Positions 1 to 64,000 of a stretch of DNA of 64,000 nucleotides are shown here, piece by piece. The notes under the pieces are model-generated. The model was not told the DNA's origin and made no database searches. It was given only the letters and a program-made list of their open reading frames with translations. Within the stretch, counting starts at the first letter, position 1. Each line of letters starts with the position of its first letter. The position numbers were made by a program, and so were the translations under genes. Origin of the DNA: Naegleria gruberi. Its lineage: Eukaryota. The DNA lies in the NCBI GenBank assembly GCA_000004985.1, contig GG738892.1; one strand, written 5' to 3'.

Positions 1-72
1 TTGTAAGTAGCTACTCCATGTCTTGAATTTATTATTATTATTGAAACATGTTCAATCTACTATATATAGATT

Positions 73-2214
73 CTACCTCTTCTTACACATATGATTCAAT
101 AAAATCTGTGCATTCATCATTGCAATACGTTTCTCATTATGCAAACCATCTGTATGTATTCCCTTAAATGAATTTCCCCAAAATGTCGTTTGTTCCAATG
201 GAACATATTCAATAAAATCTTCATACTTGGCAATTTCTCTTCTTATAATAGTATTGGTTAGTGCAAAAATCAATTCTGGACCCACTCTTGGATCATGTGA
301 TGGTACAACCTCTCTCCATAAGATTCTTAATTTTCTATTCTTTACATGCCATTCATTGACCAATTTAAAGAATTGAGAAACGAGGGGAGCAAAACTATCA
401 AAAATCCACTGAGTATCAAATGTCTTAAATCCTCCAATACCATAATGACCAGCCATTTCATGAAAAGTAAATGTCATTACTGCCACATCTGATTCCAGAG
501 CAATATTTGTTAGTTCATTCCTAGCTGCTTCCAATTCTAAAATACTTTTAATTCCACCCCACTTTTGATCAGGGAATGCATGAGCTAGTCCTCTACTTTT
601 TATAATAAACTTGTCATGTTCCACTACACAATATCTAAGATTAGCCTTTTTTAATTTTCTACCATTAAATTCTCTGAGGAATTTAAATTTTTGAGAGACT
701 GAAGGATCATATTCTATTAACCAATCGAGAATTCGAGAAAATAATTCATCCACTGATGAATCTCCAAAGAAGGCAATCCTCTTACCATGAAAACAATTAT
801 GTACTTCCTGAGCACTATAAATGTAATAGGGATGAGTTAATGCTTCTCCTGAATGTGTAGACATGTCTGATCCATGAATTGGTACATATACTTGATTTGT
901 TCCAATTGTATTAAATAGTAACTGTTGATTATTATCATTATTTTGCATTTTACAAATAATATTATCACAATTATTTCCATAACTAGATCTAATCCACAAA
1001 CCAAATTTTTCATCAAAAATCTTTTTAGCAAGTCTTTGGTAGGGATCCTGTAAATTGTCTCCAAATAATTGTAATTGTAATAATGTTTTAAACTTGGCAT
1101 ATTCCTGTATAACATAATTTCTATGTGATTCAAATGAATCAGATGATGATGAAATGGATTCTTTTCTTTCCAAACTAAATGGAATTCTTGCAATTTGAAT
1201 GCCAAAACTTTCAGAAAAATCAAAACTTGGACTTGAATATTGTTTAGCAGAGAAACAATGGTGCATCATTCTAATATCTACTTGAAATTCTCCTCCTTTC
1301 AATCTTGGAAGAAAAAATTGTCCAATATAAACTCTCTTATTTCTTTTTGAAGTAAATTGTTTGATATCAATGAAAATATTTTCCCGATCCAATTGTGTTT
1401 GTTCAATATCATCAATTTCATTGACATATTGTTTTATATTTTCATTAAATTGTCTAGTTTCCACTATTGGAATAAATTTTGTAAAAGAGACTGCCATACC
1501 AGTATCATAATCCCCAAAATTTGTAGTATTTACAATGGTAGGATAGTATTCACTCTCCTTTTCTACAATTCTTGCATGAAATAATTGAAAATAGGGTGAA
1601 TCCAAATCATATCTATCAAAACTTTCAATTCTCAAAAAATAGACATGTTCCATTGCACTCTTAAATGGTCCAAATACTTTCACCAATCTAGTATCTAAAT
1701 GTTTTTTCGAACACTCATAATGTGCTTTTCCAATCATTGTTTTTGAAATTGAACCAAGTTGTAATATATTTGAATTTGTATCAATTTGTCTCTTCAATGA
1801 ATACTTTTCAAAGTACTCTGTATCATTGTAATAATATTTAAAAGGTATGGGTTGAATTAATTGGGCTGAGTTTAGTAGTGATGATGATGTGGTGGTGGTG
1901 TTAATAGTGCCCCTATCTGATAGTAATATAACTACTTTTGAATGAGTTTCAGCAATTCTTTTAAATTTAATTTCCTCCCAGAATGGTATTTCCTCCCATT
2001 TCAAAATTCCTTGAGCAAACATGAAGAATGTAGTAACAATTGAAAATATAGAAATTGCTATGGTTATGAGAATTTGTAATTTAGAGGTAGAAGAAGACAA
2101 TGACGATGATGGATTGTAGAAATTATTGTCATCATCATGATGACTTTTGTCACCTATTGTCATGGAAAATAATTTGGAAAATTGTAGAGTCAATCGATAA
2201 ATTATTGTTTGCAT
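73..2214 (-). CDS. Type II (signal-anchor) membrane protein with a GDS-motif SGNH/PC-esterase-like domain; resembles the N-terminal (esterase) half of CASD1/Cas1p
   Basis: 713-aa uninterrupted ORF. N-proximal hydrophobic stretch ILITIAISIFSIVTTFFMFA is a signal anchor. Motif KRIAFFGDSSVDELFSRIL matches the GDS catalytic-serine block of PC-esterase/CASD1 N-domains (recalled as hhFhGDSxxRQLF). Partner gene on the opposite strand 184 bp away encodes the Cas1 TM domain. Confidence 0.5.
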   Translation of the reverse strand: MQTIIYRLTLQFSKLFSMTIGDKSHHDDDNNFYNPSSSLSSSTSKLQILITIAISIFSIVTTFFMFAQGILKWEEIPFWEEIKFKRIAETHSKVVILLSDRGTINTTTTSSSLLNSAQLIQPIPFKYYYNDTEYFEKYSLKRQIDTNSNILQLGSISKTMIGKAHYECSKKHLDTRLVKVFGPFKSAMEHVYFLRIESFDRYDLDSPYFQLFHARIVEKESEYYPTIVNTTNFGDYDTGMAVSFTKFIPIVETRQFNENIKQYVNEIDDIEQTQLDRENIFIDIKQFTSKRNKRVYIGQFFLPRLKGGEFQVDIRMMHHCFSAKQYSSPSFDFSESFGIQIARIPFSLERKESISSSSDSFESHRNYVIQEYAKFKTLLQLQLFGDNLQDPYQRLAKKIFDEKFGLWIRSSYGNNCDNIICKMQNNDNNQQLLFNTIGTNQVYVPIHGSDMSTHSGEALTHPYYIYSAQEVHNCFHGKRIAFFGDSSVDELFSRILDWLIEYDPSVSQKFKFLREFNGRKLKKANLRYCVVEHDKFIIKSRGLAHAFPDQKWGGIKSILELEAARNELTNIALESDVAVMTFTFHEMAGHYGIGGFKTFDTQWIFDSFAPLVSQFFKLVNEWHVKNRKLRILWREVVPSHDPRVGPELIFALTNTIIRREIAKYEDFIEYVPLEQTTFWGNSFKGIHTDGLHNEKRIAMMNAQILLNHMCKKR

Positions 2215-2398
2215 GTTGAGGAGATGAGATGTATTCTCATTATTTAATGTATTTTTTTTTCTGTTTCGCTAAACAAATTGATAAAAAGAGTAACCCATTT
2301 CTTAATACTATTCACTATTTAATAACTTTTAAAGATTCATTGTCAATTTTATTTTAAAAATGGACGCACAGTTTGCTCACAAAGGCTAACGAACAAAT
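2215..2398. promoter_or_regulatory. 184-bp bidirectional promoter region between the two halves of the split CASD1-like pair
   Basis: Start codons at 2214 (minus) and 2399 (plus) diverge. Contains T9 run and AT-rich sequence. Inferred from arrangement. Confidence 0.35.
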
Positions 2399-4345
2399 TT
2401 GGTTTCATCTCTCTCATATATTTATGCACACATAAAAACAATTGCTGTGATGATAACACTTGCCACCAGTTGGATTTTCTCCTTTGTATTTGTGCAGGCA
2501 TTTCAATTCTTTTGTCCATCATCATCACAACATTATGAAGTAAAACAACAACAACCAACATCATCATCATCATCAATAGAAAAACAGGAATATGAAAAAG
2601 GAAATAGTAATCATCTTCATGCAAATTCCGATACTGCTGATAGAGATGAGGTTGCACTTCCTCCGACACAACAACAACAACACTTGAATAGAAGAAGTGT
2701 TTTTTCTTCATATGTATCGAGTGATGGTGGTATAACAATGGTTACTACTAAGAATAATGAACATCTACTTCACCGTATTTCATTGAGGGAGTTATATAGT
2801 AATTTATTTTCAAAATTCAATGTGTTAATCACAAATTTAGGAATTTTAGGTGTAATTTTATTACTAGTTTATTTAGGTCATACAAAAAATCCACTCCTAT
2901 TCGAAACAACTGAAAAGGTCTATTCTAGGGATTTATTTATTTCAATTTGTGTTGCATCTTTAATTTGTGGAATTTTAACATTGACAAGGAATAGTGATGA
3001 AACAGTTGTAACAATTTTATCAAGAGAACAATCAGAAGAGTGGAAAGGATGGATGCAACTTATTTTTCTACTCTATCACTACTATAATGTACAAGAAATT
3101 TATGCTCCAATTAGGTTATTTGTTAGTTGCTATGTCTGGATGTCAGGATTTGGGAATTTTTCATATTTTTATAATAGTAAGGGAGATTTATCCTTAAAAA
3201 GATTTTTACAAATGTTGTGGAGATTAAATTTCTCTGCTGTTGCATTTTGTCTAGTTACAGGAAATAGTTATTTCCTCTATTATATTGTACCACTTCATAC
3301 CATGTATTTTCTAATGATATTTATTGTGATGAGAATTGGACAACATTTGAATGAAAGTTTCCTTTATATTCGAATCAAATTAATTGCTAATTTATTAATT
3401 ATTTATGCTATTTGGGAAACACCTGCACTGTATCGTTTAGTTTTTGCAGGACCTTTTGATTTGTGGAAGCAATATTTGTGGAATTCCAATTTGGATTATC
3501 ATGATTTTTATTTCAGAACTTATCTCGATCATTACTCTGCATTTTTTGGAATGCTATTTGCTTTGAATTTTGATTCTTTGAAAGAATTAATGAATAATAT
3601 CAATAAGAGTAGCTATAGAATTATCATTTCTACTGTTCTAATTATTTTAACCACTACCATGATAGCTATATGGTGTTACATTTATTTCCCACAAACAAAA
3701 ACAGTATACAATTCATTTCATCCCTATTTTAGTTGTGTTCCAATAATTGCCTATGTTTACTTGAGAAATTCAACATCATTACTAAGAAGTTACTATATGA
3801 AGTTTTATCAATTTATTGGAGTTGTAACAATGGAGACTTATCTTCTTCAACATCATTTATTAATGACTGATAATGCTAAAAGTATTTTAGTAATAAGAGG
3901 AATGAAAGAATTTCCACTATTGAACAGTATTCTGTTTTCCTTATTATTTATTTTTCTATCTTATCAACTCTATGATGTTACTATCAAGTTGAGAGATTGT
4001 TTATTTACAATGATTTCTGATTGGGCTAGATTTGGAATATTTTTTGGATATTGTTCAATAATGTACTTGTTTACCTATTTACTACAAGATAGTATTTTAA
4101 AAAGGAATAGTTTATTCTTGATCATTGTATTCATATTCATACTGACATTCATTCAATTGATTGGATTGGGAATATATTCATACTTTTCGCCTCACATTTC
4201 CAAAAAACATCTTTCATTAATACTGGTGACACTATGTGGAGGTGTAATATTGTTCCTATTAATATTCAAACATGTTAATAGCACTTCATATTCCCAAAAA
4301 GAGGTGAATGGATCATTGGAAATAGTTATTATCAAGGATTTTTAG
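2399..4345 (+). CDS. Cas1-family multi-pass membrane O-acetyltransferase domain protein (CASD1 C-terminal half / plant RWA-like)
   Basis: 648-aa ORF with about 10-12 predicted TM helices. Motif block YHYYNVQEIYAPIRLFVSCYVWMSGFGNFSYFY...RFLQMLWRLNF matches my recollection of the conserved Cas1_AcylT core (…[22 protein letters not shown]…RFTQMMWRLNF in metazoan CASD1). The N-terminus has poly-Ser/Gln low complexity. Confidence 0.65.
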   Translation: MVSSLSYIYAHIKTIAVMITLATSWIFSFVFVQAFQFFCPSSSQHYEVKQQQPTSSSSSIEKQEYEKGNSNHLHANSDTADRDEVALPPTQQQQHLNRRSVFSSYVSSDGGITMVTTKNNEHLLHRISLRELYSNLFSKFNVLITNLGILGVILLLVYLGHTKNPLLFETTEKVYSRDLFISICVASLICGILTLTRNSDETVVTILSREQSEEWKGWMQLIFLLYHYYNVQEIYAPIRLFVSCYVWMSGFGNFSYFYNSKGDLSLKRFLQMLWRLNFSAVAFCLVTGNSYFLYYIVPLHTMYFLMIFIVMRIGQHLNESFLYIRIKLIANLLIIYAIWETPALYRLVFAGPFDLWKQYLWNSNLDYHDFYFRTYLDHYSAFFGMLFALNFDSLKELMNNINKSSYRIIISTVLIILTTTMIAIWCYIYFPQTKTVYNSFHPYFSCVPIIAYVYLRNSTSLLRSYYMKFYQFIGVVTMETYLLQHHLLMTDNAKSILVIRGMKEFPLLNSILFSLLFIFLSYQLYDVTIKLRDCLFTMISDWARFGIFFGYCSIMYLFTYLLQDSILKRNSLFLIIVFIFILTFIQLIGLGIYSYFSPHISKKHLSLILVTLCGGVILFLLIFKHVNSTSYSQKEVNGSLEIVIIKDF

Positions 4346-4736
4346 TAATTTGTAGTTCTTTAGCAATTATATTTAGTGGAGATTCACTTTTTGGAATATT
4401 TCATGTTGCTTGCAGATTGGCGACAAGGAATTTCACTTCCAAAAACATTATTCCAAGCTCTCTTTAAAGTTTATGGTGCTGCTTATTAAAACATAGCAAA
4501 GATTTTCTCAAATCTTTAATGTTTGGTAAATGATTTAATATTTAAATTGTACCTTCAGTTGTTTATCATTTGAATAATATTTAGACAAGTAATTTCAATT
4601 TTAGATTTAAAAAGTGTAAATCCTCTTTACAATTCTTCATACTACTACAGCTTTTCTTTTTTTTTCAAATTGTTGACACTTTAACAAGATTTATTAAAAT
4701 GAGTTTAATAAATGAATGAACAATGTTTAAAACATT

Positions 4737-5963
4737 TTAGTCATTAATGAATTCAAATACAGGACCATTATTAGGATTAAAGGAAAATGCAGGATATAAT
4801 TCTGGATTATTTGGTACGCCAGTAAATGCTGTACCATTTTGAGAACCATTAATCTTGTACGATATTTTCCCATCCTTCAATTCACATTCAATAATTGAAC
4901 CATCTTCAATTTTTCGTCCAAAATAATTAATTCCAAACCCGGCATTGGAAAATATAACTCCTTTTCTGGTATTTAAAAAGTAACCAGATGGATAGTGTAG
5001 ACGGTCAAGTTGCATAGTTCGAGGTGCAAAACCAATATATAAATCAGTGCAGTTAGAAATTAATTTAACTTTAAATAAATTGGTGCTAGTTCCTAAAACA
5101 CCTGCATAAGGTTGTCCATTATAAATATGTATTCCCCTAACTCTAGTGGAAGAGTCCATTTGAATATTTGATGAACAATACTTTGCATCAAATTCAACTT
5201 TATATCCACAATCAATTGAATATTTTGATTTTAATATCTTCTTTCCATTTATAGGTAATATTTCATAAATAGGTGTTAATTGATAATAAACAATTTCCTC
5301 AATAAAATCATTCAAATCATGTTCATTTAAACTTGATAATTTAGATGAAATATCAATTCCTCTTAAATAATTTAAAATTAAATGAAATTGTTCATTGGGT
5401 CTATCAATAAAGAATGAATTATCATCTTCCTCTGCTGTTGGATTAAATAAATCATTAAAATAACCAGTAAAGAATGTATCGTTAACACTTTTTAAAGTTA
5501 CTAAATTTGTGGCAAATATTTTACCACCAACATTAAGTTTTACAACTTGATTCTTTCCTAATTTAGTTTCAATGGTTGTGCTTGGTGATAATTTTGTTTC
5601 CAAATTAAATATTCTTTCTTCACGTTCTTTCAAGTCTTTGACAATTTCTTTGGTTTCTTCTTCAAATTCTTTTTTAATTCTTTCTTCTTCTTGTTTCAAT
5701 GTTTCTTCTTTTTTAGCGAGATCAGATTCCTTCCTATTTAATTCAATTTCCTTGTCATTTAAATCCTTTTCAACTTGCATTAATTTCACTGATTGTTTTT
5801 CATAGTGATCAAATATGGAATCTAATTGATCTTTTAGAGTTAATGATTGATTTCTTGTTTGTTCCAAATCTTTTTTAATTTGTGAATCGTCATAAGCAGA
5901 AGAACTAGTTGCATATGATTCGGATGTGTATGATGATGGTTGTTTGGTTTTCTTCTTTCCCAT
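4737..5963 (-). CDS. Coiled-coil + BTB/POZ (K-channel-tetramerisation T1 type) + SPRY-like domain protein
   Basis: 408 aa. The N-terminus is a heptad-rich, E/K-rich coiled coil. VKLNVGGKIFATNLVTLKSV...FFIDRPNEQFHLILNYLRG is a classical KCTD/T1 BTB signature. The C-terminal approx. 150 aa ending ...PELYPAFSFNPNNGPVFEFIND looks like a SPRY/B30.2 fold. Confidence 0.55.
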   Translation of the reverse strand: MGKKKTKQPSSYTSESYATSSSAYDDSQIKKDLEQTRNQSLTLKDQLDSIFDHYEKQSVKLMQVEKDLNDKEIELNRKESDLAKKEETLKQEEERIKKEFEEETKEIVKDLKEREERIFNLETKLSPSTTIETKLGKNQVVKLNVGGKIFATNLVTLKSVNDTFFTGYFNDLFNPTAEEDDNSFFIDRPNEQFHLILNYLRGIDISSKLSSLNEHDLNDFIEEIVYYQLTPIYEILPINGKKILKSKYSIDCGYKVEFDAKYCSSNIQMDSSTRVRGIHIYNGQPYAGVLGTSTNLFKVKLISNCTDLYIGFAPRTMQLDRLHYPSGYFLNTRKGVIFSNAGFGINYFGRKIEDGSIIECELKDGKISYKINGSQNGTAFTGVPNNPELYPAFSFNPNNGPVFEFIND

Positions 5964-6275
5964 TTTCTTTCGATTGTTGTTACGAATATTGTTATGATTA
6001 GTTAAGATTTAGTTAGGTTATGAATTCCCATCTTTAAAATAACCACAGAATAAATAAAATGCACTATCAGGAGTTTAATTCAATACTCTGCAGCAAACTT
6101 ACTCAAAAGGTTGGTTTTGTTGGTGTATTGACCTGAAAAGTCATCTTAAAATCCCCGTCATCAATGGGGAAACATAATGTCTTAACCGATGGTGAGTTGG
6201 TCGAGTGGTCTAAGACGACACGTTAAGGTATTATTAATACCTTGGGAATTTGAGGATTTCAATAATGATGCTCAG

Positions 6276-6485
6276 ATTGTACAGATTAGACTCGGAGAGA
6301 AACATGCCTTATTCTTGTCCAAGTTGGGAAGAGTTTTTTCATGTGGAAGTAATAGTGCCGGTCAATTGGGTAATCCTTTGAGAAAGGAATGTAACAACCC
6401 TGTGGAAATATTACAGAGCTTGTTTGTGGAGCCCTATCAAAATGATCTAAAAATTGTTTCAACCTTTTCATCAAGTGTGTTTTAG
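6276..6485 (+). CDS. RCC1-repeat-like coding fragment (isolated exon or gene relic)
   Basis: Translation IVQIRLGEKHALFLSKLGRVFSCGSNSAGQLGNPL... fits the RCC1/beta-propeller blade consensus (HxxALxxxGxVxxWGxNxxGQLG). Only about 1.3 repeats are present. No clean upstream exon in frame. The ORF-track Met at 6189 overlaps a GTGAGT donor-like site. Confidence 0.25.
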   Translation: MVQIRLGEKHALFLSKLGRVFSCGSNSAGQLGNPLRKECNNPVEILQSLFVEPYQNDLKIVSTFSSSVF

Positions 6486-6831
6486 TGTAAATGCTCACAA
6501 CAGGAGTTGTCCCAATACCAATACTGGAGTGTAGGTTTTATTAAGGACTGGAGTTTCCAATAGTTCATCAAAGTGCTCATTTCAAAACTCACTTTTGGAA
6601 ATAATATGCCTTATGTGGTCATGGTGTTCCATTCCCGCTCAAAAAAAAATGACAAGTTGTGATGTTAGTGTGGTGTTGCAGAATTGTAGAGAAAGGCTTT
6701 CTTTTTTACCATCATCAGCCTTTGATAATTTAATAATACAACAAGAAGAAGAAGAAAAAACATCATCATCATCTTTATATCATAGTCATCATTATTTTGG
6801 TGCTAATTCTTTTAAATTATCTTCATCATCC

Positions 6832-7566
6832 ATGAATATTCGGAACATGATGGTTCATCCATTTTCATTATGTATTTTATTGATCATTTCGATAATGATG
6901 ATACAACCATCATTATCTCATGAAATATCATCAACAACAATAACTAGTAGTAGTAGCAGCAATACAATAGATAATAGTCTTCGAACAAGTATAACAAGTA
7001 TTGTACCATCAAATTTATTTATTAATTTAATAGCAACACCACAAACAAGTGGTAAATCTAGTAATTCAACATTTACATTTAATGTTGTTCCTATTGCTAT
7101 AGGAGACAAGACTGATGTTACTTGTTTAGAATGTACATTACATGCTCCTATTATTTATTTAGTTATCAATGATTATGGAATTTCGTTTCAATATCAACTT
7201 GTTACTAATAATCAATGCCCTAGTGATTTTATCAAGTATTTTAATCAAAATAATTATTCTGATCCAGATGCTTTCTTTACTGAAACTCTTTCTTATTCAC
7301 CACAATATTCTATTGGTAATTTGGTAAATGTTACTTCTAGTCAAGATTTATTTACAATTTATGGTGTTTTATACAGAAATAATGAAAAAATGAATTCTGG
7401 AGTTAATTGCGTCAATATTAAATATTCAAATAATGAAATTGACACCATTGCAATTAATTTGGCTGCCAATGGATCGTGTCCTCCAATATCATCATCTCCA
7501 TCATGTAAATTATCTTCTGATACCTTATTTATTGTTGAACAATTTGTTTATATTAAGAAAAAGTAA
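6832..7566 (+). CDS. Small secreted Ser/Thr/Asn-rich cysteine-containing protein (unknown function)
   Basis: Met at 6832 is followed by a hydrophobic signal peptide MNIRNMMVHPFSLCILLIISIMMIQPSLS. The ORF-track entry starts earlier (6595), but that N-extension is non-hydrophobic. There are 8 Cys and multiple NxS/T sequons. Confidence 0.35.
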   Translation: MNIRNMMVHPFSLCILLIISIMMIQPSLSHEISSTTITSSSSSNTIDNSLRTSITSIVPSNLFINLIATPQTSGKSSNSTFTFNVVPIAIGDKTDVTCLECTLHAPIIYLVINDYGISFQYQLVTNNQCPSDFIKYFNQNNYSDPDAFFTETLSYSPQYSIGNLVNVTSSQDLFTIYGVLYRNNEKMNSGVNCVNIKYSNNEIDTIAINLAANGSCPPISSSPSCKLSSDTLFIVEQFVYIKKK

Positions 7567-7644
7567 TATTTTTATTAAACTTGTTTTATTTATTGTGTGA
7601 TATTATTAAAATATATTATTCTTAAATATGATTAATATTTAATT

Positions 7645-10600
7645 TTATTCTTGGTTATTGAAATAGTCATTAAATAACTGGTTAACATGTTCAATTGAAA
7701 GTGAATATAAATTAGTATTAGCATTACTATTAGAAAGTGTATTATTATTGCTACTCCTATCTTCATCCTTCTTCATAATTGGTTCAAATATGGTAAATAA
7801 AATATGAATAAGTTGTTGTAAACTTGGACTCTGATAACCGTATTGATTAGCAATCTTTGAAATGATAGTATTCTTAAATGTTGAACTACATGATAAGAAG
7901 AGTAAAATATCACTTTCCAAATCAAAAGATAATAATCTATAAATAATACATGCCATATTAAGATAATCTTCATGAGTATTATTTGATTTGGCATTAATTT
8001 TCAAATCAGTTAAAACCATTCTATCAACTTGATCATTATTTATGGAAATTAAAATATTAGTCAACTTTAAATTTCCATGATATTGATGTGAAACAATTTC
8101 AAATAAACGTTTTGTAATTGATTTTAATAATCTGTGTGAAATTGGTTTTCTTAAATTAGTAATAAGTTGATGTAAATCAATCATATTAGATTGATATTCA
8201 GTTACAATACAAAATTGTCTTCCATTAATTGGTGAAAACCATTCAAATCCATCCAAAATTGGAAGTATATGTTTCTTATTACTTAATTTAATCATATATT
8301 GAATAAATGTATTTAAATCTAATTTTGAATACATTTTAATAACAACATTTTGATTACTTGTTAAATCTTTAAATAAATGTGATTCACTATTAAATGATAA
8401 TTCATTATTATTACTACTATTATTGGAATAATTATTAATAGTATTATTATTACTATTATTATTAAATTGATAAGTGTGTAATTGTTGATGTTGATTAAAT
8501 AATTTTAATGGTCTAATTAATTGATACTTGTTTTGAATTAAACTTGTTGAATTAATTAATTGTTGTTGTTGTTGTTGAGGTTTTACAATTTCATTCAATG
8601 GTTGATAACCCAATTCTTCATCTAATTTGTTAAATAATTGATTATCCATAAGTGATGATGATGATAATGACATTGAATTAAATTGTGCTTCCAAATCAAT
8701 TTCTTGTGTTTTTGTTAATTCTACAAATGGAATTGTATTATTATTACTTGAATATTGATTATTTAATGTTTGTTTTACAATAATTCTATTTAAATTTGGA
8801 TATTCTTTTAAAAATTCAAATGAATCATTATCTAAATCAAGTAATGTTTGACATTGTTCATCATAATAATAATAAATATTTTCATTCTTTACAATATTAC
8901 CATAAATAGAATTATGAATTGCTGTTTTAAGCTCCATAGCATTTAATATATTATTTAATTTAATCTTTTTCTTAATTGTTGTATTCTTTCCATTCATACA
9001 AGTAGCTGTTATAAATAGTAATAGAGTTTTTCTTGCATAATTATTATTATCAATATTATTACTATTATCATTATTTAATAGTATGATATTAGAGTTATTA
9101 TTATTGGTAGATATTAAATTACTATTATTAGAAGGTGAAATAGAAGTTAATAATGGTGGATCTCTTAAATATTTAACAATTGAATCATGTTGATGATCCA
9201 ATGCTAATTGTAATGCATTTTTACCATTTAAATTAATGGAATGAACATCAGCATGATATTGTTCTACTAGTAATTTAACCAAATCAAAATGTCCCTTTTT
9301 AGATGCACACATTAATGGAGTATAACCATATTTAGCATCTCTAACATTGGCAGATTCACCACATGATAATAAAAATTTAACAACATCTAAATGACCAGTA
9401 AATGATGCATTATGAATAGGTCTATTACCATTCTTGGTTGGTATGGTAAAATCTGCCTTTTTCTTTACTAATAATTTGGCAATTTCCAAATTATTATATC
9501 GACATGCCAAACCAATAGGTGTCCAATTAATTTTAGTTCCCCTAGCATTAATTAAATCTTGAGATTGATTAGGATAATACAAATCAATCATTTCAATTAG
9601 AAATTGTGCCATTTGAGTATGTCCTTTCTGTGAACACCAATGAAGTGGTGAATAGGACCACTCATCAGGTTCACGTATTACTAAATATTCTCTATTTTTC
9701 ATAATCATATTTTCAACAGTGAATAAATCATTCTTTTTAACAGCTTTGAAAAAGAATTGATTCAATGGTTCTCTAATATTCTTTCTCTCTAATTCTCTAA
9801 TAAATAATTCAACTATTTGTGAATGACCTTTTTCATAGGCCCAATATAATGCTGTATCTCCTTCTTTACTTTTTATGGAAACATCCGCACCACGTGAAAG
9901 TAAATATCTGACAGCATCAATATGACCTTCCTGAGATGCCATCATGAGTGGTGTAAATTGATCTTTACTATCTTGAACATTAACATCTTCTCCACCAAAT
10001 TCAACTAACAATTTCAATACTTCCAAACTATTATAAAATGCAGCTGAATGAATAGGTCTATTACCACTTGTAGTTGTGAGAGACATGACACTTCCTGCTT
10101 GTAATAATAATTTAGCAACATGTGAATGATTATATTTAGCAGATAAACCAAGTGGTGTCCATTTAGTTCTCAATGATTTTCTATTAATTAAATGTTTAAC
10201 TATTTGTGGTGAAAATTGTTCTTGTGCAAATTTAATTAAAATTTGTGCTGTTTGATAACAACCCTTCTGAGCAATCCAATGAAAACAACTATATCTCCAT
10301 TCATCATCTTCAACACAATTTAAATAATTTGGATTTAATTTAATTAATTGTTGGACGAGAATGTAATTATCCTTCTTTACATGTCTAATAAAATATGGAA
10401 CACATAATTGTTGTAATGTTAAATTATTATTCAGCTGTTGACTTGTTAAATTATAATCCAATGTATTGCTAGTAGTTGTAGAAGTAGTAGTAGTTGTAGA
10501 TAAATTAGTAATAGTAGTAGAGGTAGTATGATGATTATTTTGATTATTATTTTGATTAATGACATATAATAAAGATTGAGTATTATTCTTTAAAAATCTA

Positions 10601-11415
10601 CAAACATCTTCATTATTAATTTTAAAAGCCAAATCTCTTGGATTTTCATTACTAAAATTAAATAAAGTTTCATCTGCCAACATGTCATTAATTAATGAAA
10701 TGACTAATTCTAAATGACCTGATAAAATTGATAAATGTAATGGTGTATTACCATTTAAAGAAGTATGTCTAATATTAACATCTTCACCATATTCAATTAA
10801 TAATTTTACCATTTTAATATTTCCATGATAAATTGCTAATGTATGAATAGGTCTATTATTGGAAATATTTACAATTGAATAATCTGCTCCTTTTTCTAAT
10901 AATAATTTCATCATATCATATGCATTAGATTGTTCATTTAATATTAATTTACTATTTATGGAATTATTTATGGATGGTGTAATAAATTTAGTTAATAATT
11001 GACCACTATGTTTACAAAGTAAATTTAAAGGTGTCCATTGATTAATATTTGTTGTTTGATTAATCCAATCTTTTAATTGATCTTTTCCAAATAATCTTTC
11101 AAAATTATCAATTAAATAATAAAATATTTCTCTATTGACAGTTTGACATGCAATGTGAAGTGGTGTATATTTCCATTCTTGACATGATGTTGTTTTTAAT
11201 AAAAATCTACCAATCTTCTCCATTAAAATGTCACACGTCAATACATCATTTTGTTCAATACATTGCATGAAATGATCAATGAGTGAATTTAATAATTTCA
11301 TTTCATTAGTATTCTTTTGTATATCAATATCTTCATTAATTGTATTATATTCAATATTATTTTCTATATTATTGTTGCTATTATTATTAGATATATTTCC
11401 ATTTATAGTAGTAGT

Positions 11416-11452
<37 letters not shown>

Positions 11453-12960
11453 GTAAATAATTCAATATTATTTAAAGTATTCTTTTTACAAATATTTAAC
11501 ATGTTAATCATTTCATCTCTTAAATAATTTGCCAATTCAAAATGTTGATTTCTATAACTCCAATATAAAGCATCATTTCCATATATATTTTTATGAGTTA
11601 AAATGGAAACTAACAAATCAATATTATTATTTCTATATAAAGAAATTAAATATTCAAAAACATCCATTTTGTTCTCTTTTGATGCAATAATTAATAAATT
11701 ATCACCATTACAATCATTTGAATTTAATAATAATTCAATTTGTTGTTGTAAATTGAGTGATGAAAATTTAGTCAATTGTGGAATGAATAATCTTACAATT
11801 TCCAAACAATCATTTCCAGAATAAAGTGAAATTTGTAAAGGTAATTTTCCACTTTTACTTTTTAAAAGTGATAATTTTGGATAAGTTTGTACAAAATATT
11901 TTACAATATCAAAATGTCCATATCTACATGCTATCATTAATGGTGACATTTCATGTATTGAATTGGATTTTAACATTAAATATTCTAATATGGATATATT
12001 TGGAAAATTATCTTTAAATATACTTATTAATTCTTCTACTATATTTAAATGTCCATATTGACATGCCAAATGTAATGCATTATATCCAAATGTTAAATGA
12101 CTTGTTGTAGATACATTTTTATTAAATGAATCTCTAACAAATAATAATAAACATTTTAATATATTGTTGCTATTATTATTATTAGAAGAAGAAGAAGAAG
12201 AAATATTATTATTAGAATTATCATTAGTAGAATTATTAGAATTGTTATTATTTGTAAAATCTTGTAATGTTCCATCTCTAATATTTCTAAAGAATTTACT
12301 CAATTGTGTTAATGAAAAATCTAAAATACTAATACTACTACTACTACTATTATCTACATAATGATCAGAGTATTCTTCATTGGAATCTTCTTCTCCCATA
12401 ATGTCATTATAAAAGCGATGATGATTTTGATGCTGATTACCAATATTAGAAGTATTATTATAATGATTATCATGATGATGGGATTTAAAACTATTTTTAG
12501 CGTCCTGATGAAGAATTTGATTATTTGTATAATGATGATCGGAATGAAAAACATTTCCATCATCACTCATATTTTCATAATGATTTGATGATGAAGATGC
12601 ATCCAATGATAATGGTGATAGACATGAAGCTAATTGTTCTTCCTCTTCTTTTTGATGATTGAAATTAGAGTTAGTAATAGATGTTGTTGTATTAGAAGTT
12701 GAAGCAGTAATAGTATTATTAGGAGTACTCGTTGTATTTGTTATTAAATTTGTTGTATTTTGTTGTTGCTGTTGTTGTTGATAATGTTTAAATTGGAGAC
12801 AAGTTAGTTGATTGTAAATTCTTGAATTGAAATTGTCAAAATTTCTATCATTTGATTTGAAACATTTTAATAGTAAATCCAAATCATATTCAATATTAAT
12901 TAATTCATCGAATTTAATACAATCATGATTGTCTTGATAGGAAATGTTAGAATCTGTCAT
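7645..12960 (-). CDS. Large ankyrin-repeat protein (>20 ANK repeats) with a C-terminal degenerate protein-kinase-like (pseudokinase) domain and poly-Asn/Gln/Thr tracts
   Basis: 1771-aa single ORF. Numerous ANK consensus units occur (e.g. GNTPLHLSILSGHLELVISLI, GYTPLMCASKKGHFDLVKLLV, TPLGLSAKYNHSHVAKLLLQAG). The C-terminal approx. 300 aa has kinase subdomain-like blocks (FCIVTEYQSNMIDLHQLI; HGNLKLTNILI; DLKINAKS) but HRD is replaced by HGN and no GxGxxG loop is seen. Long (AAT)n/(CAA)n coding repeats. Confidence 0.75.
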
Positions 12961-13358
12961 TTTTTTATTGTCATTTGACGTTTGTAATTTTAATGGAGAT
13001 TGAAGTTTTACTGCAGCAGAAAATTGTTAATGTAGATGATGAATATGATATGGTTGTTGCTGTTTTTTTGATAGGAAACGAAATTGATGTATTTTTAATA
13101 GTATTAATATGTAATAGTTTTATCCATTTTTGAACCATTTAAAAAAATATTGTAAAGATTATAATATTCAATAGATAATACTACAACTCAGTACTAATAA
13201 TACAAGGTTCATAATTCAAAACCTTACTCGCATTCAACAAGTTCAACCTCAGAGATGAAACTAAAAATACTTTTCTCTTTTCTGAGGTTGAACAGATGGA
13301 CAACTTTAATATCCAAGCAATTTCTTGAAGCCTATCGAAAAAGAAGCAGAGAGAAAAA

Positions 13359-16271
13359 ATGTCATCTCAATCCAATGAAGCTAATAATCAACATGATGAA
13401 TGTTGTGGTGGTCATCATCACCATCATCAAAAGAATAAGCAACAAGCAGCTTCTTTAAATATCAATGCAAAGCCTTTTACTTTTTCCGAGACATCAGGTT
13501 CATCAGCTGAACAAGCTCCTAAGAAGAAACATTCTAGAAAGCCATTCAACAAGATTCCAAATAATAATAATAATAATAACAATGGAATGGTTCAATCATC
13601 AGAATCATCAACTACTACTAGTAGCAGTGGAAATGTGAATGAAAACAATCAAACACATTCTCAAGAAAAGCCTTTAAAGAAGAAGCCTTTTGCTAAGAAC
13701 AAACCAAATCATCAACAAGTCATTGATGAATCTAATCAACAACCACCACAAGGTCAAGAATCTAATTCAACACCATCATCATCATCCTCTTCTACTAAAC
13801 CTAAGAGAAATAACAAACAAGCCTTTAAAAAGTCGAGTCATGAATCAGCCACCACTTCATCTGTTGTAGATAGTTCCAACAATAATTCATCAGCCTCCAA
13901 TGCCTTTTCTTCCAACACCACTAGTGTAAATAATAGACCACCACGTAGTGCTAGAAAACCAAAGCCATCAGCCACTACAACTCCTATCAATGATCAGCAA
14001 CAAGAAGAAGGAAATACTGTATCATCACCAATTCAACAACAAGTAACATCTTCTACTGATGGTTCTGCAGTTTCAAAGAGAAGACAAAAATTCCAAAATC
14101 ATCCTCATGCTAAAACTTTTGTTAAACCAATTGTTGCTGATGATAATTCTGATACCATCAGTACAACAGCAAGTGATGTGAGTAATAGTACTGCAACAAG
14201 TGCTTCCTCTTCTAATAACAATAAGAAAAAGAAGAAGAATAACAAACCAAAAGTTGAAAAACAAGATTCGGAACAAAAAAAGGATTCTAAAAAGAAGAAT
14301 AAGAAGAAACATCATGATAATGATGAAGATATGTTTTGGTCTCATTCTTTTTCAAATGCTGGTGCCTTCTCTACCAAGACAACAAGAACTGTTTATGATA
14401 AATTGAAAGCAGCCAAATTGACTGAAGAGGAAGTTGAAGCATTACCATTGCAAGACAAAATTATGTATCAATTGACAAAACAAACTTATGACTGTATGGT
14501 TTGTAGTGATAACATTTTAAGACAACATCATACTTGGTCTTGTACTGATTGTTATAGAGTTTTCCATTTACAATGTATCAAACGATGGGTTTCAGAAAAA
14601 GTTGAAACTGAAGATAGAAATCATTGGAAATGTCCAGGTTGTAATTCTGCAAAAATTGTAAATATTCCAACAGATTATTTATGTTTTTGTGGAAAGATTG
14701 CAAATCCAAAGGTTAATTTGGAAGTTATTCCTCATTCATGTGGAGGTTTATGTGGTAAAGTTAGATCTTGTCCTCATCCTTGTACTGATTTCTGTCACCC
14801 TGGTCCATGTAAAGAATGTGATCTCACTAGAGATGTTAAATGTCATTGTGGAAAGGAAACATTCTATTCTATCAAGTGTAATGATCCAAATTATAAGAAT
14901 GGTGCATCTTGTGGAAGAGTTTGTGGAAAATTACTTTCTTGTAGAAAACATACTTGCCCAAATCCTTGTCATCAAGGTCCTTGTGAACCTTGTAAGGAAA
15001 TAATTAATGTTGAATGTTATTGTGGACATTCCAATTTACAACAAGGAGTTTCATGTCATACTTATAGTCATTTGAATACTTCAATTGCTCATCGTGAATA
15101 TAATTTATTTGATATCAAGAAGGGTGAAGATGATTCAACAATTTATAGAACCTATAGTTGTAATCAAACTTGTAAGAAACTTTTACCATGTGGTCAACAT
15201 TGTTGTGATAGAGTTTGTCACTATGGAAAATGTATTGGACACAAGATTTCACAATGGGTTAAAACAACAAGTCAAGAAGAAGAGGAAGGTATCGATGAGT
15301 ATATCAAAAAGAATGGTTGTTATCAACAATGTAGAAGTATTTTGAAATGTGGACATTTCTGTACTTTGAAATGTCACCCAAATCAAATCAAGTGTATGAA
15401 ATGTAATGCTCAAGTTGAAGTTTATTGTAAATGTGGTAGAAAGTTTGAAAAGAGAACTTGTGATGGTAAGAGCAGAGAGGAGTCTGATGTTATTTTCCTT
15501 GACTGTGATGAAGAATGTAGAAAGATTCAAAGAGTTAAACAACTTGCTGAAGCATTCCAAATTGATTATGATAAGTTTGAATTGCCAGAATATACAAATG
15601 AACTTACTGATTTTGCAAGAAGAAATTTGCACATTATCAAAAATTGGGAATTTGAATTTGATGTCTTGTTAACATCTGATAACAAGAGAGCATCTAAACA
15701 ATTTACACCAATGAAGAGAGAACGTAGAGCTTTACTTCATGAATTAGCAGAACATTACAAATTTAGTTCAGTTTCAGTTGATGCAGAACCTAACCGTTCA
15801 GTTATTGTTACATTGGGTACTCAATCTAAGAGGCCATCAATTTTATTGAGTGAAGTTGTTACTGATCCTGAGAAATTGAGAAAGTTAAAGGAAAAGATTA
15901 TTGAACAAGAAGAGAAGGAAAGAAAGGAAGAAATTAAGAGATATAGAAAATTCAAGTCAAACAATCAATCCAATTCTCCAATTGATGAAGATGAATGGAC
16001 AAGTGTTAAGGGTAAATCATCATATCAACAAGAAGAAAAGGAAGATGTTCTTTCTCGTATTGTACATGCAGGAAATAATGCAAAGAATATCAAAGCCCAA
16101 GATGTTGATAAGAAATTATTTACAAATTCATTCGGATCATTTATTGAACAGGATCATCACCGTGATAGTAATGAACAACATGAACAAGAACCTGTCAAGG
16201 TTGGAGACACTTTAAATTGGGCCAATGAAATGGAGGATGAAGATTCTAAAGTTTTGGAAGAGTCCTTGTAG
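13359..16271 (+). CDS. NFX1-type zinc-finger protein (RING/PHD-like finger + tandem NF-X1 Cys-rich fingers + R3H domain); transcription regulator / E3-ligase family
   Basis: 970 aa. After an N-terminal low-complexity region there is a RING-like finger CMVCSDNI...CTDCYRVFHLQCIKRW...WKCPGC. Repeated CxxxCxxxCHxGxC units follow (CGGLCGKVRSCPHPCTDFCHPGPCKEC; CGRVCGKLLSCRKHTCPNPCHQGPCEPC; CNQTCKKLLPCGQHCCDRVCHYGKC). A C-terminal R3H-like block RRALLHELAEHYKF is present. Confidence 0.8.
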   Translation: MSSQSNEANNQHDECCGGHHHHHQKNKQQAASLNINAKPFTFSETSGSSAEQAPKKKHSRKPFNKIPNNNNNNNNGMVQSSESSTTTSSSGNVNENNQTHSQEKPLKKKPFAKNKPNHQQVIDESNQQPPQGQESNSTPSSSSSSTKPKRNNKQAFKKSSHESATTSSVVDSSNNNSSASNAFSSNTTSVNNRPPRSARKPKPSATTTPINDQQQEEGNTVSSPIQQQVTSSTDGSAVSKRRQKFQNHPHAKTFVKPIVADDNSDTISTTASDVSNSTATSASSSNNNKKKKKNNKPKVEKQDSEQKKDSKKKNKKKHHDNDEDMFWSHSFSNAGAFSTKTTRTVYDKLKAAKLTEEEVEALPLQDKIMYQLTKQTYDCMVCSDNILRQHHTWSCTDCYRVFHLQCIKRWVSEKVETEDRNHWKCPGCNSAKIVNIPTDYLCFCGKIANPKVNLEVIPHSCGGLCGKVRSCPHPCTDFCHPGPCKECDLTRDVKCHCGKETFYSIKCNDPNYKNGASCGRVCGKLLSCRKHTCPNPCHQGPCEPCKEIINVECYCGHSNLQQGVSCHTYSHLNTSIAHREYNLFDIKKGEDDSTIYRTYSCNQTCKKLLPCGQHCCDRVCHYGKCIGHKISQWVKTTSQEEEEGIDEYIKKNGCYQQCRSILKCGHFCTLKCHPNQIKCMKCNAQVEVYCKCGRKFEKRTCDGKSREESDVIFLDCDEECRKIQRVKQLAEAFQIDYDKFELPEYTNELTDFARRNLHIIKNWEFEFDVLLTSDNKRASKQFTPMKRERRALLHELAEHYKFSSVSVDAEPNRSVIVTLGTQSKRPSILLSEVVTDPEKLRKLKEKIIEQEEKERKEEIKRYRKFKSNNQSNSPIDEDEWTSVKGKSSYQQEEKEDVLSRIVHAGNNAKNIKAQDVDKKLFTNSFGSFIEQDHHRDSNEQHEQEPVKVGDTLNWANEMEDEDSKVLEESL

Positions 16272-16340
16272 AGTAAAGATACACTCGGTTAGTACAAAAC
16301 AAATAAATTATTTGTAATCGCGTTCTAAAAATAATTTTTT

Positions 16341-16362
16341 TCTCGCGCCGCTAGTTTCGCGC
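16341..16362. promoter_or_regulatory. CpG-rich element with E2F-like core TTTCGCGC in an otherwise AT-rich promoter
   Basis: tctcgcgccgctagtTTTCGCGCatg at 16341-16365, 50 bp upstream of the ATG at 16412. TTTCGCGC (16355-16362) equals the canonical E2F consensus TTTSGCGC. It is the only CpG cluster in this spacer. Confidence 0.2.
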
Positions 16363-16411
16363 ATGTTGATGGCTTCAATTAATCTAAAAAAAATATTAAA
16401 AAATACTCGTC

Positions 16412-17578
16412 ATGATGGCCCAATCGTCAAACAACAACTTGGAAGTTAAAGCTGTGGTGTATAATCTTGGAAAATTGTCCTTGGACAGCAATTACAACGA
16501 TAACCCTTCCAATTATTATAAAGAGTTGGTTGATCGCGCTCTTCAAAACTGCAAGAATATTGAACCTAACGAGAAAATTGATAATTTGACTTGTAATTTG
16601 GCCCTGTTTATTGATGATGAAGGTATTACAAAACAAGTCAGAAGGAGAAAGGTCGGAATTACTCCTAACAGAACAGTTTTTTCTACCTTTTATTTCGTAG
16701 AAAGTCCGGGTTATCAAAATGCAAATGAACCTACTTCCCACTTTTGGTGGCTATCAGGAAACACTATTGTATATAAATGTAATCAAAAGGGTGGTGAGGG
16801 AGGTACCACTGAATTCACCATTGTTGCAAGTCAACTTGAAGCTGCTAACAATCAAGAAGTAACCAAATCTGGATGGATTTTGCATCATGATATGGGAGTG
16901 GACGTGATTGTTGTAGATCATATTATAAGCAGTCTTTTCGATCCAAAAGATGGTAAGAATACTCCAAAGACAAGTAAGAAGGTCACCAACAAGAAGTCAA
17001 CTGTCCGTGTTGAAGAAAACAATGAAAAGAAGAGCTCAAAGAAAAGTAAGAAGGCCTCCAAGAAGTCAACCACAAACAAGTCAACCAAAAAGGCCACCAA
17101 GAAAAGAAAGAGAAATGAAGATGATGACGATGATGTAATAATGAATTCTCATAACGATAATATAATTGCAGTTCCAAACACTGCTCAAGTCAATGAGAAT
17201 TCTAACGAAACAAAAGAAGAATCATTTTTATTAAGTGATGATGTTAATGACGGTGATGCATTAACATCATCCCAATTGGAACTAGAAAGGGACCAAACAA
17301 TTGCTATTCTAGATAATATTCAAACAAGTTTTCCAACCAAGATGGTTTCTGATTTCATCTCAGTTCGCAGTTTAAACCAACAAGAAAAGAACGAAACTAA
17401 TATTCATTCCTCCTCTGGTTCATTAATTCCAAATAGACCATTTTGGCCAACTGCATCTGGTAGTGAATCTGATCATGAATTGACTGAATTATGTTATTGT
17501 TCGGATTTCTTTTCATGTGAAAATGATTGTTGTTTGGAACTAAAAACGAACCAAGATCTAAATAGTGAAATTATTTAG
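16412..17578 (+). CDS. Uncharacterised protein with Lys-rich basic central region and Cys-rich C-terminus
   Basis: 388-aa ORF with good coding periodicity. KKxxKK basic stretch (putative NLS). C-terminal CYCSDFFSCENDCC. No family recognised. Confidence 0.4.
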   Translation: MMAQSSNNNLEVKAVVYNLGKLSLDSNYNDNPSNYYKELVDRALQNCKNIEPNEKIDNLTCNLALFIDDEGITKQVRRRKVGITPNRTVFSTFYFVESPGYQNANEPTSHFWWLSGNTIVYKCNQKGGEGGTTEFTIVASQLEAANNQEVTKSGWILHHDMGVDVIVVDHIISSLFDPKDGKNTPKTSKKVTNKKSTVRVEENNEKKSSKKSKKASKKSTTNKSTKKATKKRKRNEDDDDDVIMNSHNDNIIAVPNTAQVNENSNETKEESFLLSDDVNDGDALTSSQLELERDQTIAILDNIQTSFPTKMVSDFISVRSLNQQEKNETNIHSSSGSLIPNRPFWPTASGSESDHELTELCYCSDFFSCENDCCLELKTNQDLNSEII

Positions 17579-18078
17579 AATGCTTTTTGTAAATTAGTTT
17601 TTATTGTAATCATTAAGTTCCACAACATTCAAATTATTATAAAATTAGAGTTTGAAATATATGCAAAGAATATCAAGAGTAACGATTCAAACGGTTTTTC
17701 TGATGGTATGTCAAGTGTGTGTGAAATTTTTACTCAACTCTTGTGAATTTCAGCCTTCGTGAAATAGTTCACCAACAATCTTTTCACAAATGATGGAACA
17801 AACAGAGTTGTAAAGACTAGCATGTCAGTCAAGGAGAGTTTAAATCGAACTTGGGTTTCGAAAAACAAATTTTCCTATTCGATTTTGCATGAAGATATTT
17901 CACAAGTTGAATTTATATTTGAATTGAATGATTGGAATATGTTGTCAAAGAATGTAATCTAATGCAATTAACATCCTCTCAAGTATACTTCTCCAACAAA
18001 CCTCCTTCCTCGTGTCCACAAAGATTTTTTGAAGAAATTGAGGAAGCCTTGAATAAAGCAACACAAAACCCCTTTTCT

Positions 18079-19569
18079 TTAATTCTCCATTAAGATGAGC
18101 CTTATTCGTTTACCCCTACATAATTCAACAAGTGTTTTTCTTTGTTTACGGGTTATGTAACAAGAAACAACAATTTCTCTTAAATTCAATTCCCTTAACC
18201 AAGAAACGAGCGTGTCAAATTCTATTCCATTGGTAGCTGCAATATCCAAAACTCTTATTTGTTTCATAAATGAGCTATTCAAAATACAGTCCAAGGCATC
18301 AACCAAAAAATAAATTCTCAAATGCCTAACATTTTTCAAATTACCATCATCAAACATTTTCATGGTCTCAATATTTGCCCAATGTGTAATTCTTAATTTT
18401 TTCAAATTTAACAATTCTCCTTTAGAAATATAATGAATGCCCATGTTATCAATCTGATCACTTAGTTCCAATGATTCTAGAGATCTTATTTTGGATATAA
18501 ATTTAATATCATTTATATTAAAGTAAATAATAAGTAAATGTTTTAAATTTGATAGACATGTTAGTGGCTCCAATGAACATGATAATTGAATGTAAATATT
18601 GAGAGAAGTTAAATTAGGAACAGAGTTGCAAAATTGTTGGAATTGATAAAAATTTGATGGTGTGTAGTTGTTATATCTATTATTACGAAGAGTACAAGTT
18701 AATAGATTTTCCATTAATGGAAAATCTTTTGTTGATGAGATGTTCTGAATATCAAAGACGGTTAATTGTTTTAAATTGTTACCATTTAAATATTTGAAAG
18801 CAGCCCCTGATTCCCCTATGACAAAATTTTCAAGTAATGTTTGTTTTGAAAAATATTTACATATTAGTTCGTCGATTTCTGTTCCTAAATTCTCAGTCGG
18901 ATAGTATTGGAAGGTTTTGAAATTAATGCCAGAATTGAGAATTGACGTAATCGTTTTTTCATGTAACAATAATCCGTCTAGAGATAGTGATGTTAAATTC
19001 GGGAACAATGTTGCATCAAAATCAACATTATGTTTCGTTTTGTTTTCGTGAATAGATAATTCAAGCTCTTTTAAATTAGAAATGGAATTAGGCTTAAGTA
19101 TTTGTTTTACATTGTTATCGTTAATAGGATTACGAATAGAAAGGCTCCCAAGTGTCTGAAACCAATTTAAATCAACTTGCTTTAGCCTATTTGAACTCAA
19201 CTTCAAGTTTTTTAGTTCTGTTAAACACTTCATCACTAATAAAACATCATTATTAGTTAACTTAACACAAGTAATCTCAAGACTTCTAATATTTGAATAA
19301 TAATTCCCTTTAAAAGCAGAACTATAAAAATTTACAGTTTTAAAACTTGTTACTTTTGGAGATTGAATAATAGATTTGAACTGGGATTTTGTTATATCGT
19401 GTTGTATATCAAAATCTGTAAATAATAATGGTAAATCACCAATAGGTAGCTTCATTGTATAATTAAGTTTAGTTAAAATGTAGTAATAATATGTCTTAAA
19501 TTCTTTACGAGCATTCGGAGAGAAACATAATTGTCTCCATAATGAACAAACAGAAGCAAATCTTATCAT
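18079..19569 (-). CDS. Leucine-rich-repeat protein (F-box/LRR-like architecture)
   Basis: 496 aa. Repeated LxxLxLxxN/C units (LKNLKLSSNRLKQVDLNWFQTLGSLSI; LTSLSLDGLLL; LKQLTVFDIQNI...). Confidence 0.5.
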   Translation of the reverse strand: MIRFASVCSLWRQLCFSPNARKEFKTYYYYILTKLNYTMKLPIGDLPLLFTDFDIQHDITKSQFKSIIQSPKVTSFKTVNFYSSAFKGNYYSNIRSLEITCVKLTNNDVLLVMKCLTELKNLKLSSNRLKQVDLNWFQTLGSLSIRNPINDNNVKQILKPNSISNLKELELSIHENKTKHNVDFDATLFPNLTSLSLDGLLLHEKTITSILNSGINFKTFQYYPTENLGTEIDELICKYFSKQTLLENFVIGESGAAFKYLNGNNLKQLTVFDIQNISSTKDFPLMENLLTCTLRNNRYNNYTPSNFYQFQQFCNSVPNLTSLNIYIQLSCSLEPLTCLSNLKHLLIIYFNINDIKFISKIRSLESLELSDQIDNMGIHYISKGELLNLKKLRITHWANIETMKMFDDGNLKNVRHLRIYFLVDALDCILNSSFMKQIRVLDIAATNGIEFDTLVSWLRELNLREIVVSCYITRKQRKTLVELCRGKRIRLILMEN

Positions 19570-20346
19570 ATCATTTTGGTCAAGAAATGGAATAATATTA
19601 AAAATAATAACATCATCATCAAATAATTGAAATTAGAAGAAAATCTCGTTCTAACATGCTCGGTTGTCAGCCGATTGAATAAAGGAAAATAGTGCAATTA
19701 TTACAATATTTAAAATCGGAGTAAAACAATGATCACAGCAACAAGCATCCAAAAAATAGGAGAAAGCAGTAAAGCTGTTGCACTACCATAGCAGAGAGAA
19801 TTTGCTTATGAACTTCTTCAAGTGATTAGAAATAGCAGCATTTTGGATTTTCAGATTTGGTAGACTTTGGTTTGGGCGAGTTTCAGTGCGTCCCGATTTT
19901 CAGACTTTCCACATCTTTAGTTGGTAACATGATGTTTATTATTGATAACATGTGTTACCGATTCCATTTTTTGGACACTTATTTCAATATATATTAATTT
20001 GACAATGACCAGATTCAATGTATCTATTAATCAAAAAATCGATAAAGAAGATCCAAAGAGATTACTATTCATGTTTTCATTGCAATCAATTCGGTTTATT
20101 TGCCATTTAAAAACCGATTGTATACAACACTCATATCTATTTGTCCTTTTTAACTTCGTGCACCTTCAAAATGTTTACAACTTGCTTTGCAAAGTTCCGC
20201 AGCCAATAGATAAATCCTATTTCGTTGTAAAGTTCTTTTTTTTCCTGGTCTCCACCATTTTTTTCTTGGTACGCAAATAATCATATTTTTAGAATTAATT
20301 TTTTGAATCACAAAATCACTTTAAAAAAAATTAACCTAACAACCAA

Positions 20347-21339
20347 ATGGCCAACAGAAAGCAAGCTACCAAGAGAAAGGAATCACCATCCTCATCAGCA
20401 ACCCCATCCGAAAAGAAGAGAAAAACTTCCACTAACAAGCAAGACACAGCAAGCTTGGAGAAGTTTTTAAGAGTTACTTCCGATGATTGTCCTACCTGTG
20501 ATGAACTCATCCAAGCATTCAACAACAAGGAATATTTAGCAGGTGAATTCAAGGAACAATTAGATGAGTGTATTGATGAATATCTTGATTCTCCGGATGA
20601 AGAAGACTCTGTTCAAGTTAAACTCGGAATGACAGAATTTTCCAGAAAGCAATTTACTATTGATGCAGATTTTGATCATGTCCAAAACATGTATGTGTTT
20701 GCATACGACAATGGTGAAAATGGTAAGCGAAAGGGGATTACTTCAATGTCCAAAGTTACTGATAAGAAGAAGACAAATTGTTTCACTCAGTCTGCCAAAT
20801 TGATTCAAGGTGCAAGAAGGGATGGACAATTGAAGATTGTTTTGGCAGTGTGTAAAACAAATTCAGATGTGGAACTTTATATTTCAGAAGAGGAATATAA
20901 AGTCAGTTGGACAGAAAAGAAGCAAGAGTCTGAGAAACTTACAAACGCCTTTGATCAACCAATCAATAATGAAACCTCATTACCAATAGTTCAAACAGAT
21001 CCAATCAAGTCTTTAGAAGACTCTGAAAGAAGAGTTCAAGAACTCGAAGAAAAACTCAAACAATCCCAACAATTTTCCCAGTTTTTGTTTGGTTGGATGT
21101 GTTATTATATGCAATGGTATCCATCTCCACAACCACAAACAACCAATGATGAGTTCTTGCCAGAAAATGAATTAGGGTCCAATATTACAGAATTCTCAAG
21201 TAGATGGATTTCATCAGAATGCGTTAATGGGATGGATTTCTTTCGGCCAACTGTTCAAGAAAAGAAAGATGATGATCCTTCTCAACTTGCAGACGAACAA
21301 ATGCCTGTCATGCCTTTCGCGTATGGTCAAACTCTTTAG
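20347..21339 (+). CDS. Uncharacterised acidic/basic protein, probable nuclear (unknown function)
   Basis: 330-aa ORF. N-terminal KRK-rich region and a central coiled-coil segment (SLEDSERRVQELEEKLKQSQQ). Confidence 0.4.
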   Translation: MANRKQATKRKESPSSSATPSEKKRKTSTNKQDTASLEKFLRVTSDDCPTCDELIQAFNNKEYLAGEFKEQLDECIDEYLDSPDEEDSVQVKLGMTEFSRKQFTIDADFDHVQNMYVFAYDNGENGKRKGITSMSKVTDKKKTNCFTQSAKLIQGARRDGQLKIVLAVCKTNSDVELYISEEEYKVSWTEKKQESEKLTNAFDQPINNETSLPIVQTDPIKSLEDSERRVQELEEKLKQSQQFSQFLFGWMCYYMQWYPSPQPQTTNDEFLPENELGSNITEFSSRWISSECVNGMDFFRPTVQEKKDDDPSQLADEQMPVMPFAYGQTL

Positions 21340-21402
21340 AGATTAAATTTTAAAATAAGGGAAAATTCACTAACTAAATTGTTAATATTAAAATTAATTG
21401 CT

Positions 21403-24400
21403 TTATTTGAGAAGAAACATGACGATCTTTACGTCATCTCTTGTTGAGAAATCCGAAGGAACATTAACTGTGATATTCTTGAATTCCTCAGGAATGTTTT
21501 TGCCCTTCTTCCATGCTGTTGAGAATGGTTCCCCGAAAAGTGAGGCACTAGTGTCTGTGCTAAATAACTGGAATGCTTGGACAAGGAAATACAAATACAG
21601 AGCTTCCTTACTTGTGAACTTAACATTTCCCTTCTTCTTAAATGACACTTCTACTGAATTTGGAGCGACAAAAGCGACCGGTAATTGCTCTCCTGTCCAC
21701 TTTTCCTTATTAGATGGTTTTTGGTCTCCATAAGCCAAATGTTTGCTACTTACTTCAATCACACTACCTTCACAAAACTCGATAATAGTGGATTGAGAAA
21801 TAGCATGAATGAGTTTTTCCTTAATGGATTTATCCAAACCAACCTCTACAACATTGCTTTCAACTGCAGTTCCTTTGACGTTATCATTTCTTACTGGGAT
21901 ATATTGTGCCTTGATGAATCCCATTAAACACTTATGTGAAAGAACAACAGAGCTTCCTTTTCCATCATTTTCAATAGCACTAGAGTTATCAAACTGGGAA
22001 AGAGGAACAAAAGGACCATTTACACCACTGAAAGATATCAACCACTGAATTATTGATTTACCCTCAATTCCACCATAGTATTCACCTGATACACTTAATT
22101 TACCACCTACAATAGAATTTCCAGTAACAACAACATTTTTGATTGATGGATTGTGTGCTTGAACTGGGTTACTTCTGATATATGCTTCCTTTCCTTTAAC
22201 ACCATCATTTCTAATTGGTAGATATTCCAATTGTATTACTTTTCCAATATCTTTGGTTGTAACACTATACTGCATAATGTCAATCGCAACAACTTCACTC
22301 TTAGATCCATCTAAGCGTCTCCATCTTTTCATACTACTACCTTCTATTCCACCATAGTAAACAGACTCTGCTTGCAATACTCCATCTTCGAGAGGTGTAA
22401 CTTGATCATTCTTTGCTTGTTTGAATTGAAGACTCTTAATGCATGGAAGAGCACCTTCAACTTTTGCAGATTTGAATGACACCTTTTCTCCAACCACGCC
22501 ATCTTGTCTAGTTGGGAAGAACTCTAACAAAATTTGTTTTCCAATATCCTGTGTTCTACAACAATAACTAACCAATTCAGCACCAAGTACTCCTTCAGCA
22601 ACAACTTCTGATTCCCTTCCTTCAGCAACAACAGAGAGAATAAATCTTGATTCACCTTCAAAACCTCCTGAATATGTGAATTCAGACTTGATTGTTTCGC
22701 CTTCAACAAAAGAACCAACAAGCTTACAGGTGCCTTCTGGTTTGGCAGGTTGAACTTCCTCAGTAATTTGTTCGAAAGGCTTTCCAATAATATGAGTGTA
22801 AGGAGAAGTTCTTTTTGGAGTTAGAACAAGTTTAAGTCTACAACCAATATCTTCCAAAGAAATATGATAGTTAATTCCAGATGTCACTTTTTCTTCTTGA
22901 TCTCCTGACACTCTGTACCATTCACAAGTTGTATACACCATATCAAATCCTTTTCCTTTTACATCCTTTACATGGATATTTCCTTCTTCAACAAGTTGCC
23001 CCATCAAACTAATAGATTCAATATAAGGTTTTGAAGGAATAACCAAAGGGCTCAAATCACTACCTGTCCAAAGTGTTTGTTGACCCAGGTTGTCAGTAGA
23101 TCTGCAAAGATATCTGAATTTCTTATTAAACATGGTTTCGTCTACTACCAGCGCATTAGTGTCAATTGAAGAGTCCACACATTCACCTGAAGTTCCATCA
23201 ATAATATGCCACTTGTGCTCTCTCAGAGATTCTTCTGTGATGGAGGAATATTGAGACTCTCCAAGGAGGGTGCACCCGTCACTTAATTCAGCTCCTTCTT
23301 CTCTTCCTTCGTATCTTATTTTTACATTTTCAATTTTTGGAACTGGAAGATCAACAAATGTGGAAGTGAACGCAACAACCTTTTCTCCTTTAGCCATATC
23401 ATCTCTTACAGGAGTAATTTCAACCTTAAACATACAACCTATATCTTCTTTTTGGACAGTATATTTAGGCGTTTGCTCAGCTACCATTTGGTCAAAAGAT
23501 ATTTCTTCTACTGGTGGCAGAGAGCCTGAATTAATAATTTCAGTAGGAAGTTGACAACTTCTGTACCAATTAATGATAGTAAGCCCTTCTGTTCCTCCTT
23601 CATATTTGTAGTGAACCTTTAACAATGCCCCTATTGTTAGCACTCCTTCAATTGTTGGTTCTGAAATTCTAGGAATATCTGGTTCTATCTTTGGAGTTTT
23701 AACTTCAACTGATTCTCCCTTAATTCCATCACTTCTAACAGGAGTGCAGACTATTTTAATTTCCTTTCTGATATCACTCAAATTAATTTGATATTTCTTT
23801 CCGTTTGCATGTTCAATTTTTTCCTCACCATTTTCATCAACCCTGAAGAATTCGAATTCAGAATTTCCTTCAAATCCTCCATAATAAGTAGTATGAACTG
23901 TGATACTATCATTTTCAGCAAACTTTTCGCTTTCTACAGAAACATCAACAAAGGCAGGAGGAGCAGGAGCAACAACATTGGAGATAACTTCGACAGTATC
24001 ACCAATTTTACCATCAGTATTTACAGGTGTGGCAACACATTTAAGTCTTTTACCAACCTGATCTTCTCCAGGAATAATATCTTTCGAGATTGCTCCGTTA
24101 AGCAACTTGAACACACCATCTTCCTCAACTAGCCATTGGAAAGTACATTCACCTTCAATGCCACCAGTAAACGAGTAAGAAACCGATGATGGTTGATCTT
24201 GTTCAAATTTTTCAGAAAGAACTATGTCAAAAATACTTGGCTTCTTGGATTCTACTTGGGAGGAAACTTTGGAAATGGAAATACCTTCCACACCATCATT
24301 TCTGACAGGTGTATAAGAAAGAACCAAATATTTTGAATAATCAGAGCAAGCAATCTTATAAGATTTACCTGTTCCAACAATTGGAGCATCTTCTATGTTC

Positions 24401-25801
24401 TCTGAAGGATCGATAACTAATCTCCATTCGAATCTTGATTCTCCCTCGATACCTCCCTTGAATGAGCTTGTGGCCTCTATTGTTTCTCCTTCCATCACTG
24501 TACCAATAATGTCAAGAGAAGAACAGTATGGCTTTCCAGCTAATACTTCTCCAGTAGTATCCTCAAAAGAAATGAGTTTGTTGGTGTGTTGCTTGAAAAC
24601 AAGAGAAGCACCTAAAGTAGTTGAAATATCATCAAAGACAGCTATATAACAAGTACCAACAGCTCCATTATACCAAACAATTTCAATTTTGAAACTTGAT
24701 CCCTCAGATGGTACTTGATTGACATCAGCAGATATTACCTCGGATCTTCCTGATTCGTTAGCAAAGTAAAATGAATGTGGGCCAACAGGAACTAGTAAGG
24801 TAAGTTTTTCTTCTGCAACCACATCAAAAGAAGCCAAATGCTCATTCTTCTCAAATACAATCTTTGACCACTTTCCTTCTGGAACATCAATTTCTAAAAA
24901 TCCCATTCCTAATGCCTCAACTGAGTAATCTTGATTTGTATCTACCTTAAAAACAGGGAAGAATCTTACTTCTTCCTCTTCTACAGGATTTTGACAATCA
25001 AAACAATAGTTTAACAAATGGAATGGTGTTCCTTTTGAAATTTGCCTTTGAGCATCAAGAAGCCAATCTTTTGAAAAAGCTTTTAACTTTTCAAACTCTT
25101 CAAATTCTTCTTCATAAGGAATTAATAAACCTAGCAATACTGATTCTGAAATTGTTCCTCTATAATTTGCTGCATTTTCAAGAGTCTCATCGCTAAGCAG
25201 TTCTCTATTCAATGATCTCAATTTACTGAATAGAGCTATGGCTATCTCTTTGAACTTGTTAATTTCTACAATTGGGTTATCTGAGAGATCTAAAGAATCA
25301 AGCTCTTCGAATGATTTTACATTTTGAAAGTTCTTAATACGATTATTTGGAGCACTAAAAGCTCTTAATTTAGGAAGAGCAGGACCGTCCCATTCACTGA
25401 TCGAGTTGTTTCCAAGAATTAAGGATTCCAATTCCTTGAGATTTGGCATGGACATGAGAGAAGTAATCTTATTATGTGTCAAAAATAAATGTTTAAGAAC
25501 TGGCATATAAGACAAGAAGGATAAGTTCTCAATATTATTTGAACTCAAATCCAATACTCTCAACAATGGAAATTCAACTTGAATATTTAAAGTTTTTGGT
25601 AAATCTCCATTTCTGGCATACAAATATTCATATCCAAATAGTTCATTAAAATCAAAGGTTCCCAATTCTGTATTACTAATATTCAATTTCTAATTTGTTC
25701 AATCGTTAAAGCATCATAAAATTGTTTTCACTTACCTTTACAGTTTCCACTTTCTTTGGTTGAGAAGAAAGAGCCTTTTTCTTCATTGGAGATTCCGGCA
25801 T
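21403..25801 (-). CDS. AIR9-like protein: N-terminal SDS22-type leucine-rich repeats followed by about 9-11 tandem Ig-like A9 repeats
   Basis: Two exons: complement(25736..25801) encodes MPESPMKKKALSSQPKKVETVK. A 46-nt GTAAGT...TAG intron spans 25690-25735. Then complement(21403..25689). The ORF-track start at 25686 is a TTG. LRR block LDLSSNNIENLSFLSYMPVLKHLFLTHNKITSL. The repeated approx. 100-aa unit carries [FY]xGGhEGxSxxxW (YSGGFEGESRFEW, FTGGIEGECTFQW, YYGGFEGNSEFEF, YEGGTEGLTIINW, YYGGIEGSSMKRW, YYGGIEGKSIIQW). Confidence 0.65.
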
Positions 25802-26028
25802 CTTCTTAGATCCTATTAACGAAGAGAAGGTAAATAAACGTCTTGAGACTTGATGATAACAAACCTTGAGGTGCTATTGTTGGAGGCATTTTTTTATTTT
25901 AAAAATTGTATTTTGGTTTGGCGGGAGAAATACTGAAGTCATTTAAGATCTGTCTTAATTTGTCAACGAGAATCAAAAAGTACGAGATTGGTTGATAACA
26001 ATGTTTAATTATTCTCAATAATATTACT

Positions 26029-27425
26029 TTATTGCTTTTGGTTTGTTTGTGGTGGGTGTGCCATCTGTTGTGTAGCTTGTTTTTGCTGTTCTGCTACCAT
26101 CTTTACAAACTTTTCAAAGTAAAAAGTACTACCATTGTGAACCATAACTATGAAAATGTTAATATTTCAATAAAATCCAATAAAACATACCAATATAAAT
26201 AGCAACAAGACAGAATGCATGGAAATAAATATATCTAAACATGAAAATTACAGGTAAAACAGTTAAACTATGATAGAATAATTGGAATGCCATAAAAGCA
26301 AATAATCTGGTGGTTGCTGAGAATTTTTGTCCAAGCTCTATTCAAACATGTTTGTGAAATATCCTTAGAAAATACTTACTGTAAGACTTTGATTTTTTAT
26401 CCATTTCTGTAATCCATCTGAAACTTGTAATGACATGAGATCTTTCCTTCAAGATATTTCTATCAATATGTTCAGTTTTGATAAAATATGAAATTTGCCA
26501 GAATAAGAAGAAGAGAAGATGAGGAACTATTACTTCAAACCATGTAACTTCACAATTTTCTCTAATACAGACAGAATATTCAGGGAATTGTTCAGGATAC
26601 CATCTAATTGCAAATGAAATAAGTGGAGGGAATGTATGAATAAATGCAGAAGTTAACTTATCAAAATCATGGAAAACAAGTGAATTTCTCCTATTTAAAA
26701 TTACAATTAACAATCATCTCTTTAAACTTACCAAAAAACAATTGCCAATAAGATAGGTCCACAATTATTAGCAAATGTTAAAACAAACAAATGAGGACTA
26801 GTTGGGAAGAAGAATAAGAAGAACATTAATGCCAAATTTCCCATATAACAGAAATCAATCATAAAATACTTTTGAAATTCAATGATATCGTTCGGAATTG
26901 AATTACGTAATACTTACGTGAGCATGTTGAGAGTGGAAATCAATGAAACGATAAATCATCAAAGGAATCATCCACAAAATGTACCAAATAGGTAAATATT
27001 TTGGAGAATGTCCAAAAAGATAGGTTGTACTAACAAGAAGAAGAACACCAACAGTGAATGCAACTATAGAATTTTGGAAATTACAATCTCGGAATGTTGT
27101 ACTTACTCTTGTCACTAAATGAAACTGAAAAATTAGGAAGATTTTTCAAGCTAATATGTGATCAATTATTATTTAATTATTACTAATAAACATACATTTT
27201 ATATCTCTTTCTCAAGCTTGATGAAACATTTACAAGTGTTGATGAAGGTTTTGGAGTTGCTTGTTGTGGTCCTTGTTTAGGAGATGATGAAGTTGTTGTT
27301 GTTGTGTTATTATTATTTGTTGTTGTTGTTGTTGTTGGAGTTATTGTTGCTGTTGTTACAGGATCTTGTTCTTGCTTCTTTTCTTGTTTACTTTCCTTCT
27401 TCTTTTTAGTTTGTTGTTGTGACAT
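26029..27425 (-). CDS. Multi-exon polytopic membrane protein (about 5 exons, at least 6 TM helices), unknown family
   Basis: Exons reconstructed on the minus strand: 27425..approx. 27198 (MSQQQTKKKKESKQ...poly-Thr...LRKRYK), approx. 27128..26903, approx. 26870..26730, approx. 26690..26342, approx. 26325..26200, and 26029..approx. 26155. They are linked by 40-70 nt GTA(A/T)GT...AG introns. Boundaries are approximate. Hydrophobic segments include IVAFTVGVLLLVSTTYLF, LPIWYILWMIPLMIY, LALMFFLFFFPTS, VIVPHLLFFLFWQISYFI and LTVLPVIFMFRYIYFHAFCLVAIYIG. Confidence 0.35.
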
Positions 27426-27504
27426 TTTTTGAGGAGCAACTCCGTAGCAGAAATAAGGAAAGCAAGTGAAATGGATAAAATAGTTGTTGTTTTTATTGAT
27501 ATTC

Positions 27505-30500
27505 TTAAAAGAAGAATGTGGCTTGATTCAGCTCTTGGATGGATCTTAAAATATTATCAGAGTTAGTACCAATTTGACGAGCTAAATCTCTTTGTAAAAT
27601 TGTGTTAATGTTTGCATAATTCCAAATCAGTTGACCATCAATGATATTCTTCTTATAATTGTATTCAGTACGTTCGAGTGGCTTGTATAATCTGAAAGAT
27701 TTTGGATGTAACCCTGCTGCTTGTTCCAATTGTGTGTACATCTTTAACTGTAAGGCAAATAATCTTCTGTGAGTTACTTCGTTAATTGGAGCAACATAAC
27801 CAATAGCACCATCTACGCTTCCAAATAATATAAATTGGTGATTAGGATTAGTTTTTGTGATATCCTTTTTACCTGATTGTTTTGGTTTTTCATTTACATT
27901 ACCCAATCTAATGGTGTTATCGTCAGGTAATTCTCTTACTTTCATTCTTATAAGGCTGTTAATAAGGGTACCAATGTGGAAATCACAAACTGGGACCAAA
28001 TTTCTACCATCGTTACTTTCTTGATGCTGAGGCAGATAGGAGAAGATTTGAAGATTCTTACTAGTGTCAATAACTGCCAATCCAAGTAAATCATTATTCA
28101 CAAGGAATTCTGAAGAGACAACTTGAAGTGGTCTGTTATCTTTGGCAAGAAGAATTAATCTGTGACCCTTTTCCTTCCAACGTAAAAAGCTTACGCTCTT
28201 ATAGATATCACCAAACATGATAAAGTTTCTAACAGTATTTAAACTTGCAGTATAAAATTGAGTGTCATAGAAAGATGTAATATGCATTCTCTTTTCTTCC
28301 CAATCAAAGTAGTACGTATAAATACGATTACCAACACTACAAATAATATATCTGTCAACTTGTTCAAGAGTTGTAATTGGTCCTTTAACAGATGTTGAAG
28401 AAATTAAATTCAACTTATACTCATTTTCTCTTCCAAGAATTGGATCCAAATCAAATAATAAAAGTCTTCCTCTACATAATTCTCTTTCACTTTGTACATA
28501 GGCTGTTCCTACAGCAACTACAGAAACCAAGTCTTGCTTTCTGCTGTTCAATGGCTCTTCAAATGATATATCAGTATCGTCATTATATTCTTCCTTAGAC
28601 AAATAAACTACCTTTGCTGCCACAGCAGACTCATGAAGATCAAATTCAAACTTGTCCATTTCTTGCCAATTGTGTCCTGAAAATAATTTTACAGTGTGCT
28701 TTTGTTCGGCTGGAGGAGGGCATTTACCCTCAGGGAAAGGAATACTATCAGGTAAAATGGCCTTTACAGGAACAGATGTGAAAGCTAAACAAGTATTAGT
28801 ATCTTGATGGAATGTAATAACGTTAGGAGTACTCTTGAGCAAAATCTTTCTTTGTGGCCAGTAGGCGTTAAATTTAACATTAGCATTCAAACTTGAAATG
28901 TGTAACTTTGATTGTTTCTTATTATCTTGTTCTTTGTCTGTTAAATAAATAAAACCATGAGGACAGTTTTCGTGGTGATATGGTGTGAAGGTAGTAACAG
29001 GATCTCTACTTTGTGTTGGATGTACTCTGAGGTTAGAGTGTTCTGTAAATAACCAAAAAGGTTTTTCACCAGTTTTGAATAAACCTCCATAACCTCCAAT
29101 GTTTTTGAATGGAATAAGTTGGGATCTTCCTAGATCTGATTTTGGAAATAAATATTTAGATTTAAGATTGAGGGTAAATGTTTGACTCTTCTTGTCAATT
29201 TCAGATATTGGTAATAAATCGTCGTGTTGGAATTTAGAGAATCTTAGTCTTGTTAATCTGTTATCTTTGGATTTTGTTGTTCTATCTAAAAATGATCTAT
29301 AGATATGTACAGTATTATCGCTCAATACAGAAACAAGATATGGCATCTCGCTATCTGAGCCAATTCCTCTTAAAGCCATTTCTGTAACATATGGATACTT
29401 GACTTCAGATTGTGTAGTATTACTTGATTGTCCTTCATCAAACAGAGTTGTGTGGAATTGATAAAATTGAGAGAATGAGAATACACATGTCATATCTGGA
29501 ACAGATAAAATCTCGAAAGCACCATCAGTCCAATATACACAACATAAATATTTGCCTTCTTTTTCATTGATTCCAAAAAATTCAAACTCTGGATTGGTCT
29601 TGTACAGACATACTGCTGTTATCTTTCCATGATTAGATTCAATATCAAGTTGTTTGCTTGTCACTCTTCCGTTATCATGGGTGAGTAAAACTAAACTTCC
29701 ATCATAAAAATGAAGTAGGACATAAGGATCTAATATTATGGAAGATCTTATTTCCTTCTTGGAATGGTGAACTTGCTTTGGTTCAGATCCAATAAGCATT
29801 ACGCTTTTACGAGTTACTTGCACTATAGATTCTCTTATTTTACCAATATTCAAAGTTGTTTCATTTGTAACAAACATTGATTTTGACGTTACTTCAGCAA
29901 GGGTTGCCTTGGATTCAAATACTTTAGTCTTATCTTCTAAACTTAAAATTAAATACAAATCATGTTCAGTTTTTTGGGAAATAGTCCAAACTTGCTTGAC
30001 TAAAAATGGTAGAGTAGCTTCTGATTGAATATCAGGTTGTAGACTTCTATTCAAAACGGTCAAACAACCATGTCTACCAATACCAGAACAAGCAATAGCA
30101 GAAAGTTGATTATCGTTTGTTTTAGACTTGAATCCTGACATATCAAAAGAAGAAGTAACAGCTGCTGTCAAGTGTGATATTGGACCAATATTTGTAAAAA
30201 CATGTTTGATTTTGAGTTCTACCTTTGTTGTTTCTTTCTTAGAGACCTTGGAAAAGGATTCTATTACTGTTGGTTCTTCATCCTTTTCTAAAGCAGCAAA
30301 AAAGTCATCATCATCAGCTAACTTTCTCTTCTTTTTCTCTGGTTCAAAGTTTTCTCCAGCAGCAAAAACGGATGACATTTCTTCATCAGTATCCAAACTA
30401 CTAGTTTCCACCTCTACTTTTTCTTGATATTCATAAAGAACTGAATCACCAATCTTGGATCCAAGGAAAATAAGATTTCCTTTCAAAGTACACATGCAAG

Positions 30501-31626
30501 AGGCTGGTGTTGTGTTGGATGTCTTCTTGATGTTGATATTATTAATTCTACTTCCTCCAGACTCTAAATACATTGTATAAAGCTCACCATCCTTCAAAGA
30601 AACTAAAAGTTTATCCCTTGCTATGAAAGTGTATGCAACTGTATCAAAGAAGAGTGCAGGCCCATCAAAAGTATTAAAGTTAATTGATAAATTAGGATTC
30701 GAAACAGCAAAATCGTTGAAGGATAATCCATAAGTTGCACATTGATTAATATGAATGATAGAATTCATTCCAATAACCAATGCTCCACCAGCAACATCCT
30801 CTTGTAATGGAATCAATTTGTTACAGTCATGTGGTAATGATCCAACACTCCAAATCTTAGGATAATACTTTCTAAATAAATCGAATGATACAGCTGTCAC
30901 AGTTGATGTATTACTCTTAGCTGCAAGTCTACCACTCCAAGTTTGTTCATTCTCGTGCAAGAATAAAATTGTTGGTTCATTGTATCCATTCAAAAAGCAA
31001 TAGTCTTTCACATTTTTAATTCCTAGATCGTTTAAATCGATAATTACTTGTCTTTGCACTTCTGGTTGATGATGTTTTTTTTGATCTCCAACATTTTCAT
31101 TTGCTTCCTCTTGATCCCCAGAAAGAGCAAATAAAAAGTTATCCTCAGTTGAAAGTGATACATCCTCTCCAGATTGTCTGAATGGTAAAATTACTAATTT
31201 AGAGTCGCAAATAATTACTGTAGCAAATCTATTTTGTGGATCCAAAATAATTGGTTGATTGTGAAAGAATCTAGCTTTACCTTCTCTCAAAAAGTCATCT
31301 TCGAGATAATGCAAAGATAAAGTTTTAAGATCACTCCTCTTCTCATCAAACTCCACAACAGATACTTTTGCTTCATCTTCAAAGTTAATTAAAAGCATTT
31401 CCTTTTTCATACCCTGAAGACAAACAGCAATTATAGAATCAATTACTCCAAATAATTCAAAAACTTTTACAAGAACAATATTGGATGTATTCGGTTTGAT
31501 TAAATAAACCTCCATAATGTTGTTTTTAACAATGATCAGATTTTCATCATTAGCTGATGTAAATCGTGCCTTCAAACAGAATGACACAGCTGTTGGAGGA
31601 TGAAGCTGTTTGTAGCACGCGAACAT
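27505..31626 (-). CDS. CPSF1: Cleavage and polyadenylation specificity factor 160-kDa subunit (CPSF1/CPSF160; WD40-like beta-propeller + CPSF_A)
   Basis: Intronless 1373-aa ORF. The N-terminus MFACYKQLHPPTAVSFCLKARFTS aligns to my recollection of the metazoan CPSF1 start ([24 protein letters not shown]). Length and propeller-like periodicity fit the CPSF1/DDB1/SF3B3 family. Confidence 0.8.
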   Translation of the reverse strand: MFACYKQLHPPTAVSFCLKARFTSANDENLIIVKNNIMEVYLIKPNTSNIVLVKVFELFGVIDSIIAVCLQGMKKEMLLINFEDEAKVSVVEFDEKRSDLKTLSLHYLEDDFLREGKARFFHNQPIILDPQNRFATVIICDSKLVILPFRQSGEDVSLSTEDNFLFALSGDQEEANENVGDQKKHHQPEVQRQVIIDLNDLGIKNVKDYCFLNGYNEPTILFLHENEQTWSGRLAAKSNTSTVTAVSFDLFRKYYPKIWSVGSLPHDCNKLIPLQEDVAGGALVIGMNSIIHINQCATYGLSFNDFAVSNPNLSINFNTFDGPALFFDTVAYTFIARDKLLVSLKDGELYTMYLESGGSRINNINIKKTSNTTPASCMCTLKGNLIFLGSKIGDSVLYEYQEKVEVETSSLDTDEEMSSVFAAGENFEPEKKKRKLADDDDFFAALEKDEEPTVIESFSKVSKKETTKVELKIKHVFTNIGPISHLTAAVTSSFDMSGFKSKTNDNQLSAIACSGIGRHGCLTVLNRSLQPDIQSEATLPFLVKQVWTISQKTEHDLYLILSLEDKTKVFESKATLAEVTSKSMFVTNETTLNIGKIRESIVQVTRKSVMLIGSEPKQVHHSKKEIRSSIILDPYVLLHFYDGSLVLLTHDNGRVTSKQLDIESNHGKITAVCLYKTNPEFEFFGINEKEGKYLCCVYWTDGAFEILSVPDMTCVFSFSQFYQFHTTLFDEGQSSNTTQSEVKYPYVTEMALRGIGSDSEMPYLVSVLSDNTVHIYRSFLDRTTKSKDNRLTRLRFSKFQHDDLLPISEIDKKSQTFTLNLKSKYLFPKSDLGRSQLIPFKNIGGYGGLFKTGEKPFWLFTEHSNLRVHPTQSRDPVTTFTPYHHENCPHGFIYLTDKEQDNKKQSKLHISSLNANVKFNAYWPQRKILLKSTPNVITFHQDTNTCLAFTSVPVKAILPDSIPFPEGKCPPPAEQKHTVKLFSGHNWQEMDKFEFDLHESAVAAKVVYLSKEEYNDDTDISFEEPLNSRKQDLVSVVAVGTAYVQSERELCRGRLLLFDLDPILGRENEYKLNLISSTSVKGPITTLEQVDRYIICSVGNRIYTYYFDWEEKRMHITSFYDTQFYTASLNTVRNFIMFGDIYKSVSFLRWKEKGHRLILLAKDNRPLQVVSSEFLVNNDLLGLAVIDTSKNLQIFSYLPQHQESNDGRNLVPVCDFHIGTLINSLIRMKVRELPDDNTIRLGNVNEKPKQSGKKDITKTNPNHQFILFGSVDGAIGYVAPINEVTHRRLFALQLKMYTQLEQAAGLHPKSFRLYKPLERTEYNYKKNIIDGQLIWNYANINTILQRDLARQIGTNSDNILRSIQELNQATFFF

Positions 31627-31780
31627 TGTATTGGAAATTTTTTTAATTTATTTTTATTAAAATTTATTTGTTGTGATGAAGTTTTTCTGTGTTGAAAGGC
31701 TTGCATTGATTGTTTTCTTCTTGAAATAAATTTAGAAAACAACACATTCAACTATTTACATAGCAATAACAGAGTTTAAT

Positions 31781-34207
31781 TTAAAGTTCGGAATAGAACT
31801 TGTAGAGCAATTCTCTAACTTGGAAATAGGTTGGACTCAGAGAACCAAAAACTTGAATTTCTCCAGACTTTTTATCCTTTTGCAACATGACTTCATCATT
31901 GCAAACAAGAACACCTCCTTGTTGGAACTCAGCTGACAAGCCACTTTCTTTCAATAATTTGAAGAATTGATTCAACTTTAAATCACCAATGAGCATTGTT
32001 GGATGGCCCTTTGGTTTTGGATTTGGGTGAATGCAAGGAATATCGCTGCCTTCTTCAACTCTATAGATACCTTCAATATAAGCCATATCATAATTAGTAC
32101 CACTCTTAATATAATGAATTTGACTTAATAAATCTTGTTTCAGCTTGACTTTAAACATGTTGGTATCCATTGTCATGTCCATAACTTCTAGATCCATTGG
32201 AGTTTTGATTTGTTCTGAAATTTTCTTAGTTTCACAATAATCTGAAAGCTCAATAATTGATTCTTGAGATCCGTGAATTAAAATTAGTTTTCTAGGGTTA
32301 ATCTTTTGTAAAATATTCTTGATGTCTACAGGAGAGGATCTTCCTTCAAAATCTAAATAAGCTAATTTACAAAGAATTCTTACACTGACATTTTCAGATT
32401 CAATCTTAGATGGAGGTTCATAATAATCTTCTTCTTCATGAATAGTATTGTCAGCCATTATTTGTTCACTTTGATCTGCTTGAAGCAATCTAAGTTTGAA
32501 ATCTTCAGGGTCAACTGACTCACCATACTCATCTTTAGAAATACCTCTTTCAATACATGGAAACATCAAATATTGTGAATGATAACGCATATTCTCAGGT
32601 AGGTAAAGTCTGGCATGAGTTTGAGAATCATCATCAGCACCTCCTGTTAATTCTTCTCTGAATTGTTTCGATTTCTTCAAGTCCAAATCTTCATCGTCTT
32701 CATCTCTAACGTGAATAACTCTCTTATTTCTTTCTTCTTCTTCTCTTCTTTTCTTTTCAGCTTCTTGTTTCAATTGTTGTTCTTTTTCATATTTTTCCAA
32801 TTCTTCTCCTTTGAGAGCAACTCTACGATACAATGTTAAACTCATATTTTCGTCTAATCTTTCTGATTTTTTAGCTCTTAACTTGTTAATCAATTTTCTT
32901 GATAAAGAGTTAGGAGCAGACCTCTCAATAAACATAACCAAATTTCTTTGATCCTCACACCACTTTACAAATAGTTCTCTAGCATATCCGTAATCTAAAG
33001 TATTTGAAGAAGCCAAAACAACCATAGGTGTATGTTTTCCAGTAGTAGCTGTTTCTTCATCTTCGTCATTCATTTGATTTTCCATCATCATTCTCATTTG
33101 TTCTTTCTTTTGTAACTTGTCCATTAATTCTTCAACATTGTGACAAACACTAAAATATTGGAATTTAAATGGATTTTCACGTTTTTCATCGAATCCCTTC
33201 ATAATTTTATCACTCATCCATTCCAGTTGATGGGATGCAAATTCTATAGTTCTGTAAGCAACATTTGTCAATAAAATCAATTCAAAATTAGCCATTTGGG
33301 GATCTCTTTTCCATCTTTCTTCCAAAAGTAACATTAATTCGAAAACTCTACCAGCTGTCTCAATTGGTACAAGAACGTTTCCTCCACCGGTTAAGGTATC
33401 TGTTATTGATTTCATAATCTTGATTGCTGGTGCCTTATCTACCCCTCCAAGATCTGAGCTTGGAATAGGTTTCACATTGTATGCATCTGTGATTAAAAGA
33501 GCTGGTTTACCACCAAGTTCTCCTAATACAGACCCATTCAAATGTCTTTCTGTTTTGATGTTAAAATCTATGGCATATACAATTTCATCTGTCTCCTTTG
33601 TTAATTTCCAAATAGTACCACCTAGTGTGTGACCGGCTAAGAATGGACAAATGACTAGTTTCTCACCTTCCATTTCTGCAACAGATCCTGATGATCCAAC
33701 AACACCACCTTCACCTTCTTCTCCATTCTCATCGGTTTCTTCAATTTGTGTTATTATTGTTGTTTGTTGTGACAATGGATATCTTTGACTATATTTTAAT
33801 TGATGAATAGAATCAAAACAAAGATCTACATCATCCAAGTCAAATGTTTCAAAATCTTGATGTTGTCTTATATTTTGGTAAGCATCATAAAGATGCATTT
33901 GGCCCATTTTAACAATAGGTAATGTTGCAAATATTTTAGCCTTCTTCTTATTTTCCAAAATACCACATTTACCAACAAGATATGGTAAAGCACCACAGTG
34001 GTAAATATCACTTTGGGAAATTAAAATAGCATCAATTTTATCCCGATAATTGTTGATAATTTCTTGAATATGTGAATCCTTTGTATTAAAATTTTCATCC
34101 CATCCACAATCCAACAAAATATAATAATCATCAACAATTAATATCGAACAAACAGGTCCTTCATTTTGTGATCCAACAAGAGGAACAAATTGAATCGAAC
34201 TGCTCAT
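31781..34207 (-). CDS. CPSF2: Cleavage and polyadenylation specificity factor 100-kDa subunit (CPSF2/CPSF100; metallo-beta-lactamase / beta-CASP / RMMBL)
   Basis: Intronless 808-aa ORF. MSSSIQFVPLVGSQNEGPVCSILIVDDYYILLDCGWDE matches the CPSF2 N-terminus (…LLDCGWDE block, as recalled). An acidic insert and C-terminal CPSF100_C-like region are present. Confidence 0.8.
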   Translation of the reverse strand: MSSSIQFVPLVGSQNEGPVCSILIVDDYYILLDCGWDENFNTKDSHIQEIINNYRDKIDAILISQSDIYHCGALPYLVGKCGILENKKKAKIFATLPIVKMGQMHLYDAYQNIRQHQDFETFDLDDVDLCFDSIHQLKYSQRYPLSQQTTIITQIEETDENGEEGEGGVVGSSGSVAEMEGEKLVICPFLAGHTLGGTIWKLTKETDEIVYAIDFNIKTERHLNGSVLGELGGKPALLITDAYNVKPIPSSDLGGVDKAPAIKIMKSITDTLTGGGNVLVPIETAGRVFELMLLLEERWKRDPQMANFELILLTNVAYRTIEFASHQLEWMSDKIMKGFDEKRENPFKFQYFSVCHNVEELMDKLQKKEQMRMMMENQMNDEDEETATTGKHTPMVVLASSNTLDYGYARELFVKWCEDQRNLVMFIERSAPNSLSRKLINKLRAKKSERLDENMSLTLYRRVALKGEELEKYEKEQQLKQEAEKKRREEEERNKRVIHVRDEDDEDLDLKKSKQFREELTGGADDDSQTHARLYLPENMRYHSQYLMFPCIERGISKDEYGESVDPEDFKLRLLQADQSEQIMADNTIHEEEDYYEPPSKIESENVSVRILCKLAYLDFEGRSSPVDIKNILQKINPRKLILIHGSQESIIELSDYCETKKISEQIKTPMDLEVMDMTMDTNMFKVKLKQDLLSQIHYIKSGTNYDMAYIEGIYRVEEGSDIPCIHPNPKPKGHPTMLIGDLKLNQFFKLLKESGLSAEFQQGGVLVCNDEVMLQKDKKSGEIQVFGSLSPTYFQVRELLYKFYSEL

Positions 34208-34396
34208 TTTTTTTAAATTTGTATTTTAATATTTTATTAATCATGGAAATCAGAGCACTTTAAAACAATTTCAAGGAGGAACCTGTTGTCTACAGTTCTG
34301 TCTTGTTTCTTCTAGAGCAACAACAAGATAAAACCAGACTTCCTAACCCCATCTTCAAAAAACAAATTAATTTTTAATTTTTAATATTTTTAAAAA
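34208..34396. promoter_or_regulatory. 189-bp bidirectional promoter region shared by CPSF2 (minus) and CstF-77 (plus)
   Basis: Start codons at 34207 (minus) and 34397 (plus) face away from each other. The spacer is AT-rich and otherwise featureless. Inferred from gene arrangement only. Confidence 0.4.
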
Positions 34397-36749
34397 ATGT
34401 CCAGAGACAGGTATGCTGATCAAGATGATGACTATGAACAATCATCGGGTGGCAAAAACGACAAGATACAAAGTGCTGAAGCAAGAATCGAACTTAATAA
34501 GTATGACACAGAAGCTTGGACCGTAAGTAACAACAATCTAAAACAAATTTTCTAACATGTCATCATTAGATTTTGTTGTCAGAAGTACAAGAAATGAGCA
34601 TCATCCAAGCAAGACCATACTATGAACGATTTTTTGAAATATATCCAGTAGCTGTAAGTAATGATATTAGTGATTAATATTAACCTTCCATCAGGCAAGA
34701 TATTGGAAAATATATGCTGAACATGAATTAAAAGCAAAGAACCATACTCTAGCTGAGGAAATATTTAAAAAGGCATTGGATGCTTGCCCTAACTTTGAAT
34801 TGTGGAGATTTTATTTGGATTATATTAGGGAACATAAAAGAAATGATGTGGATACAATTCGTAAAGCCTTCGATATTTGCAAAGAAAAGGTTGGGCTTGA
34901 TATTTCAAGCTCAACTCTATGGATTGACAACATTAAATTCATAAAAGATCTTAAAGCAACTGATCAAAATGATATTCAAAACCAAATCAATCTTTTGAGA
35001 AGTCTCTATCAAGAAGCTATTCAAATTCCTATGCATGATATCGAAAAGATTTGGAAAGATTATGAAATTTTTGAAAATGAAGTCAACCCAACCAATGGGA
35101 AATCAACTCTTCAAGAATTTGCTCCAAAGTTCAAATTGGCTCTCAATAAGTATAAGGAAAAGAAAAATATCAGAGAAAATATGGGTGGAGTAGGAGGTTT
35201 ATTATTAAATATGTTGGCGACACCACCAACAAACTCTGAGAAGGAAAGATCACAAAAACAAATCTGGAAGGATTTAATAGAACTTGAAAAGAGAAATTCA
35301 CAAAGACTAACAGCTGATGAACTCAAAAGAAGAGTTCTTTTTGTTTATAGTCAATGCTTCCTCTGTTTTAGACATCATCCTGATATTTGGTATGATGCTG
35401 CTAATTATTTGATTTCTATTCAGTGTCACGATGAAGCAACAATAGTTTTTCAACGTGGATGTAACGCATTATTACCTGTTCCAAAATCATTGGATGCCAA
35501 TCAATCACAAGAGGGAAGTATTTTACTCCATCTTGCATTTTCAGAATATTTGGAATCAAGAAAGCTCTTTGACGAAGCAGCTAAAGTTTTCAAAACTCTT
35601 ATCACATCAAAACATGACCCTCTAGTTTTTATTCAATATATCAGATTTATGAGACGTACCAAAGGAACAGAAGGAGCTAGAGAAGCATTTATTGAAGTTA
35701 AAAAATCTCCAAAATGTACATACCATGTGTGGGTTGCATCAGCTCTTCTTGAATATACTACTAACAATCAACCAGAGACTGCAAGAAAATTTTTCAAACT
35801 AGGTCAGAATCAACCATTCGGAAAAGAACCAGGTTTTATTCTTGAATACTTAAAATTCCTAGACCATCTAAATGATAAGAATAACTCTAGAGTTCTTTTT
35901 GAAACAATTCTTAATGAATTACCAAAAGAACAATCCTCTGAAATATGGAATAGATTTTTACAATTTGAATACTCAATAGGCGATTTGAATTCGATAGAAA
36001 AGGTTGAACAAAGAAAACTTGCAGCCTTTTCAGAGAATGCTGAAAATAATACACCTTCTAATAGTGGTTTCGAAAATACAGTCAACGCTACCAACAGCCT
36101 TATAAATCTCATCAATAGAAGCAAGTTTTTAGATTTATGGCCTTGTACACCTAGTGAAATGGAGTTACTCAATTTGAAAGCACAAGAAAGCGAGAAAGTG
36201 CCAACAGAAGACGATATCCATATCAAATATTCTAAATCATTTTATCGTGTTGATTACACAAAGCAAATCATGTTTACAAACACTAGACAACAAAATCAAG
36301 GCTCAGTAGATAAACTCAATAGTAATCGTACAGCACCTCCAACAGTTTCTCTCCCTCCAGAATTCAACAAATTTAGACAATACCTTAACCAAAAGAGACT
36401 TTTCCTTCCGGATTTTAAGCAAATGTGTGAATTCAAAGTTATTCCAAACCATGTCTCACAATCTAATTCATCCCTTCCCCTAGTAACAGTACATGATGAG
36501 CAAGTAATTCCTCATACAGTACTTCAGATTTTAAGGAGAATGCCTCAACAACATTTTGCTGTTATTCCTCCAGATTATGTTATTAATGCATTGATGACAA
36601 CTCCACTTCCACCCCCACCTGAATCAGATCTTAAAAGAGGTAGAAATGAATATGAAAATGTTGATTATGACCAAGAGTATGATGATGAAGGTCCAGCAGA
36701 TAGAGCCTATGATGATATTTACACAAAGAGAAGAAAGCAAAGGAAATAA
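34397..36749 (+). CDS. CSTF3: Cleavage stimulation factor 77-kDa subunit (CstF-77 / CSTF3 / Suf / RNA14 family; HAT-repeat protein)
   Basis: Three exons: join(34397..34522, 34570..34653, 34695..36749). Introns are 47 and 41 nt (GTAAGT...TTAG / ...TCAG). Exon-1/2 peptide ...KYDTEAWT|ILLSEVQ... parallels metazoan ...KYDLDAWSILIREAQ. Later blocks HHPDIWYDAANYL, VFIQYIRFMRRTKG, DKNNSRVLFETIL, EIWNRFLQFEYSIGDL and FLDLWPCTPSEME match conserved CstF-77 segments as I remember them. Confidence 0.8.
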
Positions 36750-36957
36750 ATTCTTCTTTTTAATTAAGAATCTTTATATGAAGCACCTGATTTGAACAAA
36801 CGACCCCGTAACAGCTTCAAACGTAATCTTCCATTTCCAATTCGATCACTTCCTCAACACCTTGCTCGCATTTCAATAAGGAAGCCAAAGATAGAAACAC
36901 TTCATTGGGCCGACCAGAGAAATCTTTTACCAACAATCCACCCCACAGAATAAAAAA

Positions 36958-38973
36958 ATGAAGAACACACAACTGATATTTGGTCTCTCTGCACTCCTAT
37001 GTTTTATTCTCCTCAATCAATTGTTTGTTTTCATTAAGGCTGATGTGTATATGCACAATCCTAGAGGCTCAAATGATAGGTAGGTAACATTGTTGTGAAA
37101 ACAATGTTTTATTAAAATCTTAATAATAATAGAAATTGCGAGTTCCATGCTAACAGAAATAATGCAAATAGATTGTTCGACAGTCAAAATAATGCTGCAG
37201 GTGGTGTAAGTATTGAAAATTGGAAGATAACCATAGATTTATGGATTTTATTGTTGTTGGACTATATTGTTGTAATTTTAAAACAAACAGTATGCTTGCC
37301 CAAGAATGATCGGAGGTCCAGAAGTAGTTACACCAAGAATGTAAGTTTTTATTATTGTTGAATTGTAAATATTAACTTTATTAAGGTACTATTATGTAGG
37401 AAGTGAATTACCTATTGAATGGACCTCACAACACTCATGTGGTTTCAGAAATACTTATTGTAACGTTGTTATTCAATACATGTGTAATGATACAGCTCCA
37501 AATCTCAGAGATGGTACTCCTGAGAATGAAAAGGATGCTGCCACTGACACTATTTCAGAAGCCACCAATAACAATCCAAGATATGGATTGCACGAACCAA
37601 TGGAATATTACATGAAATGTAGAACAAGAAGAAGAAACTCTGGTCTCTATATTGCTGATCAAAGACAAGAAAATTGGGGAAGACTTTTGGAAAATAGCCC
37701 TGCTGTAGAAACAAGACAAAATCCAAACGGAAATAGACACGGTTGGGAATGTCCTGAAGAAAGAGATTATTATCCTTATTGGCATCCAACTCCTTGGAAA
37801 GATATTGCCATCTTTACTTTCAATACATCCATGTGTCAATGGTATCAAGAAAATTCTGAAAATGTTCGTGGAAGAGGAGAATGCTTACAAGAAAGTGGAG
37901 CACCATCTCCTTTCAATAATGAAAAGAGTTGCATTTCTGGAGGTCATAATTGGCATGTGAGACCAGCTCATGGTGTTGATCCACCAGAATGTATAAGTGC
38001 TGATATTATCAATGTTAGAGATAACCATTTGGGTAATACTTACAATGGTCAATTGGTAAATTACAAGTGGTATATTCCAAATGATGTTCATGAAAATTGT
38101 GTTGTGAGAATTAGATATAATATTACAACTGGTGATTATCATCCATTCGAAACTGATTCCACTTTCAATTATCCAAAGTCACCTCTTAAACAAGATCCAT
38201 TTGAAAACTTTGAATATCCTTCATGGTTATCATTGGCTGTTAACACAAATCAATATGGTAGAACATTCCAAGATAGAAGTTATGTTTTCTCAATTAAGGA
38301 AAGACCATCAACTATTCCTGCTTGGGCAAAGATTTACAATTTGAATGTGAGAGGAAAGAGAGGTAACATTGTTCAAACATTCCCTTCCACTGAATATGAC
38401 TTTGTTCCAAATTTCTTGGAAGCCAGAGGAGGTGATTTTATTCATATTCAATGGACTGGTTCTGATTACAATCCACAAAGAAATCCAAATGATGCTGAAG
38501 GTGCTCCAAATACTGGTGACAGAAGCAATTTGGTACAATCAGATAATTCTGGTTTCAATTATCCAAGAAATTATACCAGAGTTACAATGTTCTTAAAAGA
38601 TGATGGTACTCCAGATCTTGATTTTATCACTAGATTGGCTTTCATTGATCAACCAATTCAAAACACTTCTGAATGTATGGATTGGAAGTCATTGTTGGAA
38701 AAGAATGGTGGTAATAAGAATAAGGCTGAACAAGATTGCAACAATTGTGCCAAGCTCAACAATGCTCCAAATGGTCCATATTTTGATGGTGGACTTCATG
38801 AATTGAAGGCAAACGGTATGTTTGCTTACATGTCAACCAGAAACAACAATTTCTCAAACAGAAGTCACAAGGGTTATTTGATTGTTACAGGTGCCAGATT
38901 TAATAATTCTGACAAGTTAAAGATGTCCATGACTTTCATTGGTTTGATTTTCATGATTATCTTGATGCTTTAA
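36958..38973 (+). CDS. Secreted Cys/Trp-rich glycoprotein with C-terminal hydrophobic (GPI-signal-like) tail; possibly DD3-3-family-like
   Basis: Signal peptide exon MKNTQLIFGLSALLCFILLNQLFVFIKADVYMHNPRGSNDR (36958..approx. 37080). Three short introns follow (approx. 37081-37140, approx. 37223-37290, approx. 37352-37399). The large final exon is 37400..38973 (ORF-track 37480..38973). It ends in a hydrophobic C-terminus MSMTFIGLIFMIILML preceded by small residues. The family assignment is a weak recollection only. Confidence 0.5.
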
Positions 38974-39019
38974 ATATTTAACATTAATAAATTAAATATA
39001 CAAATTTTAAAAGTTTAAT

Positions 39020-39857
39020 TTAAACAAGTCTGGAATCAATATCACCATAGAGCATCTTACGAAGTTCTGGCAGCTTTTGTTCTTGACACAAATAAACACG
39101 CTTTTCTAAAGTGTTATCAATCTTAATCAAGTCATTCTTTGAGTGAACAAGAACACCACCAGCAGCGTTGGCAGCCAAGTAGTTCTTCTTTTGGACAGTG
39201 ATTTTAACATCCATGTTAGTCTTATTCTTATAAGCAGTTTGAACACTAGCCATTTGAGAGGCAACCAATTCGTAATCTTGTTCTCTGCAGTATACGTTAA
39301 GTTCGGAATCAAGGAAACGGAGAGCAGCTTGCAAGACCAAATCGTGCAAAAGCTTCTTGTACACATCCTTGTTGAGAATAGCCTTCTTAATTTGTTCCAA
39401 AGCTTCAGCAACCATATCCTTCAAAATTTCTTCCTTCAATTTCAAAATTTCCAAACGAGCAGATTTAATTTCGTTTGAGTGATCGATTTTCTTTTTTATA
39501 ATAACTTGTTGTTCCTTCTTGTTATAATCTTCTCTGATTTTCTTTTTACCATCTTCAACGAGGTTTTGTTTTTCAATGGCAAAGTCTTCTCTGGTTTGGA
39601 GTTCAATTTCATCGGCCTTTTCCTTGGCTTCACTCTTGATGAAATTAATCATTTGAGCGATTTTGGTGTCATTGCCTGTTGTTAAATATTGTTGTTAGTG
39701 GTGAAAAAGAGGATTAGAAGAATGTAACGAAGAGAGTAATGTTATTGTTATTTCATGAATAGTTGTGTAATAACAAGTTTAAAATAATACTAGTATTGGC
39801 ATCATGGATGTTGAAAAACTATTCTAACATACCTTGGGTTGGTAAAGCTCTGCTCAT
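39020..39857 (-). CDS. vatE: V-type proton ATPase subunit E
   Basis: Two exons: complement(39833..39857) encodes MSRALPTQ-, then a 157-nt intron (GTATGT...AACAG), then complement(39020..39675). The joined N-terminus ...GNDTKIAQMINFIKSEAKEKADEIELQTREDFAIEKQNLV matches the V-ATPase E consensus (…[32 protein letters not shown]…). Confidence 0.8.
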
Positions 39858-40021
39858 TTTTATGTGGATATTTTTTTTGTGAGTGTTTTAAAAATTATTT
39901 TAATTTTAAAAAATATCGAAATTTTCCTCCGTCCAAAACAATTCAACATGACAAACGGAGGCAGCAAGGCCGGAGTACAAAGATTCCGTAAGATTTAAAA
40001 AATTTAATATTATTATTTTAT

Positions 40022-41233
40022 TTAATAATTGACAGCATTCTTGATCATTTCGAAACATTTGATAACACCTGGAACGTAGTACTTTTCGTGAACAAGTGGG
40101 AATGGAGTATCCAAACCACAGACACGAATAACAGGTGATTCCAAATGTAAGAAACATTTTTCTTGAACAGTGGCAGCAACTTCAGCACCAAAACCACCAG
40201 TAATTGGAGCTTCGTGACTGACAACACATCTACCAGTCTTTTGAACTGATTTGACAACTGTTTCAACATCCCATGGAACAATAGTTCTCAAATCTATTAA
40301 TTCACAATCAATACCAATTTCCTTAGCCATAGCAACAGCCTTTTCAAGGACATATAATTGACTTCCCCAACCTATAACTGTGACATCTTTACCTTCCTTT
40401 AAAACTTCAGCCTTTCCGAGTGGAATCTTATATGCTTCATTTGGAACAAGACTAACACTTGAACGATATAAAATCTTTGGTTCAAAGAAAATCACTGGAT
40501 TTCTATCTTCAATACTTGATAATAATAAACCCTTAGCTTGGACTGGATTTCTTGGAATAACAACCTTAAGACCTGGTGTATGAGCAAAATAGGCTTCTGG
40601 TGATTGAGAGTGGTAATGTCCACCATGTCCAACAGCACTACTTGGTGTACGAATTGTTAAACCTCCAACATCAAACAAATTTCCACTTCTGAAACGGTAT
40701 TTAGCAGCTTCATTGACAATTTGGTCAAATGCAGGGAAAATGTAATCAGCAAATTGAATTTCAGCAATTGCAGTATGTCCCATAGCAGCAACACCAACAC
40801 CAAATCCGATAACACCTTGTTCACACAATGGTGTGTTGAAAACACGATCCTTGCCGAATTGATCACGTAAATCGACTGTACATCTAAAAACTCCTCCAAA
40901 AGCAACATCTTCACCAAAAACCAATGCAGTAGAATCCTTTTCCATAGCTTGCTTCATAGCAATATTAATACTATTGCACAAGTTCAATTCAGTAGAATTA
41001 CTTTCGGTAATGTTGACTTCTTCTGGATTATGGTGATAGACAAGTTCGTGTTTATAATTCTTGTATTTGTTGACATCAATTTTATGATCATCTAATTTGT
41101 AAACATCTTCCTCCAATGCTGGTTTACTTTTTTGAACAAGTGATGATGAGAAGAATTTTTGTTGAGAGGAGAAGATTTTTGGTTTTAAAACACTATTAAC
41201 AGTGCGGGAAAGAGAGGAGCGTGAAAGTTTCAT
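40022..41233 (-). CDS. BCKDHB: Branched-chain 2-oxoacid dehydrogenase E1 component beta subunit, mitochondrial
   Basis: 403-aa ORF with an N-terminal presequence-like region ([21 protein letters not shown]...). The core is near-identical in blocks to BCKDHB as I recall it: [84 protein letters not shown]. Confidence 0.85.
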
Positions 41234-41475
41234 TTTTTTTTAATTTTCATTTAAATTTTCAAAAAGGCTTTGTTTTGTTGGCTCATCATGGTGTTGATAA
41301 TTTTTGTAAAACAAAGCTCAGCATTTATCTAGTAACACAAGAAGGTAATGACTTTAAAATTCTATATTTTTCAAGGTTGAAGATATTAACAAGTTGTTAG
41401 ACTGAATGAAAATGATGCTTCTAACATGGAACCCTATTAATAACACAAAACATCAAAAAATTAAATACAAAAAAA

Positions 41476-42462
41476 ATGATTTATCTCCTGGAGCAAATTT
41501 CGTACTTTCCCCTCTCATTTACGATCGTTTTGATTAATACAATTGTTTTCTTCATATTAAGTTTTGGAAGAATACCTTCGGAATTTGTCAGTTATAATTA
41601 TGATAAAATTATTGGCGAAAAACAAGTATGGAGAATTGTTACATCAACATTCTCTCATTTTAGTATAATTCATATTTTGTTTAATTTGGGATCTTTGTGG
41701 GGAATGAGACAGGTTGAATTAATTGGACAAGAGACATTGGGTTCTCATTCATTCCATTCAGTAATGGAATATTTCAAAATTACATTCTTACTCTTAGTTT
41801 TTTCAACTCTTTTTATTACAGTAACTTACTTCTGTTTGGTTAAATTTATGAAATGGGAAAATTATAGACAGGTAAATATTGTAGGATACAGTGGAGGTAT
41901 GTCAATTGGAGTTTTTAAACAAATTTTTAAATGATTTTTAGTATTATTTGGAATGATGACAATGTCAATTCTTCAAAATGGAATTTCATCTAAGGGGTCT
42001 TCAATGTTTGGATTAAATTTACCAAATATTTTAATGCCTTTCATGTCATTGATTTTAACTCAAATGTTGATTCCACAAGCAAGTTTTGTAGGGCATTTAG
42101 GAGGAATTGTTGGTGCTTTCATAACATATTATGGTATTTTAATTTGGATGCTTGATGTAGTTTTTATTGTAATCTTTTCCTTGACTGCTTTGGTGTTGTT
42201 GGCGAGTGCAGGTTGGACAATATTTAAAAATCGTAATTCGATAACTGTTCCTTCATTTATTAAGAGAGCTTGGCAAAAGATTTCTTCAGTATTTAGAAGA
42301 GGATCTAATACAATTAGAAATGGGTAAGTTTATTGATATATGAATTATAGCATTTATCAAATATATTGAACTAGTGTCATTAATCAACATCCACAAGAGC
42401 AAGAACAAGTTTTCAGTGATGAAGATGAAGAAGAGCTACCAGACAGAAGAAATAATGTATAG
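41476..42462 (+). CDS. Rhomboid-family intramembrane serine protease (catalytic Ser and His present)
   Basis: Exons join(41476..41896, 41942..42323, 42375..42462). Introns are 45 nt (GTATGT...TTTAG) and 51 nt (GTAAGT...CTAG). Splicing creates the GxSG catalytic motif ...NIVGYSG|VLFGMM. A downstream TM carries the rhomboid His in HLGGIVGAF. The third exon adds an acidic tail (...EQVFSDEDEEELPDRRNNV). The ORF-track TAA stop at 42325-42327 overlaps the second intron's GTAAGT donor, so the third exon is inferred. Confidence 0.55.
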
Positions 42463-42832
42463 ATATCATGTCTGATTAATCTAAATCAGTTGTAAATATA
42501 TTCACATTAAACGATCTTTCAATATTTTATTCCTCAATCTTTCAATCTTGCTTGTTTGCCTTAGTCCCCATCAAAATAATAATGGATTACACAACCCCAT
42601 ATACCCTCACATTCATTCATAAACAAACAGCAGAGCAACATGCAAACTAAATTTGATCAACACTGTACGTGACCTTTTTCAAAACAAAAAAAACAAGTCC
42701 GCAACCTATAAGAGTCTATCTCCTGTGACCTGATTGTCACCAAATAATAATCATCAAATTGGTAGATGAAGTACTGCAAGTAGTACCACTTTCGAAAATT
42801 GTATCACCACAAATTCTTGTTCTTCAGTACAG

Positions 42833-44529
42833 ATGCAACAACAATTTATTGTACCTTCGGATAATGAAATTTTAGAAGCGATTGGTAGGTTATTGTGTGT
42901 TGGTTGTTGATTAATATAATTACCAATAATCGAATTGTGTGTTGGTTGTTGATTAATATAATTACCAATAATCGAATAGGTAAACCTGTCCCTGCCATGT
43001 TTATTCCAGGTGATTGCTTTCAAAATTTGAAATTACCAGGACCAAATGATTGGCTCAACCGATACAAGGAAGAAGGTCAAACATTTTACAACTTTATTTC
43101 TTCACAGGAAGAAAATCCGTAAGTATTCTCATGTCACAAATTTAATCGAGCAAAATGTTGATCTATAGTGAAGAAGAAACAGAAAAGAGAATTTATCTTG
43201 TTCCTGTTGGATCATTTGAGAAAGAAAATGCTCCTGATTTGAATGTTTTATTGGAATATATTTCTGTGTTTTTTAATTGTGGAAATGTTCAATTACTTCC
43301 ACGTATTGAATTGATTGGAGAAGATCAAGTTAAAATGGAGGAAAAACAGGTTGTTACAAATAGTAATTTACATTCTAATCACTTGTTGAGTGCAAAAACA
43401 AAAAACTCAGTTTCAGATAAAATTGCCAAACAGAGGAAACAACAGAATTCATCAAAATATATAAATGAACATAATCATTGGAATTTTACTCATGATAATG
43501 CACTTACAATACAAACTCAAGATAAATCTTTGAATGAATCAGTTTCACCTAAACAGAGAAAGAAAAAGAAACGAAAAAAGGAAAAAGTTGAAAAAAAGAA
43601 AATGTATTTAAAAATTGGAGATTCATATGAGGCAGTAACATGTAGGAAAGCATTAGACCATGATCAGATACAGTTATCAATTTCTGACGTATTGGATGTG
43701 TTAGAAATGCAAGTTTTACCTGATGATGCATTTTGCATGATTGCCTTGACACTAACTGATTTGTATATGGACGAGGATGATTTATTTGTTGTGGGATGGG
43801 CTGGGAACTTTTCTGCTCTCTTTTCATTTGCTAGATATGATCCAAATTTTACTCATACTTTGAATGGAGGTAGAACTTCAGCTTCTTCTCATCAACAAAC
43901 TGAGGAAAACAATAATTTGGGAGTTAATCAAAGAATTGATCTTATTCTGAAGAGATGTTTAAAAACTGTTGTACATGAAACGTAAGTAATTTTGAAGATA
44001 TGTCAAATATATAATTTGTTTATTCAGGTTGCATATTTTTGGACTAAGACACTGTATATTTTATTCATGCTTAATGAATGGAACTGCTTCACTGCATGAA
44101 GATGATGAGACACCAATGTTTATGTGCCCTATTTGTGAAAGGAAACTTCAATACGTTTTAAAGTTTGATGTGATAAATAGGTATAGGAAAATGTTGGACT
44201 TTTTCGAGAATTATTTATCAACTCACAATTTTGGAGAAGAGGTTCAGTGGATTAAGAAGAGAATTTCATTTCTCGAATCTATTCAACACGATAATTCAAA
44301 TGAATCAAAGTATGGAGACATTCTACTGCCAATGAGACCAGCAACGAGTGAACGAGATGTCTTTATGAGTCCAATGCACCCACCTCTCAACTCAATGAGT
44401 GAGCTCTTACTATCTCATCAACAAAATTCAAACAGAAATCGATGTCGATGTAATAATTATCTTTGTAAATATACTTCCTCAACTGGAGAAGATTCAAGTG
44501 AAACCGATACAGATGATTCTAATGAGTAA
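42833..44529 (+). CDS. Archaemetzincin-type zinc metalloprotease (AMZ1/AMZ2-like)
   Basis: Four exons: join(42833..42884, 42980..43118, 43169..43981, 44028..44529). Splicing of exons 3 and 4 assembles the archaemetzincin signature HEXXHXXGX3CX4CXMX17CXXC as VVHET|LHIFGLRHCIFYSCLMNGTASLHEDDETPMFMCPICERK. Other blocks (PNDWLNRYKEEGQTFYNFI; PDDAFCMIALTLTDLYM; FSALFSFARY) parallel AMZ2 as I recall it. Confidence 0.7.
42892..42977. repeat. Perfect 42-bp tandem duplication (2 copies) inside intron 1 of the archaemetzincin gene
   Basis: Unit (a)ttgtgtgttggttgttgattaatataattaccaataatcga occurs at 42893-42934 and again at 42935-42976 with no mismatches. Confidence 0.8.
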
Positions 44530-44809
44530 AAACAACTTTCAATCAGAAGGGTCCTTATAATCACGGTAAATCATGCTATTAGAGCAATGTATTATTTTTT
44601 GGATTTTGTCTCATCATTAAGGTCACAAAAAGTAACATTCAAGATTGTGAGACAATTTACTCCTTCTTTTGAAATTGAAGAACAAGAAGAATAAATTTAT
44701 GGTTCACCTTCAAAAAAAAAATATTAAACGAGAGAAACCAGCAAAACTTGTTGGTTCGGAACAGAGAATTTTTGATTACTTCATCACCAATAATAAGAAT
44801 ATATAAACA

Positions 44810-45331
44810 ATGGAACAACATCAAATGTTGCAGAATTTGTTGAAGGAGAAGAAGAATCTCTCATCAACAACAGCACACGCCTTGAATTCATATAGAAAAG
44901 TATTATATGTTGGAAATTTATCACAACAAGTCACTAGAGATGTATTATACAATTTATTTATTCCATTCGGAGAAGTATTGGAAGTAACAGTGCCTGTTAA
45001 TCAAGTCAACAAGGAGGAAAAGGGATTTTCAGGTGCAAATACTAAACATCGTGGATATGCTTTTGTAGAATTTGAACTTCCAGAGGATGCCACAGATGCT
45101 CTAGAGAATTTAAATAATGGTGAATTATTTGGAAGAATTATAACAGTTAATTATTCAAAAGCTACAAATCTTTCCAGAGAAGCCTTTTCTGATCTCAATG
45201 TTCCACTGTGGAGTTTGAATGAATCATCTGAATCAAATAATAATAATACTGAATCATCGAGTGATAGCAATGAACCTAATGTTGCAGTTTTGGAAACAGA
45301 ACCATCTTTAAAAAAGACTAAACTTTCATAA
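44810..45331 (+). CDS. Single-RRM RNA-binding protein (RRM resembling that of PPIE/cyclophilin-33; no cyclophilin domain)
   Basis: 173 aa. RNP-2-like LYVGNL and RNP-1-like HRGYAFVEF. ...EDATDALENLNNGELFGRIITVNYSKA parallels the PPIE RRM (…[21 protein letters not shown]). Acidic/Ser-rich C-terminus. Confidence 0.55.
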   Translation: MEQHQMLQNLLKEKKNLSSTTAHALNSYRKVLYVGNLSQQVTRDVLYNLFIPFGEVLEVTVPVNQVNKEEKGFSGANTKHRGYAFVEFELPEDATDALENLNNGELFGRIITVNYSKATNLSREAFSDLNVPLWSLNESSESNNNNTESSSDSNEPNVAVLETEPSLKKTKLS

Positions 45332-45422
45332 AATAGACCTTTTTAAATTTCCATTATTCTTGTCAACTGAGGAACAAGCCTTTTTTCAATTAAAATTAAA
45401 AATCCAAAAAAAAGAAGAAAAA

Positions 45423-47467
45423 ATGTGGATACTCGAACCGTTTGTTTCTTCATCACAAATTGCTTCGAATGCAGCAGGATCAAATTTACAAATTGTATAT
45501 ATGGTTCCGAATAGATCCTACATTGTTGGAAGAAAGCGTATGTTTATTTTCTGAGAAGAAGTAAAATTTAATAATTTGATGATGATAATAGGAGATGAAT
45601 GTGAAGTATTTGTGGATAATGATAAAAGTATTTCGAGGAAACATGCTGTGATCACTGTGGATGATTTATCCAATATCAAACAAGCATTGATTCAATTTTC
45701 TGATGATCCGATCATCAAGCCTAAACTATCAGTGGAAGACTTTTCAAAATATGGAACATTTGTTGTGAAAGGAACTGGTTCTCCAGAGAAATTAACTACA
45801 AATACCAAGACTGATCTTGATGGAAATTGGAGAATTAGATTTGGAGTTTATCAGTCAATTTATATGTATGTATAATGCAAAAATTTGCAATTTAACTTTG
45901 GAAATAGGATAAAACATGAACTGATGATTTTCTGCGTATCTAGATTAAACGAACAAGATAGAAAGAAACTGGCAACACAATGCAAGACCATTGATGCCAA
46001 ATATGCGACATGTTGGCATCACCAATGTACTCATTTAATTGTTGACGAGAAGGATTGTATTATTACTGAAAAAATTGGACTGGCATTGTGCTTAGGTATT
46101 CCTATTGTGACAATGGAATATGTCAATCAATTAGAAAAGTGTCTCACCACTAATCTTAGACAAACAGTTGAGCTACCAAACATTGAAAATTACTATGCTT
46201 CTGCTGAAAATTTTAACTGGAAAGCTTATGGATTGACATCAGCTCCTGATTTTAAACCAAATCCAAATAGGAAACAATTATTTTTTAATAAGCATTTCTC
46301 GACTATGAGTGTTGAAATGGTAAGTCTTTACTCAATACATTATATGAACTTTGAAAAGTGTCAAAAAATAATGCCAATAATTGAAAGTGCTGGTGGAACT
46401 ATTGATAATTCTGAAGAACAAATCGATGAAAAATTTGTTAATAATTACCTATCATGTCCACAGTTCGATTGTATTATAATTGTAGGTTTCATTCCTTTTA
46501 CATATTCTAAATATTTCAGGAAAATATGATAGACCCAGAAACGCTTGAAAAACTCAAATATTATGGATTCCAGTTATTTGATGAAAAGGCTATTATGGCT
46601 GCCATTCTTTTAGGTGATGCATCTAACTTGAAAACAGTTAAATTACCTAGTATTCCAGAACCTCCAAAACCATCTCCTAAAAAAGGTGTTAATGTTATGA
46701 GTGATGAAGATAGAACAGACGATGAGTTGGAAATGCCAGAAAATAACAATATTTCGTTCGAAAAGAGCCAAGAACAGAAACCTCAAGTGGAAGAGAACTT
46801 TGAGCCACCATCAAAGAAAACTAAACCTAACGAAAAAACTCAAGAAATAGAAAAACCGAAAGTAAAGGAAGAACCAAAGAAAGGTGGAGGAATTGAAATA
46901 CCTCTTTCTTTGGCAGACGATTACGAAATGGAAGAGCCAAAGAAAATTACTCCCAAGAAGGAAATCAAAATTGAAAAAAAGGAAGTTAAGAGAGAAAAAG
47001 TTGTTAAACCAACATTTGATCCTGATGAACCAACAATAACTGTAGAGTATATCGATTTGATTAAGGTTAAAGAGGAAAATAAGCCCTCACAAACTCCAAA
47101 TTCAAATTACCCACAGAATGGCTATAATGCTAAACGATTTAGAAAAGTTATATATGATGGGTCAACAATTTCTAAAGGTTTGAATGTAAATTTGGTTGCA
47201 AATTCTTCGTTGGTCGAAGACTCTGTCAATTTCGATGCTGACCTATCAACACCAACCAAACCTAAAGAAATCAAATTGGTTGCAAAAACTGAAACCATTC
47301 CAACATTGGAAAAGAAAGAAACCAAGAAGAATTCTCAGAAAAAGGAATCACAGAAAAAAGAAACTCCTCCAAAGAAAGAGTCTAACATTTTGGATGCAAT
47401 TGGGCTTGATGATGATGAAGATGATGACGATGATGAACCAACACTTCTTGGAGTAAGGAAAAGATAA
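45423..47467 (+). CDS. NBN: Nibrin/NBS1 homologue (FHA + BRCT domains, C-terminal MRE11/ATM-interaction-type motif)
   Basis: Four exons: join(45423..45537, 45592..45865, 45908..46481, 46520..47467). Introns are 54, 42 and 38 nt. MWILEPFV...YIVGRKRDECEVFVDNDKSISRKHAVITV...KYGTFV matches nibrin's N-terminal FHA region (MWKLLPAA...[27 protein letters not shown]...SKYGTFV, as recalled). A BRCT-like block follows (CTHLIVDEKD...GIPIVTMEYV). C-terminal KRFRKVIYDG parallels nibrin KKFKKVTYPG. The ORF-track Met at 45360 is a TTG, and the real ATG is at 45423. Confidence 0.7.
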
Positions 47468-47470
47468 AAT

Positions 47471-48895
47471 TTATCTATTTAAATTGAAAAATTTAGATAA
47501 GGAATCAATGGTCCTTCTTCTATTCTTCTTCTTGATTACTTCATCCAGAGAGGATTCATCGTAGTCATCCTCATCTATCAGCTCTGAATGTTTTAGAGGA
47601 GAATATAATGCTTCAGCTGCCGAAACACTTCTCTTATCTCTTGTATTTCTAGAGGTGTCACTGACAATTTCCATCTTCTTAAAATCGGCAATATCTCTTA
47701 TCGACTTTCTATGAACCATCTTGATTTCTTCTGGACTAACATCATATGTCTTGAGTTCCTTAATCGACTTTACATTGACAGAATAGAAATGGAATTTTAA
47801 GGTATCATCAGAATCCTTTCCTCCCAAAAAGAAAACTTCTCCTGTTTCTTCACAATAAACAGCACTCATTCCTACAAGTTTTGGTAGGTGACTTCCAAAG
47901 AATAGATCAGTAATTCTATACCATTTTCTTTCTAAAATTTGATACATATAAATATGGGAATCAAAGTCATTATTACGCAAAATGTTCGACCCTCCAGCCA
48001 AGATGATTGCAGAATCCTTGGCAAGTGTTGTACAATGTGAAGCTCTTGCAGATGGCACTACAGTATTATCCTTTGAGAGTAATGGCCTAGACCATTCCAT
48101 AGTGTCCATATCAAGAACATAAAGAGCATTGGTGGCACTTTGTCTTTCATTTTCTTCGTCCGCTGTCAAACCACCGAATATATACACCAAATTTTGAACT
48201 ACATTACAGGTGAAACAACACAATCTGTTTGGAACTTGATTATGTGTTTCATTTTGATTTGTCTTATCTACTAATGTTACATATTTTCTCATATCTACAT
48301 TTCCTTTCGTTTCTACAACCATCCATTGATTGCTTGCAATATTATATGCATAGAGCCCAGAGAAATAAACTTGCTTTCCTTGACATCCACCATACAAATA
48401 AATATTACCCTTATAATGCCACATTTGACCACCTGAATCTAGATTAGTTCATCAAAATTCGAATTATAAACAACATACCAGCTCTAGGATCTGGACACAA
48501 TCCGTTAGTTTCAATGTGAGTCCATGAAAGAGTTTCAGTATCGAAATAATACATTCCATTATATACTGTATGATTAGATTGAGGCGTTGCTTGAGAATAA
48601 CCTCCAAATACATAAATCCTTGATCCAACGATACAAGAAGCAGTCAAGGCACGAAGAGTTGGAGCTTTACCCGAAGGTTTTTCAATTTCGGTCCAAACCT
48701 TATTGACCATATCGAATATATATACTGAATTAATTTTAGTGCTATTAATGGGTCTTTGGCCAAGAAGGACATAAAACTAACATCATAAGAGAGAATGAAA
48801 GCAACCAAACCTACCTTTGATCCAATTACCCCAGAGACATGGTAGCATAAACCACCTGTATGATTGCCTTTAGATTGAACTTCATATATTTTCAT
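47471..48895 (-). CDS. Kelch-repeat beta-propeller protein
   Basis: Three exons: complement join(48815..48895, 48479..48776, 47471..48438) with 38-nt and 40-nt introns. After splicing, the kelch consensus is continuous (…GNHTGGLCYHVSGVIGSK|FYVLLGQRPINST.INSVYIFDMVNKVWTEI…RIYVFGGY…|DSGGQMWHYKGNIYLYGG…). The frame switch between the ORF-track pieces 48644..48895 and 48444..48710 is explained by the first micro-intron. Confidence 0.55.
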
Positions 48896-49717
48896 TTTTT
48901 TCTATTCTTAATTGAATTATAAATACAAATGGAGCGTGATGTTGCTTATCACTCTGAAAAAGTAAACTTCTCTACAAGTTTTTTGTAGTGTGGTTGATTG
49001 CTGCTGAAGATAATAGGAGAGATAGACGACCCGATCTTTTTGAAATACCTTGATGGTTTTGTTTGTTTTTTTATGAAGAGTTGTTTTCTTTTAAAAACAG
49101 GAGAGAATAATCCATTCATTGTTTGTGTAATTTGGTCCCTTAAGAACTTGAAGAAAACAAAGCGTCATTTTGATCCACAGCACGGTTGGTTTATTAAGAT
49201 TGTCTTGTGAAAATCAAAAGATGCTTTTTGGCATTTACTGTTCCAATTGAGGAACCGTTATGATGAATTCACAGCAAGCCAAGGTGACACAAGTTGATGT
49301 GTTAGAAACAAGTTGTCAATGAGAGATATGTGGTTATTGATGGTCATGAAAAAGTCTTTATTAAGGTAAACGCAATACCCTTCACAATAGCTGTATAACT
49401 TCATTGGAAATACATTGTATTATAAAAACAATAAGGTAGTGACACCCTTATTATGTTGACTTGTTATGTTTTCCTGACAACTACAAATGTATGTGCATGT
49501 ATTTTGAAGGAATATCAATACCAAATATCACCATCACATGATCAACACTGCTCACCACAGTAACAATTCTCTTGTTTACAAAACAACTGACAGACCAACA
49601 ACACTTATAGTTAGTGGCCAGACCTATTAACATAATACCAATAACCACTTTACATCATAAATGTCAATCTGCAATTGATTCTCGGAAGTTGTGTTCGGAA
49701 GCAATTTATTATAAAAA

Positions 49718-50293
49718 ATGTCTTCTAGTACTGATCAAACACTTCTGACTCCTGTTCAAGGAGGTGCAACAGGACCAACATGTTTGGAAAATACAAAATA
49801 CAAATGGACTCAAGATATTACTTCTATCATGATTGTTATTCCTTTTGAAAATCCTATCACCACCAAGACAGTGAAAGTTAATTTTGAAAAGAAATCTATC
49901 AAGGTTACAGTTGTCGGAATTGAACAACCAATTATTCAAGGAAAATTATGTAAAGAAGTTGATGAAGATGAATGTTATTGGCAAATTGAGGATAAAAAGG
50001 AATTAATTATTAATTTACAAAAAGTTGTTGGAATTTGGTGGGATTACGTGATTGAAGGACATCCTAAAATTAATACATCAGTGATTGATCCTCCTCAAGC
50101 AAGTATGTCTGATTTAAATCCAGAGATGAGATCTACTGTTGAAAAGATGTTATTCGATCAAGCAGCAAAAGCAACAGGAGGTAAAACATCAGAAGATAGA
50201 ATCAGAGAAGAAAATATTCGTAAACTCAAGGGTATGCATCCAAATATTGATTTTTCTGGAATGGATTTTAGCAAGGCACAATTTAACATGTAA
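49718..50293 (+). CDS. NudC-family CS-domain protein (short NudC homologue)
   Basis: 191 aa. YKWTQDITSIMIVIPFENPI...KKSIKVTVVGIEQPIIQGKLCKEVDEDECYWQIEDKKELIINLQK is the CS domain and matches the NudC core (YRWTQTLSELDL...). C-terminal MVEKMLFDQAAKATGGKTSEDRIREENIRKLKGMHPNIDFSGMDFSKAQFNM parallels the NudC C-terminus ([46 protein letters not shown]). Confidence 0.7.
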   Translation: MSSSTDQTLLTPVQGGATGPTCLENTKYKWTQDITSIMIVIPFENPITTKTVKVNFEKKSIKVTVVGIEQPIIQGKLCKEVDEDECYWQIEDKKELIINLQKVVGIWWDYVIEGHPKINTSVIDPPQASMSDLNPEMRSTVEKMLFDQAAKATGGKTSEDRIREENIRKLKGMHPNIDFSGMDFSKAQFNM

Positions 50294-50368
50294 ATTTTGT
50301 TGTAATAAATTAAATGTAAATAATAATTAGTTTTGTGTATTAAAATACAAGTTTGTGATAGGTGTCAA

Positions 50369-51070
50369 TTACAACTTGATCCTCTTCAAATCTTGTCCTA
50401 TTTCTTCAGAGCTTAGGCCGAAATTCATGCCTTCCACAGAGCAAGGTATTCTCTTTTTCTTACTGTAAGTCTCATAGGACATGTTAATGACATTGGACCA
50501 TTTTTCACCATTTCCATAAGAGCTATTGTTGGCTCCACTTCTTCTATTTCTTGTGAGTTTTCTTCCAGGTTTTTTATCATCTTCGGTTTGAGTTGGTTCA
50601 TTCTCTCTTCTAACTGTACCAAATTGAATCAAATCATTCAACCGTTTCTCTTCCTTTTGAGTTTGAATTAACAAATTTTCATTATAATTGTTAATATCAT
50701 TTTCAAAATCTGATTTGGCTTGTTGAATATCACTACTATATATTTCTTCAATGTTTTTCATTTGCATCTCCTTGTATCTGAGAGCAAGTAATAATTTCTT
50801 TTCCTTTAAATTTTCAAACAATGTGATTTGTTCAGAATATCCAGGAACACTTTCACGAAGTGCCTTGTCTTGGTTTGGATCATCCCTTTTTGCCAAAATT
50901 TTTATTCTTTCTTGTATTGTTTTCAATTGACGTAAGAGTTCTGGATCTGTTTCATTCTTATTTTCTTCCTCTTCCACAGTGGTTTTTCTGATAAATTTTC
51001 GTCTTCCTGGTTGGGCTTCTTCCGTCAAGGTTGATGATGATGTATTGTTTTGATTTGTTTCTTCAGTCAT
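50369..51070 (-). CDS. Uncharacterised coiled-coil protein (possibly Sds3/BRMS1-like or small spliceosome-associated factor)
   Basis: 233-aa ORF. N-terminal basic/acidic region, central heptad-rich segment (LLRQLKTIQERIKILAK..., KEKKLLLALRYKEMQMKNIEEIY), C-terminal RKLTRNRRSG. No confident family. Confidence 0.4.
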   Translation of the reverse strand: MTEETNQNNTSSSTLTEEAQPGRRKFIRKTTVEEEENKNETDPELLRQLKTIQERIKILAKRDDPNQDKALRESVPGYSEQITLFENLKEKKLLLALRYKEMQMKNIEEIYSSDIQQAKSDFENDINNYNENLLIQTQKEEKRLNDLIQFGTVRRENEPTQTEDDKKPGRKLTRNRRSGANNSSYGNGEKWSNVINMSYETYSKKKRIPCSVEGMNFGLSSEEIGQDLKRIKL

Positions 51071-51470
51071 TTTTTTTGTATCACAAATTTTTAACCGCCA
51101 AATTTTTAATAGGCTGCCAGCACAAGAATTAAGCTTAGAGCATCGTCATTTTGAATTAATTAATATTTTAATAATAATTAATTCCAATAATTGACTCTGA
51201 GATCGAGATGAATTCAAGAAAAGACTCTATTACGTTTATTCTGGTTGATTTTATAAACAGGAAAGTTCTGTTTTAATTACGCCCAACAAGATCAATTCAA
51301 ACTAACGCACAGGAATTGCTCAAGATTGAAAGAAGGATTTTATTGAGGTCAAAGTAGTTAGACTTCGTAAAGAGACAAGCCATTCAGTTAAAACGTTTTT
51401 CTGTTTCGTAGGTCATCGATGCTTTCATTCCAAGATAAGGTCAAAATAATATTCATTCCTAACCAATAAA

Positions 51471-52577
51471 CTATTCTAAATTTCCTTTAAAATTTTCCAA
51501 ATCATTAACTAGTGAATTCCTTATTGGATCATATACTTTTGATATTTCTTCCCAATCACTGTATTTTTCCTCTCTCTGAAAAATGTCATTAAAATACATG
51601 TCACAAACATGCCAATCCACTATTTTTCCATGATTAGCAATCTGCTTTGCGTAATGACAAATACGAAGTGTGTGAATAACTCGTTTCTTAGCTTTGAATA
51701 TGTCAACTTCTGGAGGATCCCAACCCCATTCGTGTTCATAGAGTCCTTTACAAAATTTCCATACCATGCTAGAGAATGGATTGAATGAATCAATGATTGA
51801 TTTTGGATCAATTCGATTTTTCATTTCTGGAAATTCCTCTGATAATTTAAAGGATTGTTGAATGATAAATCGTTGATATTCTTCACTCTGCTCGAGTAAA
51901 AGAGCCAACAATTCATTGAATTTGTTCTTTTTCAATTGATTTAAAAACTGTTGTTTCGAATAAATTGAAATATCCAATTCATATTTGGGTATTTTCGAAA
52001 AGGCATAGGTTACATCCCCAGTTTTCAGATTCTTCTTTTTAATAATTGATTGAGAAATCTGTTCCACACTTGTATCATCAATAATATTGCAATTAGGATT
52101 ATTATTGCTTAATAAACCCCTTCCTTTCAAATATCTTGGTAATAAAGAATCAAATGTTTCAGTACAATAATTGTCCTTCTGATTGGTAATAAAGAGCAAA
52201 TGTTCAGGCTCCTCTTCAAAATCATAAATCATCAATAAATCATAATCACTTCCTCCATTCACTTTATAGACATCTGTACAAGGTTTTCCGTACAATCGAC
52301 TTCCATACACATAAACATTTAAAATCCTATCCTTCTCCAACAAGCCATCAAATTCATCAACAATTTTTGGAACATCCAAGGTGTCATTCTTCATCAAATC
52401 CAACAAGTACTGTTTGTTTTGGCTACATCCGATTGTATCCTTTTCAAATTCACACATTTTTTCATGATGAACTTTTGCTGATTTACCACACGAAAATGCA
52501 CGATAACCATTTTTCAAAGCATTGAAAGTGTTAGGGCGTAATGTCTGGCACTTGGTGATGGAAAAGGATTTAAACAT
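51471..52577 (-). CDS. Divergent polymerase-beta-superfamily nucleotidyltransferase-fold protein (PAP/TUTase/OAS-like minimal NTase), function unknown
   Basis: 368 aa. YVYGSRLYGKPCTDVYKVNGGSDYDLLMIYDF fits the hG[GS]x(n)...[DE]h[DE]h NTase signature (GS...SDYDL), with a longer than usual spacer. The remainder is helical with no recognised family. Confidence 0.4.
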   Translation of the reverse strand: MFKSFSITKCQTLRPNTFNALKNGYRAFSCGKSAKVHHEKMCEFEKDTIGCSQNKQYLLDLMKNDTLDVPKIVDEFDGLLEKDRILNVYVYGSRLYGKPCTDVYKVNGGSDYDLLMIYDFEEEPEHLLFITNQKDNYCTETFDSLLPRYLKGRGLLSNNNPNCNIIDDTSVEQISQSIIKKKNLKTGDVTYAFSKIPKYELDISIYSKQQFLNQLKKNKFNELLALLLEQSEEYQRFIIQQSFKLSEEFPEMKNRIDPKSIIDSFNPFSSMVWKFCKGLYEHEWGWDPPEVDIFKAKKRVIHTLRICHYAKQIANHGKIVDWHVCDMYFNDIFQREEKYSDWEEISKVYDPIRNSLVNDLENFKGNLE

Positions 52578-52741
52578 TTTTTAATTTAATCATTTTGATA
52601 GGTTATTCAATCAGCTTAAACGAATCAGTTCATCACAATTCAAAAACCGTCACTCCACTGAAACAAATTACATAGTAAAAAAGAATAATTAATAATTATT
52701 ATAATTAAAAACAATTTGGATTGAATATTTTATTATTCAAT

Positions 52742-53086
52742 TTACAACTTGTTCCATGAGTCAATTTCGCATGAAGAAACACCTTCCATGACAGCTTCTT
52801 CTTCTTCTTCATTGTAGAAGAGGGAGACAACTCTATCCAAAGGAACAGCATCATCATTGTGGATGGTGGCAATAACCTTGAGCATCTTCAAACCATAAGC
52901 CATTTCTTCTCTTCTGATTTCACCCCATTCCAAGAATTCAATGTTGACATCTCTGATTCTCTTTTCCAAGTCAGTCAAATGTTGGTCCATTCTGACGGCC
53001 ATTTGTTCAGCGGTTTCATCATCAACATCTGGAAGATCTGGTTTGACGGAGAGGATCAATTGGGACTTGGTAATCTTTGGAGCCAT
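52742..53086 (-). CDS. Elongation factor 1-beta guanine-nucleotide-exchange (EF-1 beta/delta C-terminal) domain protein, stand-alone 114 aa
   Basis: KSQLILSVKPDLPDVDDETAEQ...IEFLEWGEIRREEMAYGLKMLKVIATIHNDDAVPLDRVV...EIDSWNKL parallels the eEF1B-alpha catalytic domain ([22 protein letters not shown]...[33 protein letters not shown]...DVAAFNKI, as recalled). The Met at 53086 has an A-rich Kozak-like context. No upstream GST-like exon found. Confidence 0.5.
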   Translation of the reverse strand: MAPKITKSQLILSVKPDLPDVDDETAEQMAVRMDQHLTDLEKRIRDVNIEFLEWGEIRREEMAYGLKMLKVIATIHNDDAVPLDRVVSLFYNEEEEEAVMEGVSSCEIDSWNKL

Positions 53087-53638
53087 TTTAGTTTGTGGTT
53101 TTTTTTCAGAGAAAAATTACGAACGACTACCGATATTTTACAAAAGCCACGCATGTTGTTGGCTGCTTCAACAACAATAATGAAGGAAGATGAATATTCG
53201 CTGGCTAAAAGAGAAAACTTTGTAAAGTGGTGACCACTTCGATAGGTGGTTGACCAGGATTGATAGTCGATTTTCCAAAACGAAACTACTACCAACATCA
53301 GAAATTATCTCTTCTAGACTGTTTTATTGTATAATCTTGCAAGTAAGGTAAATGCTCAACTTTGAGAATATTATTATTCACAGAGAAATAACATCATGCA
53401 GATTTTTGCAGATATTTACGTCTGTTGTTAAAATAACAATGGAACACTGCGAAGAAAACTCCTGATACACCAATAGACTTCTTTTTGCCTTCCACATTAA
53501 AAATCACTTGAAAAAAAATTCCTTCTCCGTTACCGTAGGCTTCTCTCCTTCACACCCCTTGTGTGATCAAAATTTATTTATTTTCGGATACTCTCTCAAG
53601 TGTATATAAATTATTATTATTATCAAATTTAGAGGAAT

Positions 53639-56600
53639 ATGAATCGAAATTTGAGACCATCAACACAAGTTGTTGTTGATGGTAAATTGATGGTAACATT
53701 GATTTTATTTATTTTAACATTGATTGGATGTGTGTTATCTGAAGTTGTTATTCCAATCAATCAGGCACAAGAAGGACATGTTGAAGCAGGCAATTCAGTC
53801 ATTTATAAATTTGAAAACATTCCTGAACTTGCCACTGACAACTCTACACTCTCTTTCATAGTGACTACTCTTTCCGGTGATGCTGATATTTATGTATCTA
53901 CAACAGGTGCTCCAGATTTTACTAATCCAAACACCTATCAATGGAAATCTGTTATTCAGGACGGAACTGATACTGTCACTCTCTCAAAAACAACAGAAGG
54001 ATATAAGAGTGGAGGACCATATTATGTTGCTGTGAATGGTTTCCAAGGTCCAGCCATGTACACAATTATTGGTTTACATTCTGATAATCATGTTAAAGTT
54101 GTTCAAGGTTTTCCACAAAATGTTTTTGTAGGATCCGGACAGTATGTCTATTTTTCATATGATGTGACAAGTAATGGATTATTTACAATTTCTGTCACTT
54201 CTTTATACGGAGAAGCAAATCTTTATGTTAGTACAACAAATCAAAAGCCAGATGCATCATCATATAATTATAAAAAGGAGTCACTAGGAGATGATTTCCT
54301 TTCCATTACACACTCTGGTGAAGTTCCAACCACTTACTATATTGGTATTAAAGGAGATCATAGTTCACAAACTCAATTCAGCTTACAAATAACTTCACCA
54401 GATGTTCAAGATATTATTGCTGATGGTATTCCTCTTTATGCCAGACTTTACAGCAGATCCACAACTTACTACAAATTTTTCTTATCAAAAGTTGTTCAAG
54501 ATTTGACAATTACAGCTGACAGAAGAACAATGCTTGGTGATCCAGATATTTTTGTTTCAAGACTTTACCAATATCCAAACTCATCTGCTTGTGAATGGTC
54601 TCACTCTCTTCATGGTACCAGTTCTATCCAAATTTCAGAACCTGAACATTTGTACCCAGGTTGGTTCTATATTGCTATTCACGATGATTCCGTTTTTTCT
54701 ACTGACTATGCACTTTACATTTCTTCAACTTTTGCTCACACTAGACTTTCTAATGGTCTTCCTCTTTCAAAACAATTAATAGGTTATAAGACTGATTATT
54801 ATGCATACTATGTTGAACCAAACAATCTTGGAGGATTTACTACTTTAGATATCTTTGTTACAAGTGCATCTGGAGTTCCTTTAAATGTTTATGGAAGTAC
54901 TATTAACAGATATCCAAATGAAAATTCTCATGACTTGGTTGGTACTTTTAATGGAGCCTCATTTGTATTACACAAGGATGACTCTCCATCTGGAATGTAC
55001 TATGTAGCAGTTACATCCACCACAAATAGCAATTATACCATTGTTGTATCATCTGCCAATAGATTTATTGAATTAGTTGACACAGTTCAATATTCTTATA
55101 CAGTTAATAAGAGAGATTATAGAAAATTTGTTCTCCCAATTTCAGATAATAGTGTTGATGTCAGTTTTTCCTTGTCAACTATTAGCGGTGATGCTGATAT
55201 GTACATTTCAACCAATCAATTAGTTGATAGAGCCAACTACAAATGGAAGGCAGCATCTTACGCAAGGAATGAACTTATTCATATTGCTGCAAATGATCCT
55301 TTAAGACATAGTCCTGAATTTGATGGAAGTCTTTATGTTGCCGTTTATGGTTATGCCGCATCTTCCTTTAGTATTGTGGCTTATTTACACACAGGTCAAC
55401 CAATAGAATTGGAAAGTGGAGTTCCTGTATATGGAGTATTGGAGAATGATATGTCTTCTCAAAATTACAAATATTACCTCAGTACAACCAGAGATTTGAG
55501 AATTGTTGTACAACCAGGAAGTGAGTCTCACGACCCAGATATTTATGTCAGTAGAACCAATCCTAACCCAGGACCATCTAGTTATGACTATCGTTCTATT
55601 TCAGTTGATGACGATGTAGTTAGTATCCCTTCTGCACAACCAGGCAATTATTTCATTTCTGTTTATACATTCTTCCCAAATACCTCATACATTCTCACTG
55701 TTTCAGCTGGATCAATGGAATTACGTACTTTTGGTATCCCAATTATTGATACAGTAGCAAAAGGTCAAACCAAGGACTATTATTCAATTCTTTCAACAGA
55801 AAACTTTGTTATTGGTGTTACTCTTATTGATGGTAATACAAACTTGAAAATTACTAACAATACTTTTACCAAATCTGATAATGGATATCCAGGTAATTAT
55901 GTCTCTTTGAGCGCATCTGAAATTACTGAAGTTGGTACCTGGAAAACTTCTGTTTATGGTGTAGAAGATTCAACTTACTATATTCATGCTTCTTCTTTGA
56001 GCTTCCAAGCTGAATTGAAGGTAGGTTTGCCAGTTATTGGTGAAGCTTTCTGTTGTGGAGAAACAGGTTCCCTTTTTGCTTACAATGGAATTTTGGTCAG
56101 CAATACAGATTATTTGGTTTATGTTAATTCACTGTATGGAGAGGATAGCTTTACTGCTGTCTATGTTGATCAATATCCTAATACCAATCCAACTCCAACA
56201 AGCCACAAATGGTCTGCTCAAGGAAGTGACGACTTGATTGTTAAACTCCCAGCCAATCAATTAGATGTTGTAAAATCTCTTTATATTTCTGTTTACTCAT
56301 ACAGAGGTTTAGCTAGATTCCATGTCACTTTGGAACAATCTGGAGCTCCAATATTTTTGACTTCTGATTCTCCTAATTATGTATTTGGTAATCCAGACCA
56401 ATCAGATTATTTTAAGGTAATGAGTTTAAGAAATTCAGCTGGACTTAATGCTGTTTTGGAATCTTGTAATGATTTGGAAGCAGCACCATTCTATGTTTCC
56501 AACATTAACCCACAACCAACACAAAATAATAGCTATGTTTCTCAAGCTGATGGTAAATTTAGACAAATTATAACAACAACCAAGTCTGAGACAAATACTT

Positions 56601-59600
56601 TCTATTATATTGGTACTTCCAAGTTGCAACACGCATTGCCTTATACTATGTTTGCTACAACAGGTACTGATAAGAGACCAATACCAAAGAATAATGGTGT
56701 TCTCATTCCTGGACCACTCATGTCAGTAAATAGCAAGAGAATTTCAGTTCCAAGTGTTGAAGGAGACTCTCAAGGTGTTTCTTACTTGGTTTACAAACGT
56801 ATATTAACTCCACAAGAAGACCCAGCCAATGTCAATATGCAAACATTGTGCGCAATTAAGGAAGAAGCTCAATTGGTCGGAGAAATTGCTACACCACCAT
56901 CTGGCGCAGATTTCGTTGATTATGATGTACCTGTTGGATTTAATGAAAGATCTGTAATTAACGTAATCGCCAAGAATAGCTATGGTGTTTCATCTGCTTA
57001 TAAGCCAATTTTCATTGGAATTGATAACAACGATTATCTTATTGATGGTGTTTCCCTTCTTTCATCAACCAATGAAACTAACAGATGCTCCCAATTTATT
57101 TTCACTGCCACACTTTTGGATACTGAGACTGTATCTTTTATTGTTACCCCTTTCTCTGGTGATGCCGATTTATTTATTGCTAATAAGCCACAAGCCTCTG
57201 AATCTAACTTTGTTTATGCAAGCCGTAATCACGGATTTGACATTGTTTCGTTCACTAAAGGAGATCCTAAATATTTCCCTGGCCCATACTATATTGGAGT
57301 TTGTGGATTGAATGATGGTATCACTGAATTTAGCATTATCGCTTCAACATCTAACAATCCTATTAAATTGAAGGATGGTCAACCTCAACTTATGACAACC
57401 AAGACTCTGGATTACAGCTACTTTACTTTTGACCTTGAAGGATCAGATGATTTTACCGTAACTGTCACACCATTGACCGGAGATCCAGATGCTTATTTGA
57501 GTACAAATCCTAAACCATCAACATTTAGCTTCATGTGGAGCAGTGAACAAAGTGCTGTTGAAATTATCAATGTTAAAAGCTCAGACAATCAATTCAAACC
57601 AGATGTTACATATCATTTGAGCATTTTTGCTTTCTCCGCTGATACTATTTATTCAGTTGTCATTACTAGAAATACCTCAATTTCTACTTTGATGCATGGT
57701 GTTAGTATGGGAGGTAGAGTTCAATCACCATATTCATCCTATTATAGATTCAAACTTACTCATCCAAGTAATGTTACAATCACTGTTAATCCATTGAATT
57801 CATTGGGTGATCCAGACATTTTTGTTTCAACTCACGACAATAATCAATATCCTGACTTTTTACATCATGATTTCTATGCCTTCTCCAGAAGTGTTGACAC
57901 ATTGACAATCAAGACAACTGATCAAGGGTGGAGAATGGGATGGTATTATATTGCAGTTGCAGGTTATAGAGAACAAACAGAATTTGAAATTACTGTTTCT
58001 TCTTCAGATGAAGTAATAGTTCTTGAAGATGGTGTTTCCCTTACCACTTCAAGTTATGTTGATGAATGGAAGTATTATGCTTTCTTCTATGGATTTGATG
58101 CCAACTCACTCACTTTCAGTGTTAGATTAGGTACAGGTATGAGATCTGAAATGGTTTGCAGTAAGACTAACTCACACCCATCAAGAGACAAGTATGACTT
58201 TTTGGGAGAAAACACTGGAGCTGAATTGCTTGCTGTAATTCCTGAAAAATCATCTATCGGATGGTATTATTGTGGCGTTCATACTTTCACTGCAAGTGAC
58301 TATTCAATCACTGCTTTTACAAACCAAAGAGCAAGATTATTGCAAGATGCTACTATGAGTACAAATAACAATGTTAGAGCTAAATATTATGTTTACTTTA
58401 CCTATACCTTACCTCCTTTTGTTAACATGACTGACATTAATATTGTAGCCTACATGAATCAAGGAGATGGTGATCTTTATGTTTCCACTAAGACTAATAG
58501 ACCAACAGACAAGAATTATCAATGGCATTCCACTTCGAGTGTGAATGAAAATTTGGTCATTGCCAAGAGTGATATTGGTTCTGATTCCAGAGAATTATTC
58601 ATTGGTGTTCATGGTTGGTCCAACGCTTTGTTTGACATTGTTGTTTATGGTTTGGATACTGTTTTAGATCTTAAAGAAAATAGTCCAGTTCTTGGTGATT
58701 CTCAAAGTAACAGTTATAAGAGATACTCATTCAAGCTTGAAAATAGAGGTGTTTTGAGAATTGATCTCTCAGTTTTGTCTGCTTACCCATCTGATTGTGA
58801 TTTCTTTGTTAGTATGACACCATACCCTACCAAGAATCATTACACATGGAAGAGTGACAAGTTTGGAGATGATACACTTCAAATTGATGAGGCTGAAGCT
58901 GGAACTTATTACATCTCAGTTTACACAACATTTATTGCTTCTAGCAAATTCTCTCTTACTGTTTCTTCTGCTTATTCATTGGTTAATGATGGAGGCCAAA
59001 TTCTTGACTTTGTTGATAGTGGTGCTGTAAGACGTTATAAGATTTTGATTCCAGAACAAGCTGCATCTATTAGTATTACAACAGTTGGTATCAATGGTAG
59101 AACAGTAATGTATGCTAGTAACAATGAAACTTTCCCAACCAAAGATTACTTTGTTGCCTCCTCAGATACTGTTCATGGTAATGGTATTTTAGTTCTTAAA
59201 TCTGATTCAATCTTTGCAACTGGAGTATGGACAGTTAGTGTATATGGTATAACTCCTGCCTCTTTCTACTTGTCCTATCAAACCTCTCAAGGTATTTTGA
59301 GAGCTGGTGTTCCACGTGTTGGTATTACCACTCTTACAAATACTGCTAAATACTTGTTACCAATTTCTAGTGCTCAACCATTGTCTATCAGTGCTAGAGT
59401 CTTTGATGTTGTGAATGACTGTATTATGGTTAATGCTTATCAAAATCCAAGTGTCAAGGCTAGTGCCAAGTCTGATCCTAGAATTAATAATGGTGTTCTT
59501 TTGGAATATGCCCAAATTTCTTCAACTCAACTCTTGACTGTTGAAGTTTCTGCATGCTCTAATAGAGTTCAATATGAGATTGTTGTCGCAGCTAAGGATC

Positions 59601-60694
59601 AACCAACCTATTTGTCACAAGATTACTACTCTTTGTTTGTTTCTGAGGCTAACACATTTGATATCTACAGTCCAAAATCTGCTCAAGCTTTAACTGTTCA
59701 ATATGATTCTTGTGATTCTACTTCAATTAAAGATACTCTCAAGGTTTTCATTGGTAAGAATAGAATTCCAACTTCACAAGATTTTGATCAAGTTGGTGTT
59801 GCCAGAAATAGATATTCAAGCAACATTGTAGTACAAAGTGCTGTTCCAAAAGCCAATTACTATGTTACCACTGTTGGTACATCTCCACAATTCTTCTCTC
59901 TCTTTACTACTACCTCCAGTCCTGATCCAAGACCAGAAGCTGTTCCATTCACTGTTAAGCCAACAAATACTGTTTCAAAGGATGGTAAAACTCAACAAGA
60001 ATACAGTGTTTCCATCGATGTTCCAAAGAGTAAGGACCACACCACCTTCTATAAGGTTGTTGCATATGGTTTGAGTGAAAAGCATAAAGGACAATCCGAT
60101 GAACAAGTTATGTCAAGCCTCAACTTCCACACTCTCTGCGCCATTAATTCCAAGTCAAATTTACAGACCGTTGGTTATGGAAATAGTTTGAGTTCATCAT
60201 TGACAATGTCTTTGTTTGCTGATGAAGATTACATTGTTAATATTATTACTTCATATGGTGAATCTGGTCAACTTCAACAAGTTTCTACTCCAATAATTAT
60301 CAGAAGAAATGATAGTGCTGTAAGCCCAGGTGGTATTATACTTCTCATCCTTGTTATTTTGGTTGTTTTGTATTTGTCTATTGGTTCTATTGTCAAGGTT
60401 GTTAAATATAAGGCTAGAGGAGCTGAAATTATTCCAAATACTGGATTCTGGAAAGAAGTTTTCAGCTTATTCTGGGAAGGTTGCCAATTTGTTTTCTTGT
60501 GTGAAATGTTCAGACGTCGTCAAACTTCTGAATATGACACTATGGATGAGGAAGGTGTTGCAGAGGATAACTCAATTAATAACCCAGACGCTTATCAAAA
60601 TAATGGTGAACAAGATGATGATGACGATGATATTAACCCATTTGCTCATTCCACAAGACAAACTCCAGAAAATGGCTACACAACCATTATTTAA
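53639..60694 (+). CDS. Giant (2351 aa) type I membrane protein built of about 18 tandem PPC (bacterial pre-peptidase C-terminal)-like beta-sandwich repeats, with a single C-terminal TM helix and acidic cytoplasmic tail
   Basis: Intronless ORF. N-terminal signal/TM (LMVTLILFILTLIGCVLS). About 110-aa periodic units each carry [GS]GD[AP]D[ILM][YF][VI]S...P......Y.W.S (LSGDADIYVSTTGAPDFTNPNTYQWKS; MLGDPDIFVSRLYQYPNSSACEWSHS; ISGDADMYISTNQLVDRANYKWKA; FSGDADLFIANKPQASESNF; LTGDPDAYLSTNPKPSTFSFMWSS; NQGDGDLYVSTKTNRPTDKNYQWHS; YPSDCDFFVSMTPYPTKNHYTWKS ...). C-terminal TM GGIILLILVILVVLYLSIGSIV, then basic stop-transfer and a D/E-rich tail. Confidence 0.8.
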   Translation: MNRNLRPSTQVVVDGKLMVTLILFILTLIGCVLSEVVIPINQAQEGHVEAGNSVIYKFENIPELATDNSTLSFIVTTLSGDADIYVSTTGAPDFTNPNTYQWKSVIQDGTDTVTLSKTTEGYKSGGPYYVAVNGFQGPAMYTIIGLHSDNHVKVVQGFPQNVFVGSGQYVYFSYDVTSNGLFTISVTSLYGEANLYVSTTNQKPDASSYNYKKESLGDDFLSITHSGEVPTTYYIGIKGDHSSQTQFSLQITSPDVQDIIADGIPLYARLYSRSTTYYKFFLSKVVQDLTITADRRTMLGDPDIFVSRLYQYPNSSACEWSHSLHGTSSIQISEPEHLYPGWFYIAIHDDSVFSTDYALYISSTFAHTRLSNGLPLSKQLIGYKTDYYAYYVEPNNLGGFTTLDIFVTSASGVPLNVYGSTINRYPNENSHDLVGTFNGASFVLHKDDSPSGMYYVAVTSTTNSNYTIVVSSANRFIELVDTVQYSYTVNKRDYRKFVLPISDNSVDVSFSLSTISGDADMYISTNQLVDRANYKWKAASYARNELIHIAANDPLRHSPEFDGSLYVAVYGYAASSFSIVAYLHTGQPIELESGVPVYGVLENDMSSQNYKYYLSTTRDLRIVVQPGSESHDPDIYVSRTNPNPGPSSYDYRSISVDDDVVSIPSAQPGNYFISVYTFFPNTSYILTVSAGSMELRTFGIPIIDTVAKGQTKDYYSILSTENFVIGVTLIDGNTNLKITNNTFTKSDNGYPGNYVSLSASEITEVGTWKTSVYGVEDSTYYIHASSLSFQAELKVGLPVIGEAFCCGETGSLFAYNGILVSNTDYLVYVNSLYGEDSFTAVYVDQYPNTNPTPTSHKWSAQGSDDLIVKLPANQLDVVKSLYISVYSYRGLARFHVTLEQSGAPIFLTSDSPNYVFGNPDQSDYFKVMSLRNSAGLNAVLESCNDLEAAPFYVSNINPQPTQNNSYVSQADGKFRQIITTTKSETNTFYYIGTSKLQHALPYTMFATTGTDKRPIPKNNGVLIPGPLMSVNSKRISVPSVEGDSQGVSYLVYKRILTPQEDPANVNMQTLCAIKEEAQLVGEIATPPSGADFVDYDVPVGFNERSVINVIAKNSYGVSSAYKPIFIGIDNNDYLIDGVSLLSSTNETNRCSQFIFTATLLDTETVSFIVTPFSGDADLFIANKPQASESNFVYASRNHGFDIVSFTKGDPKYFPGPYYIGVCGLNDGITEFSIIASTSNNPIKLKDGQPQLMTTKTLDYSYFTFDLEGSDDFTVTVTPLTGDPDAYLSTNPKPSTFSFMWSSEQSAVEIINVKSSDNQFKPDVTYHLSIFAFSADTIYSVVITRNTSISTLMHGVSMGGRVQSPYSSYYRFKLTHPSNVTITVNPLNSLGDPDIFVSTHDNNQYPDFLHHDFYAFSRSVDTLTIKTTDQGWRMGWYYIAVAGYREQTEFEITVSSSDEVIVLEDGVSLTTSSYVDEWKYYAFFYGFDANSLTFSVRLGTGMRSEMVCSKTNSHPSRDKYDFLGENTGAELLAVIPEKSSIGWYYCGVHTFTASDYSITAFTNQRARLLQDATMSTNNNVRAKYYVYFTYTLPPFVNMTDINIVAYMNQGDGDLYVSTKTNRPTDKNYQWHSTSSVNENLVIAKSDIGSDSRELFIGVHGWSNALFDIVVYGLDTVLDLKENSPVLGDSQSNSYKRYSFKLENRGVLRIDLSVLSAYPSDCDFFVSMTPYPTKNHYTWKSDKFGDDTLQIDEAEAGTYYISVYTTFIASSKFSLTVSSAYSLVNDGGQILDFVDSGAVRRYKILIPEQAASISITTVGINGRTVMYASNNETFPTKDYFVASSDTVHGNGILVLKSDSIFATGVWTVSVYGITPASFYLSYQTSQGILRAGVPRVGITTLTNTAKYLLPISSAQPLSISARVFDVVNDCIMVNAYQNPSVKASAKSDPRINNGVLLEYAQISSTQLLTVEVSACSNRVQYEIVVAAKDQPTYLSQDYYSLFVSEANTFDIYSPKSAQALTVQYDSCDSTSIKDTLKVFIGKNRIPTSQDFDQVGVARNRYSSNIVVQSAVPKANYYVTTVGTSPQFFSLFTTTSSPDPRPEAVPFTVKPTNTVSKDGKTQQEYSVSIDVPKSKDHTTFYKVVAYGLSEKHKGQSDEQVMSSLNFHTLCAINSKSNLQTVGYGNSLSSSLTMSLFADEDYIVNIITSYGESGQLQQVSTPIIIRRNDSAVSPGGIILLILVILVVLYLSIGSIVKVVKYKARGAEIIPNTGFWKEVFSLFWEGCQFVFLCEMFRRRQTSEYDTMDEEGVAEDNSINNPDAYQNNGEQDDDDDDINPFAHSTRQTPENGYTTII

Positions 60695-60699
60695 ATAAA

Positions 60700-62780
60700 T
60701 TATTTTTTATTTAGTTCCTTTTTCAGTTCAGCACATTCCTTGGTCTTGTCCTCCAATAGTTTTTCTAGCTCTGCAACTCTGTTTTTCAGAATTTGTACTT
60801 CTGACAATGGAGATTTTGTTGCTGGACTAACTGGTGGTGTTGAAACAGATGGTGGAGTTTTTGTGGGTGTTGAACTAGGTGGTTGCCAGAAACCATTATT
60901 AAAAACATTGTTTCTTCTCTTGCCAAATATATCAGGCTCACCAAGCTCCAATACAGCATTTCCTACAACGTCTTCCCTTGTTGCTACATCAGTATGAACC
61001 ACTACAGTATCTCCTCCTAATCCCAATAATTGAGCCAATTCGTCATCCATTTCCTCTCCATTATCTCCTTCATCACTGGATCCTTTTTCTTCCTCTTCCT
61101 CAGTATCGGATTCAAAAGTTTCTGCTCGTGACATCACTTCTGGTGATGATGACGAAAATATGGATAACCATTTTTGAGTATCAGCATTTGTTGGGAATGC
61201 AAGAGTTTCTCGTGATTCTCCTTCATTTCCAACATTCAAGGTAAATGCCATCTTATGATATTCATTTTTTTGAGTTCCAGTTGGTATGAAATCAGTGTAA
61301 TATTTTTCTCTCGTAAAGTCAACCCTGCATCCAATAACATCAGCTACCTTAGTCTTCTTATGTGAAGTATAAAAAAGTAATTGTTTGTTCAAGAGTTCAG
61401 CATAAACTATTGATGGCTTTTGATATGTTTTGATATGTGCCTTTTGGTTTTTTCTAATTATGTAACCTTCTTGTTTAGTGTCTGAAATTGGTGGTTTTGG
61501 TTGTTGAACTTCTTTTTGTATCTTGCTTGAAACCAAGTCTGTACAATAACAATACACGTTATTTGTAATTTTCTCACTAAACTCTTTTGCCTCACTAATG
61601 TTGTGTAATAATAGAATTATTAACTAATTAAATATAATTAAAAAACTTACTCTAAAGATCCGAAAATAAATTGTAACTCTGGTACAAAGTAGGATTGTTT
61701 TGCTTGTTTGGCAGATGTTGGTTGACTCGATATTGTTGAATTATTTCCAACAACAGTATTATTTGATTTATCGCCCAATGAACTAGAAGAAAGCTCTGCA
61801 ACTGTGACCAGCACTCTAGAATTCACTGATTGATTAGATCCACTCGATATAGGTGTATATTTAGCACATGTAAATGGTGTAATTTTAAATGTTAAAGTAT
61901 GTTCCGATTGTTTTTTAATCAACAAACTCTTTCCTTCCTTCAACCGTAAACTACACTTTACCATATGCATTCCTTCGTTAGTATTTACAGATTTCTTCTC
62001 CACTAAAATGTAGGCCTTCCCACTATATCCAAGATAGCCATGATCAGCAGCAACAGAATTCGATGGAGAGGACAATGGAGAAACCTGCAGGTTTGGTGAG
62101 GGGCTACTTTGAGGCATTTTTAATGGTTGATTATTAATACAAGTTGATGTCGTCGCACTGCTGACGGTTGTGGAAGTGGTGTCGCTTAGTGATGAAGAGT
62201 TGTCGTTAGATGAAATCGATTGGTTAGTAGTGTTGGTGGTGACTGTTATAGTTGGTGATCGAGAGGTATTGTTGGAGAGTTGGAGATGAGGTGGTGGGAG
62301 TTGAGGCAATTTTTGATTCTTGTATTGTTGTGGGTCGTGACTTGTTTGGTTTGTGCTTTCTGGAACACTACTACAGGAACTAATTTGATCGTAACTTGAG
62401 GATTCATCCAAGTGGAGAGGAATGGTAAGCATTGGTGGATAGAGATGAATATCAGTACAACTTTTGTGCTGCCGATTGATAAGGGAATAGTGAGGTGAGA
62501 CTGCATGGTGAGAATTATTGGTTGTTGAGGCAGCAGAGTCAGATGCTGATGAGGGTGAAAAGGGAACCTTTGAGGAAGATGAGGGGGAAGATAAGGAATT
62601 ACTACTACTGCTATTACTATCACAACTCATTGGAGAGAGTGGAGAGTCAACCCAAGAATCATCATGTTGAAAACTTAAAAATTGCCTAAATCTTCCATTC
62701 ATTAATTTTCTACTTGGTGAGGGAGTTCTCCATTGAATGTGAGCATTTGAAGAATTGGACCTAGACAATTTGGCACACAT
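60700..62780 (-). CDS. PH-domain protein with Ser/Thr-rich N-terminus and C-terminal acidic + coiled-coil region
   Basis: Two exons: complement join(61651..62780, 60700..61594) joined by a 56-nt intron (GTAAGT...ATTAG). The stop of ORF-track 61647..62780 is the TAA inside the GTAAGT donor. The joined region ...KYTPISS...YFVPELQFIFGSLDEAKEFSEKITNNVYCYC...KQEGYIIRKN...ADTQKWLSIF has PH-domain hallmarks (basic lipid-binding strand, C-terminal helix with invariant Trp). C-terminal LKNRVAELEKLLEDKTKECAELKKEL is a coiled coil. Confidence 0.5.
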
Positions 62781-63575
62781 GTTTGGATTCTCTGGAGAGT
62801 TTTTGCTGCAATTTTTTCTTTTAAGAGAAACGTTGTTGTTGAGGAAGCCGAACCGACAGCAACGTATAAAAGTGCCTGCAATATTTGTGCTTTTCTTCTA
62901 AACTGAGCATGCGATCCGGCATTTTACTCTCGCACATGTGTAGCCAAGTGAGAGTCGGGCAAACGTTGAGGAATCAATTGCTTACTTTCAAATGTTCCTT
63001 TTTCAAAACGATTAATAATCAACGTGCAAAAAGTTGTTAGAATTGATAGGGAACAAGGCATTTATTAAGAATGAAAGAAAAATTTGAACAATTCTCATTC
63101 AGAGCACTGAAGAAAAATGAAGCCCAGATTGGTCAATTAATATTTTAAAGGAATAAAAGTTAAAGTAAGGCTGTCCATTGTTTATTTAGAAATTTACATA
63201 TTGGGAGCATTACAACAACTGTATTTGAGGTTGGAAGCTTTTATTGAATAAATATGATTGCTGAAATGTTGATCAAAGAGCGATCCTAACTATTGATTAT
63301 TCCATTGTCATAATAATTACCATTTGATATGCTAAACAATTATACTCGTTGCATTTTGATTGTGTGAATAGATGAGATGGAAAGCAATCTTTTAAGAATG
63401 AATGGAAAATATTACAAAATTCAACATCATCACATATTTTACAGCATGGTCTGGTTTTTATTTACCCTTAATTTCCAATTAGAAAAAATATGAAATAAAT
63501 ACAATCTTTAAAAAAATCATCCCTGTATTATTAATACACTCTATAAAGACAGAAGACAATTATTTAATATTATTG

Positions 63576-64000
63576 ATGAAGACAAAAACAGAAGAGTTTC
63601 AACATGATTACAATGAAAATGATCAATTGTATTATCATGATCTTTTAAATCTAACTCCGAATGAATTCTTAGCCAAATATCATCACAATAATAGTAATAA
63701 CAATAATACAACAACAACATGCAATGAAAGTGTTAATTTACAAGTAGAACAAGAACATCCAGAAAGCAAATCCAACGTTTTTATTTCCTCCGATGTAATG
63801 TGTTATATCATCATGACCTATCTAGATTGGAAAACAATATTTACAAGTTGTTTATTGGTGAATAAGGAGTTTTTCAGAAGAATTGCCAATAATCGTCAGC
63901 TTTTTATTCAATTATTTAATGAATTATTTGTGATGGATCAGAAAATGATTGATAGTATGACAAGTAGATCGACATTTAAAAAAACTTTAACTAGTAATAA
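63576..64000 (+). CDS. 5' part of an uncharacterised gene (possible F-box-like N-terminus), continues beyond window
   Basis: ATG at 63576 opens a frame that stays open to the window edge: MKTKTEEFQHDYNENDQLYYHDLLNLTPNEFLAKYHHNN..(poly-N/T)..VMCYIIMTYLDWKTIFTSCLLVNKEFFRRIANNRQLF. Partial, so not in the ORF track. Confidence 0.3.
   Translation, partial: MKTKTEEFQHDYNENDQLYYHDLLNLTPNEFLAKYHHNNSNNNNTTTTCNESVNLQVEQEHPESKSNVFISSDVMCYIIMTYLDWKTIFTSCLLVNKEFFRRIANNRQLFIQLFNELFVMDQKMIDSMTSRSTFKKTLTSN

What the first reader, a model, noticed from the sequence alone, without database searches (positions are those of the whole stretch)
21403..25801. AIR9-like architecture (SDS22-type LRR followed by tandem A9 Ig-like repeats) in a non-plant protist
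The 1449-aa protein has N-terminal LRRs and at least 9 repeats with the motif [FY]xGGhEGxSxxxW. This is the defining arrangement of the plant microtubule-associated protein AIR9, which to my recollection is otherwise reported mainly from land plants and excavates. Finding the full-length architecture here extends its distribution. It also offers a tractable unicellular system for a cytokinesis and cortical-microtubule factor.
Basis: partly seen in the sequence, partly recalled or inferred. Interest (0 to 1): 0.55.

Follow-up and report, generated by a model that had tools for sequence, protein, structure and literature searches.

The report
AIR9-like cytoskeletal protein gene of Naegleria
The gene really does encode a full-length relative of the plant microtubule-associated protein AIR9, but the window comes from Naegleria gruberi, which belongs to the 'excavate' protists where AIR9 relatives were already known, so it is a correct but fairly ordinary identification.

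Summary
Observation confirmed. A minus-strand gene (main exon 21403..25689, short 5' exons up to 25801 or 25889) encodes a 1450/1462-aa protein. It has six 21-23-residue SDS22-type LRRs and a tandem array matching Pfam IG_AIR9 (PF23197, E=1e-109, 8 stretches).

The array holds 9 A9 units.

Further modules: a short basic N-terminal tail, two cryptic beta-sandwiches between the LRRs and the A9 array, and a C-terminal PH-fold domain.

The protein aligns collinearly with plant AIR9 (E=4e-63 over 1376 columns). In a rough tree it sits with Heterolobosea inside a Discoba clade, opposite streptophytes.

The window is Naegleria gruberi NEG-M, and the gene is the public XP_002673222.1 ('leucine rich repeat protein'). 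Naegleria is a heterolobosean (Discoba, an 'excavate'). AIR9 homologues have been reported in land plants and excavates since 2007, and the jakobid and diplonemid orthologues are already labelled AIR9. The claim of an extended distribution therefore fails.

Modest new points:
- No searchable paper was found that names a Naegleria AIR9.
- The architecture is closer to the plant type (9+2 Ig domains plus PH) than the reduced five-A9 TbAIR9.
- The likely role, inferred only, is a scaffold on flagellate cortical microtubules or the mitotic/cytokinetic apparatus.

The parts
25865..25889 (-). Optional first coding exon of the public model (MPPTIAPQ + first base of a Gly codon).
   Evidence: Sequence read. 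The three-exon reconstruction translates exactly to XP_002673222.1 / P0030.
25813..25864 (-). 52-nt intron (GTTTGT...AATAG) of the public model.
25736..25812 (-). Short 5' exon. It encodes the basic Ser/Pro-rich N-terminal tail.
   Evidence: The tail has pI 10.0-10.2 and net charge +4 to +6.
25690..25735 (-). 46-nt intron (GTAAGT...TTAG).
   Evidence: The junction is supported by alignment to the Willaertia orthologue.
21403..25689 (-). Main coding exon, including the stop codon at 21403-21405.
25231..25632 (-). Six SDS22-type leucine-rich repeats (residues 42-175 of the 1450-aa model, period 21-23 residues).
25024..25230 (-). LRR cap and helical linker (residues 176-244).
   Evidence: The AF2 model of residues 201-407 shows a helix at 221-240. 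This stretch aligns with the post-LRR region of plant AIR9.
24751..25023 (-). First cryptic beta-sandwich (residues 245-335), positionally equivalent to the AMPK1_CBM-like 'glycogen-binding' domain of euglenozoan AIR9.
24541..24735 (-). Second cryptic beta-sandwich (residues 341-405), an A9/SCAB-Ig-like domain lacking the GGxEG motif.
23320..24537 (-). A9 units R1-R4 (residues 407-812), canonical, each with GGxEG and PxRxDG.
22747..23319 (-). A9 units R5-R6 (residues 813-1003), degenerate with no GGxEG. R6 is detected by HMM. R5 is detected only by spacing and positional orthology.
21805..22746 (-). A9 units R7-R9 (residues 1004-1317), canonical.
21406..21801 (-). C-terminal PH-fold domain (about residues 1319-1398) followed by a small helical bundle (1399-1450).

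Best explanation
This is the Naegleria gruberi orthologue of AIR9, the microtubule-associated scaffold known from plants (AtAIR9) and trypanosomes (TbAIR9). It was inherited vertically within Discoba.

Shown here: the protein is a modular rod. From N to C it has a short basic Ser/Pro-rich tail, six SDS22-type LRRs with a cap, two cryptic beta-sandwiches, nine A9 Ig-like domains and a PH-fold domain with a helical tail.

Inferred from the characterised homologues: the protein probably binds a microtubule array, either directly through the basic tail or through partners docked on the LRR and Ig surfaces. It would then act as an extended scaffold, with about 11 Ig-like domains in series, and its PH-fold end would contact membrane or a peptide partner at the cortex.

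N. gruberi amoebae have no interphase microtubules. The arrays available are the cytoplasmic microtubules of the flagellate stage and the mitotic spindle. I think the flagellate cortical array is the more likely site, by analogy with the trypanosome subpellicular corset and the plant cortical array. A role in positioning the nucleus or division plane is the second possibility.
For: Identity:
- Pfam IG_AIR9 E=1e-109 with 8 stretches, plus LRR families.
- One collinear BLASTP alignment with Rhynchospora AIR9 runs from the LRRs to the end of the A9 array (E=4e-63, 1376 columns).
- Exhaustive HMMER finds 525 representative clusters. Many share LRR + middle region + A9 array + PH.
- Named relatives are Willaertia, Percolomonas, Stygiella, Andalucia ('AIR9'), Diplonema ('AIR9'), Entosiphon, Mesostigma and angiosperms.
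- A rough NJ tree recovers Heterolobosea (98%), Euglenozoa (92%), Jakobida (96%), and a clade of these three Discoba groups plus one unnamed sequence (P0054), 100%, separate from streptophytes (100%).

Genuine Naegleria gene:
- Neighbouring proteins are exact matches to NEG-M proteins.
- The gene has two short spliceosomal introns.
- A 99%-identical intact copy lies on an environmental contig, with 15 synonymous and 13 non-synonymous codon differences.

C-terminal PH fold.

Function of homologues:
- AtAIR9 binds cortical microtubules, the preprophase band and the phragmoplast, and returns to the division site.
- TbAIR9 decorates the subpellicular array although it lacks the plant basic domain. 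It controls nucleus position, cleavage-furrow placement and the distribution of the array protein PAVE1 (PMC3488599; PMC8168904; PMC9614452).

Naegleria microtubule biology: PMC10802493.
Against: - There are no expression, localisation or binding data for the Naegleria protein.
- The plant microtubule-binding domain (a basic Ser-rich segment, about 270-300 aa before the LRRs in the plant sequences examined) is reduced here to 22-34 aa.
- Pfam PH_AIR9 does not match the C-terminus at E<=5.
- The AMPK1_CBM model does not match the middle region.
- The tree is only a distance tree built on a repeat-rich alignment.
- The most recent inventory of Naegleria microtubule components (PMC10802493) does not mention AIR9 in its main text, so nothing places it in the 'differentiation' or 'mitosis' set.
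Confidence: 0.85

Rival explanations
1. It is a bona fide AIR9 orthologue, but in Naegleria it works at the mitotic spindle or in cytokinesis (nucleus and division-plane positioning), not on flagellate cortical microtubules.
For: AtAIR9 marks the division site and the phragmoplast. TbAIR9 depletion mis-positions nuclei and cleavage furrows (PMC3488599; PMC9614452). In amoebae the only microtubules are those of the spindle (PMC10802493).
Against: There are no Naegleria data. In both characterised systems the primary localisation is a cortical interphase array. Naegleria cytokinesis is described as actomyosin-based (own knowledge, consistent with the review PMC6881465).
Confidence: 0.25
2. It has the AIR9 architecture but works independently of microtubules, as a cortical or membrane scaffold. 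The PH-fold domain and LRRs would recruit partners to the actin-rich cortex of the microtubule-free amoeba.
Against: TbAIR9 also lacks the basic domain yet is microtubule-array associated. The PH superfold does not by itself predict lipid or actin binding.
Confidence: 0.1
3. It is not an AIR9 relative at all. It would be a generic LRR + Ig-repeat protein, a contaminant, or a horizontal transfer from a plant or bacterium.
For: Some distant hits in the exhaustive search look like bacterial-type Ig-like repeat proteins without LRRs, for example P0061 and P0065 with about 20 repeats. The public name is only 'leucine rich repeat protein'.
Against: There is a dedicated A9 profile match, collinear full-length alignment to plant AIR9 and a species-like gene tree. 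The gene has spliceosomal introns and lies among exact N. gruberi neighbours. G+C is typical of the window.
Confidence: 0.02

Closest known systems
Plant AIR9 (Arabidopsis AtAIR9 / At2g34680; represented here by Rhynchospora P0034, Nepenthes P0052 and Mesostigma P0040)
   Same: Same module order: basic S/T/P-rich N-terminus, about six SDS22-type LRRs, a tandem A9 Ig array and a C-terminal PH-like domain. The alignment is collinear at E=4e-63. The last A9 unit and the atypical sixth unit keep their positions. The total of 11 beta-sandwich domains (2 cryptic + 9 A9) equals the 11 A9 stretches Pfam finds in plant AIR9.
   Different: The N-terminal basic segment is 22-34 aa, against 266-297 aa before the LRRs in the two angiosperm AIR9 sequences examined. 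The Pfam PH_AIR9 model is not matched. Two middle units are degenerate. Overall identity is about 25%. The organism has no preprophase band, phragmoplast or interphase cortical array in its amoeboid stage.
Trypanosoma brucei TbAIR9 and other euglenozoan AIR9-like proteins (Entosiphon P0079, Diplonema P0110)
   Same: Same supergroup (Discoba). Both have LRRs followed by a beta-sandwich and A9 Ig domains, and both lack the long plant basic domain.
   Different: TbAIR9 is described with only five A9 domains, and Entosiphon shows 5-6. N. gruberi has nine, plus a clear PH-fold C-terminus. The euglenozoan middle domain matches AMPK1_CBM (E about 1e-13), while the N. gruberi one does not. No TbAIR9 sequence was available here, so the comparison rests on the papers' descriptions.
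Heterolobosean and jakobid orthologues (Willaertia magna ABK040_005387, Percolomonas, Stygiella, Andalucia godoyi ANDGO_05123 'AIR9')
   Same: Same full architecture: LRR + middle region + 9 A9 + PH. Willaertia is 42% identical end to end, with 9/9 positional repeat correspondence.
   Different: The basic N-terminal tails are longer in the others (51-128 aa). Otherwise these are simply orthologues.
SCAB1 fused Ig-PH module (plant actin-binding protein, PDB 4dix)
   Different: SCAB1 has no LRRs and no long Ig array, and it binds actin. The similarity is at the level of a module, not of the family.
SDS22/PPP1R7, DRC3 and dynein light chain LC1 (the source of the plant database name 'outer arm dynein light chain 1 protein')
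   Same: They share the 22-residue SDS22-class LRR block (E 1e-9 to 1e-5).
   Different: They have no A9 or PH domains. The similarity is confined to residues of about 20-220.

Membership tests
AIR9 / AIR9-like | Tandem A9 Ig-like domains (Pfam PF23197 IG_AIR9) | tested here: met
   E=1e-109, 359 bits against a cutoff of 27.5, 8 stretches. There are 9 units by positional orthology.
AIR9 / AIR9-like | Block of about six SDS22-type leucine-rich repeats N-terminal to the A9 array | tested here: met
   Six repeats with a 21-23-residue period. LRR_4 E=2e-12. PPP1R7/SDS22 3.7e-9 and DRC3 4.5e-10.
AIR9 / AIR9-like | Collinear full-length homology to plant AIR9 | tested here: met
   A single BLASTP alignment covers residues 55-1327 against 270-1558 of Rhynchospora AIR9, E=4e-63.
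AIR9 / AIR9-like | C-terminal PH-like domain after the last A9 unit (fold level) | tested here: met
AIR9 / AIR9-like | Direct match to the Pfam PF23218 PH_AIR9 model | tested here: not met
   There is no hit at E<=5 for the last 251 residues. Among the sequences scanned, the model matched only the two streptophytes that have a complete C-terminus (Rhynchospora, Mesostigma) and none of the Discoba.
AIR9 (plant type) | Long basic, serine-rich N-terminal microtubule-binding domain | tested here: not met
   Only 22-34 residues precede the LRRs (pI about 10, net +4 to +6, 32-35% S/T/P), against 266-297 residues in the two angiosperm sequences examined. TbAIR9 also lacks this domain yet associates with the cytoskeleton.
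AIR9-like (euglenozoan type) | AMPK1_CBM / 'glycogen-binding' domain between the LRRs and the A9 array | tested here: inconclusive
AIR9 / AIR9-like | Orthology: groups with AIR9 of related taxa in a gene tree | tested here: met
   NJ tree on 1222 columns with 100 bootstraps: Heterolobosea 98%, the three Discoba groups plus one unnamed sequence 100%, streptophytes 100%. This is a rough method, and no Arabidopsis, Trypanosoma or Trichomonas sequence was available.
AIR9 / AIR9-like | Association with microtubule arrays, the division site or the cortex in vivo | not testable with these tools
   This needs localisation or co-sedimentation experiments. No Naegleria data were found.
SDS22 / PPP1R7, DRC3, LC1 LRR proteins | Protein consists essentially of the LRR domain, with a PP1-binding or axonemal context | tested here: not met
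   LRR similarity is confined to the first ~220 residues of the 1462-aa model (best-matching stretches 17-217). The remaining 1,200 or so residues are A9 and PH domains.

The most novel reading that the evidence does not exclude
The complete 'plant-type' AIR9 (LRRs, about 11 Ig-like domains and a PH domain) may be ancestral to both Discoba and Archaeplastida, with the well-studied trypanosome protein a reduced derivative. In Naegleria, where interphase amoebae have no microtubules, the protein might act at the cortex or division site without microtubules. It would do so through its PH-fold end, linking plant-style division-site marking to an amoeba that divides with actomyosin.
Probability: 0.1. 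Interest if true: 0.6.

Novelty: new member of a known kind. Interest (0 to 1): 0.2.

Why it matters
The finding matters little as a discovery. The gene is already in public databases (XP_002673222.1 / D2VRK8), its 90%-identity cluster already carries a precomputed AIR9 A9 Pfam domain, and it lies inside the taxonomic range (land plants plus excavates) reported for AIR9 since 2007.

It has modest practical value. No searchable paper was found that names a Naegleria AIR9, and the main text of the recent inventory of Naegleria microtubule components does not mention it.

Naegleria builds its flagellate and mitotic microtubule networks from separate component pools. Asking which pool AIR9 belongs to would be a cheap and informative test of what this conserved scaffold does.

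The comparison also suggests that heterolobosean and jakobid AIR9 keep the long plant-like architecture, while euglenozoan versions are shortened.

Tried and rejected
1. Word-indexed homologue searches with the full protein and with the A9+PH region returned mostly LRR proteins and only 2-6 true relatives.

2. A third search used a 41-sequence A9 repeat profile and returned nothing (801 candidates, none at E<=1e-8). That search was wasted, so names for most of the 525 representative clusters could not be obtained.

3. Buschmann et al. 2007 (PMC2634156) and Fritz-Laylin & Cande 2010 are not held. The original taxon list and the differentiation microarray could therefore not be checked.

4. Supplements of Kennard et al. 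2024 are not held, so the expression class of the gene is unknown.

5. The afdb50 fold library was unavailable.

6. PDB sequence search found no solved A9 domain; every hit shown (the best 60 of 90) lies in the LRR region.

7. The first tree attempt timed out and was replaced by a faster NJ procedure.

8. Rejected ideas:
- A plant or bacterial contaminant or transfer. The gene has introns, exact N. gruberi neighbours and a species-like tree.
- An 'outer arm dynein light chain' identity. That name reflects LRR similarity only.

9. Repeat-by-repeat orthology beyond Heterolobosea is only partial. The last unit and unit 6 keep their positions; the others do not resolve.
Full report
**1. What is at the coordinates**

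The interval 21403..25801 lies on the minus strand of an AT-rich window (about 30-36% G+C). It contains one uninterrupted ORF, 21403..25686.

Reading upstream, an ATG at 25801 opens a 66-nt exon that ends at a GTAAGT donor. A 46-nt intron (25690..25735...TTAG) joins it in frame to 25689.

The junction sequence ...VETVK|KLNISNTELGTFDF aligns with ...IESVKKINLSNTELTSFDF of the closest named homologue, which supports the splice.

The public gene model adds one more 25-nt exon (25865..25889, MPPTIAPQG) and a 52-nt intron, giving 1462 aa. My reconstruction of that model is identical to the database protein. The difference is trivial.

**2. Which organism**

Exact-sequence look-ups of neighbouring ORFs return Naegleria gruberi NEG-M proteins on a 342-kb scaffold. 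They identify this gene as EFC40478.1 / XP_002673222.1 / D2VRK8_NAEGR, named only 'leucine rich repeat protein'.

N. gruberi belongs to Heterolobosea within Discoba, the core of the former 'Excavata'.

A 99%-identical intact copy lies on an environmental contig. It differs at 29 of 4263 nucleotides, with 15 synonymous and 13 non-synonymous codon changes.

**3. Is the architecture real?**

Yes.

- Pfam IG_AIR9 (PF23197, 'AIR9 A9 domain') scores E=1e-109 with eight stretches. LRR_4, LRR_8 and LRR_9 cover the N-terminus.
- Six LxxLxLxxNxI repeats recur every 21-23 residues. Their closest solved relatives are internalin B, DRC3 and SDS22/PPP1R7.
- An HMM built from the seven obvious repeats recovers an eighth, degenerate unit at 908-1003 and leaves a unit-sized gap at 813-907.
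- Every one of the nine units has its best match at the same position in Willaertia (9/9 diagonal), and most do so in Percolomonas. The array therefore holds nine A9 units, two of them degenerate.
Chance would give 0.005 relaxed motifs.

**4.

Pfam's PH_AIR9 model matches the plant and Mesostigma proteins but not this one. An iterative profile started from the Naegleria C-terminus picks up jakobid sequences strongly (about 1e-22 to 1e-26). It eventually reaches the PH_AIR9 region of the plant protein (29 bits).

In euglenozoan homologues the first of these two domains matches AMPK1_CBM. This agrees with the 'glycogen binding domain' drawn for TbAIR9 in PMC8168904. In N. gruberi it is below detection.

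Adding 2 cryptic to 9 A9 units gives 11 beta-sandwiches. That equals the eleven A9 domains of AtAIR9 (PMC3488599) and the 11 Pfam stretches in Rhynchospora AIR9.

N-terminus. The segment before the LRRs is basic and S/T/P-rich, as in every homologue examined, but it is only 22-34 residues long. Other Discoba have 51-128 residues and the two angiosperm sequences 266-297.

**5. Relationship to AIR9**

A single BLASTP alignment with Rhynchospora AIR9 runs collinearly from the LRRs to just past the last A9 unit (E=4e-63, 25% identity over 1376 columns).

An exhaustive HMMER scan with the A9+PH region finds 525 representative clusters (E<=1e-3; 65 at <=1e-30). Local annotation shows that many share the LRR + middle + A9 + PH layout.

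Those that could be named fall into four groups:
- Heterolobosea: Willaertia, Percolomonas.
- Jakobida: Stygiella; Andalucia godoyi, already annotated '187-kDa microtubule-associated protein AIR9'.
- Euglenozoa: Entosiphon; Diplonema papillatum, also annotated AIR9.
- Streptophytes: Mesostigma, Nepenthes, Rhynchospora, Carex.

A rough NJ tree (1222 columns, 100 bootstraps) recovers Heterolobosea (98%), Euglenozoa (92%) and Jakobida (96%). The three Discoba groups plus one unnamed sequence (P0054) form a clade with 100% support, separate from a streptophyte clade also at 100%. The gene tree follows the species tree, so the Naegleria gene is a vertically inherited orthologue.

**6. Comparison with what is known**

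The literature states that AIR9 has homologues in land plants and in excavate protists, including Trichomonas and trypanosomatids (May et al. 2012, PMC3488599, citing Buschmann et al. 2007). Naegleria is an excavate, so the finding lies inside the known range and does not extend it.

No searchable paper mentions AIR9 as a Naegleria protein or cites its accessions. The main text of the 2024 inventory of Naegleria microtubule-network components does not mention it. It is therefore an unremarked member of a known family.

One nuance is worth recording. The heterolobosean and jakobid proteins keep the long, plant-like layout (nine A9 units plus a PH domain). TbAIR9 is described with five A9 domains, and Entosiphon shows five or six. 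This suggests reduction in Euglenozoa rather than expansion in plants.

**7. Likely mechanism (inferred)**

AtAIR9 binds cortical microtubules, the preprophase band and the phragmoplast, and returns to the division site. TbAIR9 decorates the whole subpellicular array without a plant-type basic domain. It controls nucleus position, furrow placement and the distribution of the array protein PAVE1.

By homology, I take the Naegleria protein to be an elongated scaffold on a microtubule array. The LRR and Ig surfaces would serve for partners, and the PH-fold end for a membrane or peptide contact.

Interphase Naegleria amoebae have no microtubules; they build only a spindle in mitosis and a cytoplasmic array plus flagella in the flagellate stage (PMC10802493). 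The flagellate cortical array is therefore my first choice (about 0.5), the spindle/cytokinesis apparatus second (about 0.25), and a microtubule-independent cortical role third (about 0.1). None of this is tested.

**8. Verdict**

The AIR9 interpretation is supported. The novelty and significance claims are not. This is a new member of a known kind, of low interest.

Noticed in passing
window 27505..36749: Three consecutive genes encode core mRNA 3'-end cleavage and polyadenylation factors. They are CPSF160/CPSF1 (27505..31626, minus; E=1.6e-158 to human CPSF1), CPSF100/CPSF2 (31781..34207, minus; Lactamase_B_6 + Beta-Casp + RMMBL + CPSF100_C) and CstF77/Suf (34776..36749, plus; Suf E=8e-112). 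Such functional clustering is unusual for a eukaryotic genome.
   Followed up: partly
window 53639..60694 (+): A 2351-aa ORF combines a UPF0669/C6orf120-like domain, a bacterial pre-peptidase PPC domain and a C-terminal mannose-6-phosphate-receptor/ATG27-like domain. This looks like an unusual giant sorting-receptor-like protein.
   Followed up: no
window 7645..12960 (-): A 1771-aa protein dominated by ankyrin repeats (Ank_2 E=1e-97).
   Followed up: no
related proteins P0051, P0061, P0065, P0074, P0083 (one search hits): Very large proteins (2300-4500 aa) carry 15-20 A9-like repeats but no LRRs. Their repeat consensus, Y.Y.D.DGD.EG.S.F.WYR...TPVA.TG, looks like bacterial Ig-like repeats. This suggests the A9 domain has prokaryotic relatives. 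No organism names were obtained.
   Followed up: partly
related proteins P0105, P0114, P0120, P0122, P0124, P0134, P0140: A distinct group of proteins of about 1340-1460 aa has N-terminal LRRs and only four A9 units. All come from unnamed assemblies. If they belong to a supergroup other than Discoba or Archaeplastida, the accepted 'plants + excavates' distribution of AIR9 would need revising.
   Followed up: no
window 20347..21339 (+) and L001 4934..5926: The convergent neighbour 64 bp downstream of the AIR9-like stop codon is a 330-aa protein with no Pfam match (NAEGRDRAFT_51702). It is conserved next to the AIR9-like gene on the 99%-identical environmental contig.
   Followed up: no

What the first reader, a model, noticed from the sequence alone, without database searches (positions are those of the whole stretch)
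27505..36749. Three genes of the pre-mRNA 3'-end processing machinery (CPSF160, CPSF100, CstF-77) are physically clustered within 9.2 kb
CPSF1 (27505-31626, minus), CPSF2 (31781-34207, minus) and CSTF3 (34397-36749, plus) are recognisable from conserved N-terminal and internal blocks. Examples are MFACYKQLHPPTAVSF, LLDCGWDE, and HAT-repeat blocks HHPDIWYDAANYL and EIWNRFLQFEYSIGDL. In eukaryotes, subunits of one complex are usually scattered across the genome. Here CPSF2 is tandemly upstream of CPSF1 with a 154-bp spacer and shares a 189-bp head-to-head promoter with CstF-77. This layout suggests coordinated, possibly stoichiometric, expression of the cleavage/polyadenylation core. A eukaryotic functional gene cluster of this kind is unusual and to my knowledge not described.
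Basis: partly seen in the sequence, partly recalled or inferred. Interest (0 to 1): 0.8.

Follow-up and report, generated by a model that had tools for sequence, protein, structure and literature searches.

The report
Naegleria polyadenylation-factor gene trio
Three neighbouring Naegleria gruberi genes do encode three interacting scaffold subunits of the mRNA cleavage/polyadenylation machinery, and the arrangement is kept across Naegleria (the core pair also in Willaertia), which makes it a tidy but lineage-restricted example of the known tendency of complex-subunit genes to sit together.

Summary
The window is Naegleria gruberi. The three genes are exact matches to public proteins EFC40480.1, EFC40481.1 and EFC40411.1. 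Sequence tests identify them as CPSF160/CPSF1, CPSF100/CPSF2 and CstF-77/CSTF3, not DDB1, SF3B3, CPSF73, INTS9/11 or PRP39.

The layout CstF77<->CPSF2->CPSF1 recurs in N. fowleri, N. lovaniensis and an uncultured relative assembled from two metagenomes, so mis-assembly is excluded. Willaertia magna keeps only the head-to-head CstF77/CPSF2 pair. Acrasis kona and about 20 other eukaryotic loci show no adjacency.

By chance, about 1e-5 such trios are expected per genome for this complex. Each gene has its own AAUAAA or AUUAAA signal, so this is not an operon. The shared intergenic region has no detectable conserved motif, and equally short spacers occur between unrelated genes nearby. Co-expression is untested.

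In Naegleria the conservation does not exceed the surrounding synteny. In Willaertia an unrelated neighbouring pair is also retained. Neutral retention therefore remains a serious rival to selection for co-regulation.

Verdict: a real, undescribed, lineage-specific micro-cluster. It is a new member of a known kind, of moderate interest.

The parts
27505..31626 (-). CPSF160/CPSF1 gene, single exon, 1373 aa (EFC40480.1 / XP_002673224.1)
   Evidence: ORF and exact public match. Pfam finds Beta-prop_RSE1_1st, Beta-prop_RSE1_2nd and CPSF_A (7.6e-72). PDB phmmer gives human CPSF1 532 bits, against DDB1 92 and SF3B3 85.
27492..27497 (-). AATAAA poly(A) signal of CPSF1, 7 nt after its stop codon
   Evidence: Read from the sequence. 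AAUAAA is the N. gruberi poly(A) signal and the median 3'UTR is 39 nt (PMC11529991). Use of this site is inferred, not shown.
31627..31780 (-). 154-bp tandem spacer between the CPSF2 stop and the CPSF1 ATG. It holds ATTAAA at 31775-31780 (directly after the stop) and three AATAAA copies at 31647-31668 (20-40 nt upstream of the CPSF1 ATG).
   Evidence: The homologous spacers are 79 bp (N. lovaniensis), 71 bp (N. fowleri) and 49 bp (uncultured relative).
31781..34207 (-). CPSF100/CPSF2 gene, single exon, 808 aa (EFC40481.1)
   Evidence: Pfam finds Lactamase_B_6, Beta-Casp, RMMBL and CPSF100_C. PDB phmmer gives human CPSF2 456 bits, against INTS11 86, CPSF3 83 and INTS9 23. The alignment is collinear with human residues 1-780 and shows a degenerate metal motif.
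34208..34396 (.). 189-bp head-to-head intergenic region between the CPSF2 and CstF-77 start codons (putative bidirectional promoter region), 25% G+C, with A-runs directly before both ATGs
   Evidence: The arrangement is conserved in 5 taxa, with regions of 153-235 bp, but the sequence is not alignable and no k-mer is shared above shuffles. Promoter activity is inferred.
34397..34522 (+). CstF-77 exon 1 (42 codons)
   Evidence: The spliced product equals EFC40411.1.
34523..34569 (+). CstF-77 intron 1, 47 nt, GTAAGT...TAG
34570..34653 (+). CstF-77 exon 2 (28 codons)
34654..34694 (+). CstF-77 intron 2, 41 nt, GTAAGT...CAG
34695..36749 (+). CstF-77 exon 3 (684 codons plus stop). The whole protein is 754 aa.
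   Evidence: Pfam Suf E 3.5e-133 over profile positions 1-531 of 532. PDB phmmer gives human CSTF3 342 bits, against PRP39 54.
36745..36750 (+). AATAAA overlapping the CstF-77 stop codon (AAA-TAA-A), a 'dual-use' stop and poly(A) signal
   Evidence: The same overlap occurs in N. lovaniensis, N. fowleri, the uncultured relative and Willaertia. Dual-use stops in N. gruberi are described in PMC11529991.

Best explanation
This is a real, lineage-specific micro-cluster in Naegleria gruberi. It consists of three housekeeping genes: CPSF160/CPSF1, CPSF100/CPSF2 and CstF-77/CSTF3. Each product is the non-catalytic scaffold subunit of a different module of the cleavage/polyadenylation machinery (mPSF, mCF and CstF). 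In the human complex, CPSF100 and CstF-77 both dock onto the CPSF160-WDR33 platform.

The core is a divergent CstF-77<->CPSF100 pair separated by 150-235 bp. That pair dates at least to the Naegleria-Willaertia ancestor. CPSF160 sits 49-154 bp downstream of CPSF100 throughout Naegleria.

Each gene is predicted to make its own short-UTR monocistronic mRNA, ended at its own AAUAAA or AUUAAA. The most likely functional consequence is inferred, not shown. The shared nucleosome-free promoter region, and the very close tandem spacing, would correlate transcription of the three scaffold subunits. That would limit stoichiometric imbalance, and this benefit together with the tiny spacers would have kept the genes together.
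For: Identity: exact matches to N. gruberi proteins on a 342-kb scaffold, Pfam architectures, and PDB phmmer scores 4-6 times higher for CPSF1, CPSF2 and CSTF3 than for any paralogous family.

CPSF100 is collinear with human CPSF2. It has the degenerate metal motif and a conserved YxMFP..E..I..DEYGE...PEDF block.

Physical partnership: human CPSF1 is co-deposited with CPSF2 in entry 6URG and with CSTF3 in 6URO. PMC9512404 states that the CPSF160-WDR33 scaffold binds CPSF100 and the CstF77 dimer.

Non-randomness: 1.4e-5 runs of three and 0.015 adjacent pairs are expected per genome.

Conservation: the trio is present in N. lovaniensis, N. fowleri and an uncultured relative seen in two metagenomes. 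The pair is present in Willaertia.

Rearrangements: breakpoints abut the cluster but do not split it in Naegleria. Three different genes follow CPSF1: DUF2838 in N. gruberi, F-box/Ras in N. fowleri and N. lovaniensis, and RCC1 in the uncultured relative. In Willaertia the pair is inverted relative to AIR9-DUF2838 yet still head-to-head.

Separate poly(A) signals exist for each gene in every species.

Literature: conserved divergent pairs with short spacers tend to be functionally related (PMC2871058).
Against: - No expression data were available, so co-expression and bidirectional promoter activity are untested.
- The head-to-head intergenic regions are not alignable and share no k-mers above shuffled controls.
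- Within Naegleria the whole CstF-77 side (secreted protein, V-ATPase E, PDH-E1beta-like, rhomboid, RRM, BRCT/FHA) is also collinear. The trio's conservation there therefore does not exceed the background.
- In Willaertia the unrelated AIR9-DUF2838 pair is also retained, so some neutral retention occurs at that distance.
- CPSF160 is not next to CPSF100 in Willaertia.
- The cluster is absent in Acrasis kona and other eukaryotes, so it is not required for the machinery.
- Short spacers are generic in this window.
Confidence: 0.5

Rival explanations
1. Neutral accident. Random rearrangements happened to bring the three genes together in the Naegleria/Willaertia lineage. They have stayed adjacent only because the spacers (49-235 bp) offer almost no place for a viable breakpoint and divergence time is limited. 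On this view there is no selected co-regulation.
For: - Intergenic distance is the strongest predictor of linkage conservation under a neutral model (PMC2258174).
- No conserved sequence was found in the shared intergenic region.
- Flanking unrelated genes are equally collinear among Naegleria species, and AIR9-DUF2838 is also kept in Willaertia.
- CPSF160 has separated in Willaertia (or was never joined), and the cluster is absent in Acrasis and elsewhere.
- The look-elsewhere effect matters. With hundreds of complexes and many genomes scanned, an expectation of 1e-5 per complex per genome becomes roughly 0.004-0.01 per genome. This figure is my estimate.
Against: - Two independent chance juxtapositions are needed, and all three genes belong to one 16-polypeptide machinery.
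- The three products are specifically the mutually docking scaffold subunits.
- Several rearrangement breakpoints fall immediately beside the cluster without splitting it, although equally short spacers exist inside it.
Confidence: 0.42
2. Operon-like unit. CPSF100 and CPSF160 are co-transcribed as one polycistronic RNA, as in the related Euglenozoa or in nematode operons, and this enforces equal dosage.
For: The two genes are on the same strand with very short spacers (49-154 bp). Naegleria belongs to Discoba, like the polycistronic kinetoplastids (background knowledge). In the uncultured relative the only AATAAA lies 15 nt before the CPSF160 ATG, so the transcription units must at least overlap.
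Against: - Every species has a canonical AAUAAA or AUUAAA at or just after the CPSF100 stop, or in the spacer.
- Direct RNA sequencing of N. gruberi shows ordinary AAUAAA-directed 3' ends with a median 3'UTR of 39 nt (PMC11529991).
- To my knowledge no spliced-leader trans-splicing is known in Naegleria.
- Equally short tandem spacers separate unrelated genes, for example CPSF160 to the DUF2838-like gene at about 77 bp.
Confidence: 0.04
3. Artefact. The adjacency is a mis-assembly, or one ORF belongs to a paralogous family (DDB1/SF3B3, CPSF73/INTS9/INTS11, PRP39/CRNKL1).
For: None was found. The Pfam CPSF_A and RSE1 propeller models alone do not discriminate CPSF1 from DDB1 or SF3B3.
Against: The same order appears in the N. 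gruberi scaffold, the N. lovaniensis and N. fowleri genome assemblies, a Logan read-set assembly, and JGI and ENA metagenome contigs. The score gaps to paralogues are large: 532 against 92 bits, 456 against 86 bits, and 342 against 54 bits.
Confidence: 0.01

Closest known systems
Human/yeast cleavage and polyadenylation machinery (CPSF160/Cft1, CPSF100/Cft2, CstF-77/Rna14)
   Same: The three Naegleria proteins are full-length orthologues with the same domain architectures. N. gruberi uses AAUAAA with a UGUA upstream element, as metazoans do (PMC11529991).
   Different: In human, yeast and Arabidopsis the three genes are unlinked (background knowledge, not tested here). In about 20 other eukaryotic CPSF2 or CstF77 loci examined here, no partner gene is adjacent.
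Conserved divergent gene pairs with short shared intergenic regions (e.g. Hsp60/Hsp10, histone H2A/H2B, ribosomal L13/S16)
   Same: A head-to-head pair under 250 bp apart that encodes functionally linked proteins and is conserved across genera. PMC2871058 shows that such conserved divergent pairs are enriched for related function.
   Different: This pair is conserved only within Naegleria and Willaertia. No shared promoter element was detected, and co-expression is not demonstrated.
Clustering of genes for subunits of stable complexes / co-expressed neighbours in yeast (dosage-balance and noise-synchronisation ideas)
   Same: Adjacent, non-homologous genes encode subunits of one stable complex. 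The proposed benefit is correlated expression (PMC6785257 and papers listed).
   Different: A run of three subunits is rarer than the usual pairs. There is no expression or fitness evidence here.
Polycistronic transcription units of Euglenozoa and nematode operons
   Same: Same-strand genes with very short spacers in a discoban genome.
   Different: Each gene here has its own poly(A) signal, and the third gene is on the opposite strand. To my knowledge no trans-splicing is known in Naegleria. Kinetoplastid units are not functionally themed.
Fungal/plant metabolic gene clusters (GAL, DAL, secondary metabolism)
   Same: A physically linked set of non-homologous genes serving one process.
   Different: Those clusters encode conditionally expressed pathway enzymes under a dedicated regulator. 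These are constitutive, essential scaffold proteins with no linked regulator (neighbours are unrelated).

Membership tests
CPSF160 / CPSF1 / Cft1 | Three beta-propellers plus a C-terminal CPSF_A region in one ~1400-aa chain | tested here: met
   Pfam finds Beta-prop_RSE1_1st (residues 14-413), Beta-prop_RSE1_2nd (543-715) and CPSF_A (977-1338).
CPSF160 / CPSF1 / Cft1 | Closer to CPSF1 than to the paralogous DDB1 and SF3B3/Rse1 families | tested here: met
   PDB phmmer gives human CPSF1 532 bits (E 1.6e-158) and yeast Cft1 158 bits, against DDB1 92 and SF3B3 85. The closest database relatives are all annotated CPSF1.
CPSF160 / CPSF1 / Cft1 | Forms the WDR33/CPSF30 scaffold that reads AAUAAA | not testable with these tools
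   Needs biochemistry. N. gruberi does use AAUAAA (PMC11529991).
CPSF100 / CPSF2 / Cft2 | Metallo-beta-lactamase, beta-CASP and RMMBL domains plus the CPSF100-specific C-terminal domain | tested here: met
   Pfam finds Lactamase_B_6 (2.5e-48), Beta-Casp (2.2e-19), RMMBL (1e-7) and CPSF100_C (5.4e-17).
CPSF100 / CPSF2 / Cft2 | Closer to CPSF2 than to CPSF73, INTS11 or INTS9 | tested here: met
   Human CPSF2 scores 456 bits, against INTS11 86, CPSF3 83 and INTS9 23.
CPSF100 / CPSF2 / Cft2 | Inactive nuclease: the HxHxDH zinc motif is degenerate | tested here: met
   The alignment shows Naegleria 'ILISQSDIYHCGALPY' opposite human CPSF2 'VLLSHPDPLHLGALPY'. Neither has HxHxDH. The motif definition comes from established knowledge of beta-CASP nucleases.
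CPSF100 / CPSF2 / Cft2 | Conserved segment that docks on CPSF160-WDR33 (the mPSF-interaction motif of human CPSF100) | tested here: inconclusive
   Naegleria 'YLMFPCIERGISKDEYGESVDPEDF' aligns with human '[25 protein letters not shown]'. That this block is the docking motif is recalled from Zhang et al. 2019/2020 and was not verified here. PMC9512404 confirms only that CPSF100 binds the scaffold.
CstF-77 / CSTF3 / Rna14 / Su(f) | Full-length Suf/HAT-repeat domain | tested here: met
   Pfam Suf covers profile positions 1-531 of 532, E 3.5e-133, on the spliced protein.
CstF-77 / CSTF3 / Rna14 / Su(f) | Closer to CstF-77 than to other HAT proteins (PRP39, CRNKL1/Clf1, Rrp5, SART3) | tested here: met
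   Human CSTF3 scores 342 bits and Rna14 100 bits, against PRP39 54 and CRNKL1 about 40.
Co-regulated functional gene cluster / bidirectional promoter pair | Physical adjacency of functionally linked, non-homologous genes beyond the chance expectation | tested here: met
   1.4e-5 trios and 0.015 pairs are expected per genome for a 16-gene set among 15,727 genes. The gene number is from the N. gruberi genome paper (from memory). The 16 polypeptides are from PMC8887130 (abstract).
Co-regulated functional gene cluster / bidirectional promoter pair | Conservation of the arrangement beyond background synteny | tested here: inconclusive
   The trio is kept in 3 further Naegleria-clade lineages and the pair in Willaertia, despite flank rearrangements. 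However, neighbouring unrelated genes are also collinear within Naegleria, and AIR9-DUF2838 is also kept in Willaertia. No genome-wide baseline was available.
Co-regulated functional gene cluster / bidirectional promoter pair | Shared conserved regulatory element in the intergenic region | tested here: not met
   The MAFFT alignment shows only the A-runs before the ATGs. No 7- or 8-mers are shared by the four lineages, and shared 6-mers are no more frequent than in shuffles. The test is weak at this divergence and AT content.
Co-regulated functional gene cluster / bidirectional promoter pair | Correlated expression of the members | not testable with these tools
   There is no expression data tool. 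No supplementary tables are held for PMC11529991, and no paper mentions the locus tags.
Operon / polycistronic unit | Genes lack individual 3'-end signals and are made from one primary transcript | tested here: not met
   Each gene has AATAAA or ATTAAA at or shortly after its stop in every species examined. Actual transcripts were not examined.

The most novel reading that the evidence does not exclude
The layout could be a self-sensing circuit for the 3'-end machinery. The CPSF100 poly(A) site lies only 15-150 nt upstream of the CPSF160 start codon. In N. gruberi the signal next to the stop is the weaker AUUAAA variant, and in the uncultured relative the only AAUAAA is 15 nt before the ATG. 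When cleavage/polyadenylation activity drops, polymerases would therefore read through from CPSF100 into CPSF160. The result would be either read-through or dicistronic RNA, or interference with the CPSF160 promoter. Output of the machinery's own scaffold subunits would then be coupled to its activity. This is analogous in logic to CstF-77 autoregulation by an intronic poly(A) site in animals.
Probability: 0.06. Interest if true: 0.7.

Novelty: new member of a known kind. Interest (0 to 1): 0.33.

Why it matters
If the cluster is maintained by selection, it would be a clean natural example outside yeast and animals. Genes for the three mutually docking scaffold subunits of an essential RNA-processing machine would be physically linked, probably for balanced expression, in a free-living and pathogenic amoeba lineage (N. 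fowleri included) that lacks genetic tools. It also gives a small, well-defined locus for testing bidirectional promoters and overlapping transcription units in the very compact Naegleria genome.

If it is neutral, it illustrates how tiny spacers freeze chance adjacencies. Either way it does not change the understanding of 3'-end processing. The machinery works with unlinked genes everywhere else.

Tried and rejected
1. Sigma-70 promoter and terminator scan of the shared region. It is irrelevant for a eukaryote and found nothing above shuffles.
2. Alignment and shared k-mer search of the head-to-head intergenic regions of 4-5 taxa. No conserved motif was found.
3. Search for further cleavage/polyadenylation genes in the 64-kb window by scanning all 29 ORFs of at least 150 aa against Pfam. 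None was found.
   - The RRM ORF at 44810-45331 is PPIE/Cyp33-like, not CstF-64 or PABPN1.
   - The weak nucleotidyltransferase hits (window 51471-52577 and Willaertia L002:14503-16734) have no PDB relatives and were dropped.
4. Locating Willaertia CPSF160. It was not returned by the CPSF1 search at E<=1e-60, and there is no tblastn trace within 10 kb of CPSF100. Its position is unknown, so I could not decide whether the trio or only the pair is ancestral.
5. Metagenome scan with a CPSF2 alignment. It gave 18 loci, all at or below 52% identity. None had CstF-77 or CPSF1 adjacent, so they serve only as negative controls.
6. More distant relatives: L004, L005 and L027, and Acrasis kona L026. None shows adjacency. 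L026 has only 1.3 kb upstream of CstF-77, but that stretch is occupied by another same-strand gene.
7. Rfam, tRNA and repeat scans of 26-38 kb. No hidden RNA gene or flanking repeat that would suggest a mobile unit was found.
8. Literature and supplementary-table searches for this cluster or for expression data on these locus tags. Nothing was found.
9. Structure prediction was not run, because sequence evidence for family membership was already decisive.

Full report
**Source and observation**

The three proteins are exact matches to Naegleria gruberi entries on a 342,059-bp scaffold:
- EFC40480.1, annotated 'CPSF A subunit'
- EFC40481.1, called 'CPSF subunit 2' in UniRef
- EFC40411.1, annotated only 'predicted protein'

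The window is about 32% G+C and densely packed with mostly intron-poor genes.

The third gene needs one correction. 34397-36749 is not one ORF. It has three exons (34397-34522, 34570-34653, 34695-36749) separated by 47-nt and 41-nt GTAAGT...AG introns. The spliced 754-aa product equals the public model. It covers the whole Pfam Suf profile (positions 1-531 of 532, E 3.5e-133), whereas the longest ORF alone covers only positions 81-531. The 154-bp and 189-bp spacers are as stated.

**Gene identities**

| ORF | Pfam domains | Best PDB match | Nearest paralogues |
|---|---|---|---|
| ORF1 | Two RSE1/DDB1/CPSF1 propellers plus CPSF_A (not discriminating) | Human CPSF1, 532 bits | DDB1 92, SF3B3 85 |
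| ORF2 | Lactamase_B_6, Beta-CASP, RMMBL, CPSF100_C | Human CPSF2, 456 bits | INTS11 86, CPSF73 83, INTS9 23 |
| Spliced CstF-77 | Suf/HAT | Human CSTF3, 342 bits | PRP39 54 |

ORF2 aligns collinearly with human CPSF2 residues 1-780. Like the human protein, it lacks the HxHxDH zinc motif. It also keeps the block YxMFP..E..I..DEYGE...PEDF. From memory of Zhang et al., I take this to be the segment that docks on CPSF160-WDR33.

**Why these three are a meaningful set**

In the solved human complexes, CPSF1 is co-deposited with CPSF2 (6URG) and with CSTF3 (6URO). PMC9512404 states that the CPSF160-WDR33 scaffold binds the CPSF100 subunit of the cleavage module, and that the CstF77 dimer contacts the same scaffold. 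The trio therefore consists of the architectural, non-catalytic subunit of each of three modules (mPSF, mCF and CstF). CPSF160 is the hub.

**Surroundings**

All 29 ORFs of at least 150 aa in the window were scanned against Pfam. None is another 3'-end factor. The neighbours are:
- an AIR9/LRR protein and a DUF2838-like gene on the CPSF160 side
- a secreted protein of unknown family, V-ATPase subunit E, a transketolase-fold (PDH-E1beta-like) protein, a rhomboid, a PPIE-like RRM protein and a BRCT protein on the CstF-77 side

No Rfam family, tRNA or notable repeat lies in 26-38 kb.

**Is the adjacency real, and how old is it?**

In the layouts below, S is CstF-77, C2 is CPSF100 and C1 is CPSF160.

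| Organism or sample | Layout |
|---|---|
| N. lovaniensis (locus tags C9374_000124/125/126) | S(-) C2(+) C1(+) |
| N. fowleri (genome assembly and an independent Logan read-set assembly) | S(-) C2(+) C1(+) |
| Uncultured relative (JGI metagenome 11.4-kb contig) | S(-) C2(+) C1(+) |
| Willaertia magna (ABK040_005389/005390) | S(-) C2(+) only |

A 97.6%-identical ENA contig from a different metagenome shows the same head-to-head pair in the uncultured relative. That organism's CPSF2 is 73% identical to N. gruberi's. This is less than the 78% between N. gruberi and N. lovaniensis and more than the 70% for Willaertia. Mis-assembly is therefore excluded.

In Willaertia, CPSF160 is not within 10 kb of the pair. 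Relative to the conserved AIR9-DUF2838 neighbours, the pair is inverted. I could not locate Willaertia CPSF160, so I cannot say whether the trio or only the pair is ancestral.

The following loci show no adjacency:
- the Acrasis kona CstF-77 locus
- three further loci from more distant relatives
- all 18 metagenomic CPSF2 loci

The cluster is therefore specific to the Naegleria/Willaertia lineage.

**Chance and selection**

Take about 15,727 genes (genome paper, from memory) and the 16 polypeptides of the reconstituted machinery (PMC8887130, abstract). Random order then predicts 1.4e-5 runs of three and 0.015 adjacent pairs per genome. Allowing for hundreds of complexes gives my rough estimate of 0.004-0.01 per genome for any comparable trio. 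That is unlikely, but not impossible in a multi-genome scan.

Conservation adds only moderate weight.
- Within Naegleria the whole CstF-77 flank is collinear too.
- In Willaertia the unrelated AIR9-DUF2838 pair has also survived.
- In favour of constraint, three different genes follow CPSF160 in three Naegleria-clade lineages (DUF2838, F-box/Ras, RCC1). The Willaertia pair was inverted as a unit. Repeated breakpoints therefore abut the cluster without splitting the pair.
- Against this, Poyatos and Hurst (PMC2258174) show that short intergenic distance is by itself the best neutral predictor of retained linkage.

**How it probably works**

Each gene carries its own poly(A) signal.
- CstF-77 has AATAAA fused to its stop codon (AAA-TAA-A) in all five taxa.
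- CPSF160 has AATAAA 7 nt after its stop in N. gruberi.
- CPSF100 has TAATAAA in N. fowleri and N. lovaniensis.
- In N. gruberi, CPSF100 has ATTAAA directly after the stop, plus three AATAAA copies 20-40 nt before the CPSF160 ATG.
- In the uncultured relative, CPSF100 has a single AATAAA 15 nt before the CPSF160 ATG.

N. gruberi uses AAUAAA and has a median 3'UTR of 39 nt (PMC11529991). This predicts three monocistronic mRNAs with partly overlapping transcription units, not an operon.

Any co-regulation would have to come from the shared promoter region of 150-235 bp and from proximity. I found no conserved element there. Spacers of 44-150 bp also separate unrelated genes in this window. Co-expression is therefore an inference from the general behaviour of conserved divergent pairs (PMC2871058) and of neighbouring genes (PMC6785257). 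It is not a result.

**Verdict**

The cluster is real and conserved, and as far as I could find it is undescribed.

It belongs to a known kind: adjacent or divergent genes for subunits of one complex. It is lineage-restricted, and the claimed stoichiometric co-expression is untested. I put selection for co-regulation at about 0.5 and neutral retention at about 0.4. Operon-like co-transcription and artefact are both unlikely.

Interest is moderate, about 0.33. The most novel reading not excluded is a read-through-based self-sensing circuit between CPSF100 and CPSF160, at about 6% probability.

Noticed in passing
window 36745-36750; L001 ~7460, L024 ~7373, L003 ~152, L002 ~7129 (CstF-77 3' ends): The CstF-77 stop codon is embedded in AATAAA (AAA-TAA-A) in N. 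gruberi, N. lovaniensis, N. fowleri, the uncultured relative and Willaertia. A gene for a poly(A)-site factor thus has a conserved 'dual-use' stop and poly(A) signal. CPSF100 of N. fowleri and N. lovaniensis (TAATAAA) and CPSF160 of the uncultured relative (TAAATAAA) do the same.
   Followed up: partly
L003 5140-5188 (uncultured Naegleria relative): Only 49 bp separate the CPSF100 stop from the CPSF160 ATG. The only AATAAA is 15 nt before that ATG. The CPSF100 3' end and the CPSF160 5' end must therefore overlap or nearly coincide.
   Followed up: partly
window 21403-27425 (-) and L002 934-6902 (-): The unrelated AIR9/LRR gene and a DUF2838-like gene are adjacent in the same orientation in both N. 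gruberi and Willaertia. They abut the cluster in both, but next to CPSF160 in N. gruberi and next to CstF-77 in Willaertia. This implies an inversion of the cluster relative to this pair.
   Followed up: partly
L001 12561-16737 and 916-2757 (N. lovaniensis annotation): The public N. lovaniensis CPSF160 model is 1275 aa, against 1373-1400 aa in relatives. tblastn shows overlapping frame-shifted segments around 13091-13516. A 428-aa model fuses rhomboid and RRM domains that are separate genes in N. fowleri. These are probably gene-model errors.
   Followed up: no
window 34397-36749: N. gruberi CstF-77 (EFC40411.1, NAEGRDRAFT_71625) is still annotated only as 'predicted protein', although it matches the Suf profile at E 3.5e-133.
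   Followed up: yes
L002 14503-16734 (-) and window 51471-52577 (-): Both have weak nucleotidyltransferase-domain hits: NTP_transf_2 at E 4.5e-4 for the Willaertia gene two positions downstream of CPSF100, and Polbeta at E 2.4e-4 for a 368-aa N. gruberi ORF 15 kb from the cluster. Neither has a PDB relative. Any link to RNA 3'-end modification is unsupported.
   Followed up: partly
window 44810-45331 (+): A 173-aa single-RRM ORF best matches the RRM of the spliceosomal cyclophilin PPIE/Cyp33 (E 8e-21), but no cyclophilin domain is in the ORF.
   Followed up: partly
window 36959-38973 (+): The gene just downstream of CstF-77 starts about 210 bp after it with a signal-peptide-like exon (MKNTQLIFGLSALLCFILL...) and has several short introns. 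Its 497-aa main ORF has no Pfam family. It is conserved in N. lovaniensis and N. fowleri, and probably in the uncultured relative.
   Followed up: no
window 53639-60694 (+): A 2351-aa ORF combines UPF0669 (C6orf120-like), bacterial pre-peptidase PPC and mannose-6-phosphate-receptor/ATG27-like domains. This is an unusual architecture.
   Followed up: no
L003 (JGI 3300002220) and L028 (ENA ERZ27315067): Contigs from two unrelated metagenome projects are 97.6% identical over 3 kb. They represent an uncultured heterolobosean that branches between Willaertia and the N. gruberi/N. fowleri group, judged by CPSF2 identity.
   Followed up: partly

What the first reader, a model, noticed from the sequence alone, without database searches (positions are those of the whole stretch)
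31627..31780. CPSF2 terminator and CPSF1 promoter compressed into 154 bp: the machinery's own poly(A) site sits on the next subunit's promoter
On the minus strand the CPSF2 stop (31781) is followed by AATAAA-containing sequence (…acaaataaattttaataaaaataaatt…) only tens of nucleotides before the CPSF1 ATG (31626). Inefficient 3' cleavage of CPSF2 would therefore read through into CPSF1. This gives a built-in feedback: low CPSF activity produces readthrough transcripts of a CPSF subunit gene. Autoregulation of 3'-processing factors through their own poly(A) sites is known in metazoa (e.g. CstF-77 intronic poly(A) site). The tandem arrangement here is a different possible implementation.
Basis: inference. 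Interest (0 to 1): 0.5.

Follow-up and report, generated by a model that had tools for sequence, protein, structure and literature searches.

The report
Ordinary compact junction between two CPSF genes
In the amoeba Naegleria gruberi, the genes for two subunits of the mRNA 3'-end cutting machinery sit head-to-tail only 154 bp apart with poly(A)-signal hexamers just before the second gene's start, but such tight junctions are normal in this genome and nothing here points to a self-regulating device.

Summary
The window is Naegleria gruberi. CPSF100 (CPSF2, 31781-34207, minus strand) and CPSF160 (CPSF1, 27505-31626, minus strand) are separated by 154 bp. Three AATAAA hexamers, not two, lie 42, 32 and 26 nt before the CPSF1 ATG. 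AAUAAA is the experimentally established N. gruberi poly(A) signal (PMC11529991). In this window it is about 17-fold purged from coding sense strands.

That is the typical position for this species, whose median 3' UTR is 39 nt. N. fowleri and N. lovaniensis carry an AATAAA overlapping the stop at the same place. Neither has an AATAAA near the CPSF1 start.

Tandem spacers of 36-150 bp are common in these genomes, and PAS-like hexamers are common just upstream of ATGs, including CPSF2's own divergent promoter. So the compression is genome-wide. The distal cluster is not conserved, and a feedback role is neither supported nor testable here; its sign would also be wrong for homeostasis. No transcript data could be reached.

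More notable is a lineage-conserved cluster: CstF77 (divergent), then CPSF100, then CPSF160. Interest is low to moderate.

The parts
31781..34207 (-). CPSF100 (CPSF2) coding sequence, 808 aa, no intron
   Evidence: ORF. Pfam matches Lactamase_B_6, Beta-Casp, RMMBL and CPSF100_C. It is 100% identical to an N. gruberi protein in NCBI. Human CPSF2 scores E=1.8e-135.
27505..31626 (-). CPSF160 (CPSF1) coding sequence, 1373 aa, no intron
   Evidence: ORF; Pfam. It is 100% identical to the N. gruberi 'CPSF A subunit'. Human CPSF1 scores E=1.6e-158 versus 1e-25 for DDB1. The N-terminal coding sequence aligns from the ATG onward in three species, while the sequence upstream does not align.
31627..31780 (-). 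154-bp spacer holding the CPSF2 3' UTR and poly(A) signals and the CPSF1 promoter and leader
   Evidence: GC is 22%. There is no Rfam match and no significant RNA structure (z = -0.78).
31775..31780 (-). Stop-proximal AUUAAA hexamer; candidate proximal poly(A) signal of CPSF2 with predicted cleavage around 31765-31755
   Evidence: N. fowleri and N. lovaniensis have an AATAAA overlapping the stop at the same place. The same TAAATTAAAC context ends the vATPase-E gene at 39020, which has no AATAAA within 160 nt. The cleavage position is inferred from the 15-20 nt rule in PMC11529991.
31735..31752 (-). G/U-rich tract GUUGAAUGUGUUGUUUUC; candidate downstream element of the proximal site
   Evidence: The 40 nt after the proximal hexamer are 50% T and 70% G+T, the highest G+T among the stop-proximal hexamers of the window. 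G/U-rich tracts lie at a comparable offset in N. fowleri and N. lovaniensis. This evidence is weak, because such tracts are not rare.
31642..31668 (-). Cluster of three AAUAAA and one AUUAAA, 42 to 16 nt before the CPSF1 ATG. Candidate distal or fail-safe poly(A) signals of CPSF2 (predicted cleavage about 31653-31627), and/or the A/T-rich promoter or leader of CPSF1
   Evidence: AATAAA is about 17-fold depleted in sense coding sequence, so it is a potent signal. The downstream sequence is not U-rich (T 27-35%). The cluster is absent in N. fowleri and N. lovaniensis. Similar hexamers occur upstream of ATGs that have no co-oriented upstream gene.
31627..31641 (-). A-rich leader immediately before the CPSF1 ATG
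   Evidence: Positions -15 to -1 before start codons are 61% A across 35 genes of four genomes. A-runs precede the CPSF1 ATG in all four tandem species.
34208..34396 (.). 189-bp divergent spacer between CPSF100 and the CstF77 (Suf/Rna14) gene; a likely shared bidirectional promoter region (context, outside the finding)
   Evidence: The head-to-head pair is kept in N. fowleri, N. lovaniensis, a metagenomic relative and Willaertia magna.
34397..36749 (+). CstF77 (Suf/Rna14) gene, CDS join(34397..34522, 34570..34653, 34695..36749); its stop codon overlaps an AATAAA
   Evidence: Pfam Suf, E=7.7e-112. Exons and introns were read from the sequence and from comparison with N. lovaniensis and Willaertia. 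The AATAAA starts 2 nt before the stop codon.

Best explanation
This is an ordinary tail-to-head gene junction of the compact Naegleria gruberi genome. It is not a dedicated regulatory device. The 154 bp must hold both the 3' end of the CPSF100 mRNA and the core promoter and short A-rich leader of CPSF160.

Inferred model:
1. CPSF100 transcripts are cleaved mainly about 20-25 nt after the stop, directed by the AUUAAA that abuts the stop codon and the G/U-rich tract behind it. This is the species-typical geometry, and it is the position used (as a stop-overlapping AAUAAA) in N. fowleri and N. lovaniensis.
2. Polymerases or transcripts that escape this weaker hexamer meet three AAUAAA 26-42 nt before the CPSF160 ATG. 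These would act as a strong fail-safe stop.
3. The same A/T-rich block probably also belongs to the CPSF160 promoter or leader, as similar blocks do upstream of many genes here.

What is shown: the anatomy, the signal type used by the organism, the genome-wide commonness of such junctions, and the lack of conservation of the distal cluster. What is inferred: which hexamer is used, where CPSF160 transcription starts, and the absence of feedback.
For: - Organism and signal rules. [quoted passage not shown]
- Hexamer position. In the window and in related loci, the first AATAAA after a stop usually lies within 0-57 nt. CPSF2's, at +115, is an outlier, whereas its ATTAAA at +3 is typical.
- Downstream composition. 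G+T is 70% after the proximal hexamer; T is only 27-35% after the distal ones.
- Orthologues. N. fowleri has a 71-bp spacer and N. lovaniensis a 79-bp spacer. Both have an AATAAA overlapping the CPSF2 stop and no AATAAA or ATTAAA near the CPSF1 ATG.
- Genome-wide compression. Tandem spacers of 140 and 154 bp occur in the window, and of 36, 45, 49 and 53 bp in relatives. Convergent genes lie 3-78 bp apart.
- PAS-like hexamers are 2-3 times denser at -60 to -1 of ATGs than further upstream. They also occur where the upstream neighbour is divergent, including CPSF2's own 5' flank (AATAAA at -31, ATTAAA at -23).
- AATAAA occurs 3 times in sense coding sequence against 52 +/- 6.6 expected, so the distal cluster would stop any transcript that reaches it.
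- The spacer has no Rfam family and no significant fold.
Against: - No transcript ends were available, so the choice between proximal and distal sites is unproven.
- AUUAAA is only mildly avoided in coding sequence (43 observed versus 63 expected).
- No UGUA lies within 40 nt upstream of either candidate hexamer.
- In the metagenomic relative L003 the only AATAAA is 20 nt before the CPSF1 ATG. A poly(A) signal sitting on the next gene's start therefore does occur in this gene pair.
- At least three AATAAA in the spacer is reached by only 3-5% of shuffles.
- The tandem pair, and the clustering of three 3'-processing genes, is conserved in the lineage. That leaves room for selected co-regulation.
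Confidence: 0.62

Rival explanations
1. The distal AAUAAA cluster is the CPSF2 poly(A) site and lies on the CPSF1 promoter. When CPSF activity is low, transcription reads through into CPSF1, and the cell uses this as feedback on the machinery's own subunits.
For: - AAUAAA is the preferred and potent signal in this organism.
- The first AAUAAA after the CPSF2 stop is this cluster.
- Predicted cleavage lies 1-27 nt before the ATG (inference and PMC11529991).
- CPSF1 has no internal AAUAAA, so readthrough RNA would run to the end of CPSF1.
- L003 has its only AATAAA 20 nt before the CPSF1 ATG.
- The tandem order is kept in four genomes.
Against: - The cluster is absent in N. fowleri and N. lovaniensis, where the signal overlaps the stop.
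- Willaertia has no CPSF1 downstream of CPSF2.
- The tandem order sits inside a collinear block of more than 25 kb, so its retention needs no special selection.
- Equally tight junctions are common between unrelated genes.
- A triple AAUAAA is a strong stop, not a leaky one.
- Readthrough would reduce productive CPSF2 and CPSF1 expression when activity is already low. That is positive, not homeostatic, feedback (inference; contrast PMC3708835).
Confidence: 0.1
2. The AATAAA/ATTAAA block is only the A/T-rich (TATA-like) promoter and leader of CPSF1. It is never used as a poly(A) signal because CPSF2 transcripts are all processed at the stop-proximal site.
For: - Sense AATAAA, ATTAAA or TATAAA hexamers occur within 45 nt upstream of many ATGs, including genes whose upstream neighbour is divergent: CPSF2 at -31 and -23, the ankyrin gene at -34 and -9, and the gene ending at 2214 at -34.
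- Their density is 2-3 times higher at -60 to -1 than further upstream.
- The sequence downstream of the cluster is not U-rich.
Against: - Much of the enrichment is explained by plain A-richness; positions -15 to -1 are 61% A.
- No Naegleria promoter element has been defined in the literature I could search.
- N. fowleri and N. lovaniensis CPSF1 lack such a block.
- Given the strong purge of AAUAAA from transcribed sense sequence, any CPSF2 transcript that reaches the block would probably be cleaved there.
Confidence: 0.2
3. The junction is one edge of a selected co-expression module. CstF77, CPSF100 and CPSF160 are kept adjacent, through a bidirectional promoter and a tight tandem junction, so that the three scaffold subunits of the 3'-processing machinery are expressed together.
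For: - Three 3'-processing genes lie in a row.
- The CstF77/CPSF100 head-to-head pair is kept in N. gruberi, N. fowleri, N. lovaniensis, L003 and Willaertia, even though the flanks are rearranged in Willaertia.
- Four unrelated metagenomic CPSF2 loci with long flanks have no Suf or CPSF1 neighbour.
- Chance estimate for three of about 20 such genes being consecutive among about 15,700 genes: roughly 3e-5. This is my own estimate, it is post hoc, and the gene counts are from memory.
Against: - Within Naegleria the whole region is collinear, so adjacency there is uninformative.
- Only one genus outside Naegleria was available, and it has lost (or never had) the CPSF1 link.
- No expression data were available.
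- Adjacency could be a neutral historical accident.
Confidence: 0.3

Closest known systems
Canonical AAUAAA-type poly(A) sites of N. gruberi, including dual-use stop codons (Genome Res 2024, PMC11529991)
   Same: The hexamers are the same (AAUAAA and AUUAAA). The stop-proximal position and a U/GU-rich downstream tract hold for the proximal candidate. The N. fowleri and N. lovaniensis orthologues have a true stop-overlapping AAUAAA.
   Different: In N. gruberi CPSF2 the stop-adjacent hexamer is the weaker AUUAAA and does not overlap the stop. The canonical AAUAAA appears only 115-131 nt downstream, about three times the median 3' UTR length. No UGUA lies at the expected upstream distance.
Overlapping or abutting transcription units in compact eukaryotic genomes (microsporidia, nucleomorphs, Giardia). 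The classic report is 'A high frequency of overlapping gene expression in compacted eukaryotic genomes', cited in the papers; its details are from my own knowledge.
   Same: The intergenic spacers are too short to hold a separate terminator and promoter. The 3'-end signals of one gene therefore lie in or next to the promoter or leader of the next.
   Different: Naegleria is a free-living organism with a roughly 41-Mb genome. It is less extreme than those cases, and multigene transcripts have not been documented for it in the literature I could search.
Autoregulation of 3'-processing factor genes through their own poly(A) sites: the CstF-77 intron-3 site (PMC3708835) and PCF11 intronic polyadenylation (PMC6428223)
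   Same: A gene for a cleavage/polyadenylation factor whose own 3'-end signals might respond to the activity of the machinery.
   Different: Those sites are intronic, conserved and premature, so high factor activity truncates the mRNA (negative feedback). Here the candidate site is terminal and not conserved among Naegleria species, and failure to use it would lower output when activity is low. The N. gruberi CstF77 introns (47 and 41 nt) contain no AATAAA.
Bidirectional-promoter and neighbouring gene pairs that encode subunits of one complex (for example divergent histone gene pairs; from my own knowledge)
   Same: CstF77 and CPSF100 are head-to-head across 189 bp, and the pairing is retained across genera.
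   Different: Co-expression was not tested. Such an arrangement for 3'-processing factors was not found in the searched literature.

Membership tests
CPSF100 (CPSF2) orthologue | Metallo-beta-lactamase, beta-CASP and RMMBL domains plus the CPSF100 C-terminal domain; best match is CPSF2 rather than CPSF73 or INTS11 | tested here: met
   Pfam, including CPSF100_C at E=5.4e-17. Human CPSF2 scores 1.8e-135 versus about 1e-22 for CPSF3 and INTS11.
CPSF160 (CPSF1) orthologue | Three-propeller RSE1/DDB1/CPSF1 architecture; best match is CPSF1 rather than DDB1 or SF3B3 | tested here: met
   Pfam. Human CPSF1 scores 1.6e-158 and yeast Cft1 1.3e-45, versus 1e-25 for DDB1 and 1.9e-23 for SF3B3.
N. gruberi canonical poly(A) site (PMC11529991) | An AAUAAA (or AUUAAA) hexamer on the sense strand downstream of the stop | tested here: met
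   ATTAAA at +3; AATAAA at +115, +125 and +131; ATTAAA at +136, counted from the first base of the stop.
N. gruberi canonical poly(A) site (PMC11529991) | Short 3' UTR (median 39 nt), with the hexamer 15-20 nt before the cleavage site | tested here: inconclusive
   The proximal candidate fits, with a predicted 3' UTR of about 16-25 nt. The distal cluster would give 128-154 nt, an outlier among the genes of the window and related loci. The real cleavage site is unknown.
N. gruberi canonical poly(A) site (PMC11529991) | U-rich sequence downstream of the hexamer | tested here: inconclusive
   Proximal candidate: T 50% and G+T 70% over 40 nt. Distal hexamers: T 27-35%. The mean after stop-proximal AATAAA in the window is 44% T.
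N. gruberi canonical poly(A) site (PMC11529991) | A UGUA element upstream of the signal | tested here: not met
   There is no TGTA within 40 nt upstream of any of the five hexamers. The single TGTA (31760-31757) lies downstream of the proximal hexamer and about 90 nt upstream of the distal cluster.
N. gruberi canonical poly(A) site (PMC11529991) | Mapped untemplated poly(A) tails at the site | not testable with these tools
   The N. gruberi genome and transcripts are not in the contig look-up. The paper's supplements are not held.
Dual-use stop codon / poly(A) signal | The stop codon forms part of the hexamer | tested here: not met
   In N. gruberi CPSF2 the sequence is TAA followed by ATTAAA, which is adjacent but not overlapping. 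The feature is met in N. fowleri and N. lovaniensis CPSF2 (TAATAAA) and in N. gruberi CstF77.
Autoregulatory poly(A) site of a 3'-processing factor gene (CstF-77 type, PMC3708835) | The regulatory site is conserved across related species | tested here: not met
   The distal AAUAAA cluster is absent from the N. fowleri and N. lovaniensis spacers, and the spacers do not align beyond the stop-proximal part.
Autoregulatory poly(A) site of a 3'-processing factor gene (CstF-77 type, PMC3708835) | Site use changes productive mRNA output in the direction opposite to factor activity (negative feedback) | not testable with these tools
   By inference the sign would be wrong, since readthrough at low activity lowers productive output. 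Testing needs perturbation experiments.
Polycistronic transcription unit (Euglenozoa or nematode type) | Long same-strand gene arrays with very short internal spacers and trans-splicing | tested here: not met
   The directon here has two genes, and the flanking genes are on the other strand. Heterolobosea average about 2 genes per directon without heavy tails (bioRxiv 10.64898/2026.07.29.740908). Trans-splicing was not tested.

The most novel reading that the evidence does not exclude
CPSF100 of N. gruberi has swapped its ancestral stop-overlapping AAUAAA for a weak AUUAAA and gained a triple AAUAAA on top of the CPSF160 start. Together these would form an activity-sensitive switch. At high 3'-processing activity the weak proximal site is used and the CPSF160 promoter is left free. 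At low activity, polymerases run on to the distal cluster or beyond, changing CPSF160 promoter firing and the CPSF100 3' UTR. With the conserved CstF77/CPSF100 bidirectional promoter, this would make a three-gene, self-sensing expression module for the 3'-end machinery.
Probability: 0.07. Interest if true: 0.6.

Novelty: new member of a known kind. Interest (0 to 1): 0.25.

Why it matters
As it stands, the junction shows how a compact free-living eukaryote packs 3'-end signals and the next gene's start into about 150 bp or less. That is expected for Naegleria and changes nothing in the field.

It would matter only if transcript mapping showed that this junction behaves differently from other tight tandem junctions. 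That would be the first case of 3'-processing factor genes coupled through a terminal poly(A) site rather than an intronic one.

The better lead is the conserved CstF77-CPSF100-CPSF160 neighbourhood. I did not find it described. It could be checked quickly against published N. gruberi RNA-seq for co-expression.

Tried and rejected
1. Transcripts or contigs of N. gruberi itself, looked up by exact protein: nothing on record.
2. One metagenome scan with a CPSF2 alignment, to collect more heterolobosean junctions. It returned 18 loci, all at or below about 52% identity (best segment; mostly 27-45%). None was heterolobosean and none had Suf or CPSF1 next door.
3. A chimeric query (CPSF2 C-terminus plus CPSF1 N-terminus), to fish out short contigs that span the junction. 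It gave one internal CPSF1 fragment (L022) without the start, which was useless.
4. Supplementary 3'-UTR tables of PMC11529991 are not held.
5. The 1988 alpha-tubulin paper is held only as abstract and references. No paper defining Naegleria promoters or transcription start sites was found.
6. A structured RNA in the spacer: no Rfam hit in the whole window, and the fold is no better than shuffles (z = -0.78).
7. An intronic poly(A) site in the neighbouring CstF77 gene, as in animals. Its two introns are 47 and 41 nt and contain no AATAAA, so this was rejected.
8. Alignment of the spacers of four species. Only the stop-proximal part and the coding flanks align. I therefore do not claim that the G/U-rich tract is homologous.
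9. A polycistronic reading was rejected on directon size.
10. A check of whether the ORF-poor stretch 25.5-27.6 kb matches the F-box/Ras gene that follows CPSF1 in N. lovaniensis: no tblastx match.

Full report
**What the window is.** The 808-aa ORF at 31781-34207 (minus strand) is 100% identical to a Naegleria gruberi protein. The 1373-aa ORF at 27505-31626 (minus strand) is identical to the N. gruberi 'CPSF A subunit'. The window is about 30-36% GC with long, mostly intron-free ORFs packed closely.

**Gene identities.**
- Pfam gives Lactamase_B_6, Beta-Casp, RMMBL and CPSF100_C for the first protein, and the RSE1/DDB1/CPSF1 propellers plus CPSF_A for the second.
- The propeller family also contains DDB1 and SF3B3, so I compared both proteins with solved structures.
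- Human CPSF160 scores 1.6e-158, against 1e-25 for DDB1 and 2e-23 for SF3B3.
- Human CPSF100 scores 1.8e-135, against about 1e-22 for CPSF73 and INTS11.

**The observation.**
- The spacer 31627-31780 is 154 bp and 22% GC.
- On the coding (minus) strand there are three AATAAA hexamers (31668-63, 31658-53, 31652-47) and an ATTAAA (31647-42). They start 42 to 21 nt before the CPSF1 ATG.
- It is followed by a single TGTA (31760-57) and a G/U-rich tract, GTTGAATGTGTTGTTTTC (31752-35).
- In shuffles of the spacer, at least one AATAAA appears in 55-62% and at least three in 3-5%. The hexamer itself is expected from composition; the triplet is mildly unusual.
- No Rfam family matches anywhere in the window, and the spacer RNA folds no better than shuffles.

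**Is AATAAA meaningful in this organism?** Yes.
- Direct RNA sequencing of N. gruberi showed that AAUAAA is the top poly(A) signal. [quoted passage not shown] The median 3' UTR is only 39 nt.
- The same study found UGUA upstream, U-rich sequence downstream, and 11-13% of stop codons overlapping the signal (PMC11529991).
- The window confirms the potency. In 49.6 kb of coding sense strand AATAAA occurs 3 times, against 52 +/- 6.6 expected from codon shuffles. Its reverse complement TTTATT occurs 102 times against 76 expected. ATTAAA is only mildly reduced, at 43 against 63.
- Neither the CPSF1 nor the CPSF2 coding sequence contains AATAAA.

**Which signal serves CPSF2?**
- In the window and in related loci, the first AATAAA after a stop normally lies within 0-57 nt. 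CPSF2's, at +115, is an outlier, while its ATTAAA at +3 is in the normal place.
- The vATPase-E gene (39020-39652) ends with the same TAAATTAAAC and has no AATAAA within 160 nt.
- The 40 nt after the proximal hexamer are 50% T and 70% G+T, the highest G+T of the stop-proximal set. The distal hexamers are followed by 27-35% T.
- Against the proximal site: AUUAAA is the weaker hexamer, and no UGUA lies upstream of it.
- I therefore consider the proximal site the likelier main site and the triple AAUAAA a fail-safe. This is inference, and the odds are not far from even.

**Relatives.** The order CstF77 (divergent), CPSF100, CPSF160 is found in four genomes: N. gruberi, N. lovaniensis, N. fowleri and a metagenomic relative, L003.

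| Genome | Locus | CPSF2-CPSF1 spacer | Position of AATAAA |
|---|---|---|---|
| N. lovaniensis | L001 | 79 bp | overlaps the CPSF2 stop (TAATAAA); none near the CPSF1 ATG |
| N. fowleri | L023 | 71 bp | overlaps the CPSF2 stop (TAATAAA); none near the CPSF1 ATG |
| metagenomic relative | L003 | 49 bp | 32 nt after the stop and 20 nt before the ATG |
| Willaertia magna | L002 | no CPSF1 downstream | 6 nt after the stop |

- In L003 the predicted cleavage falls at about the CPSF1 start codon.
- Willaertia keeps only the CstF77/CPSF100 head-to-head pair.
- The spacers align only next to the stop.
- The distal cluster is thus specific to N. gruberi. The ancestral arrangement in Naegleria looks like a stop-overlapping signal.
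- In every tandem species the CPSF2 poly(A) site must nevertheless lie within about 60-150 nt of the CPSF1 ATG.

**Is the compression special?** No.
- In the window, tandem spacers of 140 and 154 bp and convergent spacers of 3, 5, 46, 63, 75 and 78 bp occur.
- In the relatives, unrelated tandem pairs are separated by 36, 45, 49 and 53 bp, one of them with an AATAAA 7 nt before the next ATG.
- Heterolobosea are reported to have about 2 genes per directon and similar intra- and inter-directon spacers, so there is no polycistronic organisation (bioRxiv 10.64898/2026.07.29.740908).

**Could the cluster simply be CPSF1's promoter or leader?**
- Sense AATAAA, ATTAAA or TATAAA hexamers are 2-3 times denser in the 60 nt before ATGs than further upstream. 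Positions -15 to -1 are 61% A.
- They occur where no co-oriented upstream gene exists, including CPSF2's own 5' flank (AATAAA at -31, ATTAAA at -23), which faces the divergent CstF77 gene.
- The block upstream of CPSF1 therefore fits a general A/T-rich promoter or leader pattern. Both roles may coincide.
- I found no paper that defines Naegleria promoters or transcription start sites.

**The feedback idea.**
- Known autoregulation of 3'-processing factors uses premature, conserved intronic sites. High activity then truncates the mRNA, which is negative feedback (CstF-77, PMC3708835; PCF11, PMC6428223).
- Here, failure to cleave in the spacer would give a CPSF2 mRNA with a 4-kb 3' UTR and a non-translatable second cistron. 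Polymerases would also run through the CPSF1 promoter.
- Output would fall when activity is already low. That reasoning is inference.
- Combined with the lack of conservation of the distal cluster, and the fact that three AAUAAA make a strong rather than a leaky stop, I give the feedback model about 10%.

**What is more notable.**
- Three genes of the 3'-end machinery lie in a row. CstF77 (Suf/Rna14) has the CDS join(34397..34522, 34570..34653, 34695..36749) and is divergent from CPSF100 across 189 bp.
- Within Naegleria the whole region of more than 25 kb is collinear: vATPase-E, transketolase-like, rhomboid/RRM and BRCT genes on one side and the AIR9-like gene on the other. Conservation there is uninformative.
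- The CstF77/CPSF100 pair does survive in Willaertia despite rearranged flanks.
- Four unrelated metagenomic CPSF2 loci with long flanks show no such neighbours.
- The searched literature does not mention the cluster.

**Limits.**
- No RNA evidence was reachable.
- All statements about which hexamer is used, where CPSF1 transcription starts, and whether readthrough occurs are inferences from sequence, comparison and published genome-wide rules.

**Verdict.** The regulatory part is unsupported. The junction is an ordinary feature of a compact genome, so interest is low, with a modest side lead in the conserved three-gene cluster.

Noticed in passing
window 27505-36749; L001, L002, L003, L023: Three mRNA 3'-end processing genes are adjacent: CstF77 (Suf/Rna14, plus strand), CPSF100 and CPSF160 (minus strand). 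The CstF77/CPSF100 head-to-head pair, with 189 bp between the ATGs here, is kept in N. fowleri, N. lovaniensis, a metagenomic relative and Willaertia magna. The CPSF160 link is kept in all of these except Willaertia. I did not find it mentioned in the searched literature.
   Followed up: partly
window, all ORFs of at least 120 aa (49.6 kb of coding sequence): AATAAA is almost absent from the sense strand of coding regions (3 observed versus 52 +/- 6.6 expected from codon shuffles). Its reverse complement TTTATT is enriched (102 versus 76 +/- 8.6), and ATTAAA is only mildly reduced (43 versus 63). Antisense transcripts would therefore meet a poly(A) signal about every 500 nt while sense transcripts meet almost none, a built-in strand asymmetry.
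   Followed up: partly
window 47468-47470, 60695-60699, 38974-39019, 21340-21402: Convergent ORF pairs have stop codons only 3, 5, 46 and 63 bp apart. Their 3' UTRs and poly(A) signals must overlap the neighbour's coding end on the other strand. One example is the 2351-aa ORF ending TAAATAAA at 60694.
   Followed up: no
window 34523-34569 and 34654-34694: The CstF77 gene has two very small introns (47 and 41 nt, GTAAGT...AG) near its 5' end. The frame shifts fall at the same protein positions in N. lovaniensis and Willaertia. Neither intron contains AATAAA, unlike the intronic poly(A) site of animal CstF-77 genes.
   Followed up: partly
window and L001-L003, positions -15 to -1 of start codons: Start codons are preceded by a strong A-run (61% A; typically AAAAAAATG). 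AATAAA is tolerated there (for example AATAAAAAATG in four genes) despite its purge from coding sequence. This suggests very short leaders, or that cap-proximal signals are ignored.
   Followed up: partly
window 25687-27504: A stretch of about 1.8 kb between the AIR9-like LRR gene and CPSF160 has only small ORFs (26342-26713, 27183-27425). In N. lovaniensis and N. fowleri the gene after CPSF160 is an F-box/Ras(Roc) gene, but tblastx finds no similarity to it here.
   Followed up: partly
window 36747-36752 and 27493-27498: The three clustered genes differ in their 3' signals. The CstF77 stop codon overlaps an AATAAA (dual use). CPSF160 has an AATAAA 10 nt after the first base of its stop. CPSF100 alone lacks an early AATAAA and has ATTAAA instead.
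   Followed up: yes
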